A DNA stretch of 64,000 bases from Bacillota bacterium. Its GTDB lineage: Bacteria; Bacillota; Sulfobacillia; JAJZYS01; JAJYTV01. This document shows positions 1-64,000 of the stretch, in pieces; position 1 is the first letter of the stretch; the number at the start of each line of letters is the position of its first letter. The stretch is from positions 31,415-95,414 of the forward strand of contig JAJZQO010000001.1 in the NCBI GenBank assembly GCA_021847575.1. The letters run 5' to 3'. The translations under genes were made by a program, and so were the position numbers. The notes beneath the pieces are model-generated. The model did no database searches and was not told where the DNA came from. It saw only the letters and a program-made list of their open reading frames with translations.

Positions 1-412
1 CGTCGACCCCCTTGGTCTTCGCGCGCAGGGCCTGACGCCGGCTGATCACCTCGGTGTACACGAGGCCGCCGCTATCGTGCACGGTGTCCACGATCAGCGC
101 CGGGTCGCCGAGCGACGTGAAGAAGAAGCGCACACCGTGGTCGAGGCAGATCGCGAGCTGTTCCCGATAGGGAAAGCGGCCGGAAACATGGACGTCGACG
201 GCGATCGGCCTCGCGGTGCGGCTGCGAATGCGTCCGAGGGCGGCCTCGAGCGCCGCCAGCGTGCGGTAGTTGGGCAGAGGGAAGGCCCCGAGCCCGCCCG
301 CTTCGGACACGGCGACGACGAGATCCTCATAGGAGACGAGGAACATCGGCGCGCCGACAATCGGATATGTGATGCCGAGAAGACGACTGAAGGCCGTCTC
401 AATCCGGGCCAC
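1..412 (-). CDS. Nitronate monooxygenase (2-nitropropane dioxygenase/FabK-like) family protein, N-terminal part. The gene continues past the window start.
   Basis: Own translation of the minus strand from a GTG at 412: ...LLGITYPIVGAPMFLVSYEDLVVAVSEAGGLGAFP... matches the classic NMO N-terminal motif. No stop occurs before position 1. A GGGGAGG RBS sits 7 nt upstream of the GTG. The gene is not in the supplied ORF track because it is unterminated. Confidence 0.6.
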   Translation of the reverse strand, partial: MARIETAFSRLLGITYPIVGAPMFLVSYEDLVVAVSEAGGLGAFPLPNYRTLAALEAALGRIRSRTARPIAVDVHVSGRFPYREQLAICLDHGVRFFFTSLGDPALIVDTVHDSGGLVYTEVISRRQALRAKTKGVD

Positions 413-438
413 GCCGCCACCTCCCCTGCGCTTCGCCC

Positions 439-1878
439 TTACGCCTCGCGTGGCACCTGTGCGATTTCCTCGACCAGTGCCTTCGCGTTTTGGAGGATGC
501 GCCGCGCCTCAAAGAAGATCGTCATGCGCTGCGCCATCAGCGAGCCCTCGCCCTGCAGCACGATGGTCTCCAGTTCCGAACGCGTGAGGCGCCGGATCAG
601 GTCGAGCATGCGCAGGCGCGCCTCCGTCGGGATGCCGGCCTTGCCACCGAGATACTTCTCGATGTCGGGCCGCAGTTCATCGCGCTGCCAGTCGGCGTAG
701 GTGGTGGCCGTCACGAGCACTCCGCCCGCGAGGTCCTCGATGATCTTGACCATGTCGTGGTAACGGTCGGCAAAGTGGAACTTGGCGAGGTTCGTCAGCA
801 TTGGGCTCGGCACGGCGACGCCGTCGTGCAGGGTGTAGTCGAGGCAGGAGGCGCGCGCCAGACCCTTGAGCGTCTCGAGGTAGATGACCATGTCCGTGAG
901 CTTTTCCACGACGTGCGGCGCCTTCGCGACGCCGTTGTACTCGGCGATCGCCTGGGCGACTCCGACCAGCTGCTCGCTCATCGGGATGCGGTAGGCGACG
1001 CCGGTGCGGCGGTGCAGGAGCGCGAAGCTGTGCACGAGGGTGTTGGATGCCTGCCACTCGCCGTCGAGGAAGACCCGCTCCCACGGCACGAAGACGTCGT
1101 CGAAGATCACGAGCGACTCGGTATGGACGCGCACCGGGCGTGTGTTGGGAAACTCGAGCGACGAGATCCTGGAATGGAAGGGCCGCAGGATCTGGCGCAC
1201 CCCGGGCTGGTTGCACGGTACGGCGAAGGCGAGCGCATAGTCCTTGTCCGCCTCTCCCATCGTGCGACAGGGGATGACGAACATCTCGTGCGCATAGGCG
1301 GCGCCGCTGATGTGCGTCTTCGCACCGCGTACGACGATGCCGTCCGGCCTGCGCTCGACGACGTGAACGTAGTAGTCCTCGTGCGCCTGGCCGGGGTCCG
1401 AGGGCCGGAGCATGCGATCCCCCTTGACATCGGTGACGGCGGCGACCACGGCGAGGTCGTTCTGACGCAGGTAGCGGCCGTAGGCCCCGATGCGGTCGAT
1501 GTAGTCCTGACTGCCCAGGCGACGAGCCGTGATTTCGATCGCGCTCAGCACGTCCGCGCCGATGTCCTTCGCGAACGGTATGAAGCCATCACCAAGGCGC
1601 GTGCCCGCCACGATCAGCTCCTGGTGCAGCAGGAGGTCATCGCCGTTGCGGGGGATATGGTAGTAACGACTCTGCTCCTCGCCGGTCTCGGGGTCGCGCA
1701 CAACGCCGAGATGGCGCAGCTCCCCGTGCTCAGGCAGCTCGTAGTCGACGGCCATGGTGTCGACGCAGACCCTGATGTCGGGATCCAGGGTTACGTCCTC
1801 GATGCGACGCCCCTTGTACCAGACCTCGCGACCGTCGCGCAGGCGCTCCCGGTATTCGTCGGCCGTCATCAGTGCCAC
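439..1878 (-). CDS. HpaB (4-hydroxyphenylacetate 3-hydroxylase oxygenase component) / 4-hydroxybutyryl-CoA dehydratase (AbfD) family flavoprotein.
   Basis: 479-aa ORF whose length and sequence character fit the HpaB/AbfD superfamily. GTG start with an AAGGAGG RBS 7 nt upstream. The stop lies 10 nt after the start of the upstream gene, suggesting one operon. Confidence 0.6.
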   Translation of the reverse strand: MALMTADEYRERLRDGREVWYKGRRIEDVTLDPDIRVCVDTMAVDYELPEHGELRHLGVVRDPETGEEQSRYYHIPRNGDDLLLHQELIVAGTRLGDGFIPFAKDIGADVLSAIEITARRLGSQDYIDRIGAYGRYLRQNDLAVVAAVTDVKGDRMLRPSDPGQAHEDYYVHVVERRPDGIVVRGAKTHISGAAYAHEMFVIPCRTMGEADKDYALAFAVPCNQPGVRQILRPFHSRISSLEFPNTRPVRVHTESLVIFDDVFVPWERVFLDGEWQASNTLVHSFALLHRRTGVAYRIPMSEQLVGVAQAIAEYNGVAKAPHVVEKLTDMVIYLETLKGLARASCLDYTLHDGVAVPSPMLTNLAKFHFADRYHDMVKIIEDLAGGVLVTATTYADWQRDELRPDIEKYLGGKAGIPTEARLRMLDLIRRLTRSELETIVLQGEGSLMAQRMTIFFEARRILQNAKALVEEIAQVPREA

Positions 1879-1890
1879 GATGCAGCCTCC

Positions 1891-3456
1891 TTAAAGGTCC
1901 TTGGGGATGCCCTGGTGGTAGGGCGGGAAGATCTCCTGCTCGAGGTTCGAGCCCATCAGGCTGTCGACGGCCATCACGCCGGAGAGGGTGGCGCCGTCGA
2001 CACCGCCGCCGAGTAGCCGCCTGCCGTACTGGTCGCCGACCAGGTACAGGCCGTTGACGTACGGACTCCGGTTGTCGAGGCGCTCCTCCCCGACCGGTCG
2101 CCACTGCCCGTAGGCGTCGGGCGCCGGCGTCCAGATGCAGAACTCGACGTCCCGCTCCCAGACGCCCGGGAAGGTCTCCTTGAACCAGTTCTCACACCAA
2201 GCTTTGATCCGCCCGACACGCTCGCGACTGTGCATCTCCTGGTCGGTGAGGCCGATCGAGAACTCGAAGCTTCGCTTGCCCGCTGGCGCGCGCGTCGGGG
2301 CGCAGGCCCCCATGGCCCAGACGACGACGTCGACGTCGCCGATGAAGCCCTCGTTGCGGATCGCCCCTGGCAGGAAGATGAAGCTGCGTTCGTCGATGCC
2401 GCGTTCGGCCCAGATGTCTCGGGTGAGGCCGATAAAGGCGGTGAGGAGGCCCGCGCCCCAGTACCGCTGCTCGATCGTCTCGACGAGGTCGGGCGGGAAA
2501 AGCGAGCGGTCGAGGACGTGAAACAGCTGTTTTGGCATCATGTTGAGGAAGACCGTGGCGGCCCGCGCCGTCTCCGTGCCGCCATCTCCCCGCATGCGCA
2601 CGCCCTCTACGCGGCCGCCTTCCACCAGCACCTCCGTGACGGTCGTCGAGCGGCGCACTTCGCCGCCCGCGGCGCGGATGACGCGTTCGAGCGCCTGTGC
2701 GATCGCGACGGCACCTGGCCGGTCGACCGTGCCGCAGGAGCCGTCGACGAGGTTCATGCGGATGTCCTTCGCCATCGCCATGTAGTAGAGGAAGTCCGCG
2801 GCCGGCGTCATCGAGAGATCGGCCTGCGCTGTTTGCGAGGCGGAGAGCGCCTTGATGTAGTCGTAAGCCTGCGGGTGGAGATCGAACTGCCTCAGCCAAT
2901 CCTCGAGCGAGACATCCTTGTAGCGCGCCACCTCGGCGACGCTCATCCTGCCCATCGCGCGCATGGCGTTCATGGCCGAGGCGAAGGCTTCCTCCGACAT
3001 CCATGGGTACGGCTGACCGCGCCCCACCTGATAGGGCACGTTGCCATGCTCGTGGTCGACGAAGCCGAAGCCGACATTGCACGGGATCTCCACGTGCTCG
3101 CCGACGTGGCCCAGGAGGTGGGCGATGCGGCTGCGGTTGCCCCAGAAGAGGCCGTGGCCGCCTGCCTCGTAGGTGTAGCCGTCAAGGAGGCCGCGCTCAA
3201 AGACCTCCTCGATCGGCGGCTCGCTGCTGAAGAGGTGGGTGCTGGCCACGCCAAGCGCCTTCTGCATTCCGGTCGCATCCAGTTCGAGGCCGTCGATCTC
3301 AACCTTCTGCCCGACGCCTACGAACGAGGCGAGCCGCCCCCCGATGAAGGGTGCGCGCTCCAGCACGAGGACCTTCTTGCCGAACTCCTTCGCGAGCAGT
3401 GCCGCTGACGTCAGGCCCGCGACGCCGCTGCCGACCACGATCACGTCGTACTCCAT
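1891..3456 (-). CDS. NAD(P)/FAD-dependent oxidoreductase of the phytoene-desaturase (CrtI)-like amine-oxidase fold.
   Basis: N-terminal Rossmann motif MEYDVIVVGSGVAGLTSAALLA...VLVLE. 521 aa. GGAGG RBS 9 nt upstream of the ATG. Confidence 0.65.
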   Translation of the reverse strand: MEYDVIVVGSGVAGLTSAALLAKEFGKKVLVLERAPFIGGRLASFVGVGQKVEIDGLELDATGMQKALGVASTHLFSSEPPIEEVFERGLLDGYTYEAGGHGLFWGNRSRIAHLLGHVGEHVEIPCNVGFGFVDHEHGNVPYQVGRGQPYPWMSEEAFASAMNAMRAMGRMSVAEVARYKDVSLEDWLRQFDLHPQAYDYIKALSASQTAQADLSMTPAADFLYYMAMAKDIRMNLVDGSCGTVDRPGAVAIAQALERVIRAAGGEVRRSTTVTEVLVEGGRVEGVRMRGDGGTETARAATVFLNMMPKQLFHVLDRSLFPPDLVETIEQRYWGAGLLTAFIGLTRDIWAERGIDERSFIFLPGAIRNEGFIGDVDVVVWAMGACAPTRAPAGKRSFEFSIGLTDQEMHSRERVGRIKAWCENWFKETFPGVWERDVEFCIWTPAPDAYGQWRPVGEERLDNRSPYVNGLYLVGDQYGRRLLGGGVDGATLSGVMAVDSLMGSNLEQEIFPPYHQGIPKDL

Positions 3457-3488
3457 CCGCCTTTGCCTCCTTGCCTTTCCTGCGCGAA

Positions 3489-4253
3489 CTAGAGAGAGCC
3501 GCCGCCGTCCATCACGACCGCCTGGCCCGTCACGTACAGGGCCGCGTCCGACACGAGGTAGAGGATGGTGCGCGCCACCTCGTCCGGCTGGGCGATTCGC
3601 TTCAGAGGTGTGTGGCTCAGCTCCTCTGCCATCAGATCCGCGTTGCGCCAGAGCGCTTCGCTGAACCGCGTCTGCACCACACCCGGCGCGACCGCGTTGA
3701 CCCGGATGCCCTTTGGCCCGAGTTCCTTGGCCATCGCCTTCGTAAGCATGAGGATCGCGGCCTTGCTGACGCAGTAGATGCCAAGGCCAGGATCGGGGGA
3801 GATGCCGCCGATAGAGGCCACGTTGACGATGTTGCCGGCGCCCTGCTCGACCATCTTGCGGGCGATGAGCTGGCTGAGGAGGAAATAGCCCTTGACGTTC
3901 GTCGTCATGATCTGGTCGTACGTCTTCTCCTCGACATCGAGCAGGGGGGCCATCACCGGGTTCGTCGCCGCGTTGTTGACGAGGATGTCGACACGACCGA
4001 ACTCGCCCAAAACCGTAGCCGCAAGTCGCTCGATGTCCGCCGCCTCGCGGTTGTGCGCCTGTACCGCGAGGGCTCTCCTGCCCAGAGCGCGGATCTCCTC
4101 CGCCACCTGTTCCAGGTCCGGAAGCTTCCTGCCGCTGATGGCGACATCCGCCCCGGCCCCGGCCAGGGCGAGCGCCGTGGCGCGACCGATGCCGCGGCTG
4201 CCGCCGGTGACGAGCGCAACCTTGCCTGCCTGTTCGAGATAACTGAAGTCCAT
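3489..4253 (-). CDS. SDR-family short-chain dehydrogenase/reductase.
   Basis: TGGSRGIGRA glycine motif, NNAA motif and catalytic YxxxK (YCVSKAA). 254 aa. GGGAGGG RBS. Confidence 0.8.
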   Translation of the reverse strand: MDFSYLEQAGKVALVTGGSRGIGRATALALAGAGADVAISGRKLPDLEQVAEEIRALGRRALAVQAHNREAADIERLAATVLGEFGRVDILVNNAATNPVMAPLLDVEEKTYDQIMTTNVKGYFLLSQLIARKMVEQGAGNIVNVASIGGISPDPGLGIYCVSKAAILMLTKAMAKELGPKGIRVNAVAPGVVQTRFSEALWRNADLMAEELSHTPLKRIAQPDEVARTILYLVSDAALYVTGQAVVMDGGGSL

Positions 4254-4272
4254 GCTTGGTTCCCTCCCGCTT

Positions 4273-5394
4273 TCAGAGGCCGATCTGTCGCGCGATGATG
4301 TTCTTCTGGATCTCCGACGTACCGCCGCCGATCGTCAGCACGAGCACGTTGCGCAGGTGGCGCTGCATGTCGGCTCCCGATTCCGCCCCCTCGCCGCCGA
4401 GGAGGTCCATGCCCTGCACCGCGAGGCGCTTGCCCGTGTCGGTGGCGAAGTACTTGGCCATCGAGGCCTCGCGGCCGCACGGCAGCCCATCGGCTTCCAG
4501 CCGCGCCGCGGCGTAGGCGAGACTCCTTGCGGCCTCAAGTTCGGTCGCCATCTCGGCCACGCGGTGCTGCACGCCTTGCGGCGCGCCGCCGGGGAATCTG
4601 CGCCGCACATGCTCGATGGCATCCTCCAGCACTGCCCGGCCGATGCCAACGGCACAGGCGGCGAGCGTCAACCGCTCCTGGTTGAGCAGCCTGACCATGT
4701 GTTCCCAGCCGTGGCCGATGCCCTCCGGCCCGCCGAGGATGTGTTCAGGCCCTACCCGGACGCCCTCGTACGAGACGGCGCACGTGTTCGAGCCGCGGTA
4801 GCCGAGTTTCTGGAGCTCACGCGCGCTGTAGCCAACGGCCCGAGTGTCGACGATGAAGGCGGTGATCCCCCTGTAGCGGTCCTCGGAGGTGCGCGCCATT
4901 GTCAGCACGTAGTCGCTTACACCGGCGCCGGTGATGAACATCTTGCGTCCGTATATGCGGTAGCCGTCCCCGTCCCGCTCCGCTCGCGTCTTGAGGCTGG
5001 CGGCGTCGGAGCCGGAATCCGGTTCCGTGAGGGCGAAGCCGAACTTGATCTCGCCCCTTGCCAACCGCGGCAGGTAGGTGCGGCGTTGCGCTTCGCTGCC
5101 GCTCTTGCCGATGATCTCGCCACCGTAGAGGCAGATGTTGCCGACCACCCACGCGAGGACCGGCAGGCGACGCGAGATCTCCTCGTAAAGCGCCATGGCG
5201 TCCAGGATGTTGCCACCCCAGCCACCGTACGCCGGGTCGATGTTGATGCCCATGTACCCCTCCGCCACGAGCGCCGCAAGCGGTTCGGAGGGGTAGCGGT
5301 CCTCGGCGTCGATCGCGCGTACCAGTTCGAGCGGGAGGTGCTCCTCGACGAAGGACGCGGTCGTTTCGCGGATGGCTTTGAGGGCCTCGGGCAT
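4273..5394 (-). CDS. Acyl-CoA dehydrogenase.
   Basis: Acyl-CoA-dehydrogenase-like sequence throughout (for example the C-terminal ...TIGGGTSEIQKNIIARQIGL). The track ORF is N-extended; ATG at 5394 is chosen because GGAGG lies 7 nt upstream and it gives a typical 374-aa length. Confidence 0.75.
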   Translation of the reverse strand: MPEALKAIRETTASFVEEHLPLELVRAIDAEDRYPSEPLAALVAEGYMGINIDPAYGGWGGNILDAMALYEEISRRLPVLAWVVGNICLYGGEIIGKSGSEAQRRTYLPRLARGEIKFGFALTEPDSGSDAASLKTRAERDGDGYRIYGRKMFITGAGVSDYVLTMARTSEDRYRGITAFIVDTRAVGYSARELQKLGYRGSNTCAVSYEGVRVGPEHILGGPEGIGHGWEHMVRLLNQERLTLAACAVGIGRAVLEDAIEHVRRRFPGGAPQGVQHRVAEMATELEAARSLAYAAARLEADGLPCGREASMAKYFATDTGKRLAVQGMDLLGGEGAESGADMQRHLRNVLVLTIGGGTSEIQKNIIARQIGL

Positions 5395-5999
5395 CAGAGC
5401 GACGCCTCCTTCCTGCGGTACCATCAAACTGGATTGGTTTTTGAGTTTCACTATAGCGCGGCCCTGCACTCTGTCAATAGCTTGGGCGTGTCCCGTGCAG
5501 GAGCGCATCGTTGGTCCCTTATAGCGCAACGGTGGCGACGCAGACGGCTCGCCGCTGGCGGGTATCAGCCGTGGAAGAGCCAACCGCAGATGGCCTTTGG
5601 CAACTGCGAACCACGCGAGATCGGGTGGGCACCATCGCAAACGGGACACCTGTCCACCCCCGGCTCCGCCCGGAGGAACGCGTCGCCACGCAGCGGGTTT
5701 GCCGCGGGTGGGTCAGTTCCCAAACGACGCCAATGGGACGGCTGCAGCCCGGCGTTGACAATCAAGCCCTTCCTGCGCGCTGGGCGAACGCGCCGACGTG
5801 CGTAAAGACGGCCTGTGCCGACCCCGCGTCTTTTTGTCCTGCTTTTCGCCGGATGTAGATTTCGGCGCAAAACGGCACCCCAGGGTCAAGACGAGAGGGA
5901 CCCCATCTATCCGACCGGCTTGTGCGGCGATCCCCCTTCAGTCGACGTCCAAGTCGACCAGGGACGAAAGCCAGAGCCGTGTCCAACAGGAGGGTCCCT

Positions 6000-6227
6000 A
6001 TGCGTACTATCCGGAAGGCAACGAAGGGCCCATGCTGCACAGCATGGGCATATCTGCCGTTCCCGGGCGACTCGGGATGGGAGATGCGAAACTCCGGCAC
6101 GGTCGCCGCCGGGCCGATCACCGTTCTACAGTTTCTGCTGGGCGGACGCACGCGCGGCTATGGCAGCCCTCGTTACCCAGGTAGCCGATCTGGCCCTATT
6201 CGCGCCGCCGACCCCGTAAATTGGTGA
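6000..6227 (+). CDS. Hypothetical 75-aa protein (MRTIRKATKGPCCTAWAYLPFPGDSGWEM...).
   Basis: AGGAGGG Shine-Dalgarno exactly 5 nt upstream of the ATG, inside an otherwise gene-poor 1.4 kb stretch. No recognisable family. Confidence 0.25.
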   Translation: MRTIRKATKGPCCTAWAYLPFPGDSGWEMRNSGTVAAGPITVLQFLLGGRTRGYGSPRYPGSRSGPIRAADPVNW

Positions 6228-6552
6228 GATACAAATACAGCATCGCCAAATATGCTACAGCTTGCACCAAAATCAATGTCGACACCGGAATGGATCGCAT
6301 TGAATTGCTGATTACGCCGAGAATCAGGGCGATGATTGGTCCAATCCAGATGGCCACTCGTCTGCTCACGTAACTTGTCTGTGCGGGAGTCGCATTACGG
6401 CGGATCACCAACTGGTCCGGCATAAAGAACGCAAAAACTTGTGCAGTGACAAATTGCAGCAGAAAGAAAAGCGGCATGGCCAGCCTTGTGAACTCCAAGA
6501 TGTGGCTCCCTCCATCCACCTGCACATGTTTAGCATGCACTGATCTATCCAA
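6196..6552 (-). CDS. Hypothetical small membrane protein with about three predicted transmembrane segments, encoded in a low-GC island.
   Basis: 118-aa ORF with a TTG start and hydrophobic stretches (PLFFLLQFVTAQVFAFF; IWIGPIIALILGVI; LILVQAVAYLAMLYLYL). Local GC looks roughly 48% by eye, versus roughly 68-70% for the rest of the window. Confidence 0.3.
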   Translation of the reverse strand: MDRSVHAKHVQVDGGSHILEFTRLAMPLFFLLQFVTAQVFAFFMPDQLVIRRNATPAQTSYVSRRVAIWIGPIIALILGVISNSMRSIPVSTLILVQAVAYLAMLYLYLTNLRGRRRE

Positions 6553-7074
6553 GGTCGCAACTGCTCAGATGCGCCAGCCCCCAAAGAGGCAGCGCAACGG
6601 TATCGATTCTGTTGCCTGACGGCATTTGCCGATCGGCCGGTGCCACGAACCTATCCTTTTATCTCGGCGGCGGTGCTTGCGAACGTGGGCTCCCGCTACT
6701 GGCCGAAGTCGCCCTGCGCGTCACCGCGTGCAGCTCCTCGGGGTGCAACGAGTCCAATATGCCCTTGGGGCGGAAGCCTTGTCCAGGCGGCTTGGAAACG
6801 GTGGCAAACACAGCTGCTCGCAGGTCTGCGCGCCGTCCGACGGGGCACCTTGCAATCTCGACGAGGTCGAAGCGATCCGGGCACAGAGGCGATGGGGGCT
6901 ATTGGATGTCGGGGCTTTTGCGGTAGCTGGTTCAAGTCTGGAACTTGGCGTGCTGAGTCCAGACCGCCCTCCCGTTCCCCGGCACCCAGCAGCGCCATAC
7001 CAGGCCTGAGGCAGGTCCAGGCACGGCATGAAGTCGAACCTGCAGAGCATCCAACCTGACAGGGGGCCGGAAAG

Positions 7075-8667
7075 ATGAGCAGGATCACAGTCCTCGCGGG
7101 CGGCACCCTGGTCGACGGAACAGGAAGCGCGGCCCGTCACGCGGACGTCTGGCTGCAAGGCGGAGAGATCGTCCGGATTGTCGAGGGCGGCGGGGGGCAC
7201 CCAGAAGGCCTGGACATCGTGGACTGCACGGACCTTGCCATCGCGCCCGGCTTTATCGACGTGCATTCGCACGCGGACAACGCCGGTTATCTAGCGACGG
7301 CGGACACGAGCAAGATCCTGCAGGGCGTGACGACCGAGGTCGTGGGCAACTGTGGCATCTCGCTTGCTCCGCGGACCTTGCCCCATCGCGTAGACCTGGA
7401 CAATTACGCACAGCGCCTGTTCCCCGTGGTGGACTGGCAGGGCGAAAGCTTCACAGAGTACTGGGCGGGCGCCGAGCGCGGCCTTGTGACCAATGCCGCT
7501 CCCCTCGTCGGGCAGGGCACGCTGCGGATCGCGGCGATGGGCATGGAGAACCGGCCCCCGTCCGCGGCGGAGAAAGCCAAGATGCGCGACCTGCTGCTTG
7601 CGGCCCTGGAAGCGGGGGCGTTCGGCCTCTCCACGGGGCTCATCTATCCCCCGGGCAGCTTCTCAGAAACCGAGGAGATCGCAGAACTGGCGGGCCACAT
7701 GCCGGACGGGATCTACGCTTCGCACCTGCGGGACGAGGGTGAGAACGTCGAACGGAGCGTCGCAGAGGCGATCGCGATCGGCGAGGCGGCAGGCTGCCAG
7801 GTGCAGCTGTCGCACCACAAGGCGGCAGGCAAGGCGAACTGGGGCCGCACGGAGGCCACGCTGGCCATGGTCGACGCGGCTCGCGAGAGGGGTGTGCGGA
7901 TCCACCTCGACGTGTATCCCTACACGGTAGCCTCGACGGTTCTGACGTCGTGTGTGCCGCCGTGGGCCGAGGCGGGCGGTGAAGCGGCCCTGCTCCAGAG
8001 GCTCGAAGATTCCGGAGCGCTCGGGCGGCTGCGCCGGGATATCGAACAGGGCCTGCCCGGTTGGGAGAATGAGATCGCCGCAACGGGCGCGGACGGCATC
8101 CGGATCGCCTCGACGCAGGACCACCGGTTCGAGGGGTCGACGCTTGCGGAGATCGCGGCCACCATCGGCGGCGACGGCATAGACGCACTGTTCCACGTCC
8201 TGCGGGAGGAGCGGCTGCGGGCCAGCATCCTGCTCTTCTCGATGACCGAGGGCGACGTGCAGCGCGTCCTGCGCCACCCGCTGGCCATGATCGGTTCGGA
8301 CGGCCTGCCGCCCGGTCTGGGCGGCAGGCCGCACCCGAGGCTCTACGGGACGTTCCCGAGGGTCTTGAGCCGCTATGTGCGCGAGATTCCCGTGCTCACG
8401 CTGGAGGCGGCGGTGCACAAGATGACGGGCCTGCCGGCCGCGGCGTTCCGACTCGCCCGGCGCGGGGTGGTGGCCGAGGGCAACATGGCGGATCTTGTGG
8501 TCTTCCGGCCCGGGAGCATCAGGGATGGGGCGACGTTCGAGGACCCGGTGCAGGCCCCGCTTGGGATTGAGCGCGTTTATCTTGGCGGCAGGGCTGTCGT
8601 GGTGGAGGGTCGGTATGTGGGCAATCGCCAAGGCGAGCGCCTGCGGCCGACAGGCGGCCTACGCTGA
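7075..8667 (+). CDS. N-acyl-D-amino-acid deacylase (D-aminoacylase) family amidohydrolase.
   Basis: 530 aa. Metal-binding motifs typical of the family: ...APGFIDVHSHAD... and ...VVGNCGISLAP... Confidence 0.75.
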   Translation: MSRITVLAGGTLVDGTGSAARHADVWLQGGEIVRIVEGGGGHPEGLDIVDCTDLAIAPGFIDVHSHADNAGYLATADTSKILQGVTTEVVGNCGISLAPRTLPHRVDLDNYAQRLFPVVDWQGESFTEYWAGAERGLVTNAAPLVGQGTLRIAAMGMENRPPSAAEKAKMRDLLLAALEAGAFGLSTGLIYPPGSFSETEEIAELAGHMPDGIYASHLRDEGENVERSVAEAIAIGEAAGCQVQLSHHKAAGKANWGRTEATLAMVDAARERGVRIHLDVYPYTVASTVLTSCVPPWAEAGGEAALLQRLEDSGALGRLRRDIEQGLPGWENEIAATGADGIRIASTQDHRFEGSTLAEIAATIGGDGIDALFHVLREERLRASILLFSMTEGDVQRVLRHPLAMIGSDGLPPGLGGRPHPRLYGTFPRVLSRYVREIPVLTLEAAVHKMTGLPAAAFRLARRGVVAEGNMADLVVFRPGSIRDGATFEDPVQAPLGIERVYLGGRAVVVEGRYVGNRQGERLRPTGGLR

Positions 8668-8757
8668 GAGGGGCCGGGGCAGGGTGTTCCAGATGAATGG
8701 CAGGAAGGGCGAAGCGTCTGTCCAATTAACCTAACGAGCGTTCGGCAGGGGGGCGGA

Positions 8758-9360
8758 ATGCTGATGGAGGAGCCGCAGGTTGGCACCCGCGAGCGACTCC
8801 TGGAGCTGTCGGCGCAGCTGTTTCGAGAGCGGGGCTTCCACGCCACCTCGATGCGCGACATCGCTCGAGCGGCACACATGCAGCCGGCCTCGATCTACCA
8901 CCACTTCCCTGGCAAGGAAAGCATCCTGCACGAGCTGATGCGCGGGTTTCTCATGGAACTGCTGCACAGCGCCGCAAACGCGTCCGACCAGGCCGCGGAC
9001 GCCACCGGGCGGCTTGCGGCCTTCATGCGAACCCACATCCGCCTGCACGCCACGCGGGCCATGGTCGCACTTGTCACCGATTCGGAGCTGAGGGCACTCA
9101 AGGACCCAGCGCGGCGGGAGGTCGTCATGCTGCGGGACCGCTATGAGCAGCTCCTGCAGGACATCCTGCGCCAGGGCGTCCAGGAGGGCCTGATGTACGT
9201 ACCCGACGTCAAGATTGCGAGCTACCAGCTTCTGGCCCTGGGTACAGGCGTCGTGTTCTGGTGGCGACCGGATGGTCGCCTCAGTCTTGAGGAGATCGTC
9301 GAGCAGCATGTCGGGGCCGCTTTTGGCATCTGCGGCGTGGGTCGGGGCAAACGTGGATAA
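8758..9360 (+). CDS. TetR/AcrR-family transcriptional regulator.
   Basis: N-terminal helix-turn-helix RERLLELSAQLFRERGFHATSMRDIARAA. 200 aa. Confidence 0.8.
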   Translation: MLMEEPQVGTRERLLELSAQLFRERGFHATSMRDIARAAHMQPASIYHHFPGKESILHELMRGFLMELLHSAANASDQAADATGRLAAFMRTHIRLHATRAMVALVTDSELRALKDPARREVVMLRDRYEQLLQDILRQGVQEGLMYVPDVKIASYQLLALGTGVVFWWRPDGRLSLEEIVEQHVGAAFGICGVGRGKRG

Positions 9361-9373
9361 GGGGAGATGCCCG

Positions 9374-10393
9374 GTGGGGTTGCCGTTCGGGATAGCCAGG
9401 TCGCTCAGTCCGAGAGGAGCTCTGCCGATCGATGCGGAGCGGCTCGACAGTAGTGGAGATGCCCGCGCGGACGAACTCGAGATCGCCGTCGCGGAGCTCC
9501 TGATCAGCTCGACCGCGTTTCGCCAGCTCATGGGCGCCAGCGATCCGGCGCAGCGCATTCGCGACATCGTGGCTGGCGAAGGCCGCTTTCGCGATCCCGT
9601 GACTGGGGCGGGCGGCGTCCTGCTGGGACGCATCGCGACCGTGGGAGAGAGCTTCCGCTCGGATCCCCAACCGCGCGGCGGGGAGCGGATTGTGACGCTG
9701 CTTTCCCTGGCGTGCACACCGTTGCGCCTCGATGCGGTGCTTGGCATCGACAACCTGCGCATGGCCGTGCAGGTTCGGGGGACCGCATTCCTGCCGCAGG
9801 GCGCGCCCTGGATCGAGCCGCCCGCCGCCCTGGCGGACAACGTTGCCCTCGCCACCCTCGACGTCTGCGGTGCCCCCGCGCACGCCCATCGCCTGGCGCG
9901 CCCGGGCGAAGACATCCTTGTGCTCGGGGCGGGCAAGGCTGGGGTGCTCACGGCACTGGCCGCTATCGAGAGCGGGGCCAACGTGATGCTCCTTGAAGGT
10001 CGCGCCGCGCGGCTCGAGGCGGTGCAGGCCGTGTTGCCGCTTGCGGGGGCCGCCGTCGTTGACGCGACAGAGCCTTTGGCGGTGCATGAAGTGGTGGGTC
10101 GCTTGACTGGCGGCCGTGGCGCCGCGCTCACCTTCTCCTGCGTCAACGTCGCGCGCGCGGAGGCCTCGGCCTTCCTTGCGACGCGTGACGGGGGCACCGT
10201 CGTCTACTTCTCGATGTCGACCGACTTCGCGCGCGCCGCCTTGGGGGCCGAGAGCGCGCAACGCGACGTCACCATGGTGATCGGCAACGGGTTCGTGCCT
10301 GGCCACGCCGCCTACGCGCTCGATCTCGTGCGCCGTCATCCCGAAGTCCACCAACTGCTCGGTAACAGTGGGAAGGGAGGCGATGCGAACTAG
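9374..10393 (+). CDS. kdd: L-erythro-3,5-diaminohexanoate dehydrogenase (Kdd), a lysine-fermentation enzyme.
   Basis: About 340 aa with a GxGxxG Rossmann motif (LVLGAGKAGVLTALAAIESGANVMLLEG), co-located with kal and kce. GTG start at 9374 is chosen because GGGGAG lies 6 nt upstream and it avoids overlapping tetR; the track start at 9215 lies inside tetR. Confidence 0.65.
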   Translation: MGLPFGIARSLSPRGALPIDAERLDSSGDARADELEIAVAELLISSTAFRQLMGASDPAQRIRDIVAGEGRFRDPVTGAGGVLLGRIATVGESFRSDPQPRGGERIVTLLSLACTPLRLDAVLGIDNLRMAVQVRGTAFLPQGAPWIEPPAALADNVALATLDVCGAPAHAHRLARPGEDILVLGAGKAGVLTALAAIESGANVMLLEGRAARLEAVQAVLPLAGAAVVDATEPLAVHEVVGRLTGGRGAALTFSCVNVARAEASAFLATRDGGTVVYFSMSTDFARAALGAESAQRDVTMVIGNGFVPGHAAYALDLVRRHPEVHQLLGNSGKGGDAN

Positions 10394-10431
10394 GCGGTGC
10401 GAACCGGCTCAAGGATTAGGGGAGGTGTTCT

Positions 10432-12015
10432 TTGTTGTCGGTACAGGGGGGGAAGCTCCGCAGGGAGCTGCGCATCCGCGATCTCTTCTTCGCGAACATG
10501 GCGGGCATCATCGGCTCAGGATGGCTGTTCGGGGCCATCTACGCCGCCAACATCGCCGGCCCGGCGTCGATCCTGGCGTGGCTGATCGGCGGGCTGCTCA
10601 TGCTGGTGCTGGCACTCGTCTATGCAGAGCTGGGCGGCATGCTGCCGAAGCCGGGCGCGCTCGTCCGCTACCCGCAGTTCTCCCACGGTAGCCTGGTCTC
10701 GTTCATCCTGTCCTGGTCCGTCTGGATCGCGTATGCCACGGTGGCTCCGCTCGAGGCGGAAGCGTCCGTGCAGTACGCGTCCTACTATTTCCCGGCCCTG
10801 GTGCATGGTAGCTCGCTGACTCCGGTCGGGCTGGTCACAGCGGCCCTGCTCGTCGTTCTCTTCTTTGTCCTCAACTACTTCGGCGTCAAGCTTATGGCGC
10901 AGATCAACGGAATTGTCACGGCGCTCAAGATCATCGTGCCGGTACTGACGATCGTGGTTCTGCTCTTTGTCGGCATGCATCCGGCGAACTTCGGCCACTA
11001 CGGCGGCTTCATGCCGGGCGGGACAGCCTCCATCCTCTCGGCCATCACGGTCAGCGGCATCGCGCTGTCCTACACGGGTTTCCGGCAGGCCATCGACTTG
11101 GCCGGCGAGGCGAAGAACCCTGCCCGCGACGTGCCGCGGGCAGTCATCGCCTCGATCCTCGTGACGATTGTGATCTACACCTTGCTCGAAGTGGTGTTCG
11201 TCGGCGGACTCACGCCCGCCGCGCTCGCGCACGGCTGGGCGAATCTGAGCCTCTCGTCGCCGTTCGCCGACCTTGCCCTGGCGCTGAACCTCGGCTGGCT
11301 CGCGACGATCCTGTTCGGCGACGCAGTCGTCTCGCCGTCCGGTACCGGCCTGATCGCCACCGCCAGCACGGGGCGCGTCGTCATGGCGATGGTGGCCAAC
11401 GGCTACGCTCCATCGAAGCTGGGTGAGACCCACCCACGCTACAAGGTCCCGACTCCCGCGCTTTGGGTGAACCTCGTGATCGGCATCCTGTTTCTTCTGC
11501 CGTACCAGGGCTGGGCGTCGCTCGTGACGATCGTCTCATCGAGCACGATTCTCAGCTATATCCTCGGACCGGTCAGCGCCGCCGTCCTGCGTCGCACCGC
11601 CGCCGACATCAAGCGGTCCTACACTGTGCCTGGCATGTCCTGGATCGCCCCGCTCGGCTTCGTCATCGCCACCCTGATGATCTTCTGGGCGGGCTGGCCG
11701 CTTGTCGGGCAGCTGCTGATCGCGATGGCGGTGGGCCTGCTGGTCTACGCGTACTACTTCGCGCGCGGCAGCTTCCCGAGCGCGCACCTGCGTTCGGGCG
11801 CCTGGCTCGTCGGCTACCTGGTGTTCATCGGTCTCATATCCTGGGTTGGTTCTTTCGGTAGCGGCTTGAAGGTCATTCCCTACCCTTGGGATATGGTGGT
11901 TGTCATCATAGGATCGCTCGCCTTCTTCTACGCGGGTGTCCACAGCGCGCTGCCGCTGCCGGCCGACTCGCCGTACCGTAAGGAGCTGGCGACAGGCGAA
12001 ACCCCTTCCGACTGA
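10432..12015 (+). CDS. APC-superfamily amino-acid permease; lysine/beta-lysine/diaminohexanoate importer is suggested by context only.
   Basis: 527 aa, about 12 TM segments. Amino-acid/polyamine/organocation (APC) permease signature FANMAGIIGSGWLFG. TTG start with a GGGGAGGTG RBS. Confidence 0.7.
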   Translation: MLSVQGGKLRRELRIRDLFFANMAGIIGSGWLFGAIYAANIAGPASILAWLIGGLLMLVLALVYAELGGMLPKPGALVRYPQFSHGSLVSFILSWSVWIAYATVAPLEAEASVQYASYYFPALVHGSSLTPVGLVTAALLVVLFFVLNYFGVKLMAQINGIVTALKIIVPVLTIVVLLFVGMHPANFGHYGGFMPGGTASILSAITVSGIALSYTGFRQAIDLAGEAKNPARDVPRAVIASILVTIVIYTLLEVVFVGGLTPAALAHGWANLSLSSPFADLALALNLGWLATILFGDAVVSPSGTGLIATASTGRVVMAMVANGYAPSKLGETHPRYKVPTPALWVNLVIGILFLLPYQGWASLVTIVSSSTILSYILGPVSAAVLRRTAADIKRSYTVPGMSWIAPLGFVIATLMIFWAGWPLVGQLLIAMAVGLLVYAYYFARGSFPSAHLRSGAWLVGYLVFIGLISWVGSFGSGLKVIPYPWDMVVVIIGSLAFFYAGVHSALPLPADSPYRKELATGETPSD

Positions 12016-12078
12016 AACGCCCCGCCGCCGGGCTGGCCCGTGCCAACCCGGCGGCCTGGGCCGGATGGAGGCTGTGCT

Positions 12079-12471
12079 TTGCAGGTCAAGACCACCCTGC
12101 GCATCGGGGCCGCGGACGCGCACTATGGCGGCGGCCTCGTGGACGGTGCGTATCTGCTCAAAGTGTTCGGCGATCTCGCGACCGAAATCTGCATCCGCCA
12201 CGATGGCGACGAGGGGCTCTTCCGCGCCTACACCTCGGTGGAGTTTCTCGCGCCACTGCGCGCAGGCGACTTCGTCGAGGTCACTGCGGAACTCGTCTCT
12301 GCCGGGCGCACCTCGAGACGCCTCCGCTTCGCAGCGGTCAAGCTGATCGCGGCCAGACCGGATCTCGGCCCATCCGCGGCGGATGTTCTAATGCAGCCTG
12401 TCCAAGTTGCGACGGCCGACGGCGTCGTTGTGGTTCCGCTGGCCTGTCAGCGCCTGGGAGGCATATCATGA
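12079..12471 (+). CDS. kal: 3-aminobutyryl-CoA ammonia-lyase (Kal), hot-dog fold.
   Basis: LRIGAADAHYGGGLVDGAYLLKVFGDLATEICIRHDGDEGLFRAYTSVEFLAPLRAGDFVEV matches the Kal family (DAHYGG ... DGDEGLF ... VEFLAP). TTG start at 12079 with a GGATGGAGG RBS 6 nt upstream. About 130 aa. Confidence 0.75.
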   Translation: MQVKTTLRIGAADAHYGGGLVDGAYLLKVFGDLATEICIRHDGDEGLFRAYTSVEFLAPLRAGDFVEVTAELVSAGRTSRRLRFAAVKLIAARPDLGPSAADVLMQPVQVATADGVVVVPLACQRLGGIS

Positions 12472-12475
12472 CATT

Positions 12476-13294
12476 ATGGATCCCCTGATCATCACAGTCG
12501 CCCTGACGGGTGCCGAAGTAACTCCCGCGCAGCAGCCGCATCTGCCGGTGACGCCCGCCGAACTGATCGATGCCGCCGTCGCGTGCCGCGCGGCCGGAGC
12601 CGCGATGGTGCACCTGCATGTGCGTGCGGCGGACGGCACGCCCTCCTCGAACCCCGACCTGTTCCGCGAGGCGGTGGCTGGCATCCGGGCCAGGACGGAC
12701 CTCATCGTGCAGGTGTCGACGGGTGGCGCCGTGGGCATGTCCGAGGTGGAGCGCCTGAATGGTCTCACCGCGCGCCCCGATATGGCGAGTCTGACACCGG
12801 GCACGGTCAACTTCGGCACGGAAGTGTTCTGGAACCCGCCTGATCTGGTGCGGCGCTTCGCCGAGCGCATGCGGAGCCTAGGCGTCGTGCCCGAGATCGA
12901 GATCTTCGACCACGGCATGCTGGCGACCGCCGTGAAGCTGCAGGCGGAAGGTCTCCTGTCCTCCTCGGCGCATTTCGACCTTGTTCTTGGCGTGCCGGGC
13001 GGGGCTCCGGCCGATTTCGAGACAGCGATGCTGCTTATGCGCAAGCTGCCACAGGCCTCCACCTGCAGCATCGCGGCGGTCGGCAGGAACCAGCTGCCGC
13101 TCAACGTCTTCGCGATCCTGTCTGGCGCACATGTGCGCACAGGCTTCGAGGACAACATCTATTACGCCCCCGGACGCAGGGCGGCGTCGAACGCCGAGCT
13201 CGTCGCACGCATCGCACGCATCGCCTTCGAGCTCGGACGCCCGCTGGCGACCCCGGCCGAGGCGCGCTGGATCCTGGGATTGACCGGCAGGTAG
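12476..13294 (+). CDS. kce: 3-keto-5-aminohexanoate cleavage enzyme (Kce; BKACE/DUF849 family).
   Basis: MDPLIITVALTGAEVT...HLHVRAADGTPS...IVQVSTGGAVGM...EIEIFDHGM...FDLVLGVPGG...GFEDNIYYAPGRRAASNAELVARIARIAFELGRPLATPAEAR gives a near-diagnostic match to Kce. 273 aa. Confidence 0.85.
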   Translation: MDPLIITVALTGAEVTPAQQPHLPVTPAELIDAAVACRAAGAAMVHLHVRAADGTPSSNPDLFREAVAGIRARTDLIVQVSTGGAVGMSEVERLNGLTARPDMASLTPGTVNFGTEVFWNPPDLVRRFAERMRSLGVVPEIEIFDHGMLATAVKLQAEGLLSSSAHFDLVLGVPGGAPADFETAMLLMRKLPQASTCSIAAVGRNQLPLNVFAILSGAHVRTGFEDNIYYAPGRRAASNAELVARIARIAFELGRPLATPAEARWILGLTGR

Positions 13295-13979
13295 CCCGGG
13301 CCTGCGCTGGTCGGCAAGAGGATCCGGCCCGGAAACGCCTTTGCGGCCTCGGGGACGTTCCCGGTCGTTGCGCCCTGCGGCGCTTGTCCGCTGGCTTCGA
13401 CGATCACGGATCTCGTCTGCGCGGCAAGCCTGCCGATGCGCGCGGGAAACGCCAAAGTGCTGTATTCGTCCCGCTCGCCGGGCATGGCAAGAACCAGCGC
13501 GGGCAGGCGGCGCCGAACTCCGTCGAAGGTCCAGTCCGCGCACTCGGGGGAGAGTCGGTTCGGTCCAATGCATCGGGGATCCGCCGAGCCTTGTCCCACT
13601 GGTAGCGGGCAAGAGTCGCGAAGCCGGACCCGGTGTTACCGTGCGCGCGGCGGGGACGAAGTCCGCCCCAAGTGCTCCTGGCCTTAGGCGCAGCCAGCCG
13701 AAGCGCAGACCACGCTCTTGTGGGCCACAAGTCCAATGACAATCCGGCAAGCGTTTGGCACGGGCGCATCGAATCCCACGTGCATCTTCCGGAGGCTGGT
13801 TGCCAGGCGGCTCGGCTTGCGTGTTTGCCATGCCTTCGGCCGGTTGCGCTCTGACAGTCAGACAGTCAAGGCGTCCGGCCACGTTCGTCGAATGTCCATG
13901 GTGGCTTACGAGAGTTCCGAACCGTGGCGACCCGCCGGTACTTCGCGCATCGTGCAAAGGGGTGCGGCTTCCCACGAAC

Positions 13980-14606
13980 TTGCAGATTGCGAACGTTCGC
14001 TGGCCACCCTTGCGCTTCTGGATCTCATCGCTCTGCCTCGCCCTCGAGCTCCGCTTTCTCGAAAAGGCATCGAGCATCAGCTCGGGCGGTGCGTCCGGCG
14101 TATCGCTTGCCCTCTACCACTGGACGCACCTGCCGCTCGGCTTTTGGACCTTCGCCGTGAAGATCCTCATCCTTGTGCTGGTCTGGCGCGTTCAAGGGAG
14201 CCGCCAACTGCTCTGGACCGTAGTCTCGGCTAGTCTTGGCTCGGTGCTCATCTACCTTGCGGAGCTGGTGCCGTTCCAGCCGCTCCCCTTGCCACTCGCC
14301 TTGCCGCTCATCCTGCTGTTTTCCTACCTGCCGTCGGCGCTACTGCTCTCGTGCGGCTACTCGTCAGGCGGATTCTCGTCGATCGCCCTGATCCTCGAGA
14401 AGCGAGGTGTGCCCACTGCAGTCACCTTCAGCGGACTAAACGCGCTCTCGCTGTTGCTCATGTTCCTCGCCTACGGACAGGTGTCGGGTCTGCTCTCGCT
14501 TATCGCCATGCTGTTCGCCGGCGCATCCAACTGGATCTGGCTGACACTCTTCCGACGTTACCTGAGGCGGATCCCGGCCTTACCGGCCGCGGCCGGCCTG
14601 TCGTGA
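13980..14606 (+). CDS. YitT/DUF161-family integral membrane protein. It is short, lacks the C-terminal DUF2179 domain, and its start is uncertain.
   Basis: Two DUF161-like halves: ...ISSGGASGVSLALYHWTHLPLGFWTFAVKILILVLVWRVQGSRQ... and ...CGYSSGGFSSIALILEKRGVPTAV... The in-frame TTG candidates are 13980 and 14010. Confidence 0.45.
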   Translation: MQIANVRWPPLRFWISSLCLALELRFLEKASSISSGGASGVSLALYHWTHLPLGFWTFAVKILILVLVWRVQGSRQLLWTVVSASLGSVLIYLAELVPFQPLPLPLALPLILLFSYLPSALLLSCGYSSGGFSSIALILEKRGVPTAVTFSGLNALSLLLMFLAYGQVSGLLSLIAMLFAGASNWIWLTLFRRYLRRIPALPAAAGLS

Positions 14607-14761
14607 GGCAGGCGTTACGGCGGGATACGAGGCGCCGGAAGGGCTTGGCGCGACCATCGGATGTCTCATCGCCGACAGGCGGGTGGCTCAGGCCCTGACG
14701 GGGGCGCGTTCCCTGTTCAGAATCTCGCGCAGGAGAAATTCCGCGGGGAACTCGTCGGCAT

Positions 14762-15062
14762 CTACATCTCGAGGGCATCAGGCGCTACCTCCGGGAACTG
14801 GCCGTGCGCTCCCGCGACATCCCCGACGATTACACGGCCGCCACGCTCTTCAACATCGCGCGCTGCATGTTCGGCATCCAGACAGACGGGGTGCACGAAG
14901 CGGGAGGCGGCGGCTTGGCTCGCCCTGCGTCAGCCGTCGCTTGGGCCCGCGCTGCAGGTTGCCATCGACCTGCGCGATGGGCGGACGGCGTCCCAGGCCG
15001 AGATGACGGTGCTGCGGGAGGGACTCGCCCTGGCCCAGGCGATGGCCCCTTTCAGCAGCTGA
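14762..15062 (+). pseudogene. Frameshifted C-terminal (DUF4111) fragment of an ANT(3'')/ANT(9)-like aminoglycoside nucleotidyltransferase. The N-terminal nucleotidyltransferase domain is absent.
   Basis: Frame A, 14762-14893: ...DIPDDYTAATLFNIARCMFGIQTDG, resembling AadA ...DERNVVLTLSRIWYSAVTGKI. Frame B, 14893-15062: ...EAAAWLALRQPSLGPALQVAIDLRDG..., resembling AadA ...DVAADWAMERLPAQYQPVILEARQAYLG. The frame switch falls near the G-run at about 14893. Confidence 0.35.
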
Positions 15063-15144
15063 GAGGGCAGAGCCGACCTGGGCGGCGAATGCAGGGGAGG
15101 ATGCGAAACCAGGGCCCGGCTGCTGTAGCGGAGGAGTGGTGTTT

Positions 15145-16017
15145 TTCTTGCGCATCGCGCTATGCCAGATGGATCTCGTCAAGGGCGAAGTCGAGGAGAA
15201 CCGCAAGCGGACAGGGGATTGGCTCGGTCGCGCCGCCGACGCAGGGGCGCAGCTCGTGCTTCTGCCCGAACTGGTCACGACGGGCTACACCCTGGGCGAA
15301 GCTTTCGTGGAGCTCGCCGAGGAGGTGCCAGGCGAGACGAGCCGCCTCTGGTGCCAGATCGCCGCGGAGCGGCAGATCCACATTTGTGGCGGCATGGCGC
15401 GCGTCGCGCCGTCGGGGCTCATTTACAACTCCGCCCTGCTGATCGGGCCCGCTGGGCTCATCGGCGTCTACGACAAGGCCGTACCGCCGCTCTACCTGCA
15501 CGAAGGCGAACCGGGCGGCGGCGCCTGCATCGAGGCGGAGATCTTCCGCCGGGGGGACGCACTGCCGGTCTTTGCGACGTCTTTCGGGCGCGTCGGGGTC
15601 CAGATCTGCCAGGACGCGGTCTATGGCGAGTTCGTGCGCGCGCAGGCCCTGCAGGGCGCGGACCTCATCCTGCAGGTGAGCAATTCGCCGCGCATCAAGA
15701 CGCAGCATGAGGATGACATCACGCCGCTCACGACCCGCGTGCACGCGTTCGATACAGGGACGGCGATCGCGTTCTGCAACCGCGCGGGCGAGGAGGAGTA
15801 CACGTTCCACGGCGGGCACGCGACCGCGCGCTTCGGTGTGGCCTCACACATCTGCGATGCCGACGGCAACTTCCTGGCCCTGTCGGAGAAGGGCGGCGAG
15901 GAGGACCTGCTCCTGGCGGACCTGGACCTCGCGAAGTCCAGGCGGGCGCGGTGGCAACAGAAATTCCATCGCGACTGGCGCGGCGACCTCCTCGGCCCAC
16001 TTGTGCGCCTGCCGTAG
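15145..16017 (+). CDS. Carbon-nitrogen hydrolase (nitrilase superfamily) protein.
   Basis: LRIALCQMD...LVLLPEL...(E-K-C triad context), 290 aa. TTG at 15145 lies about 10 nt after GGAGGAG; the track's GTG at 15136 has no spacer. Confidence 0.7.
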   Translation, partial: FLRIALCQMDLVKGEVEENRKRTGDWLGRAADAGAQLVLLPELVTTGYTLGEAFVELAEEVPGETSRLWCQIAAERQIHICGGMARVAPSGLIYNSALLIGPAGLIGVYDKAVPPLYLHEGEPGGGACIEAEIFRRGDALPVFATSFGRVGVQICQDAVYGEFVRAQALQGADLILQVSNSPRIKTQHEDDITPLTTRVHAFDTGTAIAFCNRAGEEEYTFHGGHATARFGVASHICDADGNFLALSEKGGEEDLLLADLDLAKSRRARWQQKFHRDWRGDLLGPLVRLP

Positions 16018-16866
16018 TCAAGGCTCCGGCACGAGGCTCGAGATGCCTTGGGCATCTCCCAGGTTGCCGTCCCAACAGATGCAGTCGGCCATGACCCGCG
16101 AAAGGCATGACGGCATGCCGCACCCGCCCGCCGAGGACCTGCTCGTGTGTCATATCCATGTGCCTGCGCGAGAGCCGTCTTGCGGCGGGTCGACTCCAGA
16201 TACCCGTCGACCGGGCGCGTGAACGCGAGCGGCCAAACTTCCTGTCTGCCATTAACGTCGACGGGTCTGCCCGCCGCGCGTGCTTGAATCATGTCGTACG
16301 GCCATAGCCCCTAGTCCACGCCAGCCAGGTACGCGTGCGGGCGTTGCGGCCGGCAGTGGGGGGAGCCGGTCCACTCCATCGCGTGCGGGCCGTCGCCCAC
16401 AACGAGAGCGCAGGGCGGTTCAGGTCTCGCAGCCGCCTTCGCGTAGAGCATTCCAGTCCGCGATGAGCACCGGCACGAGCCCGCCTGGGGTGCGAAGGGT
16501 CCACGGCGCCTGCGCGGCCGCGAGCCGCACGAGCGCACGCGCGATCTCGTCTTGCGCTACCCAGGTCCTGCATGTTGGCGGGTGGCCTTCGATCGTGCTC
16601 GCGCGAACGGCATGCACTTACTCGGGACAGCGGGAGGCGACCGCATGCCCCTGCGACGCTCCCCGCCGTCGGCCGACCCGCGCGGCCGTCCTTTCCTCGG
16701 CTGACGGTGCGCACCCGATCCGCTGCGCCGCTTCGGCTGCCAATTAAACGTCACGCCTTGCATGTGCGCTACATCACGGCGCGCGGGCCGTGATGGGACG
16801 ACGCTGGCAATTGGGGGCGGAAGACCGCCTGGGTGCGTCAGCCGACCGAATGGGGAGTGAGGTCGC

Positions 16867-17442
16867 ATGGTTCCGATCGAGGGACGGCAGCTTGCCATCC
16901 TGCTCTTGTGGATCTCCTTGTCGGCCATCGTCACAGTGGCGTTTTTGTGGGTGGTGCGCAGCACGCGACGGCCCCGCGACTTCGATGCGGTGCAGTCGGA
17001 CGGATACCGCCTCAGACGCGGCTGGGGCTGGGTGTACGGCTCGCTTCTGATCATCTCGTTCGCGGTCACGATCTGGACCATGCCGTACGCCTGGGCCCAA
17101 CAGGCCGCCGCAAAGTCCCCGGCCATAACCGTCGAGGTCGTGGCACACCAGTTCTCGTTCACGATGCCGAGCTCGCTGCCGGCAAGGCGCCTGATCAAGT
17201 TCGTCGTCACGTCCGCGGACGTGAACCACGGCTTCGGCATCTACAGCCCCCAGGGCGTCCTCCTGGCGCAGGTCCAGGCGATGCCCGACTACCACAACGT
17301 CCTCTACTTCACTTTCCCGGGTCCGGGGACGTACATCATCCGCTGCCTCGAGTACTGCGGCGAGGGCCACTCGGCGATGCAACAGCCGCTCAAGGTCTAT
17401 GTTTCCGGCAGCCAGGCGACATCCGTCAGCAAGGAGGCCTAG
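16867..17442 (+). CDS. Heme-copper oxidase subunit II (cupredoxin / CuA domain), short form.
   Basis: N-terminal TM helices, then the CuA-ligand motif ...VNHGFGIY...IIRCLEYCGEGHSAMQ (H...CxExCGxxHxxM). 191 aa. GGGGAGTGAGG RBS. Confidence 0.7.
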   Translation: MVPIEGRQLAILLLWISLSAIVTVAFLWVVRSTRRPRDFDAVQSDGYRLRRGWGWVYGSLLIISFAVTIWTMPYAWAQQAAAKSPAITVEVVAHQFSFTMPSSLPARRLIKFVVTSADVNHGFGIYSPQGVLLAQVQAMPDYHNVLYFTFPGPGTYIIRCLEYCGEGHSAMQQPLKVYVSGSQATSVSKEA

Positions 17443-17445
17443 GCG

Positions 17446-18936
17446 ATGGCCAAGCCCGTCAGGGTTCAAGAGCCTGTCGCACTGCACGCCGCCGACATCG
17501 GCCTCACGCCCAGGCGTCTCGTGGGCATGACGCTTTCAGTCGGCCTTGGACTCATCTTCGTGCTCGGCATGATCGGCGGCATCATGAAGGCTGCGCAGGG
17601 CAACCTCATCCAGCTGCAGCCTGGGACCTTCTACGCGCTCCTGACACTGCACGGCGCGGGAATGATCTCGACGGTCGTCCTCCTGACCGCCGTCGCGCTC
17701 TGGTACGTGCTGCACGATCATCTGAGCCTGAGGCCCGACATGCTGGTGTTCTCGGTCGTCGCCATCGTCTGGGGGCTTGTGGCGGCGACGGTCGCCGTCC
17801 TGGTCGGCGGGTTCGGTCCGGCCTGGACCTTCCTCTACCCGCTGCCGTTCATGGGCACCTGGCCCAGCTGGTCCACAGGACTCTTCTTCTTCGGCGTGCT
17901 GTTCGTCGGCGTCGGCTTCGCCATTTTCTGCTTCGACCTGATGGCGGGCATCATCCGCACCTACGGCTCGATCTGGAACGGTCTGGCGTGGGATACCTGG
18001 ATTCCCAGGCTGCGCCGTCCCGACGGCAAGGTGGCCCCGCCCTCGGTGATCGCCGCCAGCATGGTGGCGATCGACGGACTGATCACGGTTGCGGCGGGCA
18101 GCGTGCTCGTCGTCGCACTCCTCGCCCATTGGTTCTCGCCGAAGTTCCCGATCGACCCGCTGTGGATCAAGAACCTGACCTTCTTCTTCGGCCATACGAT
18201 CGCGAACCTCGCGATCTACGTCTCGGCGGGCGTGATCTACTACATCCTGCCGAAGTACACCGGCCGCGCCTTCCACACGAACAAGGTCTACGCCCTCTCT
18301 TGGGCGATATCGCTCTTCTTCGTGCCTTGGGCCTGGCCGCACCATCTCTACATGGATTTCGTCCAGGCCCCGTGGCTGCAGGTCGGCGGCGAGGCATCGA
18401 CCTACATCGCCACCATCCCGGCGACGGTCGTGACCATCTTCGGTTCGCTGCTGCTCGTCTACCGCTCGGATATGCGCTGGCGCCCCGGCTCCACCCTGTT
18501 CCTGGCGGGGATCCTGGGCTGGCTTGTCGGCGGCGTCGCGGCCATGCTGGACGCCACCATCCCGTTCAACGCCGTCCTGCACAACACGCTGTGGGTGCCG
18601 GCCCACTTCCACACCTATCTGCTCGGCGGCGTCTTCCTCTTCGTACTCGGCTTCACCTCGTACTTCGTCGGGGAGCGACAGACCCCGGGCCGTCTCGTGA
18701 AGGCCATAGAGTGGACGTTCTTCACGGGTCTTGTCGGCTTTCTCCTGATGTTCTACGCGGGGGGCATCGAGGGCGTCCCGAGGCGTGAGGCAGTGCAGCC
18801 GCCACCTGGACCGATCCTCGCGGACATCGCCACGGGCTTTGTCGCAATCCTGCTGGTCGGGCTCGTGGCCATGCTGATCGAGTTCTGGGTACGAGCCAAG
18901 AGAAATGCGGCGAATGGGGAGGCGGAAGGACTGTGA
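17446..18936 (+). CDS. Heme-copper oxidase subunit I, short (496 aa) and divergent; B-family-like.
   Basis: Helix II LHGAGM. FFGHTIANLAIYV instead of canonical GHPEVY. Helix VII WAWPHHLYMDF (HH CuB ligands). Helix X PAHFHTYLLGGV (HFH heme ligands). AAGGAGG RBS 8 nt upstream. The ATG lies 4 nt after the subunit II stop. Confidence 0.75.
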   Translation: MAKPVRVQEPVALHAADIGLTPRRLVGMTLSVGLGLIFVLGMIGGIMKAAQGNLIQLQPGTFYALLTLHGAGMISTVVLLTAVALWYVLHDHLSLRPDMLVFSVVAIVWGLVAATVAVLVGGFGPAWTFLYPLPFMGTWPSWSTGLFFFGVLFVGVGFAIFCFDLMAGIIRTYGSIWNGLAWDTWIPRLRRPDGKVAPPSVIAASMVAIDGLITVAAGSVLVVALLAHWFSPKFPIDPLWIKNLTFFFGHTIANLAIYVSAGVIYYILPKYTGRAFHTNKVYALSWAISLFFVPWAWPHHLYMDFVQAPWLQVGGEASTYIATIPATVVTIFGSLLLVYRSDMRWRPGSTLFLAGILGWLVGGVAAMLDATIPFNAVLHNTLWVPAHFHTYLLGGVFLFVLGFTSYFVGERQTPGRLVKAIEWTFFTGLVGFLLMFYAGGIEGVPRREAVQPPPGPILADIATGFVAILLVGLVAMLIEFWVRAKRNAANGEAEGL

Positions 18937-19379
18937 GAGCTCTGCAAAGGGCCTGGCCGCTTGCGCTCGGCCTGCTCGTCGCGATCGACCTCCTGGGACC
19001 GCTCGCCTTCGGCGCGGCGGCGCCGCCACTCGCGCTCCACCACCTGGAGCACGCCTTCCTGCTCGTATCCGGCGGCCTCTTCGCAATGGCCTACGTGCGC
19101 CGGCGCCCGAAGCCCTACGGCGATCCGCTCTGGATCCTGGCCGTCATCGGGCTCGGCACGCTCTCGCTCGTCTTGATGCTGCCGGACGTGTACGGCATCG
19201 TGGACGCCGAGCCTGTCCTCCATACCCTCCTCCACGTCGGGTTCCTGGTTATCGGCTGGCTTGGCGGATACGCCGCGGAGCGCTACGCCCCGAAGCTCGG
19301 CTTCGGCTGGCAACTGCTGGTCATCGTGATGGGCGTCATCACCGCCACGGGCTTTGGCTCTGGGCCGCCTGTCGCCTGA
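18933..19379 (+). CDS. Small integral membrane protein (four predicted TM) translationally coupled to oxidase subunit I. Possible accessory subunit or assembly protein.
   Basis: GTG start overlaps the subunit I stop (GTGA). Hydrophobic 148-aa product with no family match recognised. Confidence 0.45.
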   Translation: MRALQRAWPLALGLLVAIDLLGPLAFGAAAPPLALHHLEHAFLLVSGGLFAMAYVRRRPKPYGDPLWILAVIGLGTLSLVLMLPDVYGIVDAEPVLHTLLHVGFLVIGWLGGYAAERYAPKLGFGWQLLVIVMGVITATGFGSGPPVA

Positions 19380-19492
19380 GCCGAAGCATCGCATCGCCCG
19401 CTTTGGGTCACGATGTCACAGCCTTGGTGCACCATCGGTCACATGGCACGCCCGGACGGCGTGCCATGCTCTCGTCAGGGGAGGGGAAGCGA

Positions 19493-20671
19493 GTGATCCG
19501 CGATGTGACGAACGACGCCGAAGCGCGGATGCTGCGGGAGGTCGCCCATGAATTCGCCGTGCGCAACTTGCGCGCGGCGGGCGAAGAAGCGGACCGGACG
19601 GGCGAGACGCCCTGGCAGGCGGTGCGCGCGGCTGGCGAGATCGGCCTCTTGGCGGCCAACGTGCCTGCGTCCCACGGCGGGCCGGCCGTCCGCCCGACGG
19701 CGATGGCCGCAGTGATGGAGGAGCTCGGCTGGGGGAACTTCGGCATCGCAGCGACGATCGGTGCCGCTTCGCTCGTGGCCGAGGCCTTGATCCGCGAGGG
19801 CAGCGAGGAGCAGAAGCGGCGCTATCTCAGCCACCTCTGCGACGCAGAAAACCCGTGGGTCGGGGCCTTCGCCCTCACAGAGCCGGAGTCCGGCTCGGAG
19901 CTCGAGATCTCCCTGCCCGGGGCATCGCAGCACCTCGCCAGCTTCGCCGAGCGCACCCAGGACGGGTATCGCCTGCAGGGTGCGAAACGCTTCATCACCA
20001 ACGGCGGCAGGGCAGATCTGACGCTTCTCCTCGCCCGCAGCGGTCCCGAAAGGGACGGCGAGGGCTGGAGCCTCTTCCTGCTCGAGAAGGACACGGCCGG
20101 CCTGAAGGCGGGGCGGCAGATCCCCACCATGGGTCTGCGCGGTTCCTATACCGGGGAACTCTTGCTCGAGAACTGCGAGGTGCCCGAGGGGGCCAGACTA
20201 GGCAAGCCGGGCGACGGGCTCAGGATCGTGCTCGAGGTGCTGCAGGTTGCCCGCACCATGATCGCGTCGGCCGCGGTCGGGCTCGCACGGGCTGCGTTCG
20301 AGGCGGCGCGGGCCTACACGCTAGAGCGCAGGCAGTTCGGTCGGCCGATCCGCGAGCACCAGCTGGTCTCGGGTTCGCTCGCGCGGATGCGTCTCGACAT
20401 CGATGCCGCGCGCCTTCTGGTGCAGCGGGCGGCCCTGGATCTCGAAGCCGGGCGCGACGCCGCACTGAGCGCGGCGGAGGCCAAGCTCTTCGCGAGCGAG
20501 ATGGCGGTGCGCGTGACGCAGGATGCCCTGCAACTCCACGGCGGCTACGGCTTCACGCGGGAGCTGCCGCTCGAGATGTGGGTGCGCGACGCCATCGTCA
20601 GCCGCATCTTCTTCGGGACGAGCGAGATGCAGGTCCTCGAGATCGCGCACGGGGTCGACCGGGACTTCTAG
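19493..20671 (+). CDS. Acyl-CoA dehydrogenase.
   Basis: ...FALTEPESGSE...RFITNGG... and the C-terminal ...GGYGFTRELPLEMWVRDAIVSRIFFGTSEMQ. GTG at 19493 with a GGGGAGGGGA RBS; the track ORF is N-extended through the upstream gene. 392 aa. Confidence 0.75.
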   Translation: MIRDVTNDAEARMLREVAHEFAVRNLRAAGEEADRTGETPWQAVRAAGEIGLLAANVPASHGGPAVRPTAMAAVMEELGWGNFGIAATIGAASLVAEALIREGSEEQKRRYLSHLCDAENPWVGAFALTEPESGSELEISLPGASQHLASFAERTQDGYRLQGAKRFITNGGRADLTLLLARSGPERDGEGWSLFLLEKDTAGLKAGRQIPTMGLRGSYTGELLLENCEVPEGARLGKPGDGLRIVLEVLQVARTMIASAAVGLARAAFEAARAYTLERRQFGRPIREHQLVSGSLARMRLDIDAARLLVQRAALDLEAGRDAALSAAEAKLFASEMAVRVTQDALQLHGGYGFTRELPLEMWVRDAIVSRIFFGTSEMQVLEIAHGVDRDF

Positions 20672-20749
20672 CGCCAGGGCGAAGCCCCGCGGGCGGCGGC
20701 GAAAGCGCCCAGGGCCAACGGCCCGAAAACATATGGGAAGGTGAGATGG

Positions 20750-21208
20750 ATGGACCAGAACGAACGGGCGATCGCTAAGATCCGGACGCATCACGCGGCC
20801 TTGCTCCAGGGTCTTCGCGAGCGCTGCGAAGGGCTGCTCGGGGCGGCCGCGGCAGGCGGCGCGACGCAGGAGCCGCAAGGCGAGCTGCTCATGTACCTGA
20901 ACGGCGAGATCGTGCCGCACGCCGAGGCGGAGGAGGCCACGATCTACAAGCGCGGCCTTGAGGTGCCGGAGCTTGTCCTGCTGATCCAGGCGATGGTCGC
21001 CGAGCACGAACGCCTCCGCTCCCTGACAGGTGCCCTCAGGGCGGCCAGGCCGGCTGTGTCCGCGGCGGCGCTCGGGCTCGCCATCACGGAGCTTTTCGCG
21101 GTGCACGCCGACAAGGAGAACGACCTCCTGCTGCCAAGGCTGGCGCGCGAACCTGGCGTGAGCCTCCACGAGCTTCTGGGGGACATGCACGCCAAGCTGG
21201 AAGGCTGA
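20750..21208 (+). CDS. Hemerythrin-like (HHE cation-binding) domain protein.
   Basis: H...HxxxE-type spacing: THHAALL, IVPHAEAEE, AEHERL, AVHADKEND. AAGGTGAG RBS 5 nt upstream of the ATG. 152 aa. Confidence 0.5.
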   Translation: MDQNERAIAKIRTHHAALLQGLRERCEGLLGAAAAGGATQEPQGELLMYLNGEIVPHAEAEEATIYKRGLEVPELVLLIQAMVAEHERLRSLTGALRAARPAVSAAALGLAITELFAVHADKENDLLLPRLAREPGVSLHELLGDMHAKLEG

Positions 21209-21317
21209 CGGTCTCGGCGAGGGCTTGGGATCTGCCCCGCGGAATCGTGCATCAGAGAGCCGGCGTGCCGGGCCTCGCCTGCGCGCAGTCACCGTCTTTT
21301 TGGGGAGGGGATTCGCC

Positions 21318-21776
21318 GTGGAAGCGAGGATCGATTACCGTACTGCGGCGCCTTTGGCGCTCAAAGCCATGCTGGGACTCGAGGAGTACGTGCGGGGAAG
21401 CGAGCTCGAGCCGGCGCTGCTTGAGCTCGTGCGCACGCGCGCGTCACAGCTGAACCGCTGCGGCTACTGCCTCGACATGCACACGAAGGACGCCCGCGCA
21501 GGTGGCGAGACGGAGCAGCGCCTCTATGCCCTGAGCGCCTGGCGCGAGACGCCTTTCTACTCGCCGCGCGAGCGTGCGGCGCTGGCCTGGACAGAGGCGC
21601 TCACGCTGATCTCGCAGGATCCCGTGTCGGACGAACTCTACGCCGAGGTACGCGCCGAGTTCGGCGAGAAGGAGCTTGTCGATCTCACGATGGCCATCGT
21701 CGCGATCAACGGTTGGAACCGCCTGGCCGTCGGCATGCGCACCGTGCCGGGCAGCTACCGGCGCAGGGATGGCTAG
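21318..21776 (+). CDS. Carboxymuconolactone decarboxylase family protein (AhpD-like core).
   Basis: ...RASQLNRCGYCLDMHTKDA... (the CxxC..H motif of the AhpD/CMD family). GTG start after GGGGAGGGG. 152 aa. Confidence 0.65.
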   Translation: MEARIDYRTAAPLALKAMLGLEEYVRGSELEPALLELVRTRASQLNRCGYCLDMHTKDARAGGETEQRLYALSAWRETPFYSPRERAALAWTEALTLISQDPVSDELYAEVRAEFGEKELVDLTMAIVAINGWNRLAVGMRTVPGSYRRRDG

Positions 21777-21789
21777 GGGGCGGCGGAGC

Positions 21790-22230
21790 ATGTCCGAGGA
21801 TCTCGACTTCCGCATACAGGTGCGCTGGTCCGGCAGCGGGCGAAGCGGCCTCGGCACCATCTCCTCGGGCGGGCAGAGCATCACCTACTCGGCCCCGGCC
21901 GCCATGGGCGGACGGGGCACAGGCACAAGTCCCGAGGAACTCCTGATCGCCGCGGTCGGCTCATGCTACAGCGGTACCCTGGCGCGCATCCTGCAACAGC
22001 GCGGCCTGCCTGTGGACCGGCTCGACCTTGGCGCAAGCGGCGTTGTCACTGGCTACCCGGGCGACACCCGCTTCGCGCGCATCGTTGTCGAGCCATCCAT
22101 CGAGGGCGGCGACAACTCGCGCGTGCAGGAGTACCAGGAAGCCGCCGAGGCTGCCTGCAGGCGCTGCTTCATCGGCGGAACGCTCAAGGAGACAATCGAG
22201 TACACCGTAGGCGAGGTCCGCGTTTCCTGA
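21790..22230 (+). CDS. OsmC/Ohr-family peroxiredoxin-like protein.
   Basis: MSEDLDFRIQVRWSG...ELLIAAVGSCYSGTLA...RRCFIGGTLKE, the two-cysteine OsmC pattern. 146 aa. The ATG is chosen downstream of the upstream gene. Confidence 0.65.
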   Translation: MSEDLDFRIQVRWSGSGRSGLGTISSGGQSITYSAPAAMGGRGTGTSPEELLIAAVGSCYSGTLARILQQRGLPVDRLDLGASGVVTGYPGDTRFARIVVEPSIEGGDNSRVQEYQEAAEAACRRCFIGGTLKETIEYTVGEVRVS

Positions 22231-22266
22231 AGGCCCGGCATCCAGCGCGGAGGCCCTCCGTCGGGA

Positions 22267-23361
22267 TCAGGCATGGGGCAGCCGTATCCACCGGACGCCG
22301 GCCGGCGTGACGTAGGTCAGGAGGTCGCCGTAGAGCTCAGGCATGAAGCCCGGGATCCGATAGAGCTGGTCGGTGCGCAGGTCGAGCAGCTCGGACCGCT
22401 GTGCCCACCAGCTGATGTAGCCGTTGCCGATGCTCGGGTTCGAGGGATAGTCTCCCGGCGCGGTGATTCTGATCATCGTGCGGTCCTCGCGCAGATAGAG
22501 TCCCTCGTCGACGCCGAAGTCCTCGGTGAAGGCGAGGCCACCAGGTCCCCGCACCACCGACGTGAGCACCCCGGAAGTGCGCCAGAGCGTGTGCGGTTTC
22601 CCGCCGGTCAGCGGGACCGACACGATCTCGCCCTGCACAGGGTCGGCGGGATCGGCCGGCTTGATTGCGAGGTAGGCGTGGCTCTTGCCCGTGTCGAGCG
22701 CGATCACGTCGAGCGAGGAACGATCGCTCGCCTTGCGGTACAGGTCCCGGCACGCGTAAGTCCGGAGGTCGCAGGCGACGACACTCGTCAGATCGTTGCC
22801 GCCCTCGGTGCGCGTATTCAGGAAGATCAACTCGTGCCCGACGAAGTGGAACGAGGTATCGATGCTGCCACGGTCTTCTGGCGGCAGGCGGAGCAACCTC
22901 GCCGGACCTCCCGAAAGCGGCTCAAGTTGCACGGGAGCGTCGCGCGGACCGGACTCCGGCCCCACCTGGAAGGCGACGCCGTCCAGACCCACCGCCGCCG
23001 AGGTGGCGATGTCGCGATGCTTACCTGGAGAGATCGAAACGATCAGGCCTTCACTGCCCGTCGCCGGCTCGCCGAAGTAGAGCCCGTCCGCCGGACCATT
23101 CCGGCTTGGCAGGACGCTCAGGAGCACGCCCTTGCCAGGCAGGTATCCCGCAGCCGCCTGGCCGACGCCCGCAAAGAGCCCCTTGGGCCAGGCGGAGGGC
23201 AGGTTTTGCGGCCTGAGCGCGCGGTAGAGATTGATGACGTCCGCGGGCGGCGCAGGTCCTGCGGAGGGCAGAAAGGTCGGTTCGGGATAGGTTTTGCAGC
23301 CGCTGAGCAGGAGGCCGAGCATGGCGGTCAGCGCGAGCCGCGGCAGGATGCCCCGCGTCAT
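22267..23361 (-). CDS. Lipoprotein of unknown function (lipobox LLSGC); likely beta-rich extracytoplasmic protein.
   Basis: MTRGILPRLALTAMLGLLLSGC signal peptide plus lipobox. GGGAGGTG RBS 8 nt upstream of the ATG at 23361; the track start further upstream was rejected. 365 aa. Confidence 0.55.
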   Translation of the reverse strand: MTRGILPRLALTAMLGLLLSGCKTYPEPTFLPSAGPAPPADVINLYRALRPQNLPSAWPKGLFAGVGQAAAGYLPGKGVLLSVLPSRNGPADGLYFGEPATGSEGLIVSISPGKHRDIATSAAVGLDGVAFQVGPESGPRDAPVQLEPLSGGPARLLRLPPEDRGSIDTSFHFVGHELIFLNTRTEGGNDLTSVVACDLRTYACRDLYRKASDRSSLDVIALDTGKSHAYLAIKPADPADPVQGEIVSVPLTGGKPHTLWRTSGVLTSVVRGPGGLAFTEDFGVDEGLYLREDRTMIRITAPGDYPSNPSIGNGYISWWAQRSELLDLRTDQLYRIPGFMPELYGDLLTYVTPAGVRWIRLPHA

Positions 23362-23929
23362 GGCGATGGCACCTCCCTTGCAACCGCACTTTAGCATCTC
23401 GCATGGCCATCGCGAGGGAACTGGATCACACCGAAGAAGGTCATACGGACATCGGTTTGACTGCAAGATCGGAAGCGACCTTGCCGAGGTTGCAACGCAG
23501 GCAGCGTGTCGCCGAGACGTTGCAGTGCTGTCCATGCCGCACTTCCGCCGTGCAGACGGAAGCGGGAGGACCCGCCGGAGACTACCGGCGCATGATGGCG
23601 CGGATCAAGGCCTTCAGCCATTCCGGACCGCGGCGCGGCGCGGCATCGACATCGTCGGGAGCCACCAGCTCCTGCTTTTCGCGCTGCCTCTGTTCCAGCA
23701 GGAGCTCTTCCGCCTGCAGCGTGTCGAATTCACGGGACCTGTCGAAGCCGGTCATCCGGATCACCTCGTCCCGGACGGCGCCACGCCGCCCCTCTTTGGC
23801 CAGAGGATAGATGGAGCCGCCAGGAGTTGCAAGTTTCCCGGCGCCGGGGAGCGTGTGGCCGCAAGGTGGTCGTATCCTGGTGCCGCAGGACATCTCGTGC
23901 TACGTTCATTGCGGGAAGGGGTGCAGTCG

Positions 23930-24628
23930 TTGGTCCATCCGCAGGCTCCCGCGGCATCGGCCGCCCTGGCCGAGGTGACGCCGTTTGCCGAACTGCCCGG
24001 GGCGACGCTGGCCCGGCTTGCCGATATCACGAGCATCCGGCGCTATCGCAAGGACATGTACATATTCGGCGAGGGCGAGCCGGCGGAGATGCTCTGCTTC
24101 GTGCACCGCGGCGTCGTGAAGGTGTTCAAGACCACGTCGGACGGCCAGGAGCAGACGCTGCACCTCTTGCAGCAGAACGAACTCTTCGCCGTGACGGGGT
24201 TTGTCGTCGGGGGCATCTACCCGGGCACGGCGCAGACGCTCGAGGACAGCTGGGTCGGCTGCATCCGCAACCAGGCCCTGCGCGGGCTGGCGCAGAGCGA
24301 TGTCTCGCTCGCATGGTCCCTGCTCGCCTTTTTCGCACGCCGCCTCACCGGCACCTCGCAGCAGGTGCTGGACCTCGGCACGCGCGACACGGCGGGACGA
24401 CTTGCGGCCGCGCTCTTGCAACTCGCCGGGGTCCGGGACCGCAGCATGGGCAAGCACGTCAGGGTGGGGCTGCAGGTGACGCATCGGGAACTCGCGCAGC
24501 TCATAGGCGCGTCGCGCGAGACGGTGACGCGCCTCCTGGGCGAGTTCCGCCAGGAGGGCAGCATCTTCGTCGATGCGGACGGCCATCTCGAGATCACGCC
24601 CGAACTTCTGCAGAGCCGGCTCGATTAG
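23930..24628 (+). CDS. Crp/Fnr-family transcriptional regulator (cNMP-binding domain plus C-terminal HTH).
   Basis: ...YRKDMYIFGEGEPAEMLCFVHRGVVKV... (effector domain) and ...THRELAQLIGASRETVTRLLGEF... (HTH). TTG at 23930 gives the 232 aa typical of the family. Confidence 0.7.
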   Translation: MVHPQAPAASAALAEVTPFAELPGATLARLADITSIRRYRKDMYIFGEGEPAEMLCFVHRGVVKVFKTTSDGQEQTLHLLQQNELFAVTGFVVGGIYPGTAQTLEDSWVGCIRNQALRGLAQSDVSLAWSLLAFFARRLTGTSQQVLDLGTRDTAGRLAAALLQLAGVRDRSMGKHVRVGLQVTHRELAQLIGASRETVTRLLGEFRQEGSIFVDADGHLEITPELLQSRLD

Positions 24629-24634
24629 CGGCTT

Positions 24635-24946
24635 TCAGCCCATGCCGAGCTCCTCGCGCGCGTAATCGTTCATCATGCGCGGATCCCAGGGCGGGGAGAA
24701 GACCAGTTGCACCCGCACGTCGCTGACCCCGAGCGGCAGCATCGCGCGCTCGATCGAGCGTCCGATGATCGCGTGCAGGGGGCAGCCGGGCGTCGTCAAA
24801 GTCATTGTGACGTCGACGACGCCGTCGTCCGTCACGTCGAGGCTGTAGACGAGGCCGAGCGAGACGATGTCGACGCCGAGCTCGGGGTCCATGACTTCGC
24901 GCAGGACGTCGACCACCTCGGCCTTGGTCGGTGCCGGGCCGGTCAT
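24635..24946 (-). CDS. DUF59 / MIP18-family Fe-S cluster assembly protein (SufT/PaaD-like).
   Basis: ...VVDVLREVMDPELGVDIVSLGLVY...TMTLTTPGCPL... 103 aa. Confidence 0.7.
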   Translation of the reverse strand: MTGPAPTKAEVVDVLREVMDPELGVDIVSLGLVYSLDVTDDGVVDVTMTLTTPGCPLHAIIGRSIERAMLPLGVSDVRVQLVFSPPWDPRMMNDYAREELGMG

Positions 24947-25179
24947 GAGCCCGGGGTCCGCGTGAAGCGCACGCGGTAGTCGCCGCCGCCGAGCGACTCG
25001 GTCGTGTGGCTGAAGCCCTTCGCGCCGAGAACACCGAAAAGAGGCACCGGCTCGAACGGCGCCAACAGGACGAGCTCCTCGTCCACCTCGAGTTCCGCCA
25101 CAGCCTGCATGATATCGTCAAAGGGTTCGCCACCGGCCCGGATCGTCGCGCGGACGTCGAGCAGGCGTTCCTTCGCCAT
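24943..25179 (-). CDS. DUF2249 domain protein.
   Basis: MAKERLLDVRATIRAGGEPFDDIMQAVAELEVDEELVLLAPFEPVPLFGVLGAKGF... GGAGGTG RBS 5 nt upstream. The stop overlaps the DUF59 start (ATGA). Confidence 0.55.
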   Translation of the reverse strand: MAKERLLDVRATIRAGGEPFDDIMQAVAELEVDEELVLLAPFEPVPLFGVLGAKGFSHTTESLGGGDYRVRFTRTPGS

Positions 25180-25342
25180 TTCGCCACCTCCGCTCGGAGT
25201 CTTGCGAATCTGCCCTGAGACTAGTCGGCCGACGGTGCGTGGATTGTGTCCTGCGACACCAAGACGCGGCTCGTCCGTCACAGCACGCCAGGGCCGGGCA
25301 CGCTACGCTCGTGGCGATCGAGTTCGCGAAGGAGGGTATAGC

Positions 25343-25579
25343 ATGCCTGGTGACCAGACCCTTGACGTGCGCCAGATGGCTCCCGCGCAACGCCATGGCA
25401 CGATTTTCAGCATGTTCGATCAGTTGAAGCCGGGTCAAGGCTTCGAGCTTGTCAACGACCACGACCCCAAGCCTCTCTACTACCAGTTCTCTGCCGAGCA
25501 TGCCGGACAGTTCGAGTGGTCGTATCTCGAGCAGGGTCCGGAAGTCTGGCGGGTGCGCATCGGCCGCACGCAGAACTAG
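25343..25579 (+). CDS. DUF2249 domain protein, second copy, divergent from the first.
   Basis: MPGDQTLDVRQMAPAQRHGTIFSMFDQLKPGQGFELVNDHDPKPLYYQF..., the same architecture as 24943-25179. GGAGGG RBS 6 nt upstream. Confidence 0.55.
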   Translation: MPGDQTLDVRQMAPAQRHGTIFSMFDQLKPGQGFELVNDHDPKPLYYQFSAEHAGQFEWSYLEQGPEVWRVRIGRTQN

Positions 25580-25582
25580 ACT

Positions 25583-26842
25583 ATGCTGCCGATGGCGCCG
25601 GGCGGCGCCGATGTGCGACTGCCGCTCGCGCATCTTGCCTTCGGCCTTCTGGCGAGCGTGGTGCTGGCGGCGTGCCTGCTCGAGCCCGGCTGGGCCACAT
25701 ACGGTCTGCCGGGCTCGACGTCGACCGTCGTGCTGACGCATCTTTTCACGCTCGGCTGGGTGACGGCCACCACGATGGGGGCGATGCTGATGATCGTGCC
25801 GGTGGCCGGCGTGGCCAAAGTGCCGGCGGGACGGTTTGCGCTGCTCGTCCCAGGCGCGACTTTGCCCGGCATCGTGCTGATGCTCCTCGGTTTCGGCCTG
25901 GGCCTGAATTCGCTCCTGGCCGTGGGCGGCAGCCTTGTCGTGATCGGCGTGCTGGCCTTCTACCTGATCCTCTGGCGCACGGTGGCGGGGGTGACCGTAC
26001 CGTCCCCGACCCCCGCCGGAGCGCTCATCGCATCCTCCTTTCTCGTGCTTACCGTCCTGCTCGGCCTGACCGAGGCCCTGAACCTGAGCTACGGCTTCTG
26101 GCAGTTCCCCTTCATGCGTTTCCTGGCGCTCCACGCAGCCCTTGGCGGCTTCGGCTGGGTCGCGTTCGCCATACTCGCTGTAAGCTACAAGCTGGTCGCG
26201 ATGTTCACCCTGTCGCACGAGCACGAACGCTATCCCAAGGCCGTCTTCGCGCTTTGGGGCCTGGCTGTGCTCTGGGCGGGCGCCATGGCGATCTGGGGCA
26301 CCGACGCCCTCGCGGCGCTGGCCGCGCTGCCGGCGCTCGCCGCCTACGCCCTCTTTATCGCGGACATGCGCCTGCTGCTTTCGGCCAGGCAGCGACCGAT
26401 CGAGCCGGGCATCCAGCAGGCGATCGTGAGCTGGATCGTGCTCGGCATCCTTCTGGTTGCCATTCCGCTGCAGCTTCTCGGCGTCTTCCAGGTCTCGATC
26501 TTCGCCTTCGCCTGGCTTTTCGTCTTCGGCTTTGCCGGGGCGAACCTCTGGGGCTTCCTGTTCAAGATAGCGCCGTTTCTCATCTGGTTTCACAGCTACG
26601 CCGAACTCGCCCCGGGCAGGCGGGCGCCGAAGCTGACCGAAATGGTCGGTCCCAGGTACCTGCGTGCCGGTAGCTGGCTGCTTTACCCTGCGATCCCGCT
26701 CGGCGCGATCGGCCTCGCGGCAGGGTATCCGCTCGCCGTTCAGGCGGCAGACCTGCTCGCGCTCCTCGCCGCTCTCGCCTTCGCCGCGTCGGGCTGGCGC
26801 CTTACGGTCCACTATCTCGGCCGGGCGCAGGCGGGCCGGTGA
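25583..26842 (+). CDS. Polytopic membrane protein of about 12 TM and unknown family. NnrS-like (NO-response heme-copper membrane protein) is suggested by context only.
   Basis: 419 aa, hydrophobic throughout. Conserved-looking His/Trp positions: THLFTLGW, LHAALGGFGW, SHEHERYPK, WFHSY. Begins 4 nt after the DUF2249 stop. Confidence 0.5.
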   Translation: MLPMAPGGADVRLPLAHLAFGLLASVVLAACLLEPGWATYGLPGSTSTVVLTHLFTLGWVTATTMGAMLMIVPVAGVAKVPAGRFALLVPGATLPGIVLMLLGFGLGLNSLLAVGGSLVVIGVLAFYLILWRTVAGVTVPSPTPAGALIASSFLVLTVLLGLTEALNLSYGFWQFPFMRFLALHAALGGFGWVAFAILAVSYKLVAMFTLSHEHERYPKAVFALWGLAVLWAGAMAIWGTDALAALAALPALAAYALFIADMRLLLSARQRPIEPGIQQAIVSWIVLGILLVAIPLQLLGVFQVSIFAFAWLFVFGFAGANLWGFLFKIAPFLIWFHSYAELAPGRRAPKLTEMVGPRYLRAGSWLLYPAIPLGAIGLAAGYPLAVQAADLLALLAALAFAASGWRLTVHYLGRAQAGR

Positions 26843-28041
26843 ACAGCTCGCCCCTGATCGTCACGCCGCGCACCGCGCCGCCGCCGCACGTCGTGCTGCG
26901 CCCGATCGCGGCAGGCCTGGGGGCGCTGATTCTCGCGGGGAGCTGGGTGGCATGGCTTGGCCTGCCGACGGGCACTCCGCTCCTCTCGCTCATCCACCTG
27001 GGCTTTGTCGCAGGTCTCCTCACCTTGGCGAGCGCCGCCGCGACCCAGCTCGGAGCGGCGACCACAGGCCAGTCCCATCCGCGGCCGGGGCTGCTCGGCG
27101 GCTTCGCACTCGGGGTTCCGGCCGGGGGCGCGCTGCTCAGCGCGGGCTTCGCATTTGGCGCGCCAGTCCTTCTGGCCATAGGCGGGGCCTTGGCCTTCAC
27201 GGGCGTTGCCTTTGTCTTCGGCCACGCGCTGCGCCGGATCGGACGAAGCGGGTCCCTGCGCCCGCTTCACGTCGGCCTCCTGCTCGGCCTCGTCGGCTTC
27301 CTGGCTGCGGCCGCCATGGGGTTTGCAATGGCGCTGGGCCTCACCCTCGGACACCCGTCGCTCCTCGGGCTCCTGCCCTGGCACCTCGCACTCGCCCTCG
27401 GCGCCGGCTTCGGTGCCTTGCTCGCGGGCGTCTCGTGGCAGCTTCTGCCGATGTTCGGGCGTGCCCGCCAGGTGCAGGGTCCACTCGGCTATTTGCCGGC
27501 TGGGGCGTTCGCCGCGGCGGCCTTGCTCGGCGCCATCGCCTGGGGGCGGATCGGCATTGGGGCTGCGTGGCTCCTGGCGATTGCGGCGGCCATACACCTT
27601 GCGATCACCGTGTGGTCCCTGGCGCGCGGCGCAGGCGCAAAACTGCCGCCCTTCACAGGGCTCGCCCATCTCGCATCCGCCGCACTGCTCTGCCTGGCCA
27701 CGCTGCTCTTCGTCAGGGGTCTCTACGGCGACGCGCTGCTGGCCGCGTTCGGCGGCTACACCATCGCGATCCTGGGCTATCTCGAGCGCATCCTGCCCTT
27801 CATCGTGTTCGAGGCCCACCTCAACCGCCGCACCGGGCGGACGAAGGTACCGAAGCTGCAGGACATCCTGCCCGCTAAAGGCCGCCATGTCCTGCTTGCC
27901 GCATACCTCGCGGCACTCGTGCTGGCTTTGGCCTCCAGCTGGGGGGTCCGTCTCTTCGGCGTCGCCCTTGCTCTCATGGCCCTGCGCCTCCTTCTTGCCC
28001 TGCGGAACCTACCGCCAGGCACTTCAGGATCCGCAGAATGA
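26839..28041 (+). CDS. Paralogue of the preceding polytopic membrane protein.
   Basis: Start overlaps the upstream stop (GTGA). Aligned segments: HLALALGAGFGALLAGVSWQLLPMF versus HAALGGFGWVAFAILAVSYKLVAMF, and ILPFIVFEAHLNRRTGRTKVPKL versus IAPFLIWFHSYAELAPGRRAPKL. Confidence 0.5.
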   Translation: MNSSPLIVTPRTAPPPHVVLRPIAAGLGALILAGSWVAWLGLPTGTPLLSLIHLGFVAGLLTLASAAATQLGAATTGQSHPRPGLLGGFALGVPAGGALLSAGFAFGAPVLLAIGGALAFTGVAFVFGHALRRIGRSGSLRPLHVGLLLGLVGFLAAAAMGFAMALGLTLGHPSLLGLLPWHLALALGAGFGALLAGVSWQLLPMFGRARQVQGPLGYLPAGAFAAAALLGAIAWGRIGIGAAWLLAIAAAIHLAITVWSLARGAGAKLPPFTGLAHLASAALLCLATLLFVRGLYGDALLAAFGGYTIAILGYLERILPFIVFEAHLNRRTGRTKVPKLQDILPAKGRHVLLAAYLAALVLALASSWGVRLFGVALALMALRLLLALRNLPPGTSGSAE

Positions 28042-28254
28042 AGACCGCAATATTTACGGTTTGGCAAGGCAAAGAGGGATAGGTTACCTGTGATGGTGCC
28101 CCATGGGGACTGCTTTAGGTTCTTCGGCTCTTCATGATAAAAGGAACTTTCCGACCGAGGGCGAACTCTCGCATCTGTATTTTCTACTTCCTGTCTCGTT
28201 ATCGGAATGAGGGGCCATCGCAGTTGCGGGGGGGCGAACTGCTTCTTTCCCCAC

Positions 28255-29976
28255 ATGGACGCCGACATTTGGTTGGAGATTCGGGAAGACATGACCCTTG
28301 CCGCCGTGTTTCAGCCCATCGTCTCGCTTGCGCATGGGCGCGTCGCGGCGTATGAAGCCTTGAGCAGGCCTACGCTCGGGCGGGAGCAACCGCTTGCGAT
28401 CCTCGATGTCGTGGAGTCGGCGAGGGCAGCCGGACCGCACGCCGAGGCCGAGCTCGATGGCCTCGCCATTACCGCGATCGCCTCAGCCGCCCGCCACCTG
28501 CCGACGGGTGCCATGCTGTTCGTCAACGTGGCGCCGGTCACCGTGCTCGAACAGCCGGAGCTTCTGCAACCCCTCGCGGAGCTGCCTTGTACCGTGGTGC
28601 TCGAGGTGACGGAACGCTCGACCGTCCCGGACACCCGCTGGCACGTGTTCACGCACTCCCTCGACATACTGCGCTGGCGCGGGTTCCTTGTTGCCATGGA
28701 CGACTGTGGTGCGGGCTATTCCGGACTCAATCGGCTGGTGGCGCTCAGGCCGGATTTCGCCAAGGTGGACATGGAGCTCGTGCGCGGTGTCGATCGTGAC
28801 AGCGCCAAGGCGCAACTGGTGGCAGCCCTGGTGTCGTTCTCGCGGCGTGCGGGCATCACGGTGATCGCGGAAGGCGTGGAGACCCGGGCGGAGCTCGAAA
28901 CCCTGAGCGAACTCGGCGTCGACTATGTGCAAGGTTTCCTGCTCGCAAGGCCGGAAAGTGGCTTCGCCGAGACAGAGGTCATGGTGGGACGACAGGGCAA
29001 GCGAAGAAACGCGAGCGATGCAGGCGCCGCGCTCGGCGCCGCCATGCGTCTCGCGCGCATGGCCGTGCGCGGGCTGGGCGACGCGCCGGGTCTTTACGAG
29101 GCGATCGTCCATGCCGCGCGCGACGCCACCGGGGCTGACGCGGCAGTGCTCCGTAGGCGCGTGGGGCAGACGCTTGAGCCTGTGGCCACTTCGGGTGCGC
29201 CACTGCGGCCGCGCGCGATCCCCCTTTCGTCCGGCGACCCGCTGGCCGCCGCGTTCGGCGCGGAGCGCAGCGCGACGCGCCAGACGCACCCGCCGGACGG
29301 CGCCGACAGTGCCTACGGCTCCGCATTCAGCGCTCCTGTCGTCGTGGACGGGGTTGCCTGGGGAGTGCTCACGGTCGGGTTTCAGGAGGAGAACCGCATC
29401 CGCGGCGAGCTGGCCGACCTCGCGACGGGCCTTGCCGATCAGGCAGGCCTCATCCTGGCGGCCAATCAGGGGGGACTCCTGCCGCTGCGGACCGACGCCA
29501 TCGACACGCTTCGCTATGCGGTGCAGCACCCCGGAGACATCTCGGACTTCCTTTCGCGTATCATCCGCGACGTGGAACGTTCGACAGGCTCCCACGACTG
29601 CTGGATCGGCATCGCCCGCGACGGGCGGTTCGATATCATCAGCGGTGACGGCGACGTGGCGGAGACCGAGCTCGCCCAGTGGCTGGATCCCGAGAGCGAG
29701 ATGGGGCGCATGCCGCCTGGCGTTTCGCTGCGCGAGGCCAGACGCGTGATCGTCGACGACATCCGGCTCGAGCCGTCCCTCGCGTCGCAGCTTGAGGACC
29801 TCCTGCAGCAGGCCATCATCTCGGCGGCGGCGATTCCGATGATCAGCCACGAGCGCGTCGTCGGCATTCTTAAGGTCTATCACAGTACAGTGGCGGCCTT
29901 CACCGAGGACCAGCTGACCTTTCTGGAAGAAGTCGCGTCGCTGCTGGCCGACTACCTCGGCCGTATGGCGGCATAG
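28255..29976 (+). CDS. EAL-domain c-di-GMP phosphodiesterase with C-terminal tandem GAF domains.
   Basis: EAL hallmarks AYEALSRP...VLEVTERS...MDDCGAGYSGLNRL...VIAEGVETRAELETLSELGVDYVQGFLLARP, then about 330 aa of GAF-like sequence. Start ATG is 28255 or 28291. Confidence 0.75.
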   Translation: MDADIWLEIREDMTLAAVFQPIVSLAHGRVAAYEALSRPTLGREQPLAILDVVESARAAGPHAEAELDGLAITAIASAARHLPTGAMLFVNVAPVTVLEQPELLQPLAELPCTVVLEVTERSTVPDTRWHVFTHSLDILRWRGFLVAMDDCGAGYSGLNRLVALRPDFAKVDMELVRGVDRDSAKAQLVAALVSFSRRAGITVIAEGVETRAELETLSELGVDYVQGFLLARPESGFAETEVMVGRQGKRRNASDAGAALGAAMRLARMAVRGLGDAPGLYEAIVHAARDATGADAAVLRRRVGQTLEPVATSGAPLRPRAIPLSSGDPLAAAFGAERSATRQTHPPDGADSAYGSAFSAPVVVDGVAWGVLTVGFQEENRIRGELADLATGLADQAGLILAANQGGLLPLRTDAIDTLRYAVQHPGDISDFLSRIIRDVERSTGSHDCWIGIARDGRFDIISGDGDVAETELAQWLDPESEMGRMPPGVSLREARRVIVDDIRLEPSLASQLEDLLQQAIISAAAIPMISHERVVGILKVYHSTVAAFTEDQLTFLEEVASLLADYLGRMAA

Positions 29977-30151
29977 GGCAAACAGTCCAGGTCTTTCAGG
30001 GTCCTGTCCGAGGCGAGTCGGGCAGGACCCCGTTTTTGCGCTTTACCGACAGAATGCGACAAACAGCCCATGACATATGGACCTTGTCGCCTCTACCTTA
30101 CGGGATATAGGGCATAGTCGCCATTGCCCGGAGCGGTTGTGGAGGTCAAGT

Positions 30152-34144
<3,993 letters not shown>

Positions 34145-34272
34145 ACGGTTTGGCCCTGCGCCTGCGCCGGACGTCTCAGGCGCGGCGGGTGTCAAGAGAA
34201 GCAGGAATCAAGAGATGCACAGCTCTGCTCAGAATAGAGCGGCACGGTGCAGGTTGAGAGGAACGGTCGAGC

Positions 34273-35232
34273 GTGCAGAGGATACTGATCGTCGACGATG
34301 TCCCAGCCAACATCAAGATCCTGCGCGAATTGCTGGTGGGCAATTACGAGCTCTTCGTGGCCACGAACGGCAGGATGGCCGTGGAGGTGGCGGAAGCCAA
34401 GCTGCCCGATCTCATCCTGATGGATGTCATGATGCCGGAGGTGGACGGCGTTACCGCATGCGGCATCCTGCGCGGCAGGCCCGCCACTGCCGAGATCCCG
34501 GTCATTTTCCTCACTGCCAAGAGCGATGTCGACGACATGGTCCGGGGGTTCGACGCGGGCGGGGTCGATTATGTCACGAAGCCGTTCAACCCTTCTGAGC
34601 TGAACGCCCGTGTCAGGACCCATCTCGAGCTGAAGCGCGCCCGTGAGCAGCTGCAGCGGTACGGGCGGCAGCTCGAGGAGGCGAACCGGCAGCTCGAGAG
34701 CAGGAACGACCAGCTCAACGAGGCGATCGATCAGTTGCACACGGCGGCCATGACCGATTCCCTTACCGGGCTGCGCAACCGGCGCCACATGACCATGCAG
34801 ATCCAGCAGGAGATGGTGCGCTTCAGCCGGTCCCAACGCGTCTTTGCCCTTGTTCTGGCGGACATCGACCACTTCAAGCAGGTCAACGACCGCTTCGGTC
34901 ATGATTGCGGCGACGAAGTGCTCCGCACTGTGGCGGAGGTGCTGCGGCAAGGCTTGCGCGAACAGGACAACGTCGCGCGATGGGGCGGCGAGGAGTTCCT
35001 GCTGCTGCTGCCCGAGACGGACGTGGACGGGGCTCTGCTGGTCGCTGAGAAGCTGCGCGCCCAGGTCGAACTGTCGACGATGCACTGCCAGACGCAGGAG
35101 ATCAGGGTCACGTTGACGTTCGGGGTGACGTCCTACAACGGGACCACGAACATGGACGAGGCCATACGGGAGGCGGACAGCGCTCTCTACATGGGCAAGA
35201 AGCGCGGGCGCAACTGCGTCGTGGCGTTCTGA
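34273..35232 (+). CDS. Response regulator with GGDEF diguanylate cyclase output (PleD-like REC-GGDEF).
   Basis: REC: ILIVDDVPANIKIL...DLILMDVMMPEVDG. GGDEF: LTGLRNRRHM...ADIDHFKQVNDRFGHDCGDEVL...RWGGEEFLLLLPET. Confidence 0.85.
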   Translation: MQRILIVDDVPANIKILRELLVGNYELFVATNGRMAVEVAEAKLPDLILMDVMMPEVDGVTACGILRGRPATAEIPVIFLTAKSDVDDMVRGFDAGGVDYVTKPFNPSELNARVRTHLELKRAREQLQRYGRQLEEANRQLESRNDQLNEAIDQLHTAAMTDSLTGLRNRRHMTMQIQQEMVRFSRSQRVFALVLADIDHFKQVNDRFGHDCGDEVLRTVAEVLRQGLREQDNVARWGGEEFLLLLPETDVDGALLVAEKLRAQVELSTMHCQTQEIRVTLTFGVTSYNGTTNMDEAIREADSALYMGKKRGRNCVVAF

Positions 35233-35405
35233 GCGCCGTTGCGGGATCCGGATCTTAGGGCACTGGGACGGGAACCCACGCGGCCAGACCCGGTCCGCGC
35301 GACAGAAGGGCACGGCGCCGCGGTTGGAGAACCGCGGGGTGCGGGGCCCTGCGGCGCGAATGCCCGCCTAAGGCCAGCTTGCCGAACTTGGAGGTGCGAA
35401 ACGGC

Positions 35406-35633
35406 GTGCACAAGGCTTTCCTGAAGCAGATGCAGACCCTGTTGACGACGGCCTTCGGACTGATTGCCGCGCTTGCCTGGAACACGGCGATCACCACCCT
35501 GGTGCACACCTACCTGCCCGCAGGATCCGGTCTCGTGATGCTCTTTGTCTATGCCATCGTCATCACCGCCCTTGCGGTCTTCGTTGGCATGACACTGGCG
35601 CGTGCTGCGACCAGGATCGGGCTCGACGAGTAG
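35406..35633 (+). CDS. Small DUF5654-like membrane protein.
   Basis: VHKAFLKQMQTLLTTAFGLIAALAWNTAITTLVHTYL... resembles DUF5654 (AFGLVAALAWN). GTG at 35406 lies 10 nt after GGAGGTG. Confidence 0.45.
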   Translation: MHKAFLKQMQTLLTTAFGLIAALAWNTAITTLVHTYLPAGSGLVMLFVYAIVITALAVFVGMTLARAATRIGLDE

Positions 35634-35672
35634 TCGCGGCGTCGGCGGGAGGGGGGCGGGGCGACTTCGCCT

Positions 35673-36572
35673 TCAGGCGCCGGCCCGCATAATAGCGGCC
35701 GCCTCGCGGCAGGTGGCGATGAAGGCGGCCGCCGATCGGGACAGGTAGGCTCCACGGGCAGTTACAATCTGCAGCTCGCGATGAGGTCGCTGGCTCAAGC
35801 GGAGCGCGCGCAACAGGCCGAGGTGTTCTTCCTGCTCGATCGACATGCGCGGAGCGATGCTCACTCCCATGCCGATCTCCACGAGTCCCTTGATCCCTTG
35901 GATGCTCGACATCTCCTGTGCGATGCGCGGCGAGAAGCCGGCACGAGCGCAGGTTTCCCAGAGCACCGCCCGCAGGCTGAAACCTGCCTCGAGCACCACG
36001 AACGGGCGATCCCTCAGTTCGCGAAGGTCTATCTCCTTGCGATCGGCCAAAGGATCGTCCACCGGCACGATGGCGTAGAGCTCCTCCGACAGGAGGTGCT
36101 CTACGCCGATCTGCGGGCTCTCCTCGGCGTTCGTCACGACGCCGAGATCCAGGCGATGGGCCGCAAGCTGCTCGAGAATGCCAGTGGCGCTCGACTCGAC
36201 GACGCGCAGGTCGATGGCGGGGTGCCGGCTCCGGAATGCCTTGATCGCCGTCGGTATCAGGTGCGCCGTGATTGTGGGCATGGTGCCGAACACGAGCCTG
36301 CCGCGCTGCAGGCCCGAGAGGGCGTCGACCGTGTCCGCGATCTCCGCCACGTGGCGCAGGACCTGCCGGGCGTGCGGCAGGACGGCGTGGCCCACCTCCG
36401 TCAGGCGCACGCCGCGTGGCAGTCGGTCGAAGAGCGGCAGGCCAAGCTCTTTTTCCAGGGCCAGAATCCGTGCGCTCACGGACGGCTGGGCGACGTAGAG
36501 CGCCTGCGCCGCCGCGGTGATGCTATGTCGGTCGGCGGCTTCCACGAACATCTCGAGTTGCCTCAGCTCCAT
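35673..36572 (-). CDS. LysR-family transcriptional regulator.
   Basis: MELRQLEMFVEAADRHSITAAAQALYVAQPSVSARILALEKELGLPLFDR, the typical LysR HTH, followed by a substrate-binding domain. Confidence 0.8.
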   Translation of the reverse strand: MELRQLEMFVEAADRHSITAAAQALYVAQPSVSARILALEKELGLPLFDRLPRGVRLTEVGHAVLPHARQVLRHVAEIADTVDALSGLQRGRLVFGTMPTITAHLIPTAIKAFRSRHPAIDLRVVESSATGILEQLAAHRLDLGVVTNAEESPQIGVEHLLSEELYAIVPVDDPLADRKEIDLRELRDRPFVVLEAGFSLRAVLWETCARAGFSPRIAQEMSSIQGIKGLVEIGMGVSIAPRMSIEQEEHLGLLRALRLSQRPHRELQIVTARGAYLSRSAAAFIATCREAAAIMRAGA

Positions 36573-36737
36573 CCAGGACCCCATCCTCCGTGAACCTGTG
36601 TTGACACACCCATAGGGTAAAACGATGGCTCATAGCAGAAGTAGATATTAGACATATGGCATGGGCGATCCTACCTTGGAGGCGGGAACGCAGAGACCGG
36701 CCGACAGCCTTGCCGGGCGGCAGGGAGGACATCGGAT

Positions 36738-36977
36738 ATGATCCAGAGGCACGCGGTTACCCTGGGGAACATGTCGCGGACGACGGTCAAGCATGGGGAG
36801 GGCCACCTCGAACTCGAGCAGCTTGGACGCTGGGTTGGCCACACGTGGACACGCCTTTGGCAGCAGGACTCGCTTGAGCGGCGGATCGGCTCGGCGGTGC
36901 ACTTCCAGTTGCGGCGCAGACCCGAGCCAGGCGACGAGATGCTCGTCAACCGGATCGTCGAGGAATTGTCCCGCTAG
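36738..36977 (+). CDS. Hypothetical 79-aa protein.
   Basis: GGGAGGA RBS 8 nt upstream of the ATG. Two strong hairpins follow the stop (36981-37000 and 37009-37044). Confidence 0.35.
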   Translation: MIQRHAVTLGNMSRTTVKHGEGHLELEQLGRWVGHTWTRLWQQDSLERRIGSAVHFQLRRRPEPGDEMLVNRIVEELSR

Positions 36978-37008
36978 CGTCCGCTGCCGTAAGGCGGACC
37001 AGGCATCG

Positions 37009-37044
37009 AGCGGGGACGGGTGGCCTTGGCCGCCCGTCCCCGCT
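37009..37044. terminator. Near-perfect 17-bp hairpin (agcggggacgggtggcc tt ggccgcccgtccccgct); probable factor-independent, bidirectional terminator without a U-tract.
   Basis: Inverted repeat read directly from the sequence. It lies downstream of the 36738-36977 ORF and about 310 bp downstream of the convergent decarboxylase gene. Confidence 0.4.
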
Positions 37045-37356
37045 GGCATCTTTGCAGCCCCGCTGCAACCGGGGAACGGCGGACCGTGTTGCTTGGCTTC
37101 GTCGGAGGCGTCCGTACCGGCCCCAGGGGGCCTCACGCGTTGCTTTCGTTCTAACCCTATGCGCCTCGTGAAACGCTCCATTTCGCCGGCTCTTTCGCTT
37201 GTGGCCTGCCGCGGGAGGCGTGGGGCGACTCCCCGCGGTTCGTCGGCCACGGCCCATGGGGGAGGATGGTCGCCACCCGTGCAAAGGGGTTCCGAGAACT
37301 CATGCGGCTATCAGGTCGCAGTGCCCCAGCGCGTCCGTCCCCTCGCCACGTCGAAC

Positions 37357-38766
37357 CTATGCCAGGTCGCGAGCTGCGCCGATGATCGCGTCCACCGCCT
37401 CATCCACGCGATCCTGATGGGTGCGGTGCGCGAGGATGGCGAGGCGCACCGTGAAGCGGCCGCCCACGACGGTGCTCGAGAGAAACGCGCGGCGGCCGAG
37501 GTTGACCCGCTGGAGGAGCAGGCGGCTCAGTTGGTCCGATTCGGCTTCGTCACGTCCCCGCATGCGCAAGCCGACGACCGTCAGAGTGGGGGGGACAGGC
37601 AGTTCGAGTGTGCCTTCCGCAGCTAGCCGCCGGAAGGCGTGTTGTGCCAGGTCGAGCTTCTCATCGAGAGCGTCGCGGAACGCACCGACGCCGTAGAGGT
37701 GCAGCGGCAGCCAGATCCTGAGTCCCCTGAGCTCGCGCGTCAGCTCCGGGCCGAGGTCGGCAGCGTCTGGTACCAGTTGCTCGTCCAGGTCCTGCAGATA
37801 GTGGCCCGAGACGGCATGGGCCGCCCGCAGCGTCTCGACGTCGCGGACGACGAGAGCTCCCGTGCCGTACGGTGCGAACAGCGATTTGTGGGGATCGAGC
37901 GTGACCGAGTCGGCGCGCTCGATGCCTGCGAGGAGTGCCAGGCCGCGTGCCGTGAGGCGGAAGAAGCCGCCGTAGGCCCCGTCGACGTGCAGCCAGATGC
38001 CGTTGCGGGCAGCCACGTCGGCCACGGCCTCGAGGGGGTCGACGACACCGGTGTTCGTGGTACCGGCCGACGCCACCACCATGAACGGACGCAGGCCTGC
38101 GCGCCTGTCACTCGCAATCATGCCTTCAAGTGCGGCGACGTCCATGCGCAGATCGCTTGCGCACGGCACGACGCGCAGCGCCCGCCGCGGCAGGCCTGCG
38201 AGGCGGACCGCCTTCGCCACGGACTGGTGCGCTTCTTCGGTCAGGTAGACGACCCCAGCGGCAAGATCCTCCTGCAGCCGCTCGCGGGCTGCGACGACGG
38301 CGGCGAAATTGGCGATCGACCCACCCGAGACGAGGATGCCGCCGCCGCCGTCCGGCATGCCCATGAGGTCGGCAAGCCAGCGCACGACGCTCCACTCGAG
38401 GGCAGCGAGGCCCGGCGCGGTACCGGCCATGCCGACGTATCTATTGGTCGCGCGTGCGTATAGATCGGCGACAGCGCCGGCGAAGAGTCCGCCGCCCGGG
38501 ATGTAGCCGAGGTAGCCTGGGCCGGCCGTCTCGACGGCCAGGTCGGTCGCGGCTGCCATGCGCTCGAGGATGTATTGGAGGTCTTCAGGGTGTTCCGGCG
38601 GGGGAGCCAGGAGACGCCGCTGCAAATCGCGGATCTCGGCCTGAGGAACGCCGGCGAGACTTGCCGGGCGCTCTTGGAGTTCGTTCACGAAGCCTACGGC
38701 GCGTGCGAGGACGGTCTCGGCCAAGCTCTCCATCTCGGTCCGGTCCGGTTCGAGGGGGTAGCGCAA
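37357..38766 (-). CDS. Group II pyridoxal-phosphate-dependent decarboxylase (aromatic-amino-acid/diaminobutyrate/glutamate decarboxylase family).
   Basis: ...LDPHKSLFAPYGTGALVVRD..., the PLP-lysine motif D-x-HK. 469 aa. TTG start with a GGGAGG RBS 7 nt upstream. Confidence 0.7.
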   Translation of the reverse strand: MRYPLEPDRTEMESLAETVLARAVGFVNELQERPASLAGVPQAEIRDLQRRLLAPPPEHPEDLQYILERMAAATDLAVETAGPGYLGYIPGGGLFAGAVADLYARATNRYVGMAGTAPGLAALEWSVVRWLADLMGMPDGGGGILVSGGSIANFAAVVAARERLQEDLAAGVVYLTEEAHQSVAKAVRLAGLPRRALRVVPCASDLRMDVAALEGMIASDRRAGLRPFMVVASAGTTNTGVVDPLEAVADVAARNGIWLHVDGAYGGFFRLTARGLALLAGIERADSVTLDPHKSLFAPYGTGALVVRDVETLRAAHAVSGHYLQDLDEQLVPDAADLGPELTRELRGLRIWLPLHLYGVGAFRDALDEKLDLAQHAFRRLAAEGTLELPVPPTLTVVGLRMRGRDEAESDQLSRLLLQRVNLGRRAFLSSTVVGGRFTVRLAILAHRTHQDRVDEAVDAIIGAARDLA

Positions 38767-38832
38767 CGCAAAGCCTCCCAGCGGTCGGTGCCGCCCTCCT
38801 TCGCCTAGACGCGGCGCCGCACCTGCGGGAGG

Positions 38833-39687
38833 CTATGGCACCACGGCGGGGCTTGGCCGCAGCGGCATCGGTGTCGCGACGAAGGCTAGCATTCCCACCC
38901 CCACCGTGACGAGCGTGCCGATCTGTATCTCGCTGTAGATCGTCGCCGCATCGTGCAGAGGCACCTCCACGCAGCCGAGACTCTGCGGGTAGCCGTAGCC
39001 GGACCGCCAGAAGCCGTGGACAGCCTCACCGCCGAAGAAGTAGCTGATGTTGTACACCGGATCGGCGTAGGCGGTGCCGTCGAGGTTCTTGCCACGCATC
39101 ACCTGGAAGGGCAGGCGAAGGAAGACGGGATGCGTGCCAAGGGCGGTGGGCGCACCGGGCACGCCGGTGTTCGCGGGCACCTCCTGGAGGACGCCGTGCA
39201 GCGACCAGACAAGCAGCGACTCGGGCCGGTGCTCGCTGACGTAGACGTAGGTGAACGGATGCTTTGCGTGCCAGCCTCTGTGCAGGTCTGCGGCAAGGTG
39301 GCCGAGCAAGGCCGACAGGCCGAGACTCCCCGGCTTCAGATTGACATCCGCCTCGTAGCTCCACTCCGCGCCCTGCAGGAGTACGGTCGGGACGCCCGGC
39401 TGGAGGAGGGACCGCAGGGGCTGCGGCATCGAGGGGCGGGCGAAGGTGAATGCCTGCCCGTTCCAGCCGACAGGGAGGTAGCCCATATGCGCGAGGTCTT
39501 CCTGGAGCGTGAGCACCTGCAACGTCTGGGGCGCCGGTGGCAAAGAGGCATCGGCCTGCTGTGCCTGCCAGTGGTTGAGCCCTGTTTGGGCGCGGGCGGT
39601 TGGTTCTATGGCTGCGGGTAGGCCGACACTGGCCAAAAGGAGCAGAGCGGCCAGGGCCGCGCTGGACCGAAAGCTCTTGGTCCGCAT
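38833..39687 (-). CDS. Secreted L,D-transpeptidase (YkuD catalytic domain) family protein.
   Basis: Signal peptide MRTKSFRSSAALAALLLLASVGLPAA. Catalytic motif HGFWRSGYGYPQSLGCVEVP (H...S.GC). Confidence 0.65.
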   Translation of the reverse strand: MRTKSFRSSAALAALLLLASVGLPAAIEPTARAQTGLNHWQAQQADASLPPAPQTLQVLTLQEDLAHMGYLPVGWNGQAFTFARPSMPQPLRSLLQPGVPTVLLQGAEWSYEADVNLKPGSLGLSALLGHLAADLHRGWHAKHPFTYVYVSEHRPESLLVWSLHGVLQEVPANTGVPGAPTALGTHPVFLRLPFQVMRGKNLDGTAYADPVYNISYFFGGEAVHGFWRSGYGYPQSLGCVEVPLHDAATIYSEIQIGTLVTVGVGMLAFVATPMPLRPSPAVVP

Positions 39688-39750
39688 GCCTTCGGTATAT
39701 GCGCGAACGTAGGCGACGGGTCACGCTACGTGTCGAGAGCGCCGGGAAAC

Positions 39751-41142
39751 TTACGCGTCGCCCAGTTCGCTGAGGTAGGTCGCCGCAGGCACGCTGCGGT
39801 GCGACGCGTGCAGGCTTTCGCCGTTGTCGTAGGCCTCCTCGCCGTGCATCGCCCGATCGCCTGCCTCGATTACAGGATCGGCTGCCCGGAGCGGCACGAC
39901 GAGGCCGACGAGTCTCAGGACGACGTAGGTCGCGCTGGCGTCGTAGGCCACGATTGCCACGAGCGCCAGGAACTGTGCGAGGAGAAGGCGCGGGTTGCCG
40001 TAGAGGAGGCCCGCGACGCTGGCGCCGCGCCTTGGCCCGACGCCGAGGTAGACGAGCACGCGCGGGTCCGCGAGGACACCTGTCAGCAGGCCGCCGAGCG
40101 CTCCGGCGACTCCGTGTGTGTGGATCACGCCGAGCGCGTCGTCCACCCTGCGAAAGAGGCCGCGCCGACCAAGGAGGTTCATGGTAAGCCAGGGAACGGT
40201 CCCGGCAAGGGCGCCGATCACCAGCGCGCCCACGCCGTCCACGTAGCCTGCGGCTGGCGTGATCGCCACGAGACCAGCGATCAGGCCGTTGATCGCTCCG
40301 CTCAGGGACGCGCGTCCGGTCGTCCACACATCCAGCGCGAGCCACGCCAGCAGGGCCGTCGCGGCGGCGAGGTTCGTGTTGAGCACGGCAACCGCGGCGT
40401 CGGCGTTGGCGAAATAGGGATCTCCGCCGTTGAAGCCGTTCCAGCCGAGCCAGAGAATGCCCGCACCGACGAGCGCGAGCATCAGGCTGGCGGGTCGCGC
40501 TGGACCGCGGTCCTTGGCGAGGCGCGGCCCGAGCATCGCTGCGAGCACGAAACCCGACACGCCCGCGCCCAGATGGATCACGTAGCCGCCGCTATAGTCG
40601 ACGGCGCCCATCTGGGAGAGGATCCCTCCGCCCCAGAGGGAGAAGGCGACGACGCAGTAGACGAGGGTCGTCCAGATAGGGACGAAGAGCATCCACGCCT
40701 TGAAGTTCATCCGTCCGAGCGCCGCGCCGGCCATGAGCCCGGGCGCGATCGCCGCGAAGGCGAACTGGAAGTAGATCATGGCCGACTGGGGGAAGCGCAG
40801 GGCTGGCATGGCGGACACGAGCAGCGGTACGCTTGCCGGTACCTGCAAGGCAGAAGCCCCTAGGACCGGGCCCGGCCTCCCAACGATCGCGGACAGCGCC
40901 CCAGCACCGAGCCGCAGCGCTGGCCCGAAACTCATTTGGTAGCCCCAAAGCACCCACACCAACAGCACGGCGGCGAAAGCATAGAGGACCATCATGGCCG
41001 AGTTCACGGCGAATCGCCGCTGCACGAGGCCGCCGTACAGCACGGCGAGGCCCGGCACGGCCATGAGGCCCACCAACGTGGCGGAGATGAGCTGCCAGGC
41101 GACATCGCCAGGATTGAGATAGACCGCACTCGGGACCAGCAT
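39751..41142 (-). CDS. amt: Ammonium transporter (Amt/MEP family).
   Basis: ...DYSGGYVIHLGAGVSGFVLAAMLGPR... and ...VIHTHGVAGALGGLLTGVLADP... signatures; 11-12 TM. ATG at 41142 with a GGGAGG RBS; the track ORF is N-extended. Confidence 0.8.
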   Translation of the reverse strand: MLVPSAVYLNPGDVAWQLISATLVGLMAVPGLAVLYGGLVQRRFAVNSAMMVLYAFAAVLLVWVLWGYQMSFGPALRLGAGALSAIVGRPGPVLGASALQVPASVPLLVSAMPALRFPQSAMIYFQFAFAAIAPGLMAGAALGRMNFKAWMLFVPIWTTLVYCVVAFSLWGGGILSQMGAVDYSGGYVIHLGAGVSGFVLAAMLGPRLAKDRGPARPASLMLALVGAGILWLGWNGFNGGDPYFANADAAVAVLNTNLAAATALLAWLALDVWTTGRASLSGAINGLIAGLVAITPAAGYVDGVGALVIGALAGTVPWLTMNLLGRRGLFRRVDDALGVIHTHGVAGALGGLLTGVLADPRVLVYLGVGPRRGASVAGLLYGNPRLLLAQFLALVAIVAYDASATYVVLRLVGLVVPLRAADPVIEAGDRAMHGEEAYDNGESLHASHRSVPAATYLSELGDA

Positions 41143-41330
41143 ACACGGCCGCCTCCCTTCCCTTCGCGTGCCACCAGACAGGGTCCGCCAGGTCAAACCT
41201 GACAAGATACCTGACAGGGCATCGCTGCTGGTTGACGCGATTCTACCAGGGATGGCGAGATTCCGTATGCTTTTGTGAGGTATGGGTTTTTATGCGACAA
41301 TTCCGCATACCAATGGTGACAGAGTGCGGC

Positions 41331-44300
41331 CTAGGCGATCGAACCCTCCTCGGGTTCCTCCTGCGCGAGTCCGGCAGTGTGGGGTGCGAGGTGCAGGAAC
41401 CTGGGACGCCAAATGGCCCAATGCCGCAGGATCTCCCGTGCCTTCGCGCTTGAGGTTGCCGCCAGGAACTGCTCGAGCAGGGCGAGCAGTCGCTCTTCAT
41501 CCGGGCCCGCAACTTCGCGCGGTTCGCCCACGTCGGGGTTTATGCGGTCCGCCATGCGCCCATATTCGTCGAGCAGGAAGGCCTCACCGCCGGTCATGCC
41601 CGCGCCGAAGTTGTATCCCGCCTCGCCCAGCACCACCACCGTGCCGCAGGTCATGTACTCGCAGCCGTGCTCGCCTACTCCCTCCACGACAGCCAGGGCG
41701 CCCGAGTTGCGGACGGCGAAGCGCTCACCCGCCCGCCCCGCAGCCAGAAGCACTCCGCCGGTGGCCCCGTACAGGGCGGTGTTGCCCAGCAGCACGTGCT
41801 CGTGGCTCGAACCGCGCAGGGTCGAGTCGGGACGCAGAACGATCTCCCCTCCCGCCATCCCCTTGCCGACGTGGTCATTGGCCATGCCCGTCAGCACGAA
41901 CCGGACCCCGGGTGTCATGAAGGCCCCGAACGACTGACCGGCGGTTCCGTGGAAGTGGACGAGAAGGCTGCCTTCCGCAAGTCCCTGGTCTCCGTGGACC
42001 GATGCGATCGCCCCGAACAGGCGGGCGCCTACCGTGCGATCGGCCGTCTGGATCGGCAGGCGGAGTTCGACCGGACCCCTCCCACCGCCGAGGAGCGCTG
42101 CCGCCCCCGCGAGGAGCGCGCGGTCCAGGGGCGCGGCCTCAGGCACCGGGATGCGGCTCTCGTGCCGCCTGGGCTTGTCAGGGGCGGTATCGCGCGCCAG
42201 AATGGCGCCGAGGTCGAGACGGGGCGAGGAGTCCGAAGATCGCTGCCGCAGGAGATCGCTGCGGCCGATCAGATCCTCGAGACGGTGGTAGCCGAGATCC
42301 GCGAGGATGGCCCGCACTTCCTCGCCGAGAGCGAGGAAGTAGTTCATCACCCCTTCAGGCGTGCCTGGATACTTGCGGCGCAGGCTTTCCTTCTGTGTCG
42401 CCACCCCGACAGGACAGTTGTCGGTGTGGCAGATGCGCATCATCTTGCAGCCCGCGGCGATCATGGCGGCGGTACCGAAACTGAACTCGTCTGCGCCGAG
42501 CAGAGCGGCACGGACGACGTCCTGGCCGTTGCGCAGGCCACCGTCGACGCGCAGCGAGACGCGGGCGCGGAGGCCGTTCGCCACGAGTTCCTGCTGGGCC
42601 TCGCTCAGTCCGATCTCCCAGGGCAGGCCCGCGTTCTTGATCGAGTCGAGCGGGGAACTGCCTGTGCCGCCGGCATGGCCGCTCAGCACAATAATGTCGG
42701 CGCCGGCCTTGGCGACACCGCACGAGATGACGCCGACGCCGCTCTCCGCCACGAGCTTGACGGAGATCTCCGCTTCCGGGTTGACCTGACGCAGGTCGTG
42801 GATGAGTTGCGCCAAGTCCTCGATGGAGTAGATATCGTGATGCGGCGGTGGCGAGATCAGGGGAACGCCCGGCGTCGTGTGGCGCAGGCGCGCCACGAGC
42901 TCAGTCACCTTCGGGCCGGGGATCTGGCCACCTTCGCCTGGCTTCGAGCCCTGCGCCATCTTGATCTGAAGTTCCCTAGCATGTGCCAGATAGCCCGGCG
43001 TGACGCCGAAGCGCCCAGACGCCACCTGCCGGATCGCGCTCTCCCGCTCCGTGCCGTTTCGGGCCGGGTCTTCCCCTCCCTCGCCCGATCCCGAGCGGGC
43101 CCCGAGCCGGTTCATGCCGATGGCAAGGGCCTCGTGAGCCTCGGGCGAGAGCGAGCCCAGGGACATGCTGCCGGAGGAGAACCGACGCACGATACTCGAG
43201 GCTTCCTCCACCTCGCTCTGTGGCACGGGTGGCCGGTCGGATTGCAGGTCGAGCAGGTGGTGCAGCTGCATTGGAGGCTCCGCCTGGAACGCGTACGCGA
43301 GAGCAGCCGCGCGTTCACGCGCTGCGGCTGAGCCGGGCGCCGCGAGCGGCCCTGCGGCCAGGCCCTGCACCGCCGCCACCACCTCAGGGCTGAAGAGATG
43401 TAGCTCTCCGTCGGAGCGATGCTTGTAGAAACCGTGGAGCGGCGGCTTGCCCGATAGCGCAGGGAAGGCCCGCTGGTGCCAGCCGAACATGAGGTGGCCG
43501 ATGTCCTTGAAGCCAAGGCCGCTGACGCGGGAAGGAGTGCCCTGGAAGCAGCCTTCGATGACTTCCTGGCCGACGCCGACCGCCTCGAAGATCTGCGCGC
43601 CGACGTATCCGTCGACGGTGGAGATGCCCATGCGCGCCATCACCTTGCGCAGGCCCTCTTCGAGGGAACGGCGGTACGCGGCCAGGGCCTCGTCCCGACC
43701 GAGGCCCCGCAGGCGTCCAAGGACCGCGAGTTCGGATATGCGGGCGAGCGCGATCCACGGATGGACCGCGTTGGCGCCGTATCCCAGCAAGGTTGCAACG
43801 TGATGCACCTCGCGCGGCTCGCCGAGTTCCGCCACGAGGGAGCAGCGCATGCGGCGCCCGCTTCTTACCAGGCGACTGTGCACGGCTGCCACGGCCAGCA
43901 GGGCCGGCATGGGCACAAGGTCCTCGGACACGGTGCGGTCGGACAGGATGAGGATTCCTGCGCCGCCGTCCACGGCAGCCTCCGCCGCGGCCGTCAGGCG
44001 ATCGAGCGCGGCCGCGAGGCCGTCTGCGCTTTCGGCGCGCGAAAATACGGCGGGAAGGGTTTCTGATCGCATGAGGGGGTTGCGCACGCCGTACTGGCGG
44101 ACGGCGGCCAGTTCGGGCCCGAGCAGGATGGGGCTATCGAGCGCTAGCAGCAGGGCGTGCTCTGGTGTTTCCTGAACGAGGTCACCGCGTGGCCCGAGCA
44201 GGCTCTCCAAGGAGAAGATGCGGGCCTCGCGCAGGTGGTCAATCGGTGGGTTGGTCACCTGTGCGAAGCGCTGCTTGAAGTAGTGGAAAAGCGGGCGCTC

Positions 44301-45812
44301 CATGCGGGACAGCACGGCCAGCGGAGTGTCGTCGCCCATCGATCCGACCGGTGGGTGTCCGTCCTGCACCATGGGTCGTATCACCGCCGCAAGTTCCTCC
44401 GCGCCGTGGCCGAAAGCAGTCTCGAGCTGCTCCAGGAGTTCGCCCATGGGCCCTTCGGGTACGTGCGCGGGCGTGCCGAGGTCCTTGAGGCGCCTGAAGC
44501 CGCGATCCAGCCAGGTGTCGTACGGCTTTGCCGCCGCCACTTCGGCCTTGCACTCGTCGGACTCCAGGATGCGGCCTTGCGCCAGATCAAGGACGAGGAT
44601 GTCGCCCGGTCCGAGGCGCCCGTAGCGGCGGACGTGGCGGGGCGGAATGTCGTGGATGCCTGCTTCGGAGCCGGCGATCACGAGACCGTCGTCACAGATG
44701 GCGTAGCGCATCGGTCTGAGCCCGTTGCGGTCGAGAATGGCGCCCACCAGTTCGCCGTCGCAGAACGAGATGGCCGCGGGTCCGTCCCACGGTTCCGTAC
44801 GGCAGGCGGCGTAGCGGAGATAGGCCTCGCGCTTCGGGTCAAGCGTGCCGTCCCCTCCCCCTGCGGCGCGCAGCAGCGTCAGCAGCGTATGCGCCGCGGG
44901 AAGAGGAGTACCATCGCCCTGCCGCTTCGCCAGGGGGTCAAGAGAGACGAACTCAAGGGCGTTGTCGAGCATGCCCGAGTCGGACGTGGTGCGGTCCACG
45001 AGACCCGGATAGCGCGCCTCGAGCCACTGCACGTTGCCCGCGATCGTGTTGATCTCGCCGTTGTGGCCGAGAAGGCGAAAGGGTTGCGCCCTGGACCACG
45101 ACGACGTGGTATTGGTACTGAAGCGCTGATGGAAGAGCACCGCCTGCGCGGTGAACTCCTCCGCGGCGAGGTCGGGGTAGAAGCGGCAAAGGTCGCGCGG
45201 GGCGATGAGGCCCTTGTAGACCACCGAGCGGCAGGAAAACGAGGCGATGTACGCGGCGTCGTCCGTCAGTTGCCGTTCTAGACGCCTGCGGGCGCGCCAG
45301 AGGCCTTGATCGAAGGTTGCCGGGCGTATACCCGCAGGGCGCGGCACGAGGTACTGCCAGACGTGCGGGGCACTCGCGCTTGCCAGCGGTCCGAGCACTC
45401 CGGGCACGACCGGGACCCGCCGCCAGAGGCCCTTGGGCAGATGCTCCGCCTGCATAGCCGCTTCGAGTGCCGACTTCCAATGCTCGCGCTCTGCGCTTAC
45501 CCGCGGCAAAAAGCACATGGCTACGCCGAACTCGGTGTCCTTGTCGGCATTGCCGCCAAGTTCCCGATATTTCAAGTGAAAGAATTCATGTGGCATGGCG
45601 GCAAGAATGCCTGTGCCGTCGCTTGTCAGGCCATCGGCTGCAACCGCACCGCGGTGGCCGAGGCGCCCGAGCGCCTCGAGTGCGAGGTCGACGACGCGGC
45701 GCGACGGTTCGCGCACACTGGCGACGAAGCCCACACCGCAGGCGTCGCGCTCTCGGAGAGCATCGATCTGGGATCCGGAACCCGCAAACGCATACTCGCT
45801 TCCCAGAGACAT
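41331..45812 (-). CDS. gltB: Glutamate synthase large subunit (GltB).
   Basis: 1493 aa. N-terminal nucleophile region ...RERDACGVGFVASV...; FMN and Fe-S domains (...LVAESGVGVISCGVAKAGADIIVLSGHAGGTGSSP...); C-terminal GXGXG domain. ATG at 45812 follows GAGGAGGGG. No gltD lies adjacent. Confidence 0.9.
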   Translation of the reverse strand: MSLGSEYAFAGSGSQIDALRERDACGVGFVASVREPSRRVVDLALEALGRLGHRGAVAADGLTSDGTGILAAMPHEFFHLKYRELGGNADKDTEFGVAMCFLPRVSAEREHWKSALEAAMQAEHLPKGLWRRVPVVPGVLGPLASASAPHVWQYLVPRPAGIRPATFDQGLWRARRRLERQLTDDAAYIASFSCRSVVYKGLIAPRDLCRFYPDLAAEEFTAQAVLFHQRFSTNTTSSWSRAQPFRLLGHNGEINTIAGNVQWLEARYPGLVDRTTSDSGMLDNALEFVSLDPLAKRQGDGTPLPAAHTLLTLLRAAGGGDGTLDPKREAYLRYAACRTEPWDGPAAISFCDGELVGAILDRNGLRPMRYAICDDGLVIAGSEAGIHDIPPRHVRRYGRLGPGDILVLDLAQGRILESDECKAEVAAAKPYDTWLDRGFRRLKDLGTPAHVPEGPMGELLEQLETAFGHGAEELAAVIRPMVQDGHPPVGSMGDDTPLAVLSRMERPLFHYFKQRFAQVTNPPIDHLREARIFSLESLLGPRGDLVQETPEHALLLALDSPILLGPELAAVRQYGVRNPLMRSETLPAVFSRAESADGLAAALDRLTAAAEAAVDGGAGILILSDRTVSEDLVPMPALLAVAAVHSRLVRSGRRMRCSLVAELGEPREVHHVATLLGYGANAVHPWIALARISELAVLGRLRGLGRDEALAAYRRSLEEGLRKVMARMGISTVDGYVGAQIFEAVGVGQEVIEGCFQGTPSRVSGLGFKDIGHLMFGWHQRAFPALSGKPPLHGFYKHRSDGELHLFSPEVVAAVQGLAAGPLAAPGSAAARERAAALAYAFQAEPPMQLHHLLDLQSDRPPVPQSEVEEASSIVRRFSSGSMSLGSLSPEAHEALAIGMNRLGARSGSGEGGEDPARNGTERESAIRQVASGRFGVTPGYLAHARELQIKMAQGSKPGEGGQIPGPKVTELVARLRHTTPGVPLISPPPHHDIYSIEDLAQLIHDLRQVNPEAEISVKLVAESGVGVISCGVAKAGADIIVLSGHAGGTGSSPLDSIKNAGLPWEIGLSEAQQELVANGLRARVSLRVDGGLRNGQDVVRAALLGADEFSFGTAAMIAAGCKMMRICHTDNCPVGVATQKESLRRKYPGTPEGVMNYFLALGEEVRAILADLGYHRLEDLIGRSDLLRQRSSDSSPRLDLGAILARDTAPDKPRRHESRIPVPEAAPLDRALLAGAAALLGGGRGPVELRLPIQTADRTVGARLFGAIASVHGDQGLAEGSLLVHFHGTAGQSFGAFMTPGVRFVLTGMANDHVGKGMAGGEIVLRPDSTLRGSSHEHVLLGNTALYGATGGVLLAAGRAGERFAVRNSGALAVVEGVGEHGCEYMTCGTVVVLGEAGYNFGAGMTGGEAFLLDEYGRMADRINPDVGEPREVAGPDEERLLALLEQFLAATSSAKAREILRHWAIWRPRFLHLAPHTAGLAQEEPEEGSIA

Positions 45813-46329
45813 CGATGCCCCTCCTCTCTGCGGTTCGGCGCAGATCTCGAGGAGAGGCACGGCTTTCGGCGTATGACCGTACGCCGCGCAGACCGCCTGT
45901 TCAGGTGCGGTCGCCGAAGGCCGGATCCTTGAGATAGCGCTCCACCGGTGAACCGGTGACAGCCTTGCACCTCTTCGATGCAAGTCCAACGGTACGGGCT
46001 GGGCGCCCGGTCCGTTTCGGCGGAGGTCCCTTTCACGGCGGGTCGTGGCTGCCCGGCTCGCCGCCGCTACTCTTGGCCTTCGCGCCTCTATCTGCCCTCC
46101 GTGGCAACGGAGGGAAGCACAGGTTTTAAGCCAATACTCTACGGCCTGGAAGGCATGCAGTCAATGGCCCAATGTACGCATTGTTATGCAGTTCCGGTTG
46201 TGACGGAGGATACCGGCCGCAAGCCCCTGGCTTCAGCCAGGCTTCAGCATTGGGACAAGTCCGACTCAAACCGGGGGTGCCAGTAAATAGGTATAAGCAG
46301 TAGAGTTGAGGTATAGAGCGGCAGTTCAA

Positions 46330-46530
46330 GTCCAACCGCAACGTTGTCTACTCCTGCAAGTACCACGTGGTCTGGTGCCCCCAAGTACCGCCGCCGGGTT
46401 GTTGCCGACGGGGTGGGCAGGACCATGTGCATCTGCTGGTCGAGGTCGACCCGCAGTTCCTGGCTTCAGCCGTGGGGAGAACGTCAAACTGCAGCGAGAC
46501 GCAGCAGTTTGGGTGCAAAGTGCAGCATTA
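46330..46530 (+). mobile_element. Degenerate IS200/IS605-family transposase (TnpA, HuH) remnant with internal deletion and frameshift.
   Basis: Frame 1: ...KSNRNVVYSCKYHVVWCPKYRRRVV. A shifted frame: DHVHLLVEVDPQF, about 30 codons too close to the first piece. No start codon. The hairpin cctggcttcagccagg lies at about 46216-46231 upstream, and cctggcttcagcc recurs at about 46459. Confidence 0.5.
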
Positions 46531-46591
46531 ATCTTCGGGCTGACGGCTGGAACACGACGCGACTTGGCCGGTATTTTGCGGCCGCAGCGCC

Positions 46592-47434
46592 TCAGACCTC
46601 GCTCCTCTCGCACTTGCGCACCACAAAGAAGCCTGACCGCGATGCGGCGAGAAAACTGCCGTCACGCGTTATCACCATGTCGATCCGCTTGCCGACTTCG
46701 GTGAGCACGCGTTCCCGAAGCGACGTGGGCGCACCCGCCTGATCGAGGGCGGCGTCGATCGGGCCGGACGAGAGGAACAGGAGCGCGGGCTCCACGGCGT
46801 CGAAGCGAAAGCCGGCGGGGAAACTCAGGAGTTCAGGCGGCGCAGGCGTGAAGTTGGCGCCGTTCTCGAGAGAGAAGCGCATTGCGGGGCTGGCGATCTC
46901 CCCGATGCGATAGCCCAGCGACGTCAGGCTCTGCGCCATCAGGTCGAACAGCGCCTTGTACGGCCGCTCGGTGGTTGTCGTGGCCAGCAGGAGCCCCTCG
47001 GGACGCAGCACGCGCCAGGCTTCTGCGAGTGCCAGGCGGATGTCGGGCACGTGGTAAAGCATGAAATGGAGGCCAGCCCAGTCAAAGCTGCCGTCTGGCC
47101 AGGGAAGGCTCTGGGCGTCCCCCAGGAGAGCCTGGGCATTCGGATCGCCGCCCACTTCCGCCTCGAGGCGGGCAACCATTCCCTCGGACCGGTCGAGGCC
47201 GACGTAGCGCACCGACGGGCCGAGCAGCCGCCGAACCGCGTGGTACCAGCTGCCTGTGCCCGCTCCGATGTCAAGCACCGCCGCGGGATGGCGGCGGCGT
47301 GCGGCCTCGCTCGTGATCGTCGCGAAGATGTCATGCGGCTGAATGCCATACCTGCGATGCGTTTGCGTGCGCACGGACAGACCTTGAGCGTCCCCGTACG
47401 CTTTTGCGAGAAAATCGGCTTCATCGAAGCGCAT
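46592..47434 (-). CDS. Class I SAM-dependent methyltransferase.
   Basis: ...AAVLDIGAGTGSWYHAV...VRYVGLDRSEGMV... (motif I and post-I). ATG at 47434 with a GAGGGGGA RBS 7 nt upstream. 280 aa. Confidence 0.7.
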   Translation of the reverse strand: MRFDEADFLAKAYGDAQGLSVRTQTHRRYGIQPHDIFATITSEAARRRHPAAVLDIGAGTGSWYHAVRRLLGPSVRYVGLDRSEGMVARLEAEVGGDPNAQALLGDAQSLPWPDGSFDWAGLHFMLYHVPDIRLALAEAWRVLRPEGLLLATTTTERPYKALFDLMAQSLTSLGYRIGEIASPAMRFSLENGANFTPAPPELLSFPAGFRFDAVEPALLFLSSGPIDAALDQAGAPTSLRERVLTEVGKRIDMVITRDGSFLAASRSGFFVVRKCERSEV

Positions 47435-48285
47435 TCGAAGATCCCCCTCTGCCATTGTCTGACATGTCAAGTATGCGGCGGGCCTGCCGCCATGACGAGG
47501 GGAGTCGCTGTTTCACCGAAAGAAGGAGACCTTTGGACCGCACGCCCAAGCCTCCGGCCATGTCGCTGGACGTCACAGGAGACCAGCTCGAGACCTAAGC
47601 GCACCCTTTGGCGACGCGTCACCATCCGAGGGCGATGGATCGGGATGATGCCGTCGCACTGATCCGGAGCAACCAGGCCGGGTACGAGCAGGATGGGACC
47701 GGCTTATGGTCGTCGGGCGCATGGAAACGCGTGGTTCGTCGCAAACCGGTGGAGCGATTGCCGCAAACCGTCGACGAGGCGCCGGAAAAGACGCCCCCTG
47801 CCTTACGTGAGGCGCTTGCGGGAAACGACTACGCCACGGAAGCAGGGTCTCATGTCGCGAATGGTGGCGTCCGCAGCAGGACGGGTCGCGATTTGTCTCC
47901 TTTCATTCACGCCTGCGACATGCCGTCCACGAAGGTGGCGCAGCGGAATGGCATTCCTTGCGGCGTTGAAACTGGCGGAACCAGGGCGCGTGCCGCTACA
48001 GGTGCGTGCAGTTGCGCGCGGATGCGGCTCGGCGCTGAAGGTTTGCTGGGCGCTTTGCCATCACTATCGACGTCCACACGCTTGCATCCGGAGCCGGAAT
48101 GTGCCGCTTTCGCGCATGGCGGGCTGCGACGGCGACCTGCGGCCTTGGACCACAAGGAGTGAGAATCCTGCGCTCTAGAACAACACTTCTGGCTGGTCGC
48201 GATCTTGCACAGACGGCAGGTCTCCACTAAACTAGTTCTGCCGCGTAAGGCGGGCTCCAACGGGCGCCTTACGCACGTGGCACAC

Positions 48286-48364
48286 GCCCCTGTAGCTCAG
48301 GTGGATAGAGCGGGGGTTTCCTAAACCCTGTCTGCCGGGGGTTCGAGTCCTCCCAGGGGCGCCA
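48286..48364 (+). tRNA. tRNA-Arg (anticodon CCT).
   Basis: Acceptor gcccctg/caggggc. Anticodon loop ttCCTaa. T-loop gttcgagt. 3' gCCA encoded. Confidence 0.85.
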
Positions 48365-48380
48365 TTTCCATGTTCCGGGG

Positions 48381-48836
48381 GTGTCGGCGCTGCACAGCAC
48401 GTTCATGCAGTTGGCGCTGGCAGAGGCCCGGGCGGCCTTGAGGGTCGGCGAGGTTCCCGTGGGCGCGGTGGTCGTGTCGGCCCAAGGAGAGGTGCTCGCA
48501 AGGGCGTACAACTTGCGCGAGACCGAAACGGATCCCACGGCTCACGCCGAGATCCTGGCCATGCGCGAGGCAGGCAGGCGGCTTGGCAACTGGCGGCTCA
48601 GTGGAGCGACGCTTTACGTCACACTGGAGCCGTGCCCGATGTGCGCCGCGGCGATCGTTCTTGCGCGCGTGCAGCGGGTGGTGTTCGCGGCCCAGGACCC
48701 GAGGCTGGGAGCGGCCGGCTCGCGGCTCCAGCTGTTTGCGGAGCTTGCGGGAGATTGGCCGGTGGACGTCATCGGCGGTGTCTTGGAGGAGGAGGCCTCC
48801 ACGCTGCTCAAGGACTTCTTTGCCGGTCGGAGGTAA
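48381..48836 (+). CDS. tadA: tRNA-specific adenosine deaminase (TadA).
   Basis: ...PTAHAEILAMREAG...LYVTLEPCPMCAAAI..., the HAE and PCxxC zinc motifs. 151 aa. Confidence 0.85.
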   Translation: MSALHSTFMQLALAEARAALRVGEVPVGAVVVSAQGEVLARAYNLRETETDPTAHAEILAMREAGRRLGNWRLSGATLYVTLEPCPMCAAAIVLARVQRVVFAAQDPRLGAAGSRLQLFAELAGDWPVDVIGGVLEEEASTLLKDFFAGRR

Positions 48837-48842
48837 GTTTCG

Positions 48843-48935
48843 GAGGGGTGTCCGAGCGGTTGAAGGAGCCGCACTCGAAATGCGGTAGGCGGGCACAAAC
48901 CTGCCTCGTGGGTTCGAATCCCACCCCCTCCGCCA
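48843..48935 (+). tRNA. tRNA-Ser (anticodon CGA), long variable arm.
   Basis: Acceptor ggagggg/cccctcc. Anticodon arm ccgca-ctCGAaa-tgcgg. T-arm gtgggttcgaatcccac. CCA encoded. Confidence 0.85.
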
Positions 48936-48950
48936 TCATTGACAGCTTTC

Positions 48951-49044
48951 GGAGAGGTGTCCGAGTGGCCGAAGGAGCATGACTGGAAATCATGCAGGCG
49001 GGCTGAAACCTGCCTCGTGGGTTCGAATCCCACCCTCTCCGCCA
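48951..49044 (+). tRNA. tRNA-Ser (anticodon GGA), long variable arm.
   Basis: Acceptor ggagagg/cctctcc. Anticodon arm catga-ctGGAaa-tcatg. T-arm gtgggttcgaatcccac. CCA encoded, followed by gttttt. Confidence 0.85.
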
Positions 49045-49285
49045 GTTTTTCGGTTGGCGAAATAGCCGCCGAACCTTTGCAGAGCTTGCGTCCGGGTACC
49101 GCGCGACGGTCAGCCCCAAACCCCGCTAGGCCCGAGAGGGAGCAACGGTACAGGGTGGAGCCGGGCGATGCGGTGCGCCTGGGCGCAAGGCCTTTCAGAC
49201 GGAGAGCTGTGCCACGACACGGCTCTCCGTCGGCCTACAGGTGCCCGGCCATCCCGGGAAGAATAACCTGCCGGAGGTGACAGCG

Positions 49286-50683
49286 TTGTACCGTGCCCTC
49301 TACCGTAGCTTCAGACCCGCGCGCTTCGGCGATGTGATCGGGCAGGAGCTTGCGGTGCGGGTCTTGCGCAACGCGGTCCGGCGTGGCCGTATCGCCCATG
49401 CGTACCTGCTTTCCGGTCCACGCGGCACCGGAAAGACATCGCTCGCCAAGATCATGGCACGCGCCGTGAACTGCCTTGATCCGCAGGACGGCGAACCGTG
49501 CGGCAAGTGCAGCGTCTGCACGGGCAGCGGTCTGCACACCGTGGAGATTGATGCGGCGAGCAACCGCGGCATCGACGAGATCCGGGACCTGCGCGAGCGG
49601 GCGCGCTACGCCCCGCCCGAGGGACGGTACAGGGTCTACATCGTGGATGAGGTCCACATGCTGACCACAGAGGCGTTCAACGCCCTGCTCAAGCTGCTCG
49701 AGGAGCCACCGCCGCAGCTCCTGTTCATGCTGGCCACGACAGAACCGCATCGCCTGCCCGCGACCGTGCTGTCGCGCTGCCAGCGCCTGAGCCTCCTGCC
49801 GCACAGCGAGGAGAATATCGAGCGGCAACTGCTCGCTATCGCCCCGGCTGCGGAGATCACGGTCGATTCCGAAGCGGCGAAGCTTGTCGCGCGCAAGGCG
49901 GACGGGAGCCTGCGCGACGCCCTCGCGCTCCTGGAACTGTGCGCAGGGCATGGAGATGGCAGGGTGGATCTCGAGACAGTCCTGCTCGCGACGGGCTCGC
50001 TGGATGAGGCCGAGATCGGGAACTTTCTTGAGATGATCACGCACGGTGATGGCCCTGCGGCGCTTGATTGGCTTGCGGTGCAAGAAGCGCGAGGTGCTGA
50101 TCTGCGCCAGCTGGCTGGCGATGCGATCGAGATCCTGCGCAGGCGCATGCACGCGGCGTTCGCCTCGCATCATGACGCGGACGCGCCGGTGCTGCTGCGC
50201 CTCCTCGAGCGTCTGGCCGCTCTCGATACCGACCTGCGACGGGGCATGGAGTCTCGGCTGGCCTGGGAGCTCCTGGCCGCACACGGGCTGGCGGCGGAAG
50301 AACAGGTGAAGGAGGCCCCGGCCTCGCCGCCGGCGCAGGCCGTCCCTGCGAGGGCGGTGCGGCGGGCGCAGCCGGAGACGCGACTGCCATCGCCTGCACC
50401 GGCGGCCGCGCCGCGGCCGCGGTCGGATCCGGCGGCCAAGCCGGTTTCGAGTGAGTTCCACGCGGGCTTTATCGGGCGCGTGCACGACGCTCGCGCCAAG
50501 GCTGTGCTCGAGCATGCTCAGGTGTACGATGCCGGCGACAGTTGGGAGGTGCGCTTTCGGGCCCGGCCCCTGCTCGCAGTGGCCGAGCTGCCGGAGGTGG
50601 AACGCGCCATCAGAAACGCGCTGGAACGCGCGGGCGGTGCCCGCCCTGTTCGTTTCACCGTTTCCGAGCAAGGAGGAGATTGA
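49286..50683 (+). CDS. dnaX: DNA polymerase III subunit gamma/tau (DnaX), short form.
   Basis: YRALYRSFRPARFGDVIGQE...AHAYLLSGPRGTGKTS...CLDPQDGEPCGKCSVC (Walker A plus zinc module). TTG at 49286 lies 5 nt after GGAGGTGA. 465 aa. Confidence 0.85.
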   Translation: MYRALYRSFRPARFGDVIGQELAVRVLRNAVRRGRIAHAYLLSGPRGTGKTSLAKIMARAVNCLDPQDGEPCGKCSVCTGSGLHTVEIDAASNRGIDEIRDLRERARYAPPEGRYRVYIVDEVHMLTTEAFNALLKLLEEPPPQLLFMLATTEPHRLPATVLSRCQRLSLLPHSEENIERQLLAIAPAAEITVDSEAAKLVARKADGSLRDALALLELCAGHGDGRVDLETVLLATGSLDEAEIGNFLEMITHGDGPAALDWLAVQEARGADLRQLAGDAIEILRRRMHAAFASHHDADAPVLLRLLERLAALDTDLRRGMESRLAWELLAAHGLAAEEQVKEAPASPPAQAVPARAVRRAQPETRLPSPAPAAAPRPRSDPAAKPVSSEFHAGFIGRVHDARAKAVLEHAQVYDAGDSWEVRFRARPLLAVAELPEVERAIRNALERAGGARPVRFTVSEQGGD

Positions 50684-50998
50684 GTGGGTTTCGGCAACAT
50701 GCAGCAGATGATGAAACAGGTCCAGAAGATGCAGCGTGACATGCAGCGCGTTCAGGAGGAACTGAAGGAACGCGAGGTCGAGGGAAGCGCCGGGGGCGGC
50801 GCAGTCCAGGTCGCCATGACGTGCGGCTTCGACGTGAAGTCTGTCACGATCAAGGCTGAGGCCGTCGACGCCAGCGACCCTGAATTTCTTGCGGAGCTGG
50901 TGCGCCAGGCGATGCAGTCCGCGCTCGACCGCATTCAGGAGGTGACGCAGAGCGAAATGGGCAAGGTGACGGGCGGCATGCGCCTGCCCGGAATGTGA
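50684..50998 (+). CDS. ybaB: Nucleoid-associated protein YbaB/EbfC.
   Basis: MGFGNMQQMMKQVQKMQRDMQRVQEEL... 104 aa. AAGGAGGAG RBS 5 nt upstream of the GTG. Confidence 0.85.
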   Translation: MGFGNMQQMMKQVQKMQRDMQRVQEELKEREVEGSAGGGAVQVAMTCGFDVKSVTIKAEAVDASDPEFLAELVRQAMQSALDRIQEVTQSEMGKVTGGMRLPGM

Positions 50999-51597
50999 GT
51001 GCGCGGTTCCCCGAACCTGTCGCCAGGCTGATCGAGGAACTGGCCAAGCTGCCCGGCATCGGTCCGAAATCGGCCCAGCGCCTTGCCTACCATCTGCTCA
51101 ACCAGGACGAGGCCTCTATCAGACGCCTGGCGGACGCCTTAGTTGGCGCCAAGCAGCGCGTCGTGCGCTGTAACGTCTGCCAGAATATCGCCGACCGGGA
51201 TCCTTGCGAGATCTGCAGCGACACCCGCAGGGACAAGACCACGCTGCTGGTCGTGGAGGATGCGCGCGATGTCGTGGCCATCGAGCGCACGGCGGAGTAC
51301 AGGGGACTTTATCATGTGCTGGGCGGCACCATCTCGCCGATGGAGGGGATCGGGCCCGAACAGCTTCATGTGCGCGAACTGGTTGCGCGGCTCGGCCAGG
51401 AGCCGATCGCAGAGGTCATCCTCGCCACCGACCCTGATGTGGAGGGAGACGCTACAGCACTCTACATCGCACGCCTTGTGCGGCGTGATGACCTCAAAGT
51501 GACCAGGATCGCTCGGGGGCTTCCTGTCGGCGGCGATATCGACTTCGCGGACGAGGTGACGCTGGTCCGCGCCCTGGAGGGCAGACAGGCCTTCTGA
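50995..51597 (+). CDS. recR: Recombination protein RecR.
   Basis: ...[17 protein letters not shown]... (HhH), CxxC...CxxC zinc finger ([20 protein letters not shown]) and Toprim. The start overlaps the ybaB stop. Confidence 0.9.
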
Positions 51598-51700
51598 GCC
51601 CGCGCCGGGCGGGCGTTCACCGCTATGCACCGACCCATCCATTTGTTATCCTGCATCTGGTGTGCATTCGCGCGGCTCCGGTCACGAGGGGCTGCGCTTC

Positions 51701-53770
51701 ATGCAGAAGCCCGAGCAGAACGAAAGGGGGACAGCATCCGACCTTAACGTCGAGATGCGGCAAATGAGTTTCTCGCAGGTGTTGATTCCGGTCATCGCCG
51801 CGCTCATCGCAATCGTCTTCGGCATCTTCCTCATTTCGTCGGTGCTGCGCATGAGCGCGGGCAACGATCGCATGCAGCAGATCTCGAAGGCGATTCAGCA
51901 GGGCGCAATGGCTTACATGAACCGCCAGTACACCACGGTGGGCATCGTGGCGATCGTCCTGTTCCTCATCATTGGCTTCGCACTCGGTTTCCAGACCGGG
52001 ATCTACTTTCTGATCGGTGCCATTCTGTCCGGCGCGGCCGGGTACACGGGAATGAACGTGGCGGTGCGCGCCAATGTGCGCACGGCTGAAGCCGCTCGCC
52101 AGGGTCTAGGTGCCGCCCTGCGCGTCGCAACGCGCGGTGGCGCGGTCACGGGCCTCATGGTGGTGGGCCTCGGCCTTCTTGGTACCTCCATCCTTAGCCT
52201 CTTTGTGCATGATCCCGCAGCCCTCGTGGGTTACGGGTTCGGCGCGTCGCTGATCTCGGCGTTCGCCCGATTGGGCGGCGGTATCTACACCAAGGCGGCT
52301 GACGTCGGTGCCGACCTCGTCGGCAAGGTCGAGGCTGGCATCCCGGAGGATGACCCACGCAACCCGGCTGTTATCGCGGACAACGTCGGCGACAACGTCG
52401 GCGACTGCGCCGGCATGGCGGCTGACCTCTTCGAGACGTACGTCGTCACGACGGTCGCGACCATGCTGCTAGGCTACCTGCTGTTCAACGGCGCGTCGTA
52501 CGCCCTCGTCTACCCGCTCGTCCTGGGCGGCATTTCGATGGTCGCGTCGGTCATCGGCATCATCTTCGTCGGATCGCCGACCGAGGGTAGCCGGGTCATG
52601 AACGCCCTCTACCGCGGCGTCTGGGTGAACGCCATCCTGGCGCTGGTGGGCTTCTACTTCGCGACGACCTACTACTTGCATGACATCAAGTACTTTGTGG
52701 CCGCGATCATTGGTGTCGCGATCACGCTGATCCTGATGTACATCACAGACTACTACACCTCGGCACGGTTCAGCCCTGTCAAAGGTATCGCGGAGGCTTC
52801 GGTCACCGGTCACGCGACCAACATCATCTCGGGCTTCGCCGTCGCACTGAAGTCCACGGGCTGGCCGGTCATCGTGATCTCGATCGGCATCATCGCCGCC
52901 TACACCATCGCCGGCATCTACGGGGTGGGTGTCGCGGCCATGGCGCTCATCTCGATGGCAGGCATGATCGTCACCCTGGACTCCTTCGGCCCGATCACCG
53001 ACAACGCTGGCGGCATCGCGGAGATGGCCGACATGCCGGAGTCGGTGCGCAATGTCACCGACCCGCTGGACTCGGTGGGCAACACGACGAAGGCTGTTAC
53101 GAAGGGCTACGCGATTGGTTCGGCCGCGCTGGCGGCGCTCGTGCTCTTCTACTCCTTCACGCGAGTCCTCACCGACACGACCCACACCTCTATGCGCTTC
53201 GACCTCTCCAACCCGTTGGTCCTGATCGGGCTCTTTCTGGGCGGCATCTTGCCGTTCATCTTCTCGTCACGGACCATCGAGGCGGTTGGACGCGCGGCGT
53301 TCCACATTGTCGAGGAGGTTCGTCGCCAGTTCCGCGAGATCCCGGGTATCATGGAGGGCACGGCAATGCCGGACTACGCCCGCAGCGTCGACATCGTGAC
53401 GAAGGCTGCCCTGCACGAGATGATCGTGCCCGCGTTGATCCCGGTCCTCGCGCCGCTGTTGATCGGCTTCATCCTTGGCCCTGTCGCTCTCGGTGCCGCC
53501 CTGATCGGGTCGATCGTGACCGGCCTGATGCTGGCGATCATGATGACCGCCGGCGGTGGCGCCTGGGACAACGCGAAGAAGTACATCGAGGATGGCAACT
53601 TCGGGGGCAAGGGCACCCTGGCGCACCAGGCGTCGGTCACAGGGGACACGGTCGGCGACCCGTTCAAGGATACGGCAGGTCCGGCCATCAACCCGATGAT
53701 CAAGATCATCAACGTTGTTGCCCTTCTAATCGCGCCGTTGGTTGCAACCCACTTCCTGCTGCACCTCTAG
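51701..53770 (+). CDS. hppA: Membrane-bound K+/Na+/H+-translocating pyrophosphatase (V-PPase, HppA).
   Basis: ...[18 protein letters not shown]..., ...[19 protein letters not shown]..., ...[12 protein letters not shown]... ATG at 51701 follows GAGGGG; an alternative ATG lies at about 51763. Confidence 0.9.
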
Positions 53771-53780
53771 GCGAAGGTGC

Positions 53781-53820
53781 AGGCGCCCGCACCGGTACAG
53801 CCGGGGCGGGCGCCTTGCTT
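53781..53820. terminator. Stem-loop (aggcgcccgc ... gcgggcgcct, 10 bp) followed by a T-rich tract, between the convergent hppA and SRPBCC genes.
   Basis: Inverted repeat read directly, immediately after the hppA stop at 53770. Confidence 0.45.
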
Positions 53821-53934
53821 GTATATGCCCGGCATGGGCGCGTGACCCCGATGGTGAGAGTCCAGCACCGGGGTTGCTGCCTCAACCGTTAGCCGAAGGA
53901 CAGGGCATCCACCCCTGTCGGGCAAGGCCCGCCT

Positions 53935-54432
53935 TCAGATGTAGCGCGGGGCGACGGCCGCGTAACGCGCGGACCACGCCGGGATAACGGTACCGTCCAA
54001 ATGTGCAGTCAGGCGATCGAGGTACGCATGGGTGCCGGGGACGAACCCCCTGGCGTCGTGCGGTTTCAGGCCGCTGTGACTGAAGGTCAGAACGGTCCCG
54101 TCGCCATCGGAGACGAGTTCGTAGCGCACCATGCTGGCGCTTACGATCGCCTGGTGCCATTCGTGCCCCAACACATGCGGCGGATCCCACACCACAATTC
54201 GGCCGCTCATGTGCTTTGCCGACGTGGGCACTGGAGGGTCGTCGGGGTCGGTTTCGATCATGCCACCTGCGCGGGGCTCGATCGTGGTTTGTCCGAACCA
54301 CCGAGCCCGGTGCTCCGGGTCCGTGATCGCCTGCCACACTCGCTCTATGGGGTGTGCCAGACGCCGCACGAAGATCAATGTGGCGACGTCATCCTCGATC
54401 CTTACGGTGCCCGTGTCGTCGAAGATCTGCAT
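53935..54432 (-). CDS. SRPBCC-superfamily (AHSA1/polyketide-cyclase-like) protein.
   Basis: 165 aa, ...RLAHPIERVWQAITDPEHRARWFG... The N-terminal beta-alpha pattern is typical of Aha1/SRPBCC. Confidence 0.5.
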   Translation of the reverse strand: MQIFDDTGTVRIEDDVATLIFVRRLAHPIERVWQAITDPEHRARWFGQTTIEPRAGGMIETDPDDPPVPTSAKHMSGRIVVWDPPHVLGHEWHQAIVSASMVRYELVSDGDGTVLTFSHSGLKPHDARGFVPGTHAYLDRLTAHLDGTVIPAWSARYAAVAPRYI

Positions 54433-54947
54433 CCGCTAGCTCACTTGCCTTTCTTAACCTGTGGATGGTCCATCGTAACCATGGTCCGGGGAGATGACAG
54501 AGAACCTACCCCGGCGGCTTTGAGACGCACTTCAATCATGCGTCCAAAGGGGCAGACCGGAGTAGCCCGTCAGATCGTCCGTGAAGGTGCCGGCATGAGA
54601 CCAAGCCCCCAGACGATCACGGGTCAACTCCCCGAGTCTTTCTGCCATGGCCCAAAGGTTCCTGTCGTGCCAGCCTTATCGAGCTCCAGCAAGAGAGCAG
54701 GTCGAAGCGTCTGCGTCGCTGCGTCGCAGGCGTTGACGTCTAAGCCGATCATGGTCCCCTGGCGAGGACTACCGTCGGGATAGCGGCCGGGCTCGGCGGG
54801 AGCCGCAAAGACATCCATGGTATATGGGACTCGGCATTTACCGCCAAGATGATATGCACTCATGCGGTGGCCACTGCCGCTGCCCAAGCAGGCCGCTCGT
54901 GTCTTACCCCTACGGCGTTGGGCAAAGATGGCGCCGGGTGATGCAAA

Positions 54948-55172
54948 GTGCATTGGACTTCGGTCTGGGAACTGGCTGCCGGCCATGCGGGAGTGGCCGG
55001 ACAGCAGGACGTGGAACTGTTCGACCTTGCGCAGGCAGCCAAGCGGGAACTGGAGGCGGCTCGGGCACAGTTCGAGGAAGTGCGCGATCCGGATCTTGTC
55101 GATCACGCAATCTTTCGCATGCAGGCCGCCGAACGCCACTACGTATACCTCCTGCGCGAAGCTGGACGCTGA
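54948..55172 (+). CDS. yaaL: YaaL / DUF2508-family small protein (sporulation-associated in Bacillus).
   Basis: C-terminal ...HAIFRMQAAERHYVYLLREAG matches the YaaL signature (...AEAKYFYLLKEA). 74 aa. Lies just upstream of bofA, as in Bacillus. Confidence 0.5.
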   Translation: MHWTSVWELAAGHAGVAGQQDVELFDLAQAAKRELEAARAQFEEVRDPDLVDHAIFRMQAAERHYVYLLREAGR

Positions 55173-55291
55173 CCGCACCCCCCCGAAGCGGGTATTGGGA
55201 ATGCCAGATCGGGGGACACGCCTGACCATCGGTAACTAGTCCTTCTTTCCTTGAGCGGCGAGTCATAGACTGCCGCAAGAGGTGATCCTGC

Positions 55292-55552
55292 ATGGCCGCC
55301 CTGTGGCCGTATGGTGCGGGCGTCGTCGGGGGGCTTGCCCTGCTCTACTGGATGCTGCCGGACGTCGCGCAGACAGTGCTAGTGATCGCAATGCGCCTGC
55401 TCGCCGGCGGCGCTGTGCTCTATGGGGCGGATCTGCTGATGAAGCCATACGGCTTCGCGATCGGGGTCAACCCCGTGACAGCCGGCGTCCTGGGCTTCCT
55501 TGGGGTACCCGGGGCCGCGGTGCTGCTCCTCTGGCACGGTCTCTACGGGTAA
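55292..55552 (+). CDS. bofA: Pro-sigma-K processing inhibitor BofA family membrane protein.
   Basis: 86 aa, two TM: ...LLAGGAVLYGADLLMKPYGFAIGVNPVTAGVLGFLGVPGAAVLLLW. AGAGGTGA RBS 6 nt upstream. Confidence 0.6.
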   Translation: MAALWPYGAGVVGGLALLYWMLPDVAQTVLVIAMRLLAGGAVLYGADLLMKPYGFAIGVNPVTAGVLGFLGVPGAAVLLLWHGLYG

Positions 55553-55646
55553 AGAGGCAGCTTCAGCATGCATACCGCTCGGCAGGGGGCAAGGACCTTC
55601 TGGGCGAAGCAGGTCGCCCATGCGAACTGCAAGCGGAGGGGACGCA

Positions 55647-56429
55647 ATGCTGGCGCCAGGTACGCTGAAAGGGCAGGTTGCCATCGTCACGGGTGGCGGT
55701 ACCGGCATCGGACTTGGCATCGCACGTGAGATCGGCCGACTCGGCGGGATCGTCGTGCTGGCGAGCAGGAATCGGGAACATCTCGCGTCTGCGGTGGAAG
55801 AGCTCAAGCGGGACGGTGTCGAGGCGGCTTTCCACGCCACGGACGTCCGTGATCCGGAGAATGTCGAAGAACTGGTCGCAAGCACGCTGGAGCGGTTCGG
55901 CCAGCTTGACATCCTTGTAAACAACGCAGCAGGGAACTTTATCGTCGACGCGGACAAGCTCTCGGTGAACGGCTTCAATGCGGTGGTAGGCATCGTGCTC
56001 CATGGCACGTTCCACTGCACGCGAGCGGCTGGGCTCGAGATGATTCGCAGCGGCCGCGGGGGCAAGATCCTGAACCTTGTCGCCGCTTACGCCTGGACTG
56101 GCGGTCCGAAGACGCTCCACTCGGCGGTGGCCAAGGCGGGTGTGGTTGCGATGACGCGAACACTGGCGGTCGAGTGGGCGCAGCATGGCATCCGCGTCAA
56201 TGCGCTCTGCCCGGGGCCCGTTGATACCGAAATGTCCCGGGCACAGCTCTGGGCTGCACCCGAGATCCGCGACCAACTGCTCCGCTCTGTGCCCGTAGGA
56301 CGCTTCGGCAGCGTCGAGGAGGTCGCGCAGGCGGCATCATATCTGGTCTCGCCTTATGCCGACTTTATCAACGGCGAGGTGCTGGTCATCGACGGTGGCG
56401 AGTGGCTGGGAAAGGGGTTTGCGGGCTAG
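55647..56429 (+). CDS. SDR-family oxidoreductase, 2,4-dienoyl-CoA-reductase-like.
   Basis: VAIVTGGGTGIGLGIA...LVNNAAGNFI... ATG at 55647 with a GGAGGGGA RBS; the track ORF is N-extended. 260 aa. Confidence 0.75.
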   Translation: MLAPGTLKGQVAIVTGGGTGIGLGIAREIGRLGGIVVLASRNREHLASAVEELKRDGVEAAFHATDVRDPENVEELVASTLERFGQLDILVNNAAGNFIVDADKLSVNGFNAVVGIVLHGTFHCTRAAGLEMIRSGRGGKILNLVAAYAWTGGPKTLHSAVAKAGVVAMTRTLAVEWAQHGIRVNALCPGPVDTEMSRAQLWAAPEIRDQLLRSVPVGRFGSVEEVAQAASYLVSPYADFINGEVLVIDGGEWLGKGFAG

Positions 56430-56483
56430 AAGTCGGGCTCGCCCCTGTTATGCGCAACCGACCCTTGCAACCTTGGAGGTGGT

Positions 56484-56717
56484 GTGGTGGACGTCGTCGT
56501 GGACTCGCGCTGGGTACAGGGCTTTCCTCCGCTCATGCCTCGGCAGGTGGAGAAGAAGCTGGAGTCGGCCGAACTCGCACTGGTTCGTGAAGCCGCCCGG
56601 GCGGGCGATCTGTATGTGCGTCTCGACAGCGCTGAGGGCGAGCGGATTCAGGTGGAGAACATCTGGTTCAACCCGCACGACCAGAGTCGCATCACATTCA
56701 TCCTGCGGAACCCCTGA
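56484..56717 (+). CDS. Hypothetical 77-aa protein.
   Basis: GGAGGTG RBS immediately upstream of a GTG. No family recognised. Confidence 0.3.
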   Translation: MVDVVVDSRWVQGFPPLMPRQVEKKLESAELALVREAARAGDLYVRLDSAEGERIQVENIWFNPHDQSRITFILRNP

Positions 56718-56845
56718 CTGCGTCCGCAGCGCCCTCTCGCCGGTTTTCATGTGGCATCGCCGGGCACCAGGAACCCGAAGCAGGCGATACCTTGTGCCGA
56801 ATTCGCAACGCGAGGTTGCATGCTCCTCGTGTTCGGCGGATGCCT

Positions 56846-56854
56846 TGTTATAAT
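56846..56854 (+). promoter_or_regulatory. Extended -10 element (tgtTATAAT) of the likely gltX promoter.
   Basis: TGnTATAAT read directly about 32 nt upstream of the gltX ATG. The -35 is weak. Confidence 0.4.
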
Positions 56855-56885
56855 GGAGAAAGTTTTCACACGTTGGAGGATGACG

Positions 56886-58337
56886 ATGTCCGCAGTTCGT
56901 ACCCGCTACGCTCCAAGCCCCACGGGGTACATGCATCTGGGCAACCTGCGCACGGGCCTCTACGCATACCTCACGGCCAAGAGGAAGGGTGGACAGTTCG
57001 TCCTGCGCATCGAGGACACCGACCAGGAGCGCAAGCGTGAGGGTGCGGTGCAGGCGATCTACGACACGCTTGCAAGGGTCGGCTTGCAGCACGACGAAGG
57101 TCCGGACGTGGGCGGCCCTTATGGGCCGTACGTCCAGAGCGAGAGGCTCGAGATCTACCACCGTTATGCCCAGGAGCTCATCGAACTTGGTGGGGCATAC
57201 CGCTGCTTCTGCACACCGGAGGAGAGCGAGGCGCAACGCGCGGAAGCCCGGCTTCATAAGCGGCCCTTCAAGGATATGAACTGCCGGTCTTTGACGGCGG
57301 ATGAGATTGCCGAGCGGATTGCGGCTGGCGTCCCGTCAGTTGTGCGCCAGCTCACGCCTCTGACGGGCAGCACGAGTTACGACGATGTGGTATTTGGCCA
57401 CATCTCTATTGACAACGCGGAACTCGACGACAGCGTCCTGCTCAAGTCCGATGGCTTTCCCACCTACAACTTCGCCAACGTAGTGGATGACCACCTTATG
57501 CGGATCACCCACGTGATGCGCGGAGCAGAGTACCTCTCGTCCACGCCGAAGTACATCCTCCTCTACGAGACCTTCGGGTGGGACATCCCCGTGCACATCC
57601 ACTTGCCGGCGATCAACAAATCGGCGACGGAGAAACTCAGCAAACGGCATGGTGACGCGTCGTTCGAGGACTATTACAACAAAGGGTACCTGCCGCAGGC
57701 GATCCTGAACTACGTGGCGCTGCTCGGCTGGGCACCGGGAAATGACGAGGAGTTCTTCACGCTCGAAGAGATGGTTCGGCGCTTCAGCCTCGAGGGACTT
57801 TCGAAATCACCGTCCATCTTCGATCCAGTCAAGATGCGCTGGATGAACGGCGAGTACCTCCGGCGGATGTCTGCCGAGGAGTTCCACCGTCTCGCTCTTG
57901 CCTGGTATCCGCAGGGTCTGCTTGAGGCGAGCGTGGACCTGCATGAACTTAGCCGTCTGCTGCAAAGCCGTATCGCGATTCTCTCGGAGATCCCCGAGCA
58001 GGTTGATTTCGTGCTGGCATTGCCTGACTACGACGTTGCGCTCTACACGCACAAGAAAATGAAGACGAATCCGGAGGTCGCTCGCCGTAGCCTGCAGGCC
58101 GCCCGTGAAAGAATAGCGGGGCTCGCACCCTTCGACCGCGCGAGTTTGCATGCGGCGCTCGAGTCCCTCGCGGGAGAGCTGGGCCTGAAGAATGGCCAGG
58201 TGATGTATCCGGTTCGCGTTGCGCTTTCGGGCAAGGAATTCACACCTGGCGGGGCAAGTGAACTCGCCGAACTGTTCGGACGTGACGAGGTCCTGCACAG
58301 GATTGATGTGGGCATCGGGAAGCTCGAGAACGCCTAG
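56886..58337 (+). CDS. gltX: Glutamyl-tRNA synthetase.
   Basis: ...RTRYAPSPTGYMHLGNLRT... (HIGH motif) and ...KLSKRHG... (KMSKS). 483 aa. GGAGGA RBS 6 nt upstream. Confidence 0.9.
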   Translation: MSAVRTRYAPSPTGYMHLGNLRTGLYAYLTAKRKGGQFVLRIEDTDQERKREGAVQAIYDTLARVGLQHDEGPDVGGPYGPYVQSERLEIYHRYAQELIELGGAYRCFCTPEESEAQRAEARLHKRPFKDMNCRSLTADEIAERIAAGVPSVVRQLTPLTGSTSYDDVVFGHISIDNAELDDSVLLKSDGFPTYNFANVVDDHLMRITHVMRGAEYLSSTPKYILLYETFGWDIPVHIHLPAINKSATEKLSKRHGDASFEDYYNKGYLPQAILNYVALLGWAPGNDEEFFTLEEMVRRFSLEGLSKSPSIFDPVKMRWMNGEYLRRMSAEEFHRLALAWYPQGLLEASVDLHELSRLLQSRIAILSEIPEQVDFVLALPDYDVALYTHKKMKTNPEVARRSLQAARERIAGLAPFDRASLHAALESLAGELGLKNGQVMYPVRVALSGKEFTPGGASELAELFGRDEVLHRIDVGIGKLENA

Positions 58338-58351
58338 CGCGGCGTGGCCAG

Positions 58352-58380
58352 GCCCAAACGCGATTTGGGCTTGCTTTTGC
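58352..58380 (+). terminator. Intrinsic terminator of gltX (gcccaaa cgcga tttgggc, then ttgcttttgc).
   Basis: Stem-loop plus T-tract 15 nt after the gltX stop. Confidence 0.55.
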
Positions 58381-58540
58381 GTTCAAAGGCCCTCCAGCCC
58401 ACCGGCACCGACCGTTTGACATATCCCCTGATGTCCTGGCCTTTTTGCCCGGCCGGGCCAAGCAGTTGCGGCCCTTCGAGGGCGCTCTGGAGCGGCTTTT
58501 CAGCGTATCGAACCTACCGGAGAGGCACCAAAAAACTCTG

Positions 58541-58569
58541 TTGCATGGGTCGTGGGCCGGTGCTATACT
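58541..58569 (+). promoter_or_regulatory. Sigma-70-type promoter for the tRNA-Gln/tRNA-Glu (and possibly rrn) transcript.
   Basis: TTGCAT, 17 nt, TATACT, ending 15 nt before tRNA-Gln. Confidence 0.5.
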
Positions 58570-58584
58570 CATTCGTGCTGACGG

Positions 58585-58658
58585 TGGGGAGTGGTGTAAC
58601 GGTAGCACTACAGACTCTGGCTCTGTCAGTGAGGGTTCGAATCCTTCCTCCCCAACCA
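58585..58658 (+). tRNA. tRNA-Gln (anticodon CTG).
   Basis: Acceptor tggggag/ctcccca (U1-A72). 3-bp D-stem gtg/cac. Anticodon arm acaga-ctCTGgc-tctgt. T-loop ttcgaat. CCA encoded. Confidence 0.8.
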
Positions 58659-58665
58659 GAGTTTC

Positions 58666-58741
58666 GGCCCAATCGTCTAGAGGCCTAGGACGCCGCGCTC
58701 TCAATGCGGTAACACCGGTTCGAATCCGGTTTGGGCCACCA
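58666..58741 (+). tRNA. tRNA-Glu (anticodon CTC).
   Basis: Acceptor ggcccaa/ttgggcc. D-arm gtc-tagaggcctag-gac (tRNA-Glu type). Anticodon arm ccgcg-ctCTCaa-tgcgg. CCA encoded. Lies 7 nt after tRNA-Gln. Confidence 0.8.
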
Positions 58742-58765
58742 AGTTGCGCTCCAGCAGCTTCCGGA

Positions 58766-58795
58766 TTGACGGAACGCTAACGGGGCGCATAAAAT
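58766..58795 (+). promoter_or_regulatory. rRNA operon promoter P1.
   Basis: TTGACG, 18 nt, TAAAAT. Confidence 0.5.
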
Positions 58796-58885
58796 CGGGC
58801 CTTGCGACGGACGCTCCGTGTTCCCCGAGCAAATGCCCAGAGGACTCGGAACCGATGCCGCGACCCGAACTCCAGGAACTGCCGC

Positions 58886-58914
58886 TTGACGGATAGTGAC
58901 TGGGCACATAGAAT
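58886..58914 (+). promoter_or_regulatory. rRNA operon promoter P2.
   Basis: TTGACG, 17 nt, TAGAAT, about 100 nt upstream of the 16S 5' end. Confidence 0.55.
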
Positions 58915-59012
58915 TAGGTCTTGCGACTGACGCACTCGGTCTTTGAAAACCGAACAGTAGGGAACTTGCGAGCGAACGTACAAAAAGTAAGAGCCTAGAG
59001 GCTCGAACCTGC

Positions 59013-60550
<1,538 letters not shown>

Positions 60551-60642
60551 TAACTCCCTTCGGGGAGACGACTCCTAGGTCGATCCTCGCATGTTCTCCC
60601 TACTGTTCGGTTTTGAGAGACCGAGTCTCTCGGTTGAGTTTG

Positions 60643-60719
<77 letters not shown>

Positions 60720-60727
60720 AAATGTGT

Positions 60728-60802
60728 GGGGATGTAGCTTAGTGGGAGAGCGCCTGCTTTGCAAGCAGGAGGTCGGCGGTTCGAATCCGCCCATCTCCAC
60801 CA
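60728..60802 (+). tRNA. tRNA-Ala (anticodon TGC) in the 16S-23S spacer.
   Basis: ggggatgtagcttagtgggagagc...ttTGCaa...ggttcgaatcc. CCA encoded. Confidence 0.9.
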
Positions 60803-60843
60803 TCTGCCCTTAGGGGCGCGAGGACGTTGACAACTGCAAACGA

Positions 60844-63822
<2,979 letters not shown>

Positions 63823-63860
63823 GTTTGCAGTTGTGAGCGCCCTCATAGGCACTCAGACCT

Positions 63861-63977
63861 TTCCGGTGGCCATAGCGGAGGTGCCCCACCCGTTCCCATC
63901 CCGAACACGGTAGTGAAAGCCTCCAGCGCCGAGGGTACTCGCTCCGAAAGGAGCCGGGAGAGTAGGTCGCCGCCGGG
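63861..63977 (+). rRNA. rrf: 5S ribosomal RNA.
   Basis: CCGGTGGCCATAGCGGAGG...CCGTTCCCATCCCGAACACGG...AGCGCCGAGGGTACT...GGGAGAGTAGGTCGCCGCC. Confidence 0.9.
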
Positions 63978-64000
63978 AAACCTTCAGCCCCCCGCACCAG

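Follow-up and report, generated by a model that had tools for sequence, protein, structure and literature searches.

The locus analysed here raises the question of what a bacterium can do with the genes for the lower half of the lysine-fermentation pathway when those for the upper half are not found beside them. The canonical lysine-fermentation cluster, reportedly described by Kreimeyer in 2007, contains kamA, kamDE, kdd, kce and kal and is found in Fusobacterium, Clostridia, Bacteroidales and 'Candidatus Cloacimonas'. The same three lower-pathway families are encoded in one operon within the window, the whole 64-kb stretch of DNA that was analysed. In contrast to the canonical cluster, the window is without kamA and kamDE, the reactivase and MutS-like genes and the CoA-transferase, a permease gene is inserted, the dehydrogenase falls outside the curated Kdd equivalog, and the host is aerobic with a cytochrome oxidase. 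The lysine-fermentation pathway is taken throughout as described in PMC3149608.

The operon comprises five genes on the forward strand in the order tetR-kdd'-apc-kal-kce (Table 1), separated by intergenic gaps of 13, 38, 63 and 4 nt. All the genes named in the preliminary description of this DNA were found in the order and on the strand given there, except that the spacing between tetR and kdd' is 13 nt and not 14 nt, and that position 7075, taken as the start of the module, is instead the start of the amidohydrolase gene. Searches of the DNA around the operon revealed neither a sigma-70-like promoter nor an intrinsic terminator. An alternative GTG start for kal is present at position 12040.

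Table 1. Positions of the operon and of neighbouring features in the window.
Feature	Position	Strand	Remarks
tetR	8758-9360	+	TetR family; first operon gene
Kdd-like NAD(P)-dependent dehydrogenase	9374-10393	+	GTG start; Pfam KDD_N
APC-superfamily amino-acid permease	10432-12015	+	Pfam AA_permease_2
kal	12079-12471	+	NCBIfam Lys_ferment_KAL
kce	12476-13294	+	Pfam BKACE, NCBIfam KCE
Conserved 32-nt block upstream of tetR	8719..8750	+	Candidate TetR operator
Amidohydro_3 / D-aminoacylase-family protein (N-acyl-D-glutamate deacylase family)	7075-8667	+	PDB 3gip, 1m7j
HpaB/AbfD-family flavoprotein	439-1878	minus	
Amine-oxidase-like FAD protein	1891-3456	minus	
SDR	3489-4253	minus	
Acyl-CoA dehydrogenase	4273-5394	minus	

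All five genes recur in two further related lineages (L007 and L008/L009) in which the surroundings are different and unrelated, and a fourth, partial contig (L094) carries the permease gene and kce. The arrangement tetR-kdd'-apc-kal-kce is a conserved unit and not an accident of one genome. The dN/dS ratios of the five genes range from 0.07 to 0.34, indicating purifying selection on all of them, and the reading frames are intact across the three lineages. These results bear on the possibility that the cassette is a decaying, non-functional remnant of a former lysine-fermentation cluster, a view suggested by the missing aminomutase genes and the highly diverged dehydrogenase. The intact frames and the selection analysis contradict decay; furthermore, the clade-specific substitutions are conserved, and the regulator, the operator-like block and the permease are all retained. 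Decay is considered very improbable.

No tblastn match to KamA, KamD or KamE of a canonical cluster was obtained in the 64-kb window, and Pfam scans of the other long open reading frames of the window did not find LAM_C, Lys-AminoMut_A or OAM_dimer domains, results bearing out the initial claim that kamA and kamDE are absent from it. It had been recognized that these genes could lie immediately outside; on the upstream side, the adjoining 10 kb contained no kam genes, only beta-oxidation-type genes. In total, kamA, kamD and kamE were not found from ∼17 kb upstream to ∼51 kb downstream of the cassette. The flanks of the cassette in L007 and L008 (9-10 kb upstream, 5-7 kb downstream) were likewise free of kam genes. 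The results support the preliminary description of a lower-pathway module (kdd-like, kal and kce) accompanied by a dedicated permease and a TetR regulator with no adjacent aminomutase genes. For comparison, 61 Kdd loci of other organisms were inspected, each flanked by 7 kb or more in either direction; none of them contains the cassette-type permease. The position of the permease gene in the three cassette lineages is that of kamA..kamDE in complete clusters, and the aminomutase block looks to have been replaced by an importer. Since aminomutase genes adjoin kdd at 52 of the 61 other loci, the best explanation is an import-fed 'salvage' function in which, most likely, 3,5-diaminohexanoate or a close analogue is broken down to acetoacetate, crotonyl-CoA and ammonia, an explanation held with about even confidence.

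The flanks of the other 9 loci are free of kam genes, indicating that unlinked arrangements of kdd and kam do occur. These loci lend weight to a split pathway in which L-lysine enters through the permease, the genes for KamA and KamDE lie at other places in the genome, and the cassette provides the lower half of the ordinary route. Spore-forming Bacillota often encode homologues of lysine 2,3-aminomutase, and the closest solved relatives of the permease are CAT-type cationic amino-acid transporters, both in accord with a split pathway. However, no gene for lysine 5,6-aminomutase, which is B12- and PLP-dependent, was present in the 74 kb examined, and the permease occupies the place of the aminomutase genes in three lineages with no kam gene in the available flanks. 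Nor does a split pathway account for the dehydrogenase having diverged further than any other member of the whole family. It is judged a rather unlikely alternative to the import-fed function.

As judged from their sequences, Kal and Kce are conventional or almost conventional members of their families. Kal contains the motifs AADAHYGG and DGDEGLF, retains 47 of 54 family-conserved columns and is up to ∼66% identical to Kal of kam-containing clusters. With the NCBIfam model Lys_ferment_KAL it scored 167.3 bits (169.6 for L007), passing the cut-off of 160, with canonical members at 181-191 bits. Kce matched Pfam BKACE (PF05853) with 334.5 bits over residues 3-269, retains 67 of 74 family-conserved columns and is up to ∼58% identical to Kce of kam-containing clusters. 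Its score with NCBIfam KCE was 362 bits, in a cassette range of 362-373, below the cut-off of 382 and the 397-463 of canonical Kce. The second-best family was 3-oxoadipate:acetyl-CoA acetyltransferase with 261 bits, a margin of ∼100 bits versus 150-210. The best PDB match was the Kce structure 2y7d (258 bits, the next match being 200). The protein appears to group with true Kce and not with another BKACE subfamily, as initially proposed. Residues H46, H48, E230, E14, S82, E143, R226 and D231 are identical in the alignment with 2y7d; following roles reportedly assigned by Bellinzoni in 2011, we take the first three to be the zinc ligands and E14, S82, E143, R226 and D231 to form the active site. 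The family-invariant residues Q58 and G218 of Kce and C117 of Kal are changed.

The Kdd-like protein, an MDR-type Rossmann dehydrogenase with PF26370 (KDD_N) and PF00107 domains, belongs, by the sequence criteria applied, to a divergent subfamily that stands apart from the rest of the 3,5-diaminohexanoate dehydrogenase family. It aligned with the 3,5-diaminohexanoate dehydrogenase of PDB 7dl3 over residues 2-324 (E = 1.6e-47). The NCBIfam KDD score was 127.8 bits, below the curated equivalog threshold of 200 (NF052381); the other members of the clade scored 105-117 and kam-linked Kdds 209-279. An exhaustive search for relatives revealed a drop in identity from 65% to 46% or less with nothing between, and 23-28% of family-conserved columns were mismatched in the clade versus a median of 2%. 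Residues Q19, D45, S48, K71, N74, S79 and D251 (window numbering), each kept in 62-66 of ∼68 family representatives, are all replaced, the replacements (I/M19, S45, A48, R71, D74, A79, A/H251) being common to 4 of 4 clade members. With 128 bits for a threshold of 200 and seven near-universal residues replaced, the protein is not a safe Kdd equivalog, a correction to the preliminary description. The dN/dS of the gene is 0.14-0.18. The cofactor-contact residues are conserved: E293 and G306 align with E310 and G323 of 7dl3, which are cofactor contacts in the Cloacimonas enzyme (PMC9902596). The enzyme may be inactive on L-erythro-3,5-diaminohexanoate.

The seven clade-wide replacements at near-universal positions, the excess of mismatched conserved columns and the low KDD scores point to a re-tooled pathway, in which the specificity of the dehydrogenase has changed and a beta-amino acid other than L-erythro-3,5-diaminohexanoate is degraded with Kce and Kal adapted to it. 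Examples would be another stereoisomer, a 3-hydroxy-5-aminohexanoate, or a 3,5-diamino acid of different chain length. The Kce score just below the cut-off, the narrow margin over the 3-oxoadipate family and the changed invariant residues of Kce and Kal are in the same direction. On the other hand, Kal is above its curated equivalog cut-off, the aligned metal-binding and catalytic residues of Kce are intact, the divergence of both is within the range of kam-linked homologues, and D251 is probably away from the substrate pocket given the layout of the Rossmann fold. A re-tooled pathway is unlikely, and it is equally doubtful that nature has re-tooled the clade dehydrogenase into a beta-amino-acid dehydrogenase with a substrate of its own, not L-erythro-3,5-diaminohexanoate, supplied through a dedicated importer. 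If it had, the cassette would encode an undescribed aerobic route by which an exogenous beta-amino or diamino acid joins the Kce and Kal steps, and the enzyme would be the second natural member of a class with one reported activity. L-erythro-3,5-diaminohexanoate dehydrogenase is described as the only reported beta-amino-acid dehydrogenase, with a strict specificity that had to be altered by engineering (PMC9902596); a natural subfamily that is maintained by selection and has the seven near-invariant residues replaced therefore offers biocatalysis a concrete candidate with which to widen the substrate scope.

Returning to the import-fed function, the APC permease is presumed to be the importer of the pathway substrate. 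It matched AA_permease_2 (146.7 bits) and AA_permease (115.7 bits) in Pfam and reached no NCBIfam subfamily cut-off (TIGR00909, 189 bits with a cut-off of 557; BcaP, 140 bits with a cut-off of 690). Its identity with the L007 and L008 proteins is 91-92%, and the gene is the most constrained of the cassette, with a dN/dS of 0.07-0.08. The nearest relatives outside the cassette (50-54% identity) are from Sulfobacillus, Alicyclobacillus, Thermaerobacter and Desulfotomaculum and carry only annotations as amino acid or aspartate:proton symporters; among solved structures, the CAT homologue GkApcT is the nearest (97 bits). Beta-lysine, first suggested as an imported substrate, is unlikely unless KamDE is encoded elsewhere, because the known chemistry of Kdd, Kce and Kal does not permit them to use it directly.

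Four elements of the following scheme are inferred, namely which compound is imported, in which direction transport runs, where the repressor binds and what induces the operon. The permease would import the compound on which the first enzyme acts directly, neither lysine nor beta-lysine but most likely some stereoisomer of 3,5-diaminohexanoate or a very close analogue. To our knowledge, 3,5-diaminohexanoate has not been documented as a free pool or from any source in the environment. The Kdd-like dehydrogenase would oxidize C3 to give 3-keto-5-aminohexanoate, after which Kce would transfer the aminobutyryl part to acetyl-CoA, yielding acetoacetate and 3-aminobutyryl-CoA. Elimination of ammonia by Kal would produce crotonyl-CoA, to be finished by general beta-oxidation.

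Regulation of the operon was approached through TetR and the DNA preceding its gene. The protein contains TetR_N (PF00440, 66 bits) and TetR_C_24 (PF17932, 94 bits) domains in Pfam, and two acyl-CoA-responsive regulators, KstR2 and Bacillus FadR, are among its nearest relatives of solved structure. It is 68-73% identical to its counterparts in L007 and L008, with a dN/dS of 0.24-0.34, and complete clusters with kam genes have homologues of 31-38% identity ahead of kdd. The 32-nt block upstream of tetR, TGTCCAATTAACCTAACGAGCGTTCGGCAGGG, is identical at 31 of 32 positions in the three lineages, whereas the adjoining intergenic DNA is unalignable. Within it lies an imperfect palindrome, CCTAACGAGCGTTCGG (8730-8745), that matches the reverse strand with 3 mismatches; the site is the sole copy in the window. 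This palindrome-bearing block is a candidate TetR operator, through which TetR would repress the operon until released, probably by a CoA-thioester intermediate.

Clusters of the type TetR-kdd-kamA..kamD-kamE-kal-kce exist in a Desulfobacterales MAG (L018) and a metagenome contig (L123). As in the window, kal-kce is at the 3' end, and kdd comes directly after the gene for a TetR homologue (32-36% identity); the window differs in having a single APC permease gene in place of kamA..kamE. An independent kam-less case was found in an Anaerolineae MAG (L043), where the order PucR-kal-kce-kdd-FMN_bind_2 is followed by a Liv-type ABC uptake system. Like the window, this locus combines lower-pathway genes with an uptake system and is free of aminomutase genes for 10 kb in both directions; it has a different gene order, a different type of regulator (PucR) and a transporter of another class (ABC). 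Its Kdd scored 193 bits, also below the cut-off, and has several substitutions in common with the window clade (T47, D74, V82, V107, A189 and D284) but, unlike it, has kept Q19, S48, K71, S79 and D251.

Variation in the lower pathway is also known from a variant with a 3-aminobutyryl-CoA aminotransferase, Kat, instead of Kal (PMC3149608). Like the window it is a natural lower-pathway variant; the Kat variant keeps kamA and kamDE, whereas the window keeps Kal. Sediment Thaumarchaeota with only kal/kat have been proposed to scavenge intermediates of lysine fermentation (PMC8397731). That proposal resembles the import-fed function of the window cassette in that a non-fermenter with only the tail of the pathway depends on externally supplied intermediates; the Thaumarchaeota are without kdd, kce and a linked transporter, in contrast to the three-enzyme module with importer and regulator of the window. 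If the import-fed function is correct, the tail of lysine fermentation is a stand-alone catabolic module in aerobes, and community members would pass 3,5-diaminohexanoate or a related beta-amino acid to one another, as lysine fermenters might to respirers in a compost-like habitat. A further lesson is that metagenome surveys should not label such genes 'lysine fermentation / butyrate production'.

The amidohydrolase gene preceding the cassette is probably not part of it. The product, a D-aminoacylase-family protein (PDB 3gip, 324 bits; 1m7j, 300 bits), had been proposed to feed acylated substrates into the pathway, but the gene is missing near the cassette in the other lineages; upstream of the cassette, L007 and L008 have an AlkZ-like gene and GerA spore genes in its place. 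The minus-strand operon, proposed to process crotonyl- or butyryl-CoA, proved to be part of a much larger beta-oxidation-type operon that is not conserved with the cassette; neither of the two proposed links is supported. The host is an uncultured, heat-loving and aerobic member of the Bacillota related to Thermaerobacter; genes for cytochrome c oxidase subunits are likewise present in the window, in keeping with an aerobic lifestyle.

The five plus-strand genes tetR-kdd'-apc-kal-kce, in which kdd' denotes a divergent Kdd-like dehydrogenase gene, form a conserved variant of the lower lysine-fermentation module that is rare and includes an importer. The spacers between consecutive genes are 13, 38, 63 and 4 nt, which fits a single operon; it is complete within the window (66% G+C) and flanked by unrelated genes. 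A scan for promoters and terminators around the operon returned nothing above chance. Both sequence motifs that the preliminary description had attributed to the lyase were present in Kal, which scored 167.3 bits with the NCBIfam 3-aminobutyryl-CoA ammonia-lyase equivalog (cut-off 160). Kce scored 334 bits with Pfam BKACE. With the NCBIfam Kce equivalog, whose cut-off is 382 bits, it reached 362, compared with 261 for the next-best BKACE function. For calibration, canonical Kce proteins scored 397-463 bits, canonical Kal proteins 181-191 bits and Kdds adjoining aminomutase genes 209-279 bits. The best solved relative of Kce is that of Cloacimonas (PDB 2y7d, 258 bits), with which it is identical in the alignment at the residues that we take to be metal ligands and catalytic. 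The mean identity of window-clade Kal to other Kal proteins was 54% (70% for the others among themselves) and that of Kce 48% (56%). Mismatches at family-conserved columns were 11-13% for Kal and 7-9% for Kce, both inside the range of kam-linked homologues.

Table. Features of the cassette, of the remainder of the window and of one related locus (window coordinates unless a contig is named)
Feature	Position	Strand	Remarks
Minus-strand genes	1-5394	-	acyl-CoA dehydrogenase, SDR, amine-oxidase-like FAD protein, HpaB/AbfD-family flavoprotein
Amidohydro_3 protein	7075-8667	+	D-aminoacylase family; PDB 3gip 324 bits, 1m7j 300 bits
Candidate operator block	8719-8750		32 nt, immediately 5' of tetR
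TetR regulator (tetR)	8758-9360	+	
Kdd-like dehydrogenase (kdd')	9374-10393	+	GTG start; 13 nt past tetR stop
APC permease (apc)	10432-12015	+	
Hot-dog-fold lyase (Kal)	12079-12471	+	motifs AADAHYGG, DGDEGLF
BKACE protein (Kce)	12476-13294	+	
Two membrane-protein genes	25583-28041	+	adjoining; large, polytopic; 419 and 400 aa
Signalling block	28141-35232	+	EAL-GAF protein, hybrid histidine kinase, receiver-GGDEF diguanylate cyclase
gltB	41331-45812	-	glutamate synthase large subunit; NCBIfam 1554 bits
Lysine riboswitch aptamer	45927-46098	-	full-length; Rfam RF00168, 116.6 bits
Complete rRNA operon	within 58585-63978	+	16S 59014-60540; 23S 60844-63822; 5S 63862-63978
tRNAs of rRNA operon region	58585-58738; 60643-60799	+	two preceding the operon; two at 60643-60799
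L043 kam-less cluster	8800-18000 of CAYGWJ010000492.1		Anaerolineae MAG; PucR-kal-kce-kdd-FMN_bind_2, Liv-type ABC, class-III aminotransferase

The dehydrogenase had been described as Kdd-like, an assignment that holds at the level of homology but not of the equivalog. The protein contains a KDD_N domain, aligns over its full length with 3,5-diaminohexanoate dehydrogenase (PDB 7dl3, E=1.6e-47) and retains the cofactor-contacting E310 and G323 of that structure, but scored 127.8 bits against the Kdd equivalog cut-off of 200. The mean identity of the window-clade proteins to other Kdds was 36% compared with 59% for the other Kdds among themselves, and they depart from the family at 23-28% of the columns with 90% or higher conservation, compared with a family median of 2% and a 95th percentile of 7%. 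In window numbering, nearly all of approximately 68 full-length family representatives carry Q19, D45, S48, K71, N74, S79 and D251; in all four clade members these positions are occupied by I/M, S, A, R, D, A and A/H, respectively. The seven replacements are fixed across the clade and look like maintained change rather than decay. The best-conserved peptides of the family, RGK[ML][HQ]NP[VE]T and FFSMAT[SDN]F, have no match in the protein. An exhaustive HMMER search over 1.84 billion cluster representatives identified a single clade representative, at 65% identity and 396 bits, below which scores dropped to 226 bits and identity to at most 46%. Scanning metagenome contigs with a clade-only alignment yielded no further members (identity at most 49%), only canonical loci that were fed into the context statistics. 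Annotation of the enzyme as Kdd should await an assay. A re-tooled pathway, in which the cassette degrades a different beta-amino acid, would account for the divergence of the dehydrogenase and for the slightly sub-threshold score of Kce, but Kal and Kce are otherwise orthodox and we consider this alternative unlikely.

Twelve or more contigs from several assemblies encode identical cassette proteins, and the gene order recurs in two more lineages in which the Kdd-like protein is 82% (L007) and 79% (L008/L009) identical to that of the window. A fourth lineage is represented by an incomplete contig, which carries a truncated gene fragment, the permease (82% identical), an ORF of 113 aa and a BKACE gene. 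The dN/dS values of 0.07-0.34 for all five genes indicate purifying selection, contradicting the alternative that the cassette is a non-functional remnant; the permease is the most constrained (dN/dS 0.07-0.08, 91-92% identity). The block immediately upstream of tetR is identical at 31 of 32 positions in three lineages, the remainder of the spacer being unalignable, and contains an imperfect palindrome, CCTAACGAGCGTTCGG, that occurs once in the window. Judged by this conservation, the block is a candidate operator for autoregulation of tetR; as a single strand it showed no significant folding.

In the neighbourhoods of the cassette in L007 and L008, GerA-type spore-germination genes and an AlkZ-like gene precede it, and thioesterase, NUDIX and methyltransferase genes follow. 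The D-aminoacylase gene and the minus-strand HpaB/ACAD operon, proposed in the preliminary description as a source of acylated substrates and as a processor of crotonyl- or butyryl-CoA, are both missing there; neither proposal has comparative support, and functional links of the cassette to either were rejected. The HpaB-like protein encoded in that operon scored 189 bits with HpaB-1 (cut-off 480).

The absence of kamA and kamDE from the window, noted previously, was borne out. Searching the 64-kb window by tblastn with the Pfam-identified KamA, KamD and KamE of a canonical Clostridiaceae cluster gave no match, and LAM_C, Lys-AminoMut_A and OAM_dimer were absent from Pfam scans of its other long ORFs, which encode sensory, nitrogen-assimilation and housekeeping functions. 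The preliminary description had named kam genes of the same operon immediately beyond the window as a refutation; the cassette operon, being complete inside the window, gave no such case. The minus-strand genes at the start of the window begin a long operon that extends approximately 10 kb past the window start (11467-21440 in the L090/L091 locus numbering), where it is of beta-oxidation type. Its products there are an NMO, thiolases, a FadB-like hydratase/dehydrogenase, two acyl-CoA ligases, a further ACAD and ChsH2-like proteins. A split standard pathway, with KamA and KamDE encoded elsewhere in the genome and the permease importing lysine, is in our judgement rather unlikely.

Two collection scans provided 160 Kdd loci from many phyla. 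Sixty-one of them extend 7 kb or more to each side; kamA, kamD or kamE was present in 52 of these, and a homologue of the cassette permease beside kdd in none. Several complete clusters, including L018 (a Desulfobacterales MAG) and L123, open with a TetR homologue (31-38% identical) and run TetR-kdd-kamA..kamD-kamE-kal-kce; the window cassette follows this order, except that one permease gene stands in place of the aminomutase block. Of the scanned loci, only the Anaerolineae locus L043 likewise has an uptake system beside kal-kce-kdd and no aminomutases, the system being a Liv-type ABC transporter of one binding protein, two permeases and two ATPases. Its Kdd, at 193 bits just below the cut-off, has several substitutions in common with the window clade. 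Given this second pairing with an importer, import-fed lower pathways appear to have more than one origin, yet to be rare. The Kce-Kdd locus L104, also without kam genes, has no adjoining transporter, and literature searches found no description of kam-less kdd-kce-kal cassettes.

The salvage interpretation thus stands as regards a conserved, importer-containing lower module with no local kam genes, and falls as regards the D-aminoacylase, the minus-strand operon and beta-lysine. Beta-lysine, previously suggested as the import, was rejected as an unlikely direct substrate on chemical reasoning, because without KamDE its oxidation and cleavage would yield 4-aminobutyryl-CoA, which is unsuited to beta-elimination and not deaminated by Kal-type chemistry. 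The permease would instead bring in the compound on which the first enzyme acts directly, in the simplest case 3,5-diaminohexanoate or one of its close analogues, and the Kdd-like enzyme would oxidize it to 3-keto-5-aminohexanoate. [quoted passage not shown] We give this import-fed mechanism as a whole an even chance of being correct. The solved structures closest to TetR include KstR2 and Bacillus FadR. Because these two relatives respond to acyl-CoA, a CoA-thioester intermediate is by analogy a plausible inducer. The cassette matters mainly for cross-feeding ecology and as the source of a candidate new beta-amino-acid dehydrogenase.

The named proteins closest to the permease belong to Sulfobacillus, Alicyclobacillus, Thermaerobacter and Desulfotomaculum. 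Outside the cassette, one of its nearest relatives (locus L092) adjoins an ABC exporter and a TetR gene. Another, P0149 (53% identical; locus L093, GCA_021793215.1, JAJYTE010000025.1, 1-10736), is flanked by a class-III aminotransferase and a DAO-type oxidase and adjoins a divergent IclR operon with semialdehyde dehydrogenase, CoA-transferase A/B, omega-aminotransferase and thiolase, a context giving a weak hint that the permease clade may serve non-alpha amino-acid catabolism. The window GltX is 78% identical to that of a MAG labelled Thermaerobacter sp. and 66% to that of an Alicyclobacillus. Together with the permease relatives, the spore-germination genes of related cassette lineages and the cytochrome c oxidase subunits encoded in the window, this indicates that the host is an uncultured, high-G+C, spore-forming and probably aerobic member of the Bacillota near Thermaerobacter.

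Elsewhere in the window, the lysine riboswitch lies 115 nt 5' of the gltB start codon; downstream of gltB on that strand come amt, a YkuD-like gene and the gene for a DABA-decarboxylase-like PLP enzyme. A strong hairpin predicted in the spacer (MFE -60.5 kcal/mol, z = -3.1) would bury the ribosome-binding site by pairing GCCUCUCCUC (45858-45849) with GAGAGGAGGGGC (45828-45817). No paper tying a lysine riboswitch to gltB was found in the literature. The fall in G+C to 59% and the positive skews at the end of the window are due to the rRNA operon, at which short-read MAG contigs bearing the cassette appear to break. The AT skew of -0.35 across the two membrane-protein genes is explained by the hydrophobic composition of both products, the first of which had no match in a Pfam scan. 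The hybrid histidine kinase of the signalling block is 1356 aa long, with four PAS domains, two receiver domains and one Hpt domain.

Follow-up and report, generated by a model that had tools for sequence, protein, structure and literature searches.

A widespread module of DUF2249 and DUF59 proteins with a 12-helix homologue of haem-copper oxidases, probably dealing with nitric-oxide or oxygen stress

Related systems

The closest described relatives of the two membrane proteins studied here (Mem1 and Mem2) are the HCOH (HCO Homology) proteins, reportedly described by computational analysis, with three evolutionary units, by Pei, Li, Kinch and Grishin (Protein Sci 2014;23:1220). As far as a citing paper relates that study, Pei et al. 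2014 tied the haem-copper oxidase (HCO) superfamily to DUF2249 (PMC11218638); in Haloferax, denitrification induces DUF2249 genes (PMC11218638). HCOH proteins and the Mem1 family have in common twelve helices that form three homologous four-helix units, a distant homology to HCO/NOR subunit I that can still be detected and is strongest for helices 9–12, two conserved His with a single predicted haem, and genomic ties to denitrification genes, NO-detoxification genes and DUF2249. The original prediction for this locus was a previously undescribed metal-cofactor membrane system: a cofactor (haem) is plausible from the sequence, but 'previously undescribed' was too strong, HCOH proteins having been known computationally since 2014.

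NnrS (PF05940) is a membrane protein with haem and copper that responds to NO, and the Vibrio cholerae NnrS was reported to shield iron-dependent metabolism from NO. It resembles Mem1 and Mem2 in its 12 helices, its length of ∼400 aa and in being no reductase, and it sits in NO-responsive regulons (the NorR regulon, including nnrS, is covered in PMC3345576). NnrS belongs to another sequence family, however, and the partners here are DUF2249 and DUF59 proteins; by analogy, it is the likeliest functional analogue of the membrane proteins. RIC (YtfE, ScdA) consists of a DUF1858 domain and a hemerythrin-like di-iron domain and repairs iron centres. Related parts accompany our module (a DUF1858–DUF2249 fusion at locus L003, and hemerythrin genes), but RIC is soluble, it has no membrane haem component, and the six-gene block has no hemerythrin gene.

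DrpA and DrpB of Thermus thermophilus are DUF2249 proteins of the nitrate-respiration island and modulate the nitrate respiration that depends on the Crp-family protein DnrT; a relay to DnrS/DnrT has been proposed, and nitrate sensing is a proposed, unproven role (PMC6282519). They are small DUF2249 proteins like those of our block, and in Thermus they are under Crp-family control and feed back on denitrification gene expression; the drp operon, however, has neither an HCO-like membrane gene nor a DUF59 gene (PMC6282519).

Layout of the six-gene block

All six genes were found in the window (the whole stretch of 64,000 nucleotides that was analysed), with essentially the geometry originally predicted, and every described junction was verified in the sequence. 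The features are:

23897..24628, + strand: Crp/Fnr-family transcription regulator (243 aa; GTG start according to public gene calls, L006–L009)
24635..24946, − strand: DUF59/FeS_assembly_P protein, SufT/MIP18-like (103 aa; Pfam PF01883, E 6e-21)
24943..25179, − strand: DUF2249 protein, 'EP' subtype (78 aa; Pfam PF10006, E 2.4e-16)
25180..25342, no strand: divergent promoter region (163 bp; from sequence)
25246..25259, no strand: candidate operator for a Crp-family regulator (the sole perfect 5-N4-5 palindrome of the spacer)
25343..25579, + strand: DUF2249 protein, 'His' subtype (78 aa; Pfam PF10006, E 7.5e-33)
25583..26842, + strand: Mem1, HCOH-type membrane protein (419 aa, 12 helices)
26839..28041, + strand: Mem2, paralogue of Mem1 (400 aa)

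The two DUF2249 genes stand back to back as predicted, across a spacer of 163 bp (∼160 bp had been claimed), and both predicted overlaps are present: the TGA of the minus-strand DUF2249 gene overlaps the ATG of the DUF59 gene as ATGA (TCAT at 24943–24946 of the plus strand), and the start of Mem2 overlaps the end of Mem1 in GTGA. Judging from the first of these overlaps, the DUF59 gene and the minus-strand DUF2249 gene are translationally coupled. The plus-strand operon opens with the 'His' subtype DUF2249 gene, and Mem1 follows it as tightly as described, but starts 3 nt, not 4, past its stop. The Crp/Fnr gene had been started at 23930, an alternative start in frame with the 23897 of the public calls; its identity as a regulator stands, with the Pfam domains cNMP_binding (E 6.6e-19), HTH_Crp_2 (E 1.1e-14) and Crp (E 2.7e-10).

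The recognition helix of this regulator is CRP-like (RETVTR), the FNR-type N-terminal cysteine cluster is absent, and none of the NCBIfam equivalog cut-offs is reached (no Dnr, NnrR, NssR or HcpR assignment). The DUF59 protein carries a TTPGCP cysteine motif and scores 96.8 bits against SUF_assoc and 86.9 bits against SufT in NCBIfam, both under the cut-off; PaaD models are also matched. The two DUF2249 proteins are barely alike (BLASTP E 0.07): the minus-strand 'EP' subtype has GGEPF...FEPVPLF and no conserved His, and the plus-strand 'His' subtype has RH...NDHDPKPLYYQ. Elsewhere the 'EP' subtype is encoded directly upstream of the membrane protein or fused to it, the latter in the natural fusions P0091 and P0161.

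Shine-Dalgarno sequences are found at both ends of the divergent spacer, in which a scan for the sigma-70 consensus gave no match. The palindrome GTGTC-CTGC-GACAC (25246–25259) lies within a larger TGTG-N8-CACA palindrome, and its centre is ∼73 bp away from the ATG on the minus strand and ∼90 bp from that on the plus strand. In an alignment of the spacers of three orthologous loci it is kept at an equal position in L010 (GTGTCCTGGGACAC) and L001 (TGTGCGCTAGCGCACA), with diverged flanks. The degenerate pattern is not enriched across the window (4 found versus 2.05 expected), and therefore the evidence for the operator is positional conservation alone. We consider TGTG-N8-CACA a candidate operator of the Crp-family regulator.

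Distribution of the module

The membrane-protein family comprises at least 1776 clusters and has no Pfam or NCBIfam model. The 80 species-level loci in which we counted its neighbours span many phyla (those with the module include Chloroflexota, Campylobacterota, Gemmatimonadota, Verrucomicrobiota, Proteobacteria, Bacteroidota and Bacillota); the distance allowed from the membrane gene was 300 bp for DUF2249 and DUF59 and 2.5 kb for Crp/Fnr. DUF2249 genes were found in 74 loci, DUF59 genes in 55 and both together in 52, and a Crp/Fnr gene was found in 30. An identical six-gene block is present in a Thermaerobacter-like MAG, with a 61% identical Mem1 and unrelated flanking genes, and two independent natural DUF2249–HCOH fusions (P0091 and P0161) were identified. 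The neighbourhood is thus widely conserved and not a one-off, the outcome that had been set to refute the prediction; the predicted Crp/Fnr partner is frequent, and the three orthologous loci share the CRP-type palindrome in their divergent promoters. We are highly confident that the block represents a conserved functional module that includes DUF2249 and DUF59, and is not a chance arrangement. The module has three parts, DUF2249, a 12-helix HCO-homologous membrane protein and DUF59, and is widespread; here the membrane gene is duplicated and a gene for a CRP-type regulator accompanies it.

Mem1 and Mem2

BLASTP gives a weak match between Mem1 and Mem2 (E 0.001), restricted to the N-terminal 100 aa, so their paralogy was settled by profile–profile comparison: hhalign aligns the two families over 352 columns (probability 99.3%, E 8.6e-21), and both segment pairs quoted for the predicted segment-for-segment paralogy fall inside the alignment. 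AlphaFold2 models (pLDDT 91.1 and pTM 0.90 for Mem1; pLDDT 91.8 and pTM 0.92 for Mem2) support the predicted twelve helices in both. Mem2 retains both His (H53 and H182), and many residues otherwise conserved in the family are gone. Only nine close homologues of Mem2 were found, and the L001 orthologue is 36% identical for Mem2 versus 61% for Mem1. Mem2 is a fast-evolving, translationally coupled, lineage-specific second paralogue. A natural double-HCOH fusion exists (P0038), whose second half is not specifically Mem2-like.

Neither protein was assigned to any family in full scans of Pfam and NCBIfam, and hence to none of the transporter families whose match had been named as a refutation. Among 21 aligned family members, 10 match COX1. 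The family members P0015 and P0039 score 49.3 and 56 bits against COX1, above the Pfam gathering score of 34.8. The sole match of the family profile in the PDB is cbb3 CcoN (E ∼3e-5), and the best Foldseek matches of Mem2 are NorB (3o0r_B) and cbb3 CcoN (probability 1.00, TM 0.58–0.64). The Mem1 family also shares the helix-end (L/I)VP motifs of CcoN (3mk7_A) and NorB (4xyd_A, 3o0r_B), but its proteins are 50–100 residues shorter, and the best sequence register is offset by one four-helix unit, with helices 1–4 of the family corresponding to HCO helices 9–12.

His53 (helix 2) and His184 (helix 6) of Mem1 are invariant in sets of 21, 30 and 147 sequences, and these two haem-ligand His are the only universally conserved polar residues in the 147 representatives. 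The HMMER alignment equates them with the CcoN low-spin haem b ligands (H53 with H347 and H184 with H60), and the offsets from the conserved helix-end Pro agree: −20 for H53 and −22 for H184, versus −20 for H347 and −22 for H60 of the cbb3 pair. In contrast to CcoN and NorB, the family lacks the high-spin haem ligand, all three CuB (or FeB) ligands (so four of the six canonical His are missing in 147 out of 147 representatives) and a cytochrome c partner subunit. L51, F309 and W311 occupy positions expected for the other four ligands in Mem1, the HH motif is absent from the family, and no conserved candidate copper ligands beyond the two His were found in it. The fold and exactly two low-spin-haem His are kept in Mem1 and Mem2, and the ligands of the high-spin haem and CuB are lost. 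It is very likely that both are non-catalytic homologues of the haem-copper oxidase/NO-reductase catalytic subunit, and H53 and H184 of Mem1 are probably the bis-His ligands of one low-spin haem b.

Genomic context

The predicted NO/O2 link is borne out as a genomic association of the module with NO, O2 and denitrification genes. Hemerythrin was found in 17 out of 300 neighbour ORFs of module loci, and other neighbours include NirS (e.g. near the module at L037), genuine COX1, cytochrome c, cupins and NosL; P0016 is adjoined by NirK-cytochrome c and YgbA_NO, and a NorR-like regulator lies near the module at L033. Only a minority of the loci have denitrification genes close to the module. In our window, hemerythrin (4 kb), AhpD-like and OsmC genes lie just upstream of the block, and no nir, nor or nos genes are close to it. 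FTR1 and FeoB genes are found near a few module loci. The original prediction had the system directly upstream of a c-di-GMP signalling block; we place the adjacent downstream c-di-GMP and PAS-kinase genes outside the module, because they are absent beside the orthologous block at L001.

Proposed role and alternative explanations

On balance, we favour as the best overall explanation an NO/O2-stress accessory module in which an HCO-like haem pair works with DUF2249 and DUF59 partners. Mem1 and Mem2 would each bind a single six-coordinate haem b, close to the outer membrane face, as their sequences suggest, and neither would be able to reduce O2 or NO in the manner of an oxidase or NOR. They would act as a heterodimer, which we infer from their translational coupling, from their being conserved together in one clade and from an unrelated fusion. 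The DUF2249 and DUF59 proteins, which are small and soluble, would dock at the cytoplasmic face, and the Crp-family regulator would bind the conserved TGTG-N8-CACA between the divergent operons and turn both on. The module would then serve as an accessory system under nitrosative or oxygen stress, in which the haem protein is the membrane-bound component interacting with NO/redox, and like NnrS it may protect or help to rebuild iron centres (Fe–S or di-iron) under NO. This last role, drawn by analogy and from the genomic context, is the weakest step and is somewhat doubtful. The logic joining the three parts is incomplete, because DUF59 suggests metal-centre assembly and the membrane protein is predicted to hold haem, not Fe–S; moreover, one haem close to the outer face is not enough to take electrons through the membrane to partners in the cytoplasm.

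The same parts could instead make up a haem-based membrane sensor, in which NO or O2 is detected at the HCO-like haem and DUF2249 relays the signal to the Crp regulator, for signalling and not repair. DrpA and DrpB do affect the output of DnrT-dependent promoters (PMC6282519), 30 of the 80 loci have a Crp/Fnr gene within 2.5 kb and L033 has a NorR-like regulator, P0091 and P0161 carry DUF2249 fused to the membrane protein at its cytoplasmic N-terminus, and the divergent promoter has its conserved candidate operator. However, no Crp gene is nearby in the other 50 loci, DUF59 (55 out of 80 loci) is a family of Fe–S/di-iron assembly factors with no known signalling role, an HCO-like gene is missing from the drp locus of Thermus (PMC6282519), and a six-coordinate bis-His haem is poorer for gas sensing than a five-coordinate one; we regard a sensor as unlikely. 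A transporter or channel (for metal ions, nitrite, NO or amino-acid export) on an HCO scaffold without cofactor is improbable: the 12-helix polytopic architecture, the FTR1 and FeoB genes and a stray JGI label on one Mem2 homologue ('branched-subunit amino acid transport protein AzlD') would fit it, but Pfam and NCBIfam give no transporter family, the strong structural matches include no transporter fold (MATE and MFS: TM 0.14–0.2, probability ∼0.1), and no polar residues other than the two haem-ligand His are universally conserved.

Membership in the NnrS family itself, which the original prediction had raised, is very improbable. NnrS is likewise a 12-helix, NO-linked membrane protein and is said by Pei et al. 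2014 to be a two-His HCO homologue too, and two of the 21 family members show a faint NnrS match (E ∼1.5); Mem1 and Mem2, however, have no PF05940 match even at E ≤ 1 and match no NCBIfam model, and their relatives match COX1, not NnrS. Least of all do we expect a genuine divergent respiratory enzyme (terminal oxidase or nitric-oxide reductase), which is extremely unlikely: the fold is that of CcoN/NorB, some members exceed the Pfam COX1 threshold and some are labelled 'cbb3-type cytochrome oxidase subunit 1' by JGI, but all 147 representatives lack four of the six canonical His ligands, and the six-gene block contains no gene for CcoO/CcoP, NorC or a CuA subunit.

The DUF2249/DUF59 counts (74, 55 and 52 of 80), the DUF2249 fusions, the candidate operator and the coupled, lineage-specific Mem2 come from the present analysis and not from the HCOH paper. 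The module probably deals with nitric-oxide or oxygen stress.

A six-gene block around two tandem membrane proteins

ORF listing, translation and Pfam scans of this stretch found all members of the tight six-gene block that had been predicted from the sequence.

Genes of the block (coordinates, strand, product)
23897-24628, plus, Crp/Fnr regulator, 243 aa (Pfam cNMP_binding and HTH_Crp_2)
24635-24946, minus, DUF59 / FeS_assembly_P protein, 103 aa (Pfam E 6e-21)
24943-25179, minus, DUF2249 protein, 78 aa (Pfam E 2.4e-16)
25343-25579, plus, DUF2249 protein, 78 aa (Pfam E 7.5e-33)
25583-26842, plus, membrane protein Mem1, 419 aa (no Pfam match)
26839-28041, plus, membrane protein Mem2, 400 aa (no Pfam match)

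The start of the Crp/Fnr gene is taken from public gene calls (an in-frame alternative is at 23930). Both proposed translational couplings are seen in the sequence, as an ATGA overlap between the minus-strand DUF2249 gene and the DUF59 gene and a GTGA overlap between Mem1 and Mem2. The rest of the geometry stands as predicted except for one-base shifts and the gap between the plus-strand DUF2249 stop and the Mem1 start, which is 3 nt rather than 4. The spacer between the divergent DUF2249 genes is 163 bp.

The plus-strand DUF2249 protein scores 112.6 bits and the minus-strand copy 59.7 bits against PF10006 (gathering score 29.5), and they differ in subtype: the minus-strand copy carries the 'EP' motif, a subtype that at other loci is encoded just ahead of the membrane protein or forms a fusion with it, and the plus-strand copy is of the 'RH...NDHDP' subtype. 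No solved relative of the DUF2249 protein was found by sequence. The DUF59 gene product reaches 74.9 bits with PF01883 (cut-off 23.5) but falls below the NCBIfam equivalog cut-offs (96.8 versus 143.4 for SUF_assoc and 86.9 versus 202.6 for SufT), so it is a DUF59 protein that is not assignable to SufT proper. The regulator has both the cNMP-binding and the Crp HTH domains, and its translation lacks an FNR-type N-terminal Cys cluster. Since it reaches no NCBIfam equivalog cut-off (the top model is CRP, with 84 bits versus 266), it is not placed in the NO-sensing subclass (Dnr/NnrR).

The region 26001-28000, which corresponds to the coding sequences of Mem1 and Mem2, has a strongly negative skew compared with the rest of the window (AT skew -0.35, GC skew -0.08), probably due to T-rich hydrophobic codons.

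Fold and homology of Mem1 and Mem2

Used as direct queries, Mem1 and Mem2 match nothing in Pfam, NCBIfam or the PDB sequences, and no Pfam or NCBIfam model exists for their family, whose members are named 'hypothetical protein' or 'cbb3-type cytochrome oxidase subunit 1' in the source records. BLASTP between the two is too weak (E 0.001, N-terminal match only), so profiles are needed for the comparison: hhalign of 21 Mem1 relatives against nine Mem2 relatives gives a probability of 99.3% and E 8.6e-21 over 352 columns, and this alignment includes the segment pairs on which their paralogy was first proposed.

The original prediction could not place these proteins in a family; they belong to the haem-copper oxidase (HCO) superfamily. 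The Pfam COX1 model (PF00115, gathering threshold 34.8 bits) has no match to Mem1 or Mem2 at E <= 1; it matches 10 of the 21 aligned relatives (best E 4.4e-13), and the distant relatives P0015 (49.3 bits) and P0039 (56 bits) exceed its cut-off. A phmmer search of P0015 against the PDB returned nothing, and the sole PDB match of the Mem1 family profile is CcoN, the catalytic subunit of cbb3 oxidase. AlphaFold2 models (pLDDT 91.1 and pTM 0.90 for Mem1, 91.8 and 0.92 for Mem2) are of high quality scores, and Foldseek groups the Mem2 model with CcoN and the NO-reductase (NOR) subunit NorB (probability 1.00, TM about 0.6). The COX1 matches of the relatives, the CcoN profile match and the models together establish the fold of an HCO catalytic subunit. 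The 12-helix core with three-fold pseudosymmetry, as in HCO/NOR catalytic subunits, is present, its three four-helix units are mutually homologous (about 96% probability each), and the first unit best matches HCO helices 9-11 (COX1 profile positions 307-399 of 436).

Pei, Li, Kinch and Grishin (Protein Sci 2014) reportedly named such proteins HCOH (HCO homology), built from either one or three units of four helices. In most of the three-unit families, NnrS included, two histidines are said to be conserved and one haem predicted, and the genome contexts of these families reportedly point to denitrification and NO detoxification. The Mem family resembles three-unit HCOH proteins in its remote homology to HCO/NOR subunit I, its 12 helices in three units and its two conserved histidines with a predicted one-haem site. 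Genes of the corresponding context (NirK, YgbA_NO, NirS, a NorR-like regulator, hemerythrins, COX1 and cytochrome c) are seen at a subset of loci and are absent from the window's immediate block. The system is not wholly undescribed, contrary to what had been suggested: its kind is already known, defined purely computationally, and the coupled paralogue is lineage-specific.

A predicted haem site and lost catalytic ligands

HCO and NOR catalytic subunits have six invariant histidines: one on helix 2 (low-spin haem), those of helix 6 and the HH pair of helix 7 (CuB/FeB), and the H-x-H of helix 10 (high-/low-spin haem). The Mem family keeps just two of them without exception, H53 and H184 (Mem1 numbering): this holds for 21 aligned sequences, for 30 once the Mem2 clade is added, and for 147 cluster representatives (50% identity). 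The third-ranking histidine, H337, is conserved in only 60% of these 147, which have no conserved Cys. HMMER pairs H53 with H347 and H184 with H60 of CcoN, which are the two axial ligands of low-spin haem b in the 3mk7 structure. The second helix of each four-helix unit closes with an (L/I)VP-type motif, and measured from its proline H53 is at -20 and H184 at -22, the same register as CcoN H347 (helix 10, -20) and H60 (helix 2, -22); Mem2 keeps it with H53 at -20 and H182 at -22. Positions matching the high-spin haem and CuB ligands hold L51, F309 and W311. By alignment, then, four HCO ligands are lost and the low-spin haem pair is kept. The positive-inside loop R269-x-R271 of Mem1 indicates a cytoplasmic N-terminus, as HCOs have, and each protein is predicted to bind a single six-coordinate haem b close to the outer face of the membrane, without a binuclear centre.

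Several other identities were considered for these proteins. They have the fold of a functional oxidase or NOR, but with two conserved histidines against six they have lost four ligands, which rules out that activity; moreover, no electron-entry subunit gene (CoxB/CuA, CcoO/CcoP or NorC) adjoins the block, which is flanked by genes for an unknown protein and an EAL-GAF protein. Membership of NnrS (PF05940) was rejected, as neither Mem1 nor Mem2 matches the model at E <= 1 and only two of the 21 relatives match it, at E about 1.5. For proteins with this fold and an invariant histidine pair, a transporter function is unlikely.

A conserved triad across phyla

An exhaustive profile search found at least 1,776 cluster representatives (50% identity) at E <= 1e-30 and 3,419 at E <= 1e-10, and a scan of one genome per GTDB species gave at least 495 loci. 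The best 80 of these include Ktedonobacterales and other Chloroflexota, Campylobacterales, Gemmatimonadota, Verrucomicrobiota, Beta-, Gamma- and Deltaproteobacteria, Bacteroidota, Planctomycetota and Bacillota. Cultured organisms that carry a homologue include Thermogemmatispora tikiterensis T81 (locus L036) and a Sulfurimonas species. We called ORFs in these best 80 of at least 495 loci and searched them with HMMs grown iteratively from the window proteins.

Neighbours of full-length membrane genes in the best 80 of at least 495 loci
DUF2249 gene within 300 bp: 74/80
DUF59 gene within 300 bp: 55/80
DUF2249 and DUF59 genes both within 300 bp: 52/80
Crp/Fnr gene within 2.5 kb: 30/80
Two or more full-length membrane genes: 12/80

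The usual order, on one strand, is DUF2249, membrane protein, DUF59, and three distant homologues have the same partners in precomputed Pfam annotations. Natural fusions also occur: the homologues P0091 and P0161 carry a DUF2249 domain ('EP' subtype) at the N-terminus, joined to the 12-helix protein by a linker of about 30 residues. The two are independent, and they argue for direct cooperation on the cytoplasmic side. Each is a singleton cluster from one contig, but both have this architecture, and judged by eye they are roughly 45% identical. The membrane protein, DUF2249 and DUF59 thus form a conserved triad.

Nor is the neighbourhood a one-off. The exact six-gene arrangement recurs in L010 (77% identical) and in L001, a locus in a Thermaerobacter-like MAG (Mem1 61% identical), where the flanks are unrelated, with CorA and spore-germination genes in place of the window's c-di-GMP genes; recurrence with unrelated flanks indicates that the six genes are a unit.

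At five loci we also observed four-helix proteins of 151-167 aa, each homologous to just one of the family's units (L025:7536-7991, L031:2304-2759, L022:2577-3113, L045:2179-2634 and L078:8160-8663). They have an H-x-H motif (SAHTHIILVG...GVALWFFPR) with histidines at -22 and -20 from the proline, as in HCO helix 10, and in Bacteroidota and Ignavibacteria their genes come directly after those for the membrane protein and DUF59. These small proteins resemble the single-unit HCOH type of Pei et al. and might form trimers.

Mem2 as a lineage-specific, putative partner

Only close homologues of Mem2 were found. Among many positions that are >90% conserved elsewhere in the family, Mem2 has replaced G58, G66, P73, V74, G191, W192, R269, R271, D274 and W335, and its divergence runs at about double the rate of Mem1 (36% versus 61% identity to the L001 orthologues). 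Despite this divergence, both histidines and the translational coupling to Mem1 are retained, and Mem2 may be a subfunctionalised partner subunit of Mem1.

Joined or duplicated units are found elsewhere. P0038 is a single 862-aa chain in which two full 12-helix units follow one another, both histidines being present in each; the second half shows no specific likeness to Mem2, so we rejected it as a Mem1-Mem2 fusion and regard it as an independent duplication and fusion, showing only that two units can be joined. In Sulfuricella and other Betaproteobacteria (L024, L032, L069 and L073) two pairs of DUF2249 and membrane-protein genes lie on opposite strands, 2-3 kb apart, so the module was duplicated there independently of the window's tandem pair.

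Genomic surroundings

Pfam searches of 300 further neighbour ORFs found hemerythrin (14 + 3 ORFs), cytochrome c (seven), cupin (4 + 3), genuine COX1 (four), NIR_SIR (three), and NirS, NosL and FeoB (two each). A NirK-cytochrome c gene and YgbA_NO lie beside P0016, L037 contains NirS, L033 contains a NorR-like GAF-sigma54 activator and L003 carries a DUF1858-DUF2249 fusion. The module is tied to NO, O2 and iron chemistry in a subset of loci; the window's immediate block has no denitrification or NO-detoxification genes.

Genes around the block in the window (coordinates, strand, product)
20741-21208, plus, hemerythrin HHE protein (stress-type)
21225-21776, plus, CMD/AhpD-like protein with a CxxC motif (stress-type)
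21676-22230, plus, OsmC-like peroxiredoxin (stress-type)
22267-23535, minus, 422-aa ORF, no Pfam match (364-aa product in public gene calls)
within 28207-34144, plus, EAL and double-GAF protein, 589 aa
within 28207-34144, plus, after the EAL gene, hybrid histidine kinase, 1,355 aa (four PAS, two receiver and one Hpt domain)

The three stress genes are consecutive, 2-5 kb upstream of the block, with the 422-aa ORF between them and the Crp gene; in other genomes, too, hemerythrin genes are the most frequent additional neighbour. The downstream c-di-GMP genes, to which the original prediction drew attention, do adjoin the block in the window but are missing from the orthologous locus L001, and we place them outside the module.

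The divergent spacer

The spacer (25180-25342) contains a single perfect 5-N4-5 palindrome, GTGTC-CTGC-GACAC (25246-25259), within a TGTG-N8-CACA site. In the alignment with L010 and L001 it is the best conserved block besides the ribosome-binding sites (GTGTCCTGGGACAC; TGTGCGCTAGCGCACA). The recognition helix of the regulator (RETVTR) is CRP-like, which, with the absence of an FNR-type Cys cluster, fits a TGTGA-type site. Because a degenerate operator motif is not enriched in the whole window (four found, 2.05 expected), the palindrome remains a candidate operator, chosen on its positional conservation, through which the Crp regulator may control the operons. A consensus scan found no promoter, and terminators no more than expected by chance.

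A second conserved block, CGTCACAGC at 25276-25285 (CATCACCGC in L001; columns 104-113 of the alignment with L010 and L001), is found some 20 bp downstream of the palindrome, with a conserved CTAG upstream. Promoter elements or a second half-site could account for them.

Possible role of the module

The view of the block as an uncharacterised redox/NO-type membrane system holds. We found no experimental work on the membrane family in the literature. For DUF2249, the Thermus proteins DrpA/DrpB modulate nitrate-respiration expression dependent on the Crp-family DnrT (PMC6282519), and Haloferax DUF2249 genes are induced under denitrification (PMC11218638); the latter paper credits the association of DUF2249 with the HCO superfamily to Pei et al. 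2014.

In the mechanism we propose, each chain would hold one bis-His haem, Mem1 and Mem2 would form a heterodimer, the DUF2249 and DUF59 proteins would dock on its cytoplasmic side and the Crp regulator would control the operons; the most speculative step, by analogy, is an NnrS-like protection or repair of iron centres in cells stressed by NO or O2. Its chief competitor is a sensor model, in which the haem protein signals via DUF2249 to the Crp regulator.

A bolder and, as a whole, rather unlikely reading takes the DUF2249-HCOH-DUF59 triad for a distinct phylum-spanning membrane system for NO/O2 sensing and iron-centre protection, with a Mem1-Mem2 heterodimer. A haem-only descendant of the oxidase/NOR scaffold and two small cytoplasmic adaptors would sense NO/O2 at the membrane, and would shield iron centres or supply them with metal again; NnrS and RIC/YtfE would thereby be joined by a third class. 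In the Thermaerobacter-like lineage it would be an obligate 24-helix heterodimer with Mem2 as a degenerate regulatory or structural subunit, and the 151-aa four-helix H-x-H proteins may be surviving forms of the ancestral unit from which oxidases were put together.

The label 'cbb3-type cytochrome oxidase subunit 1' can inflate metagenome counts of aerobic-respiration and NO-reduction capacity. A membrane protein with only a low-spin haem site gives DUF2249 and DUF59 a concrete, testable partner, and the family is a natural experiment in which the oxidase scaffold is reused without its catalytic centre. If the role in NO and iron protection is true, the module would be a common new component of the bacterial nitrosative-stress toolkit.
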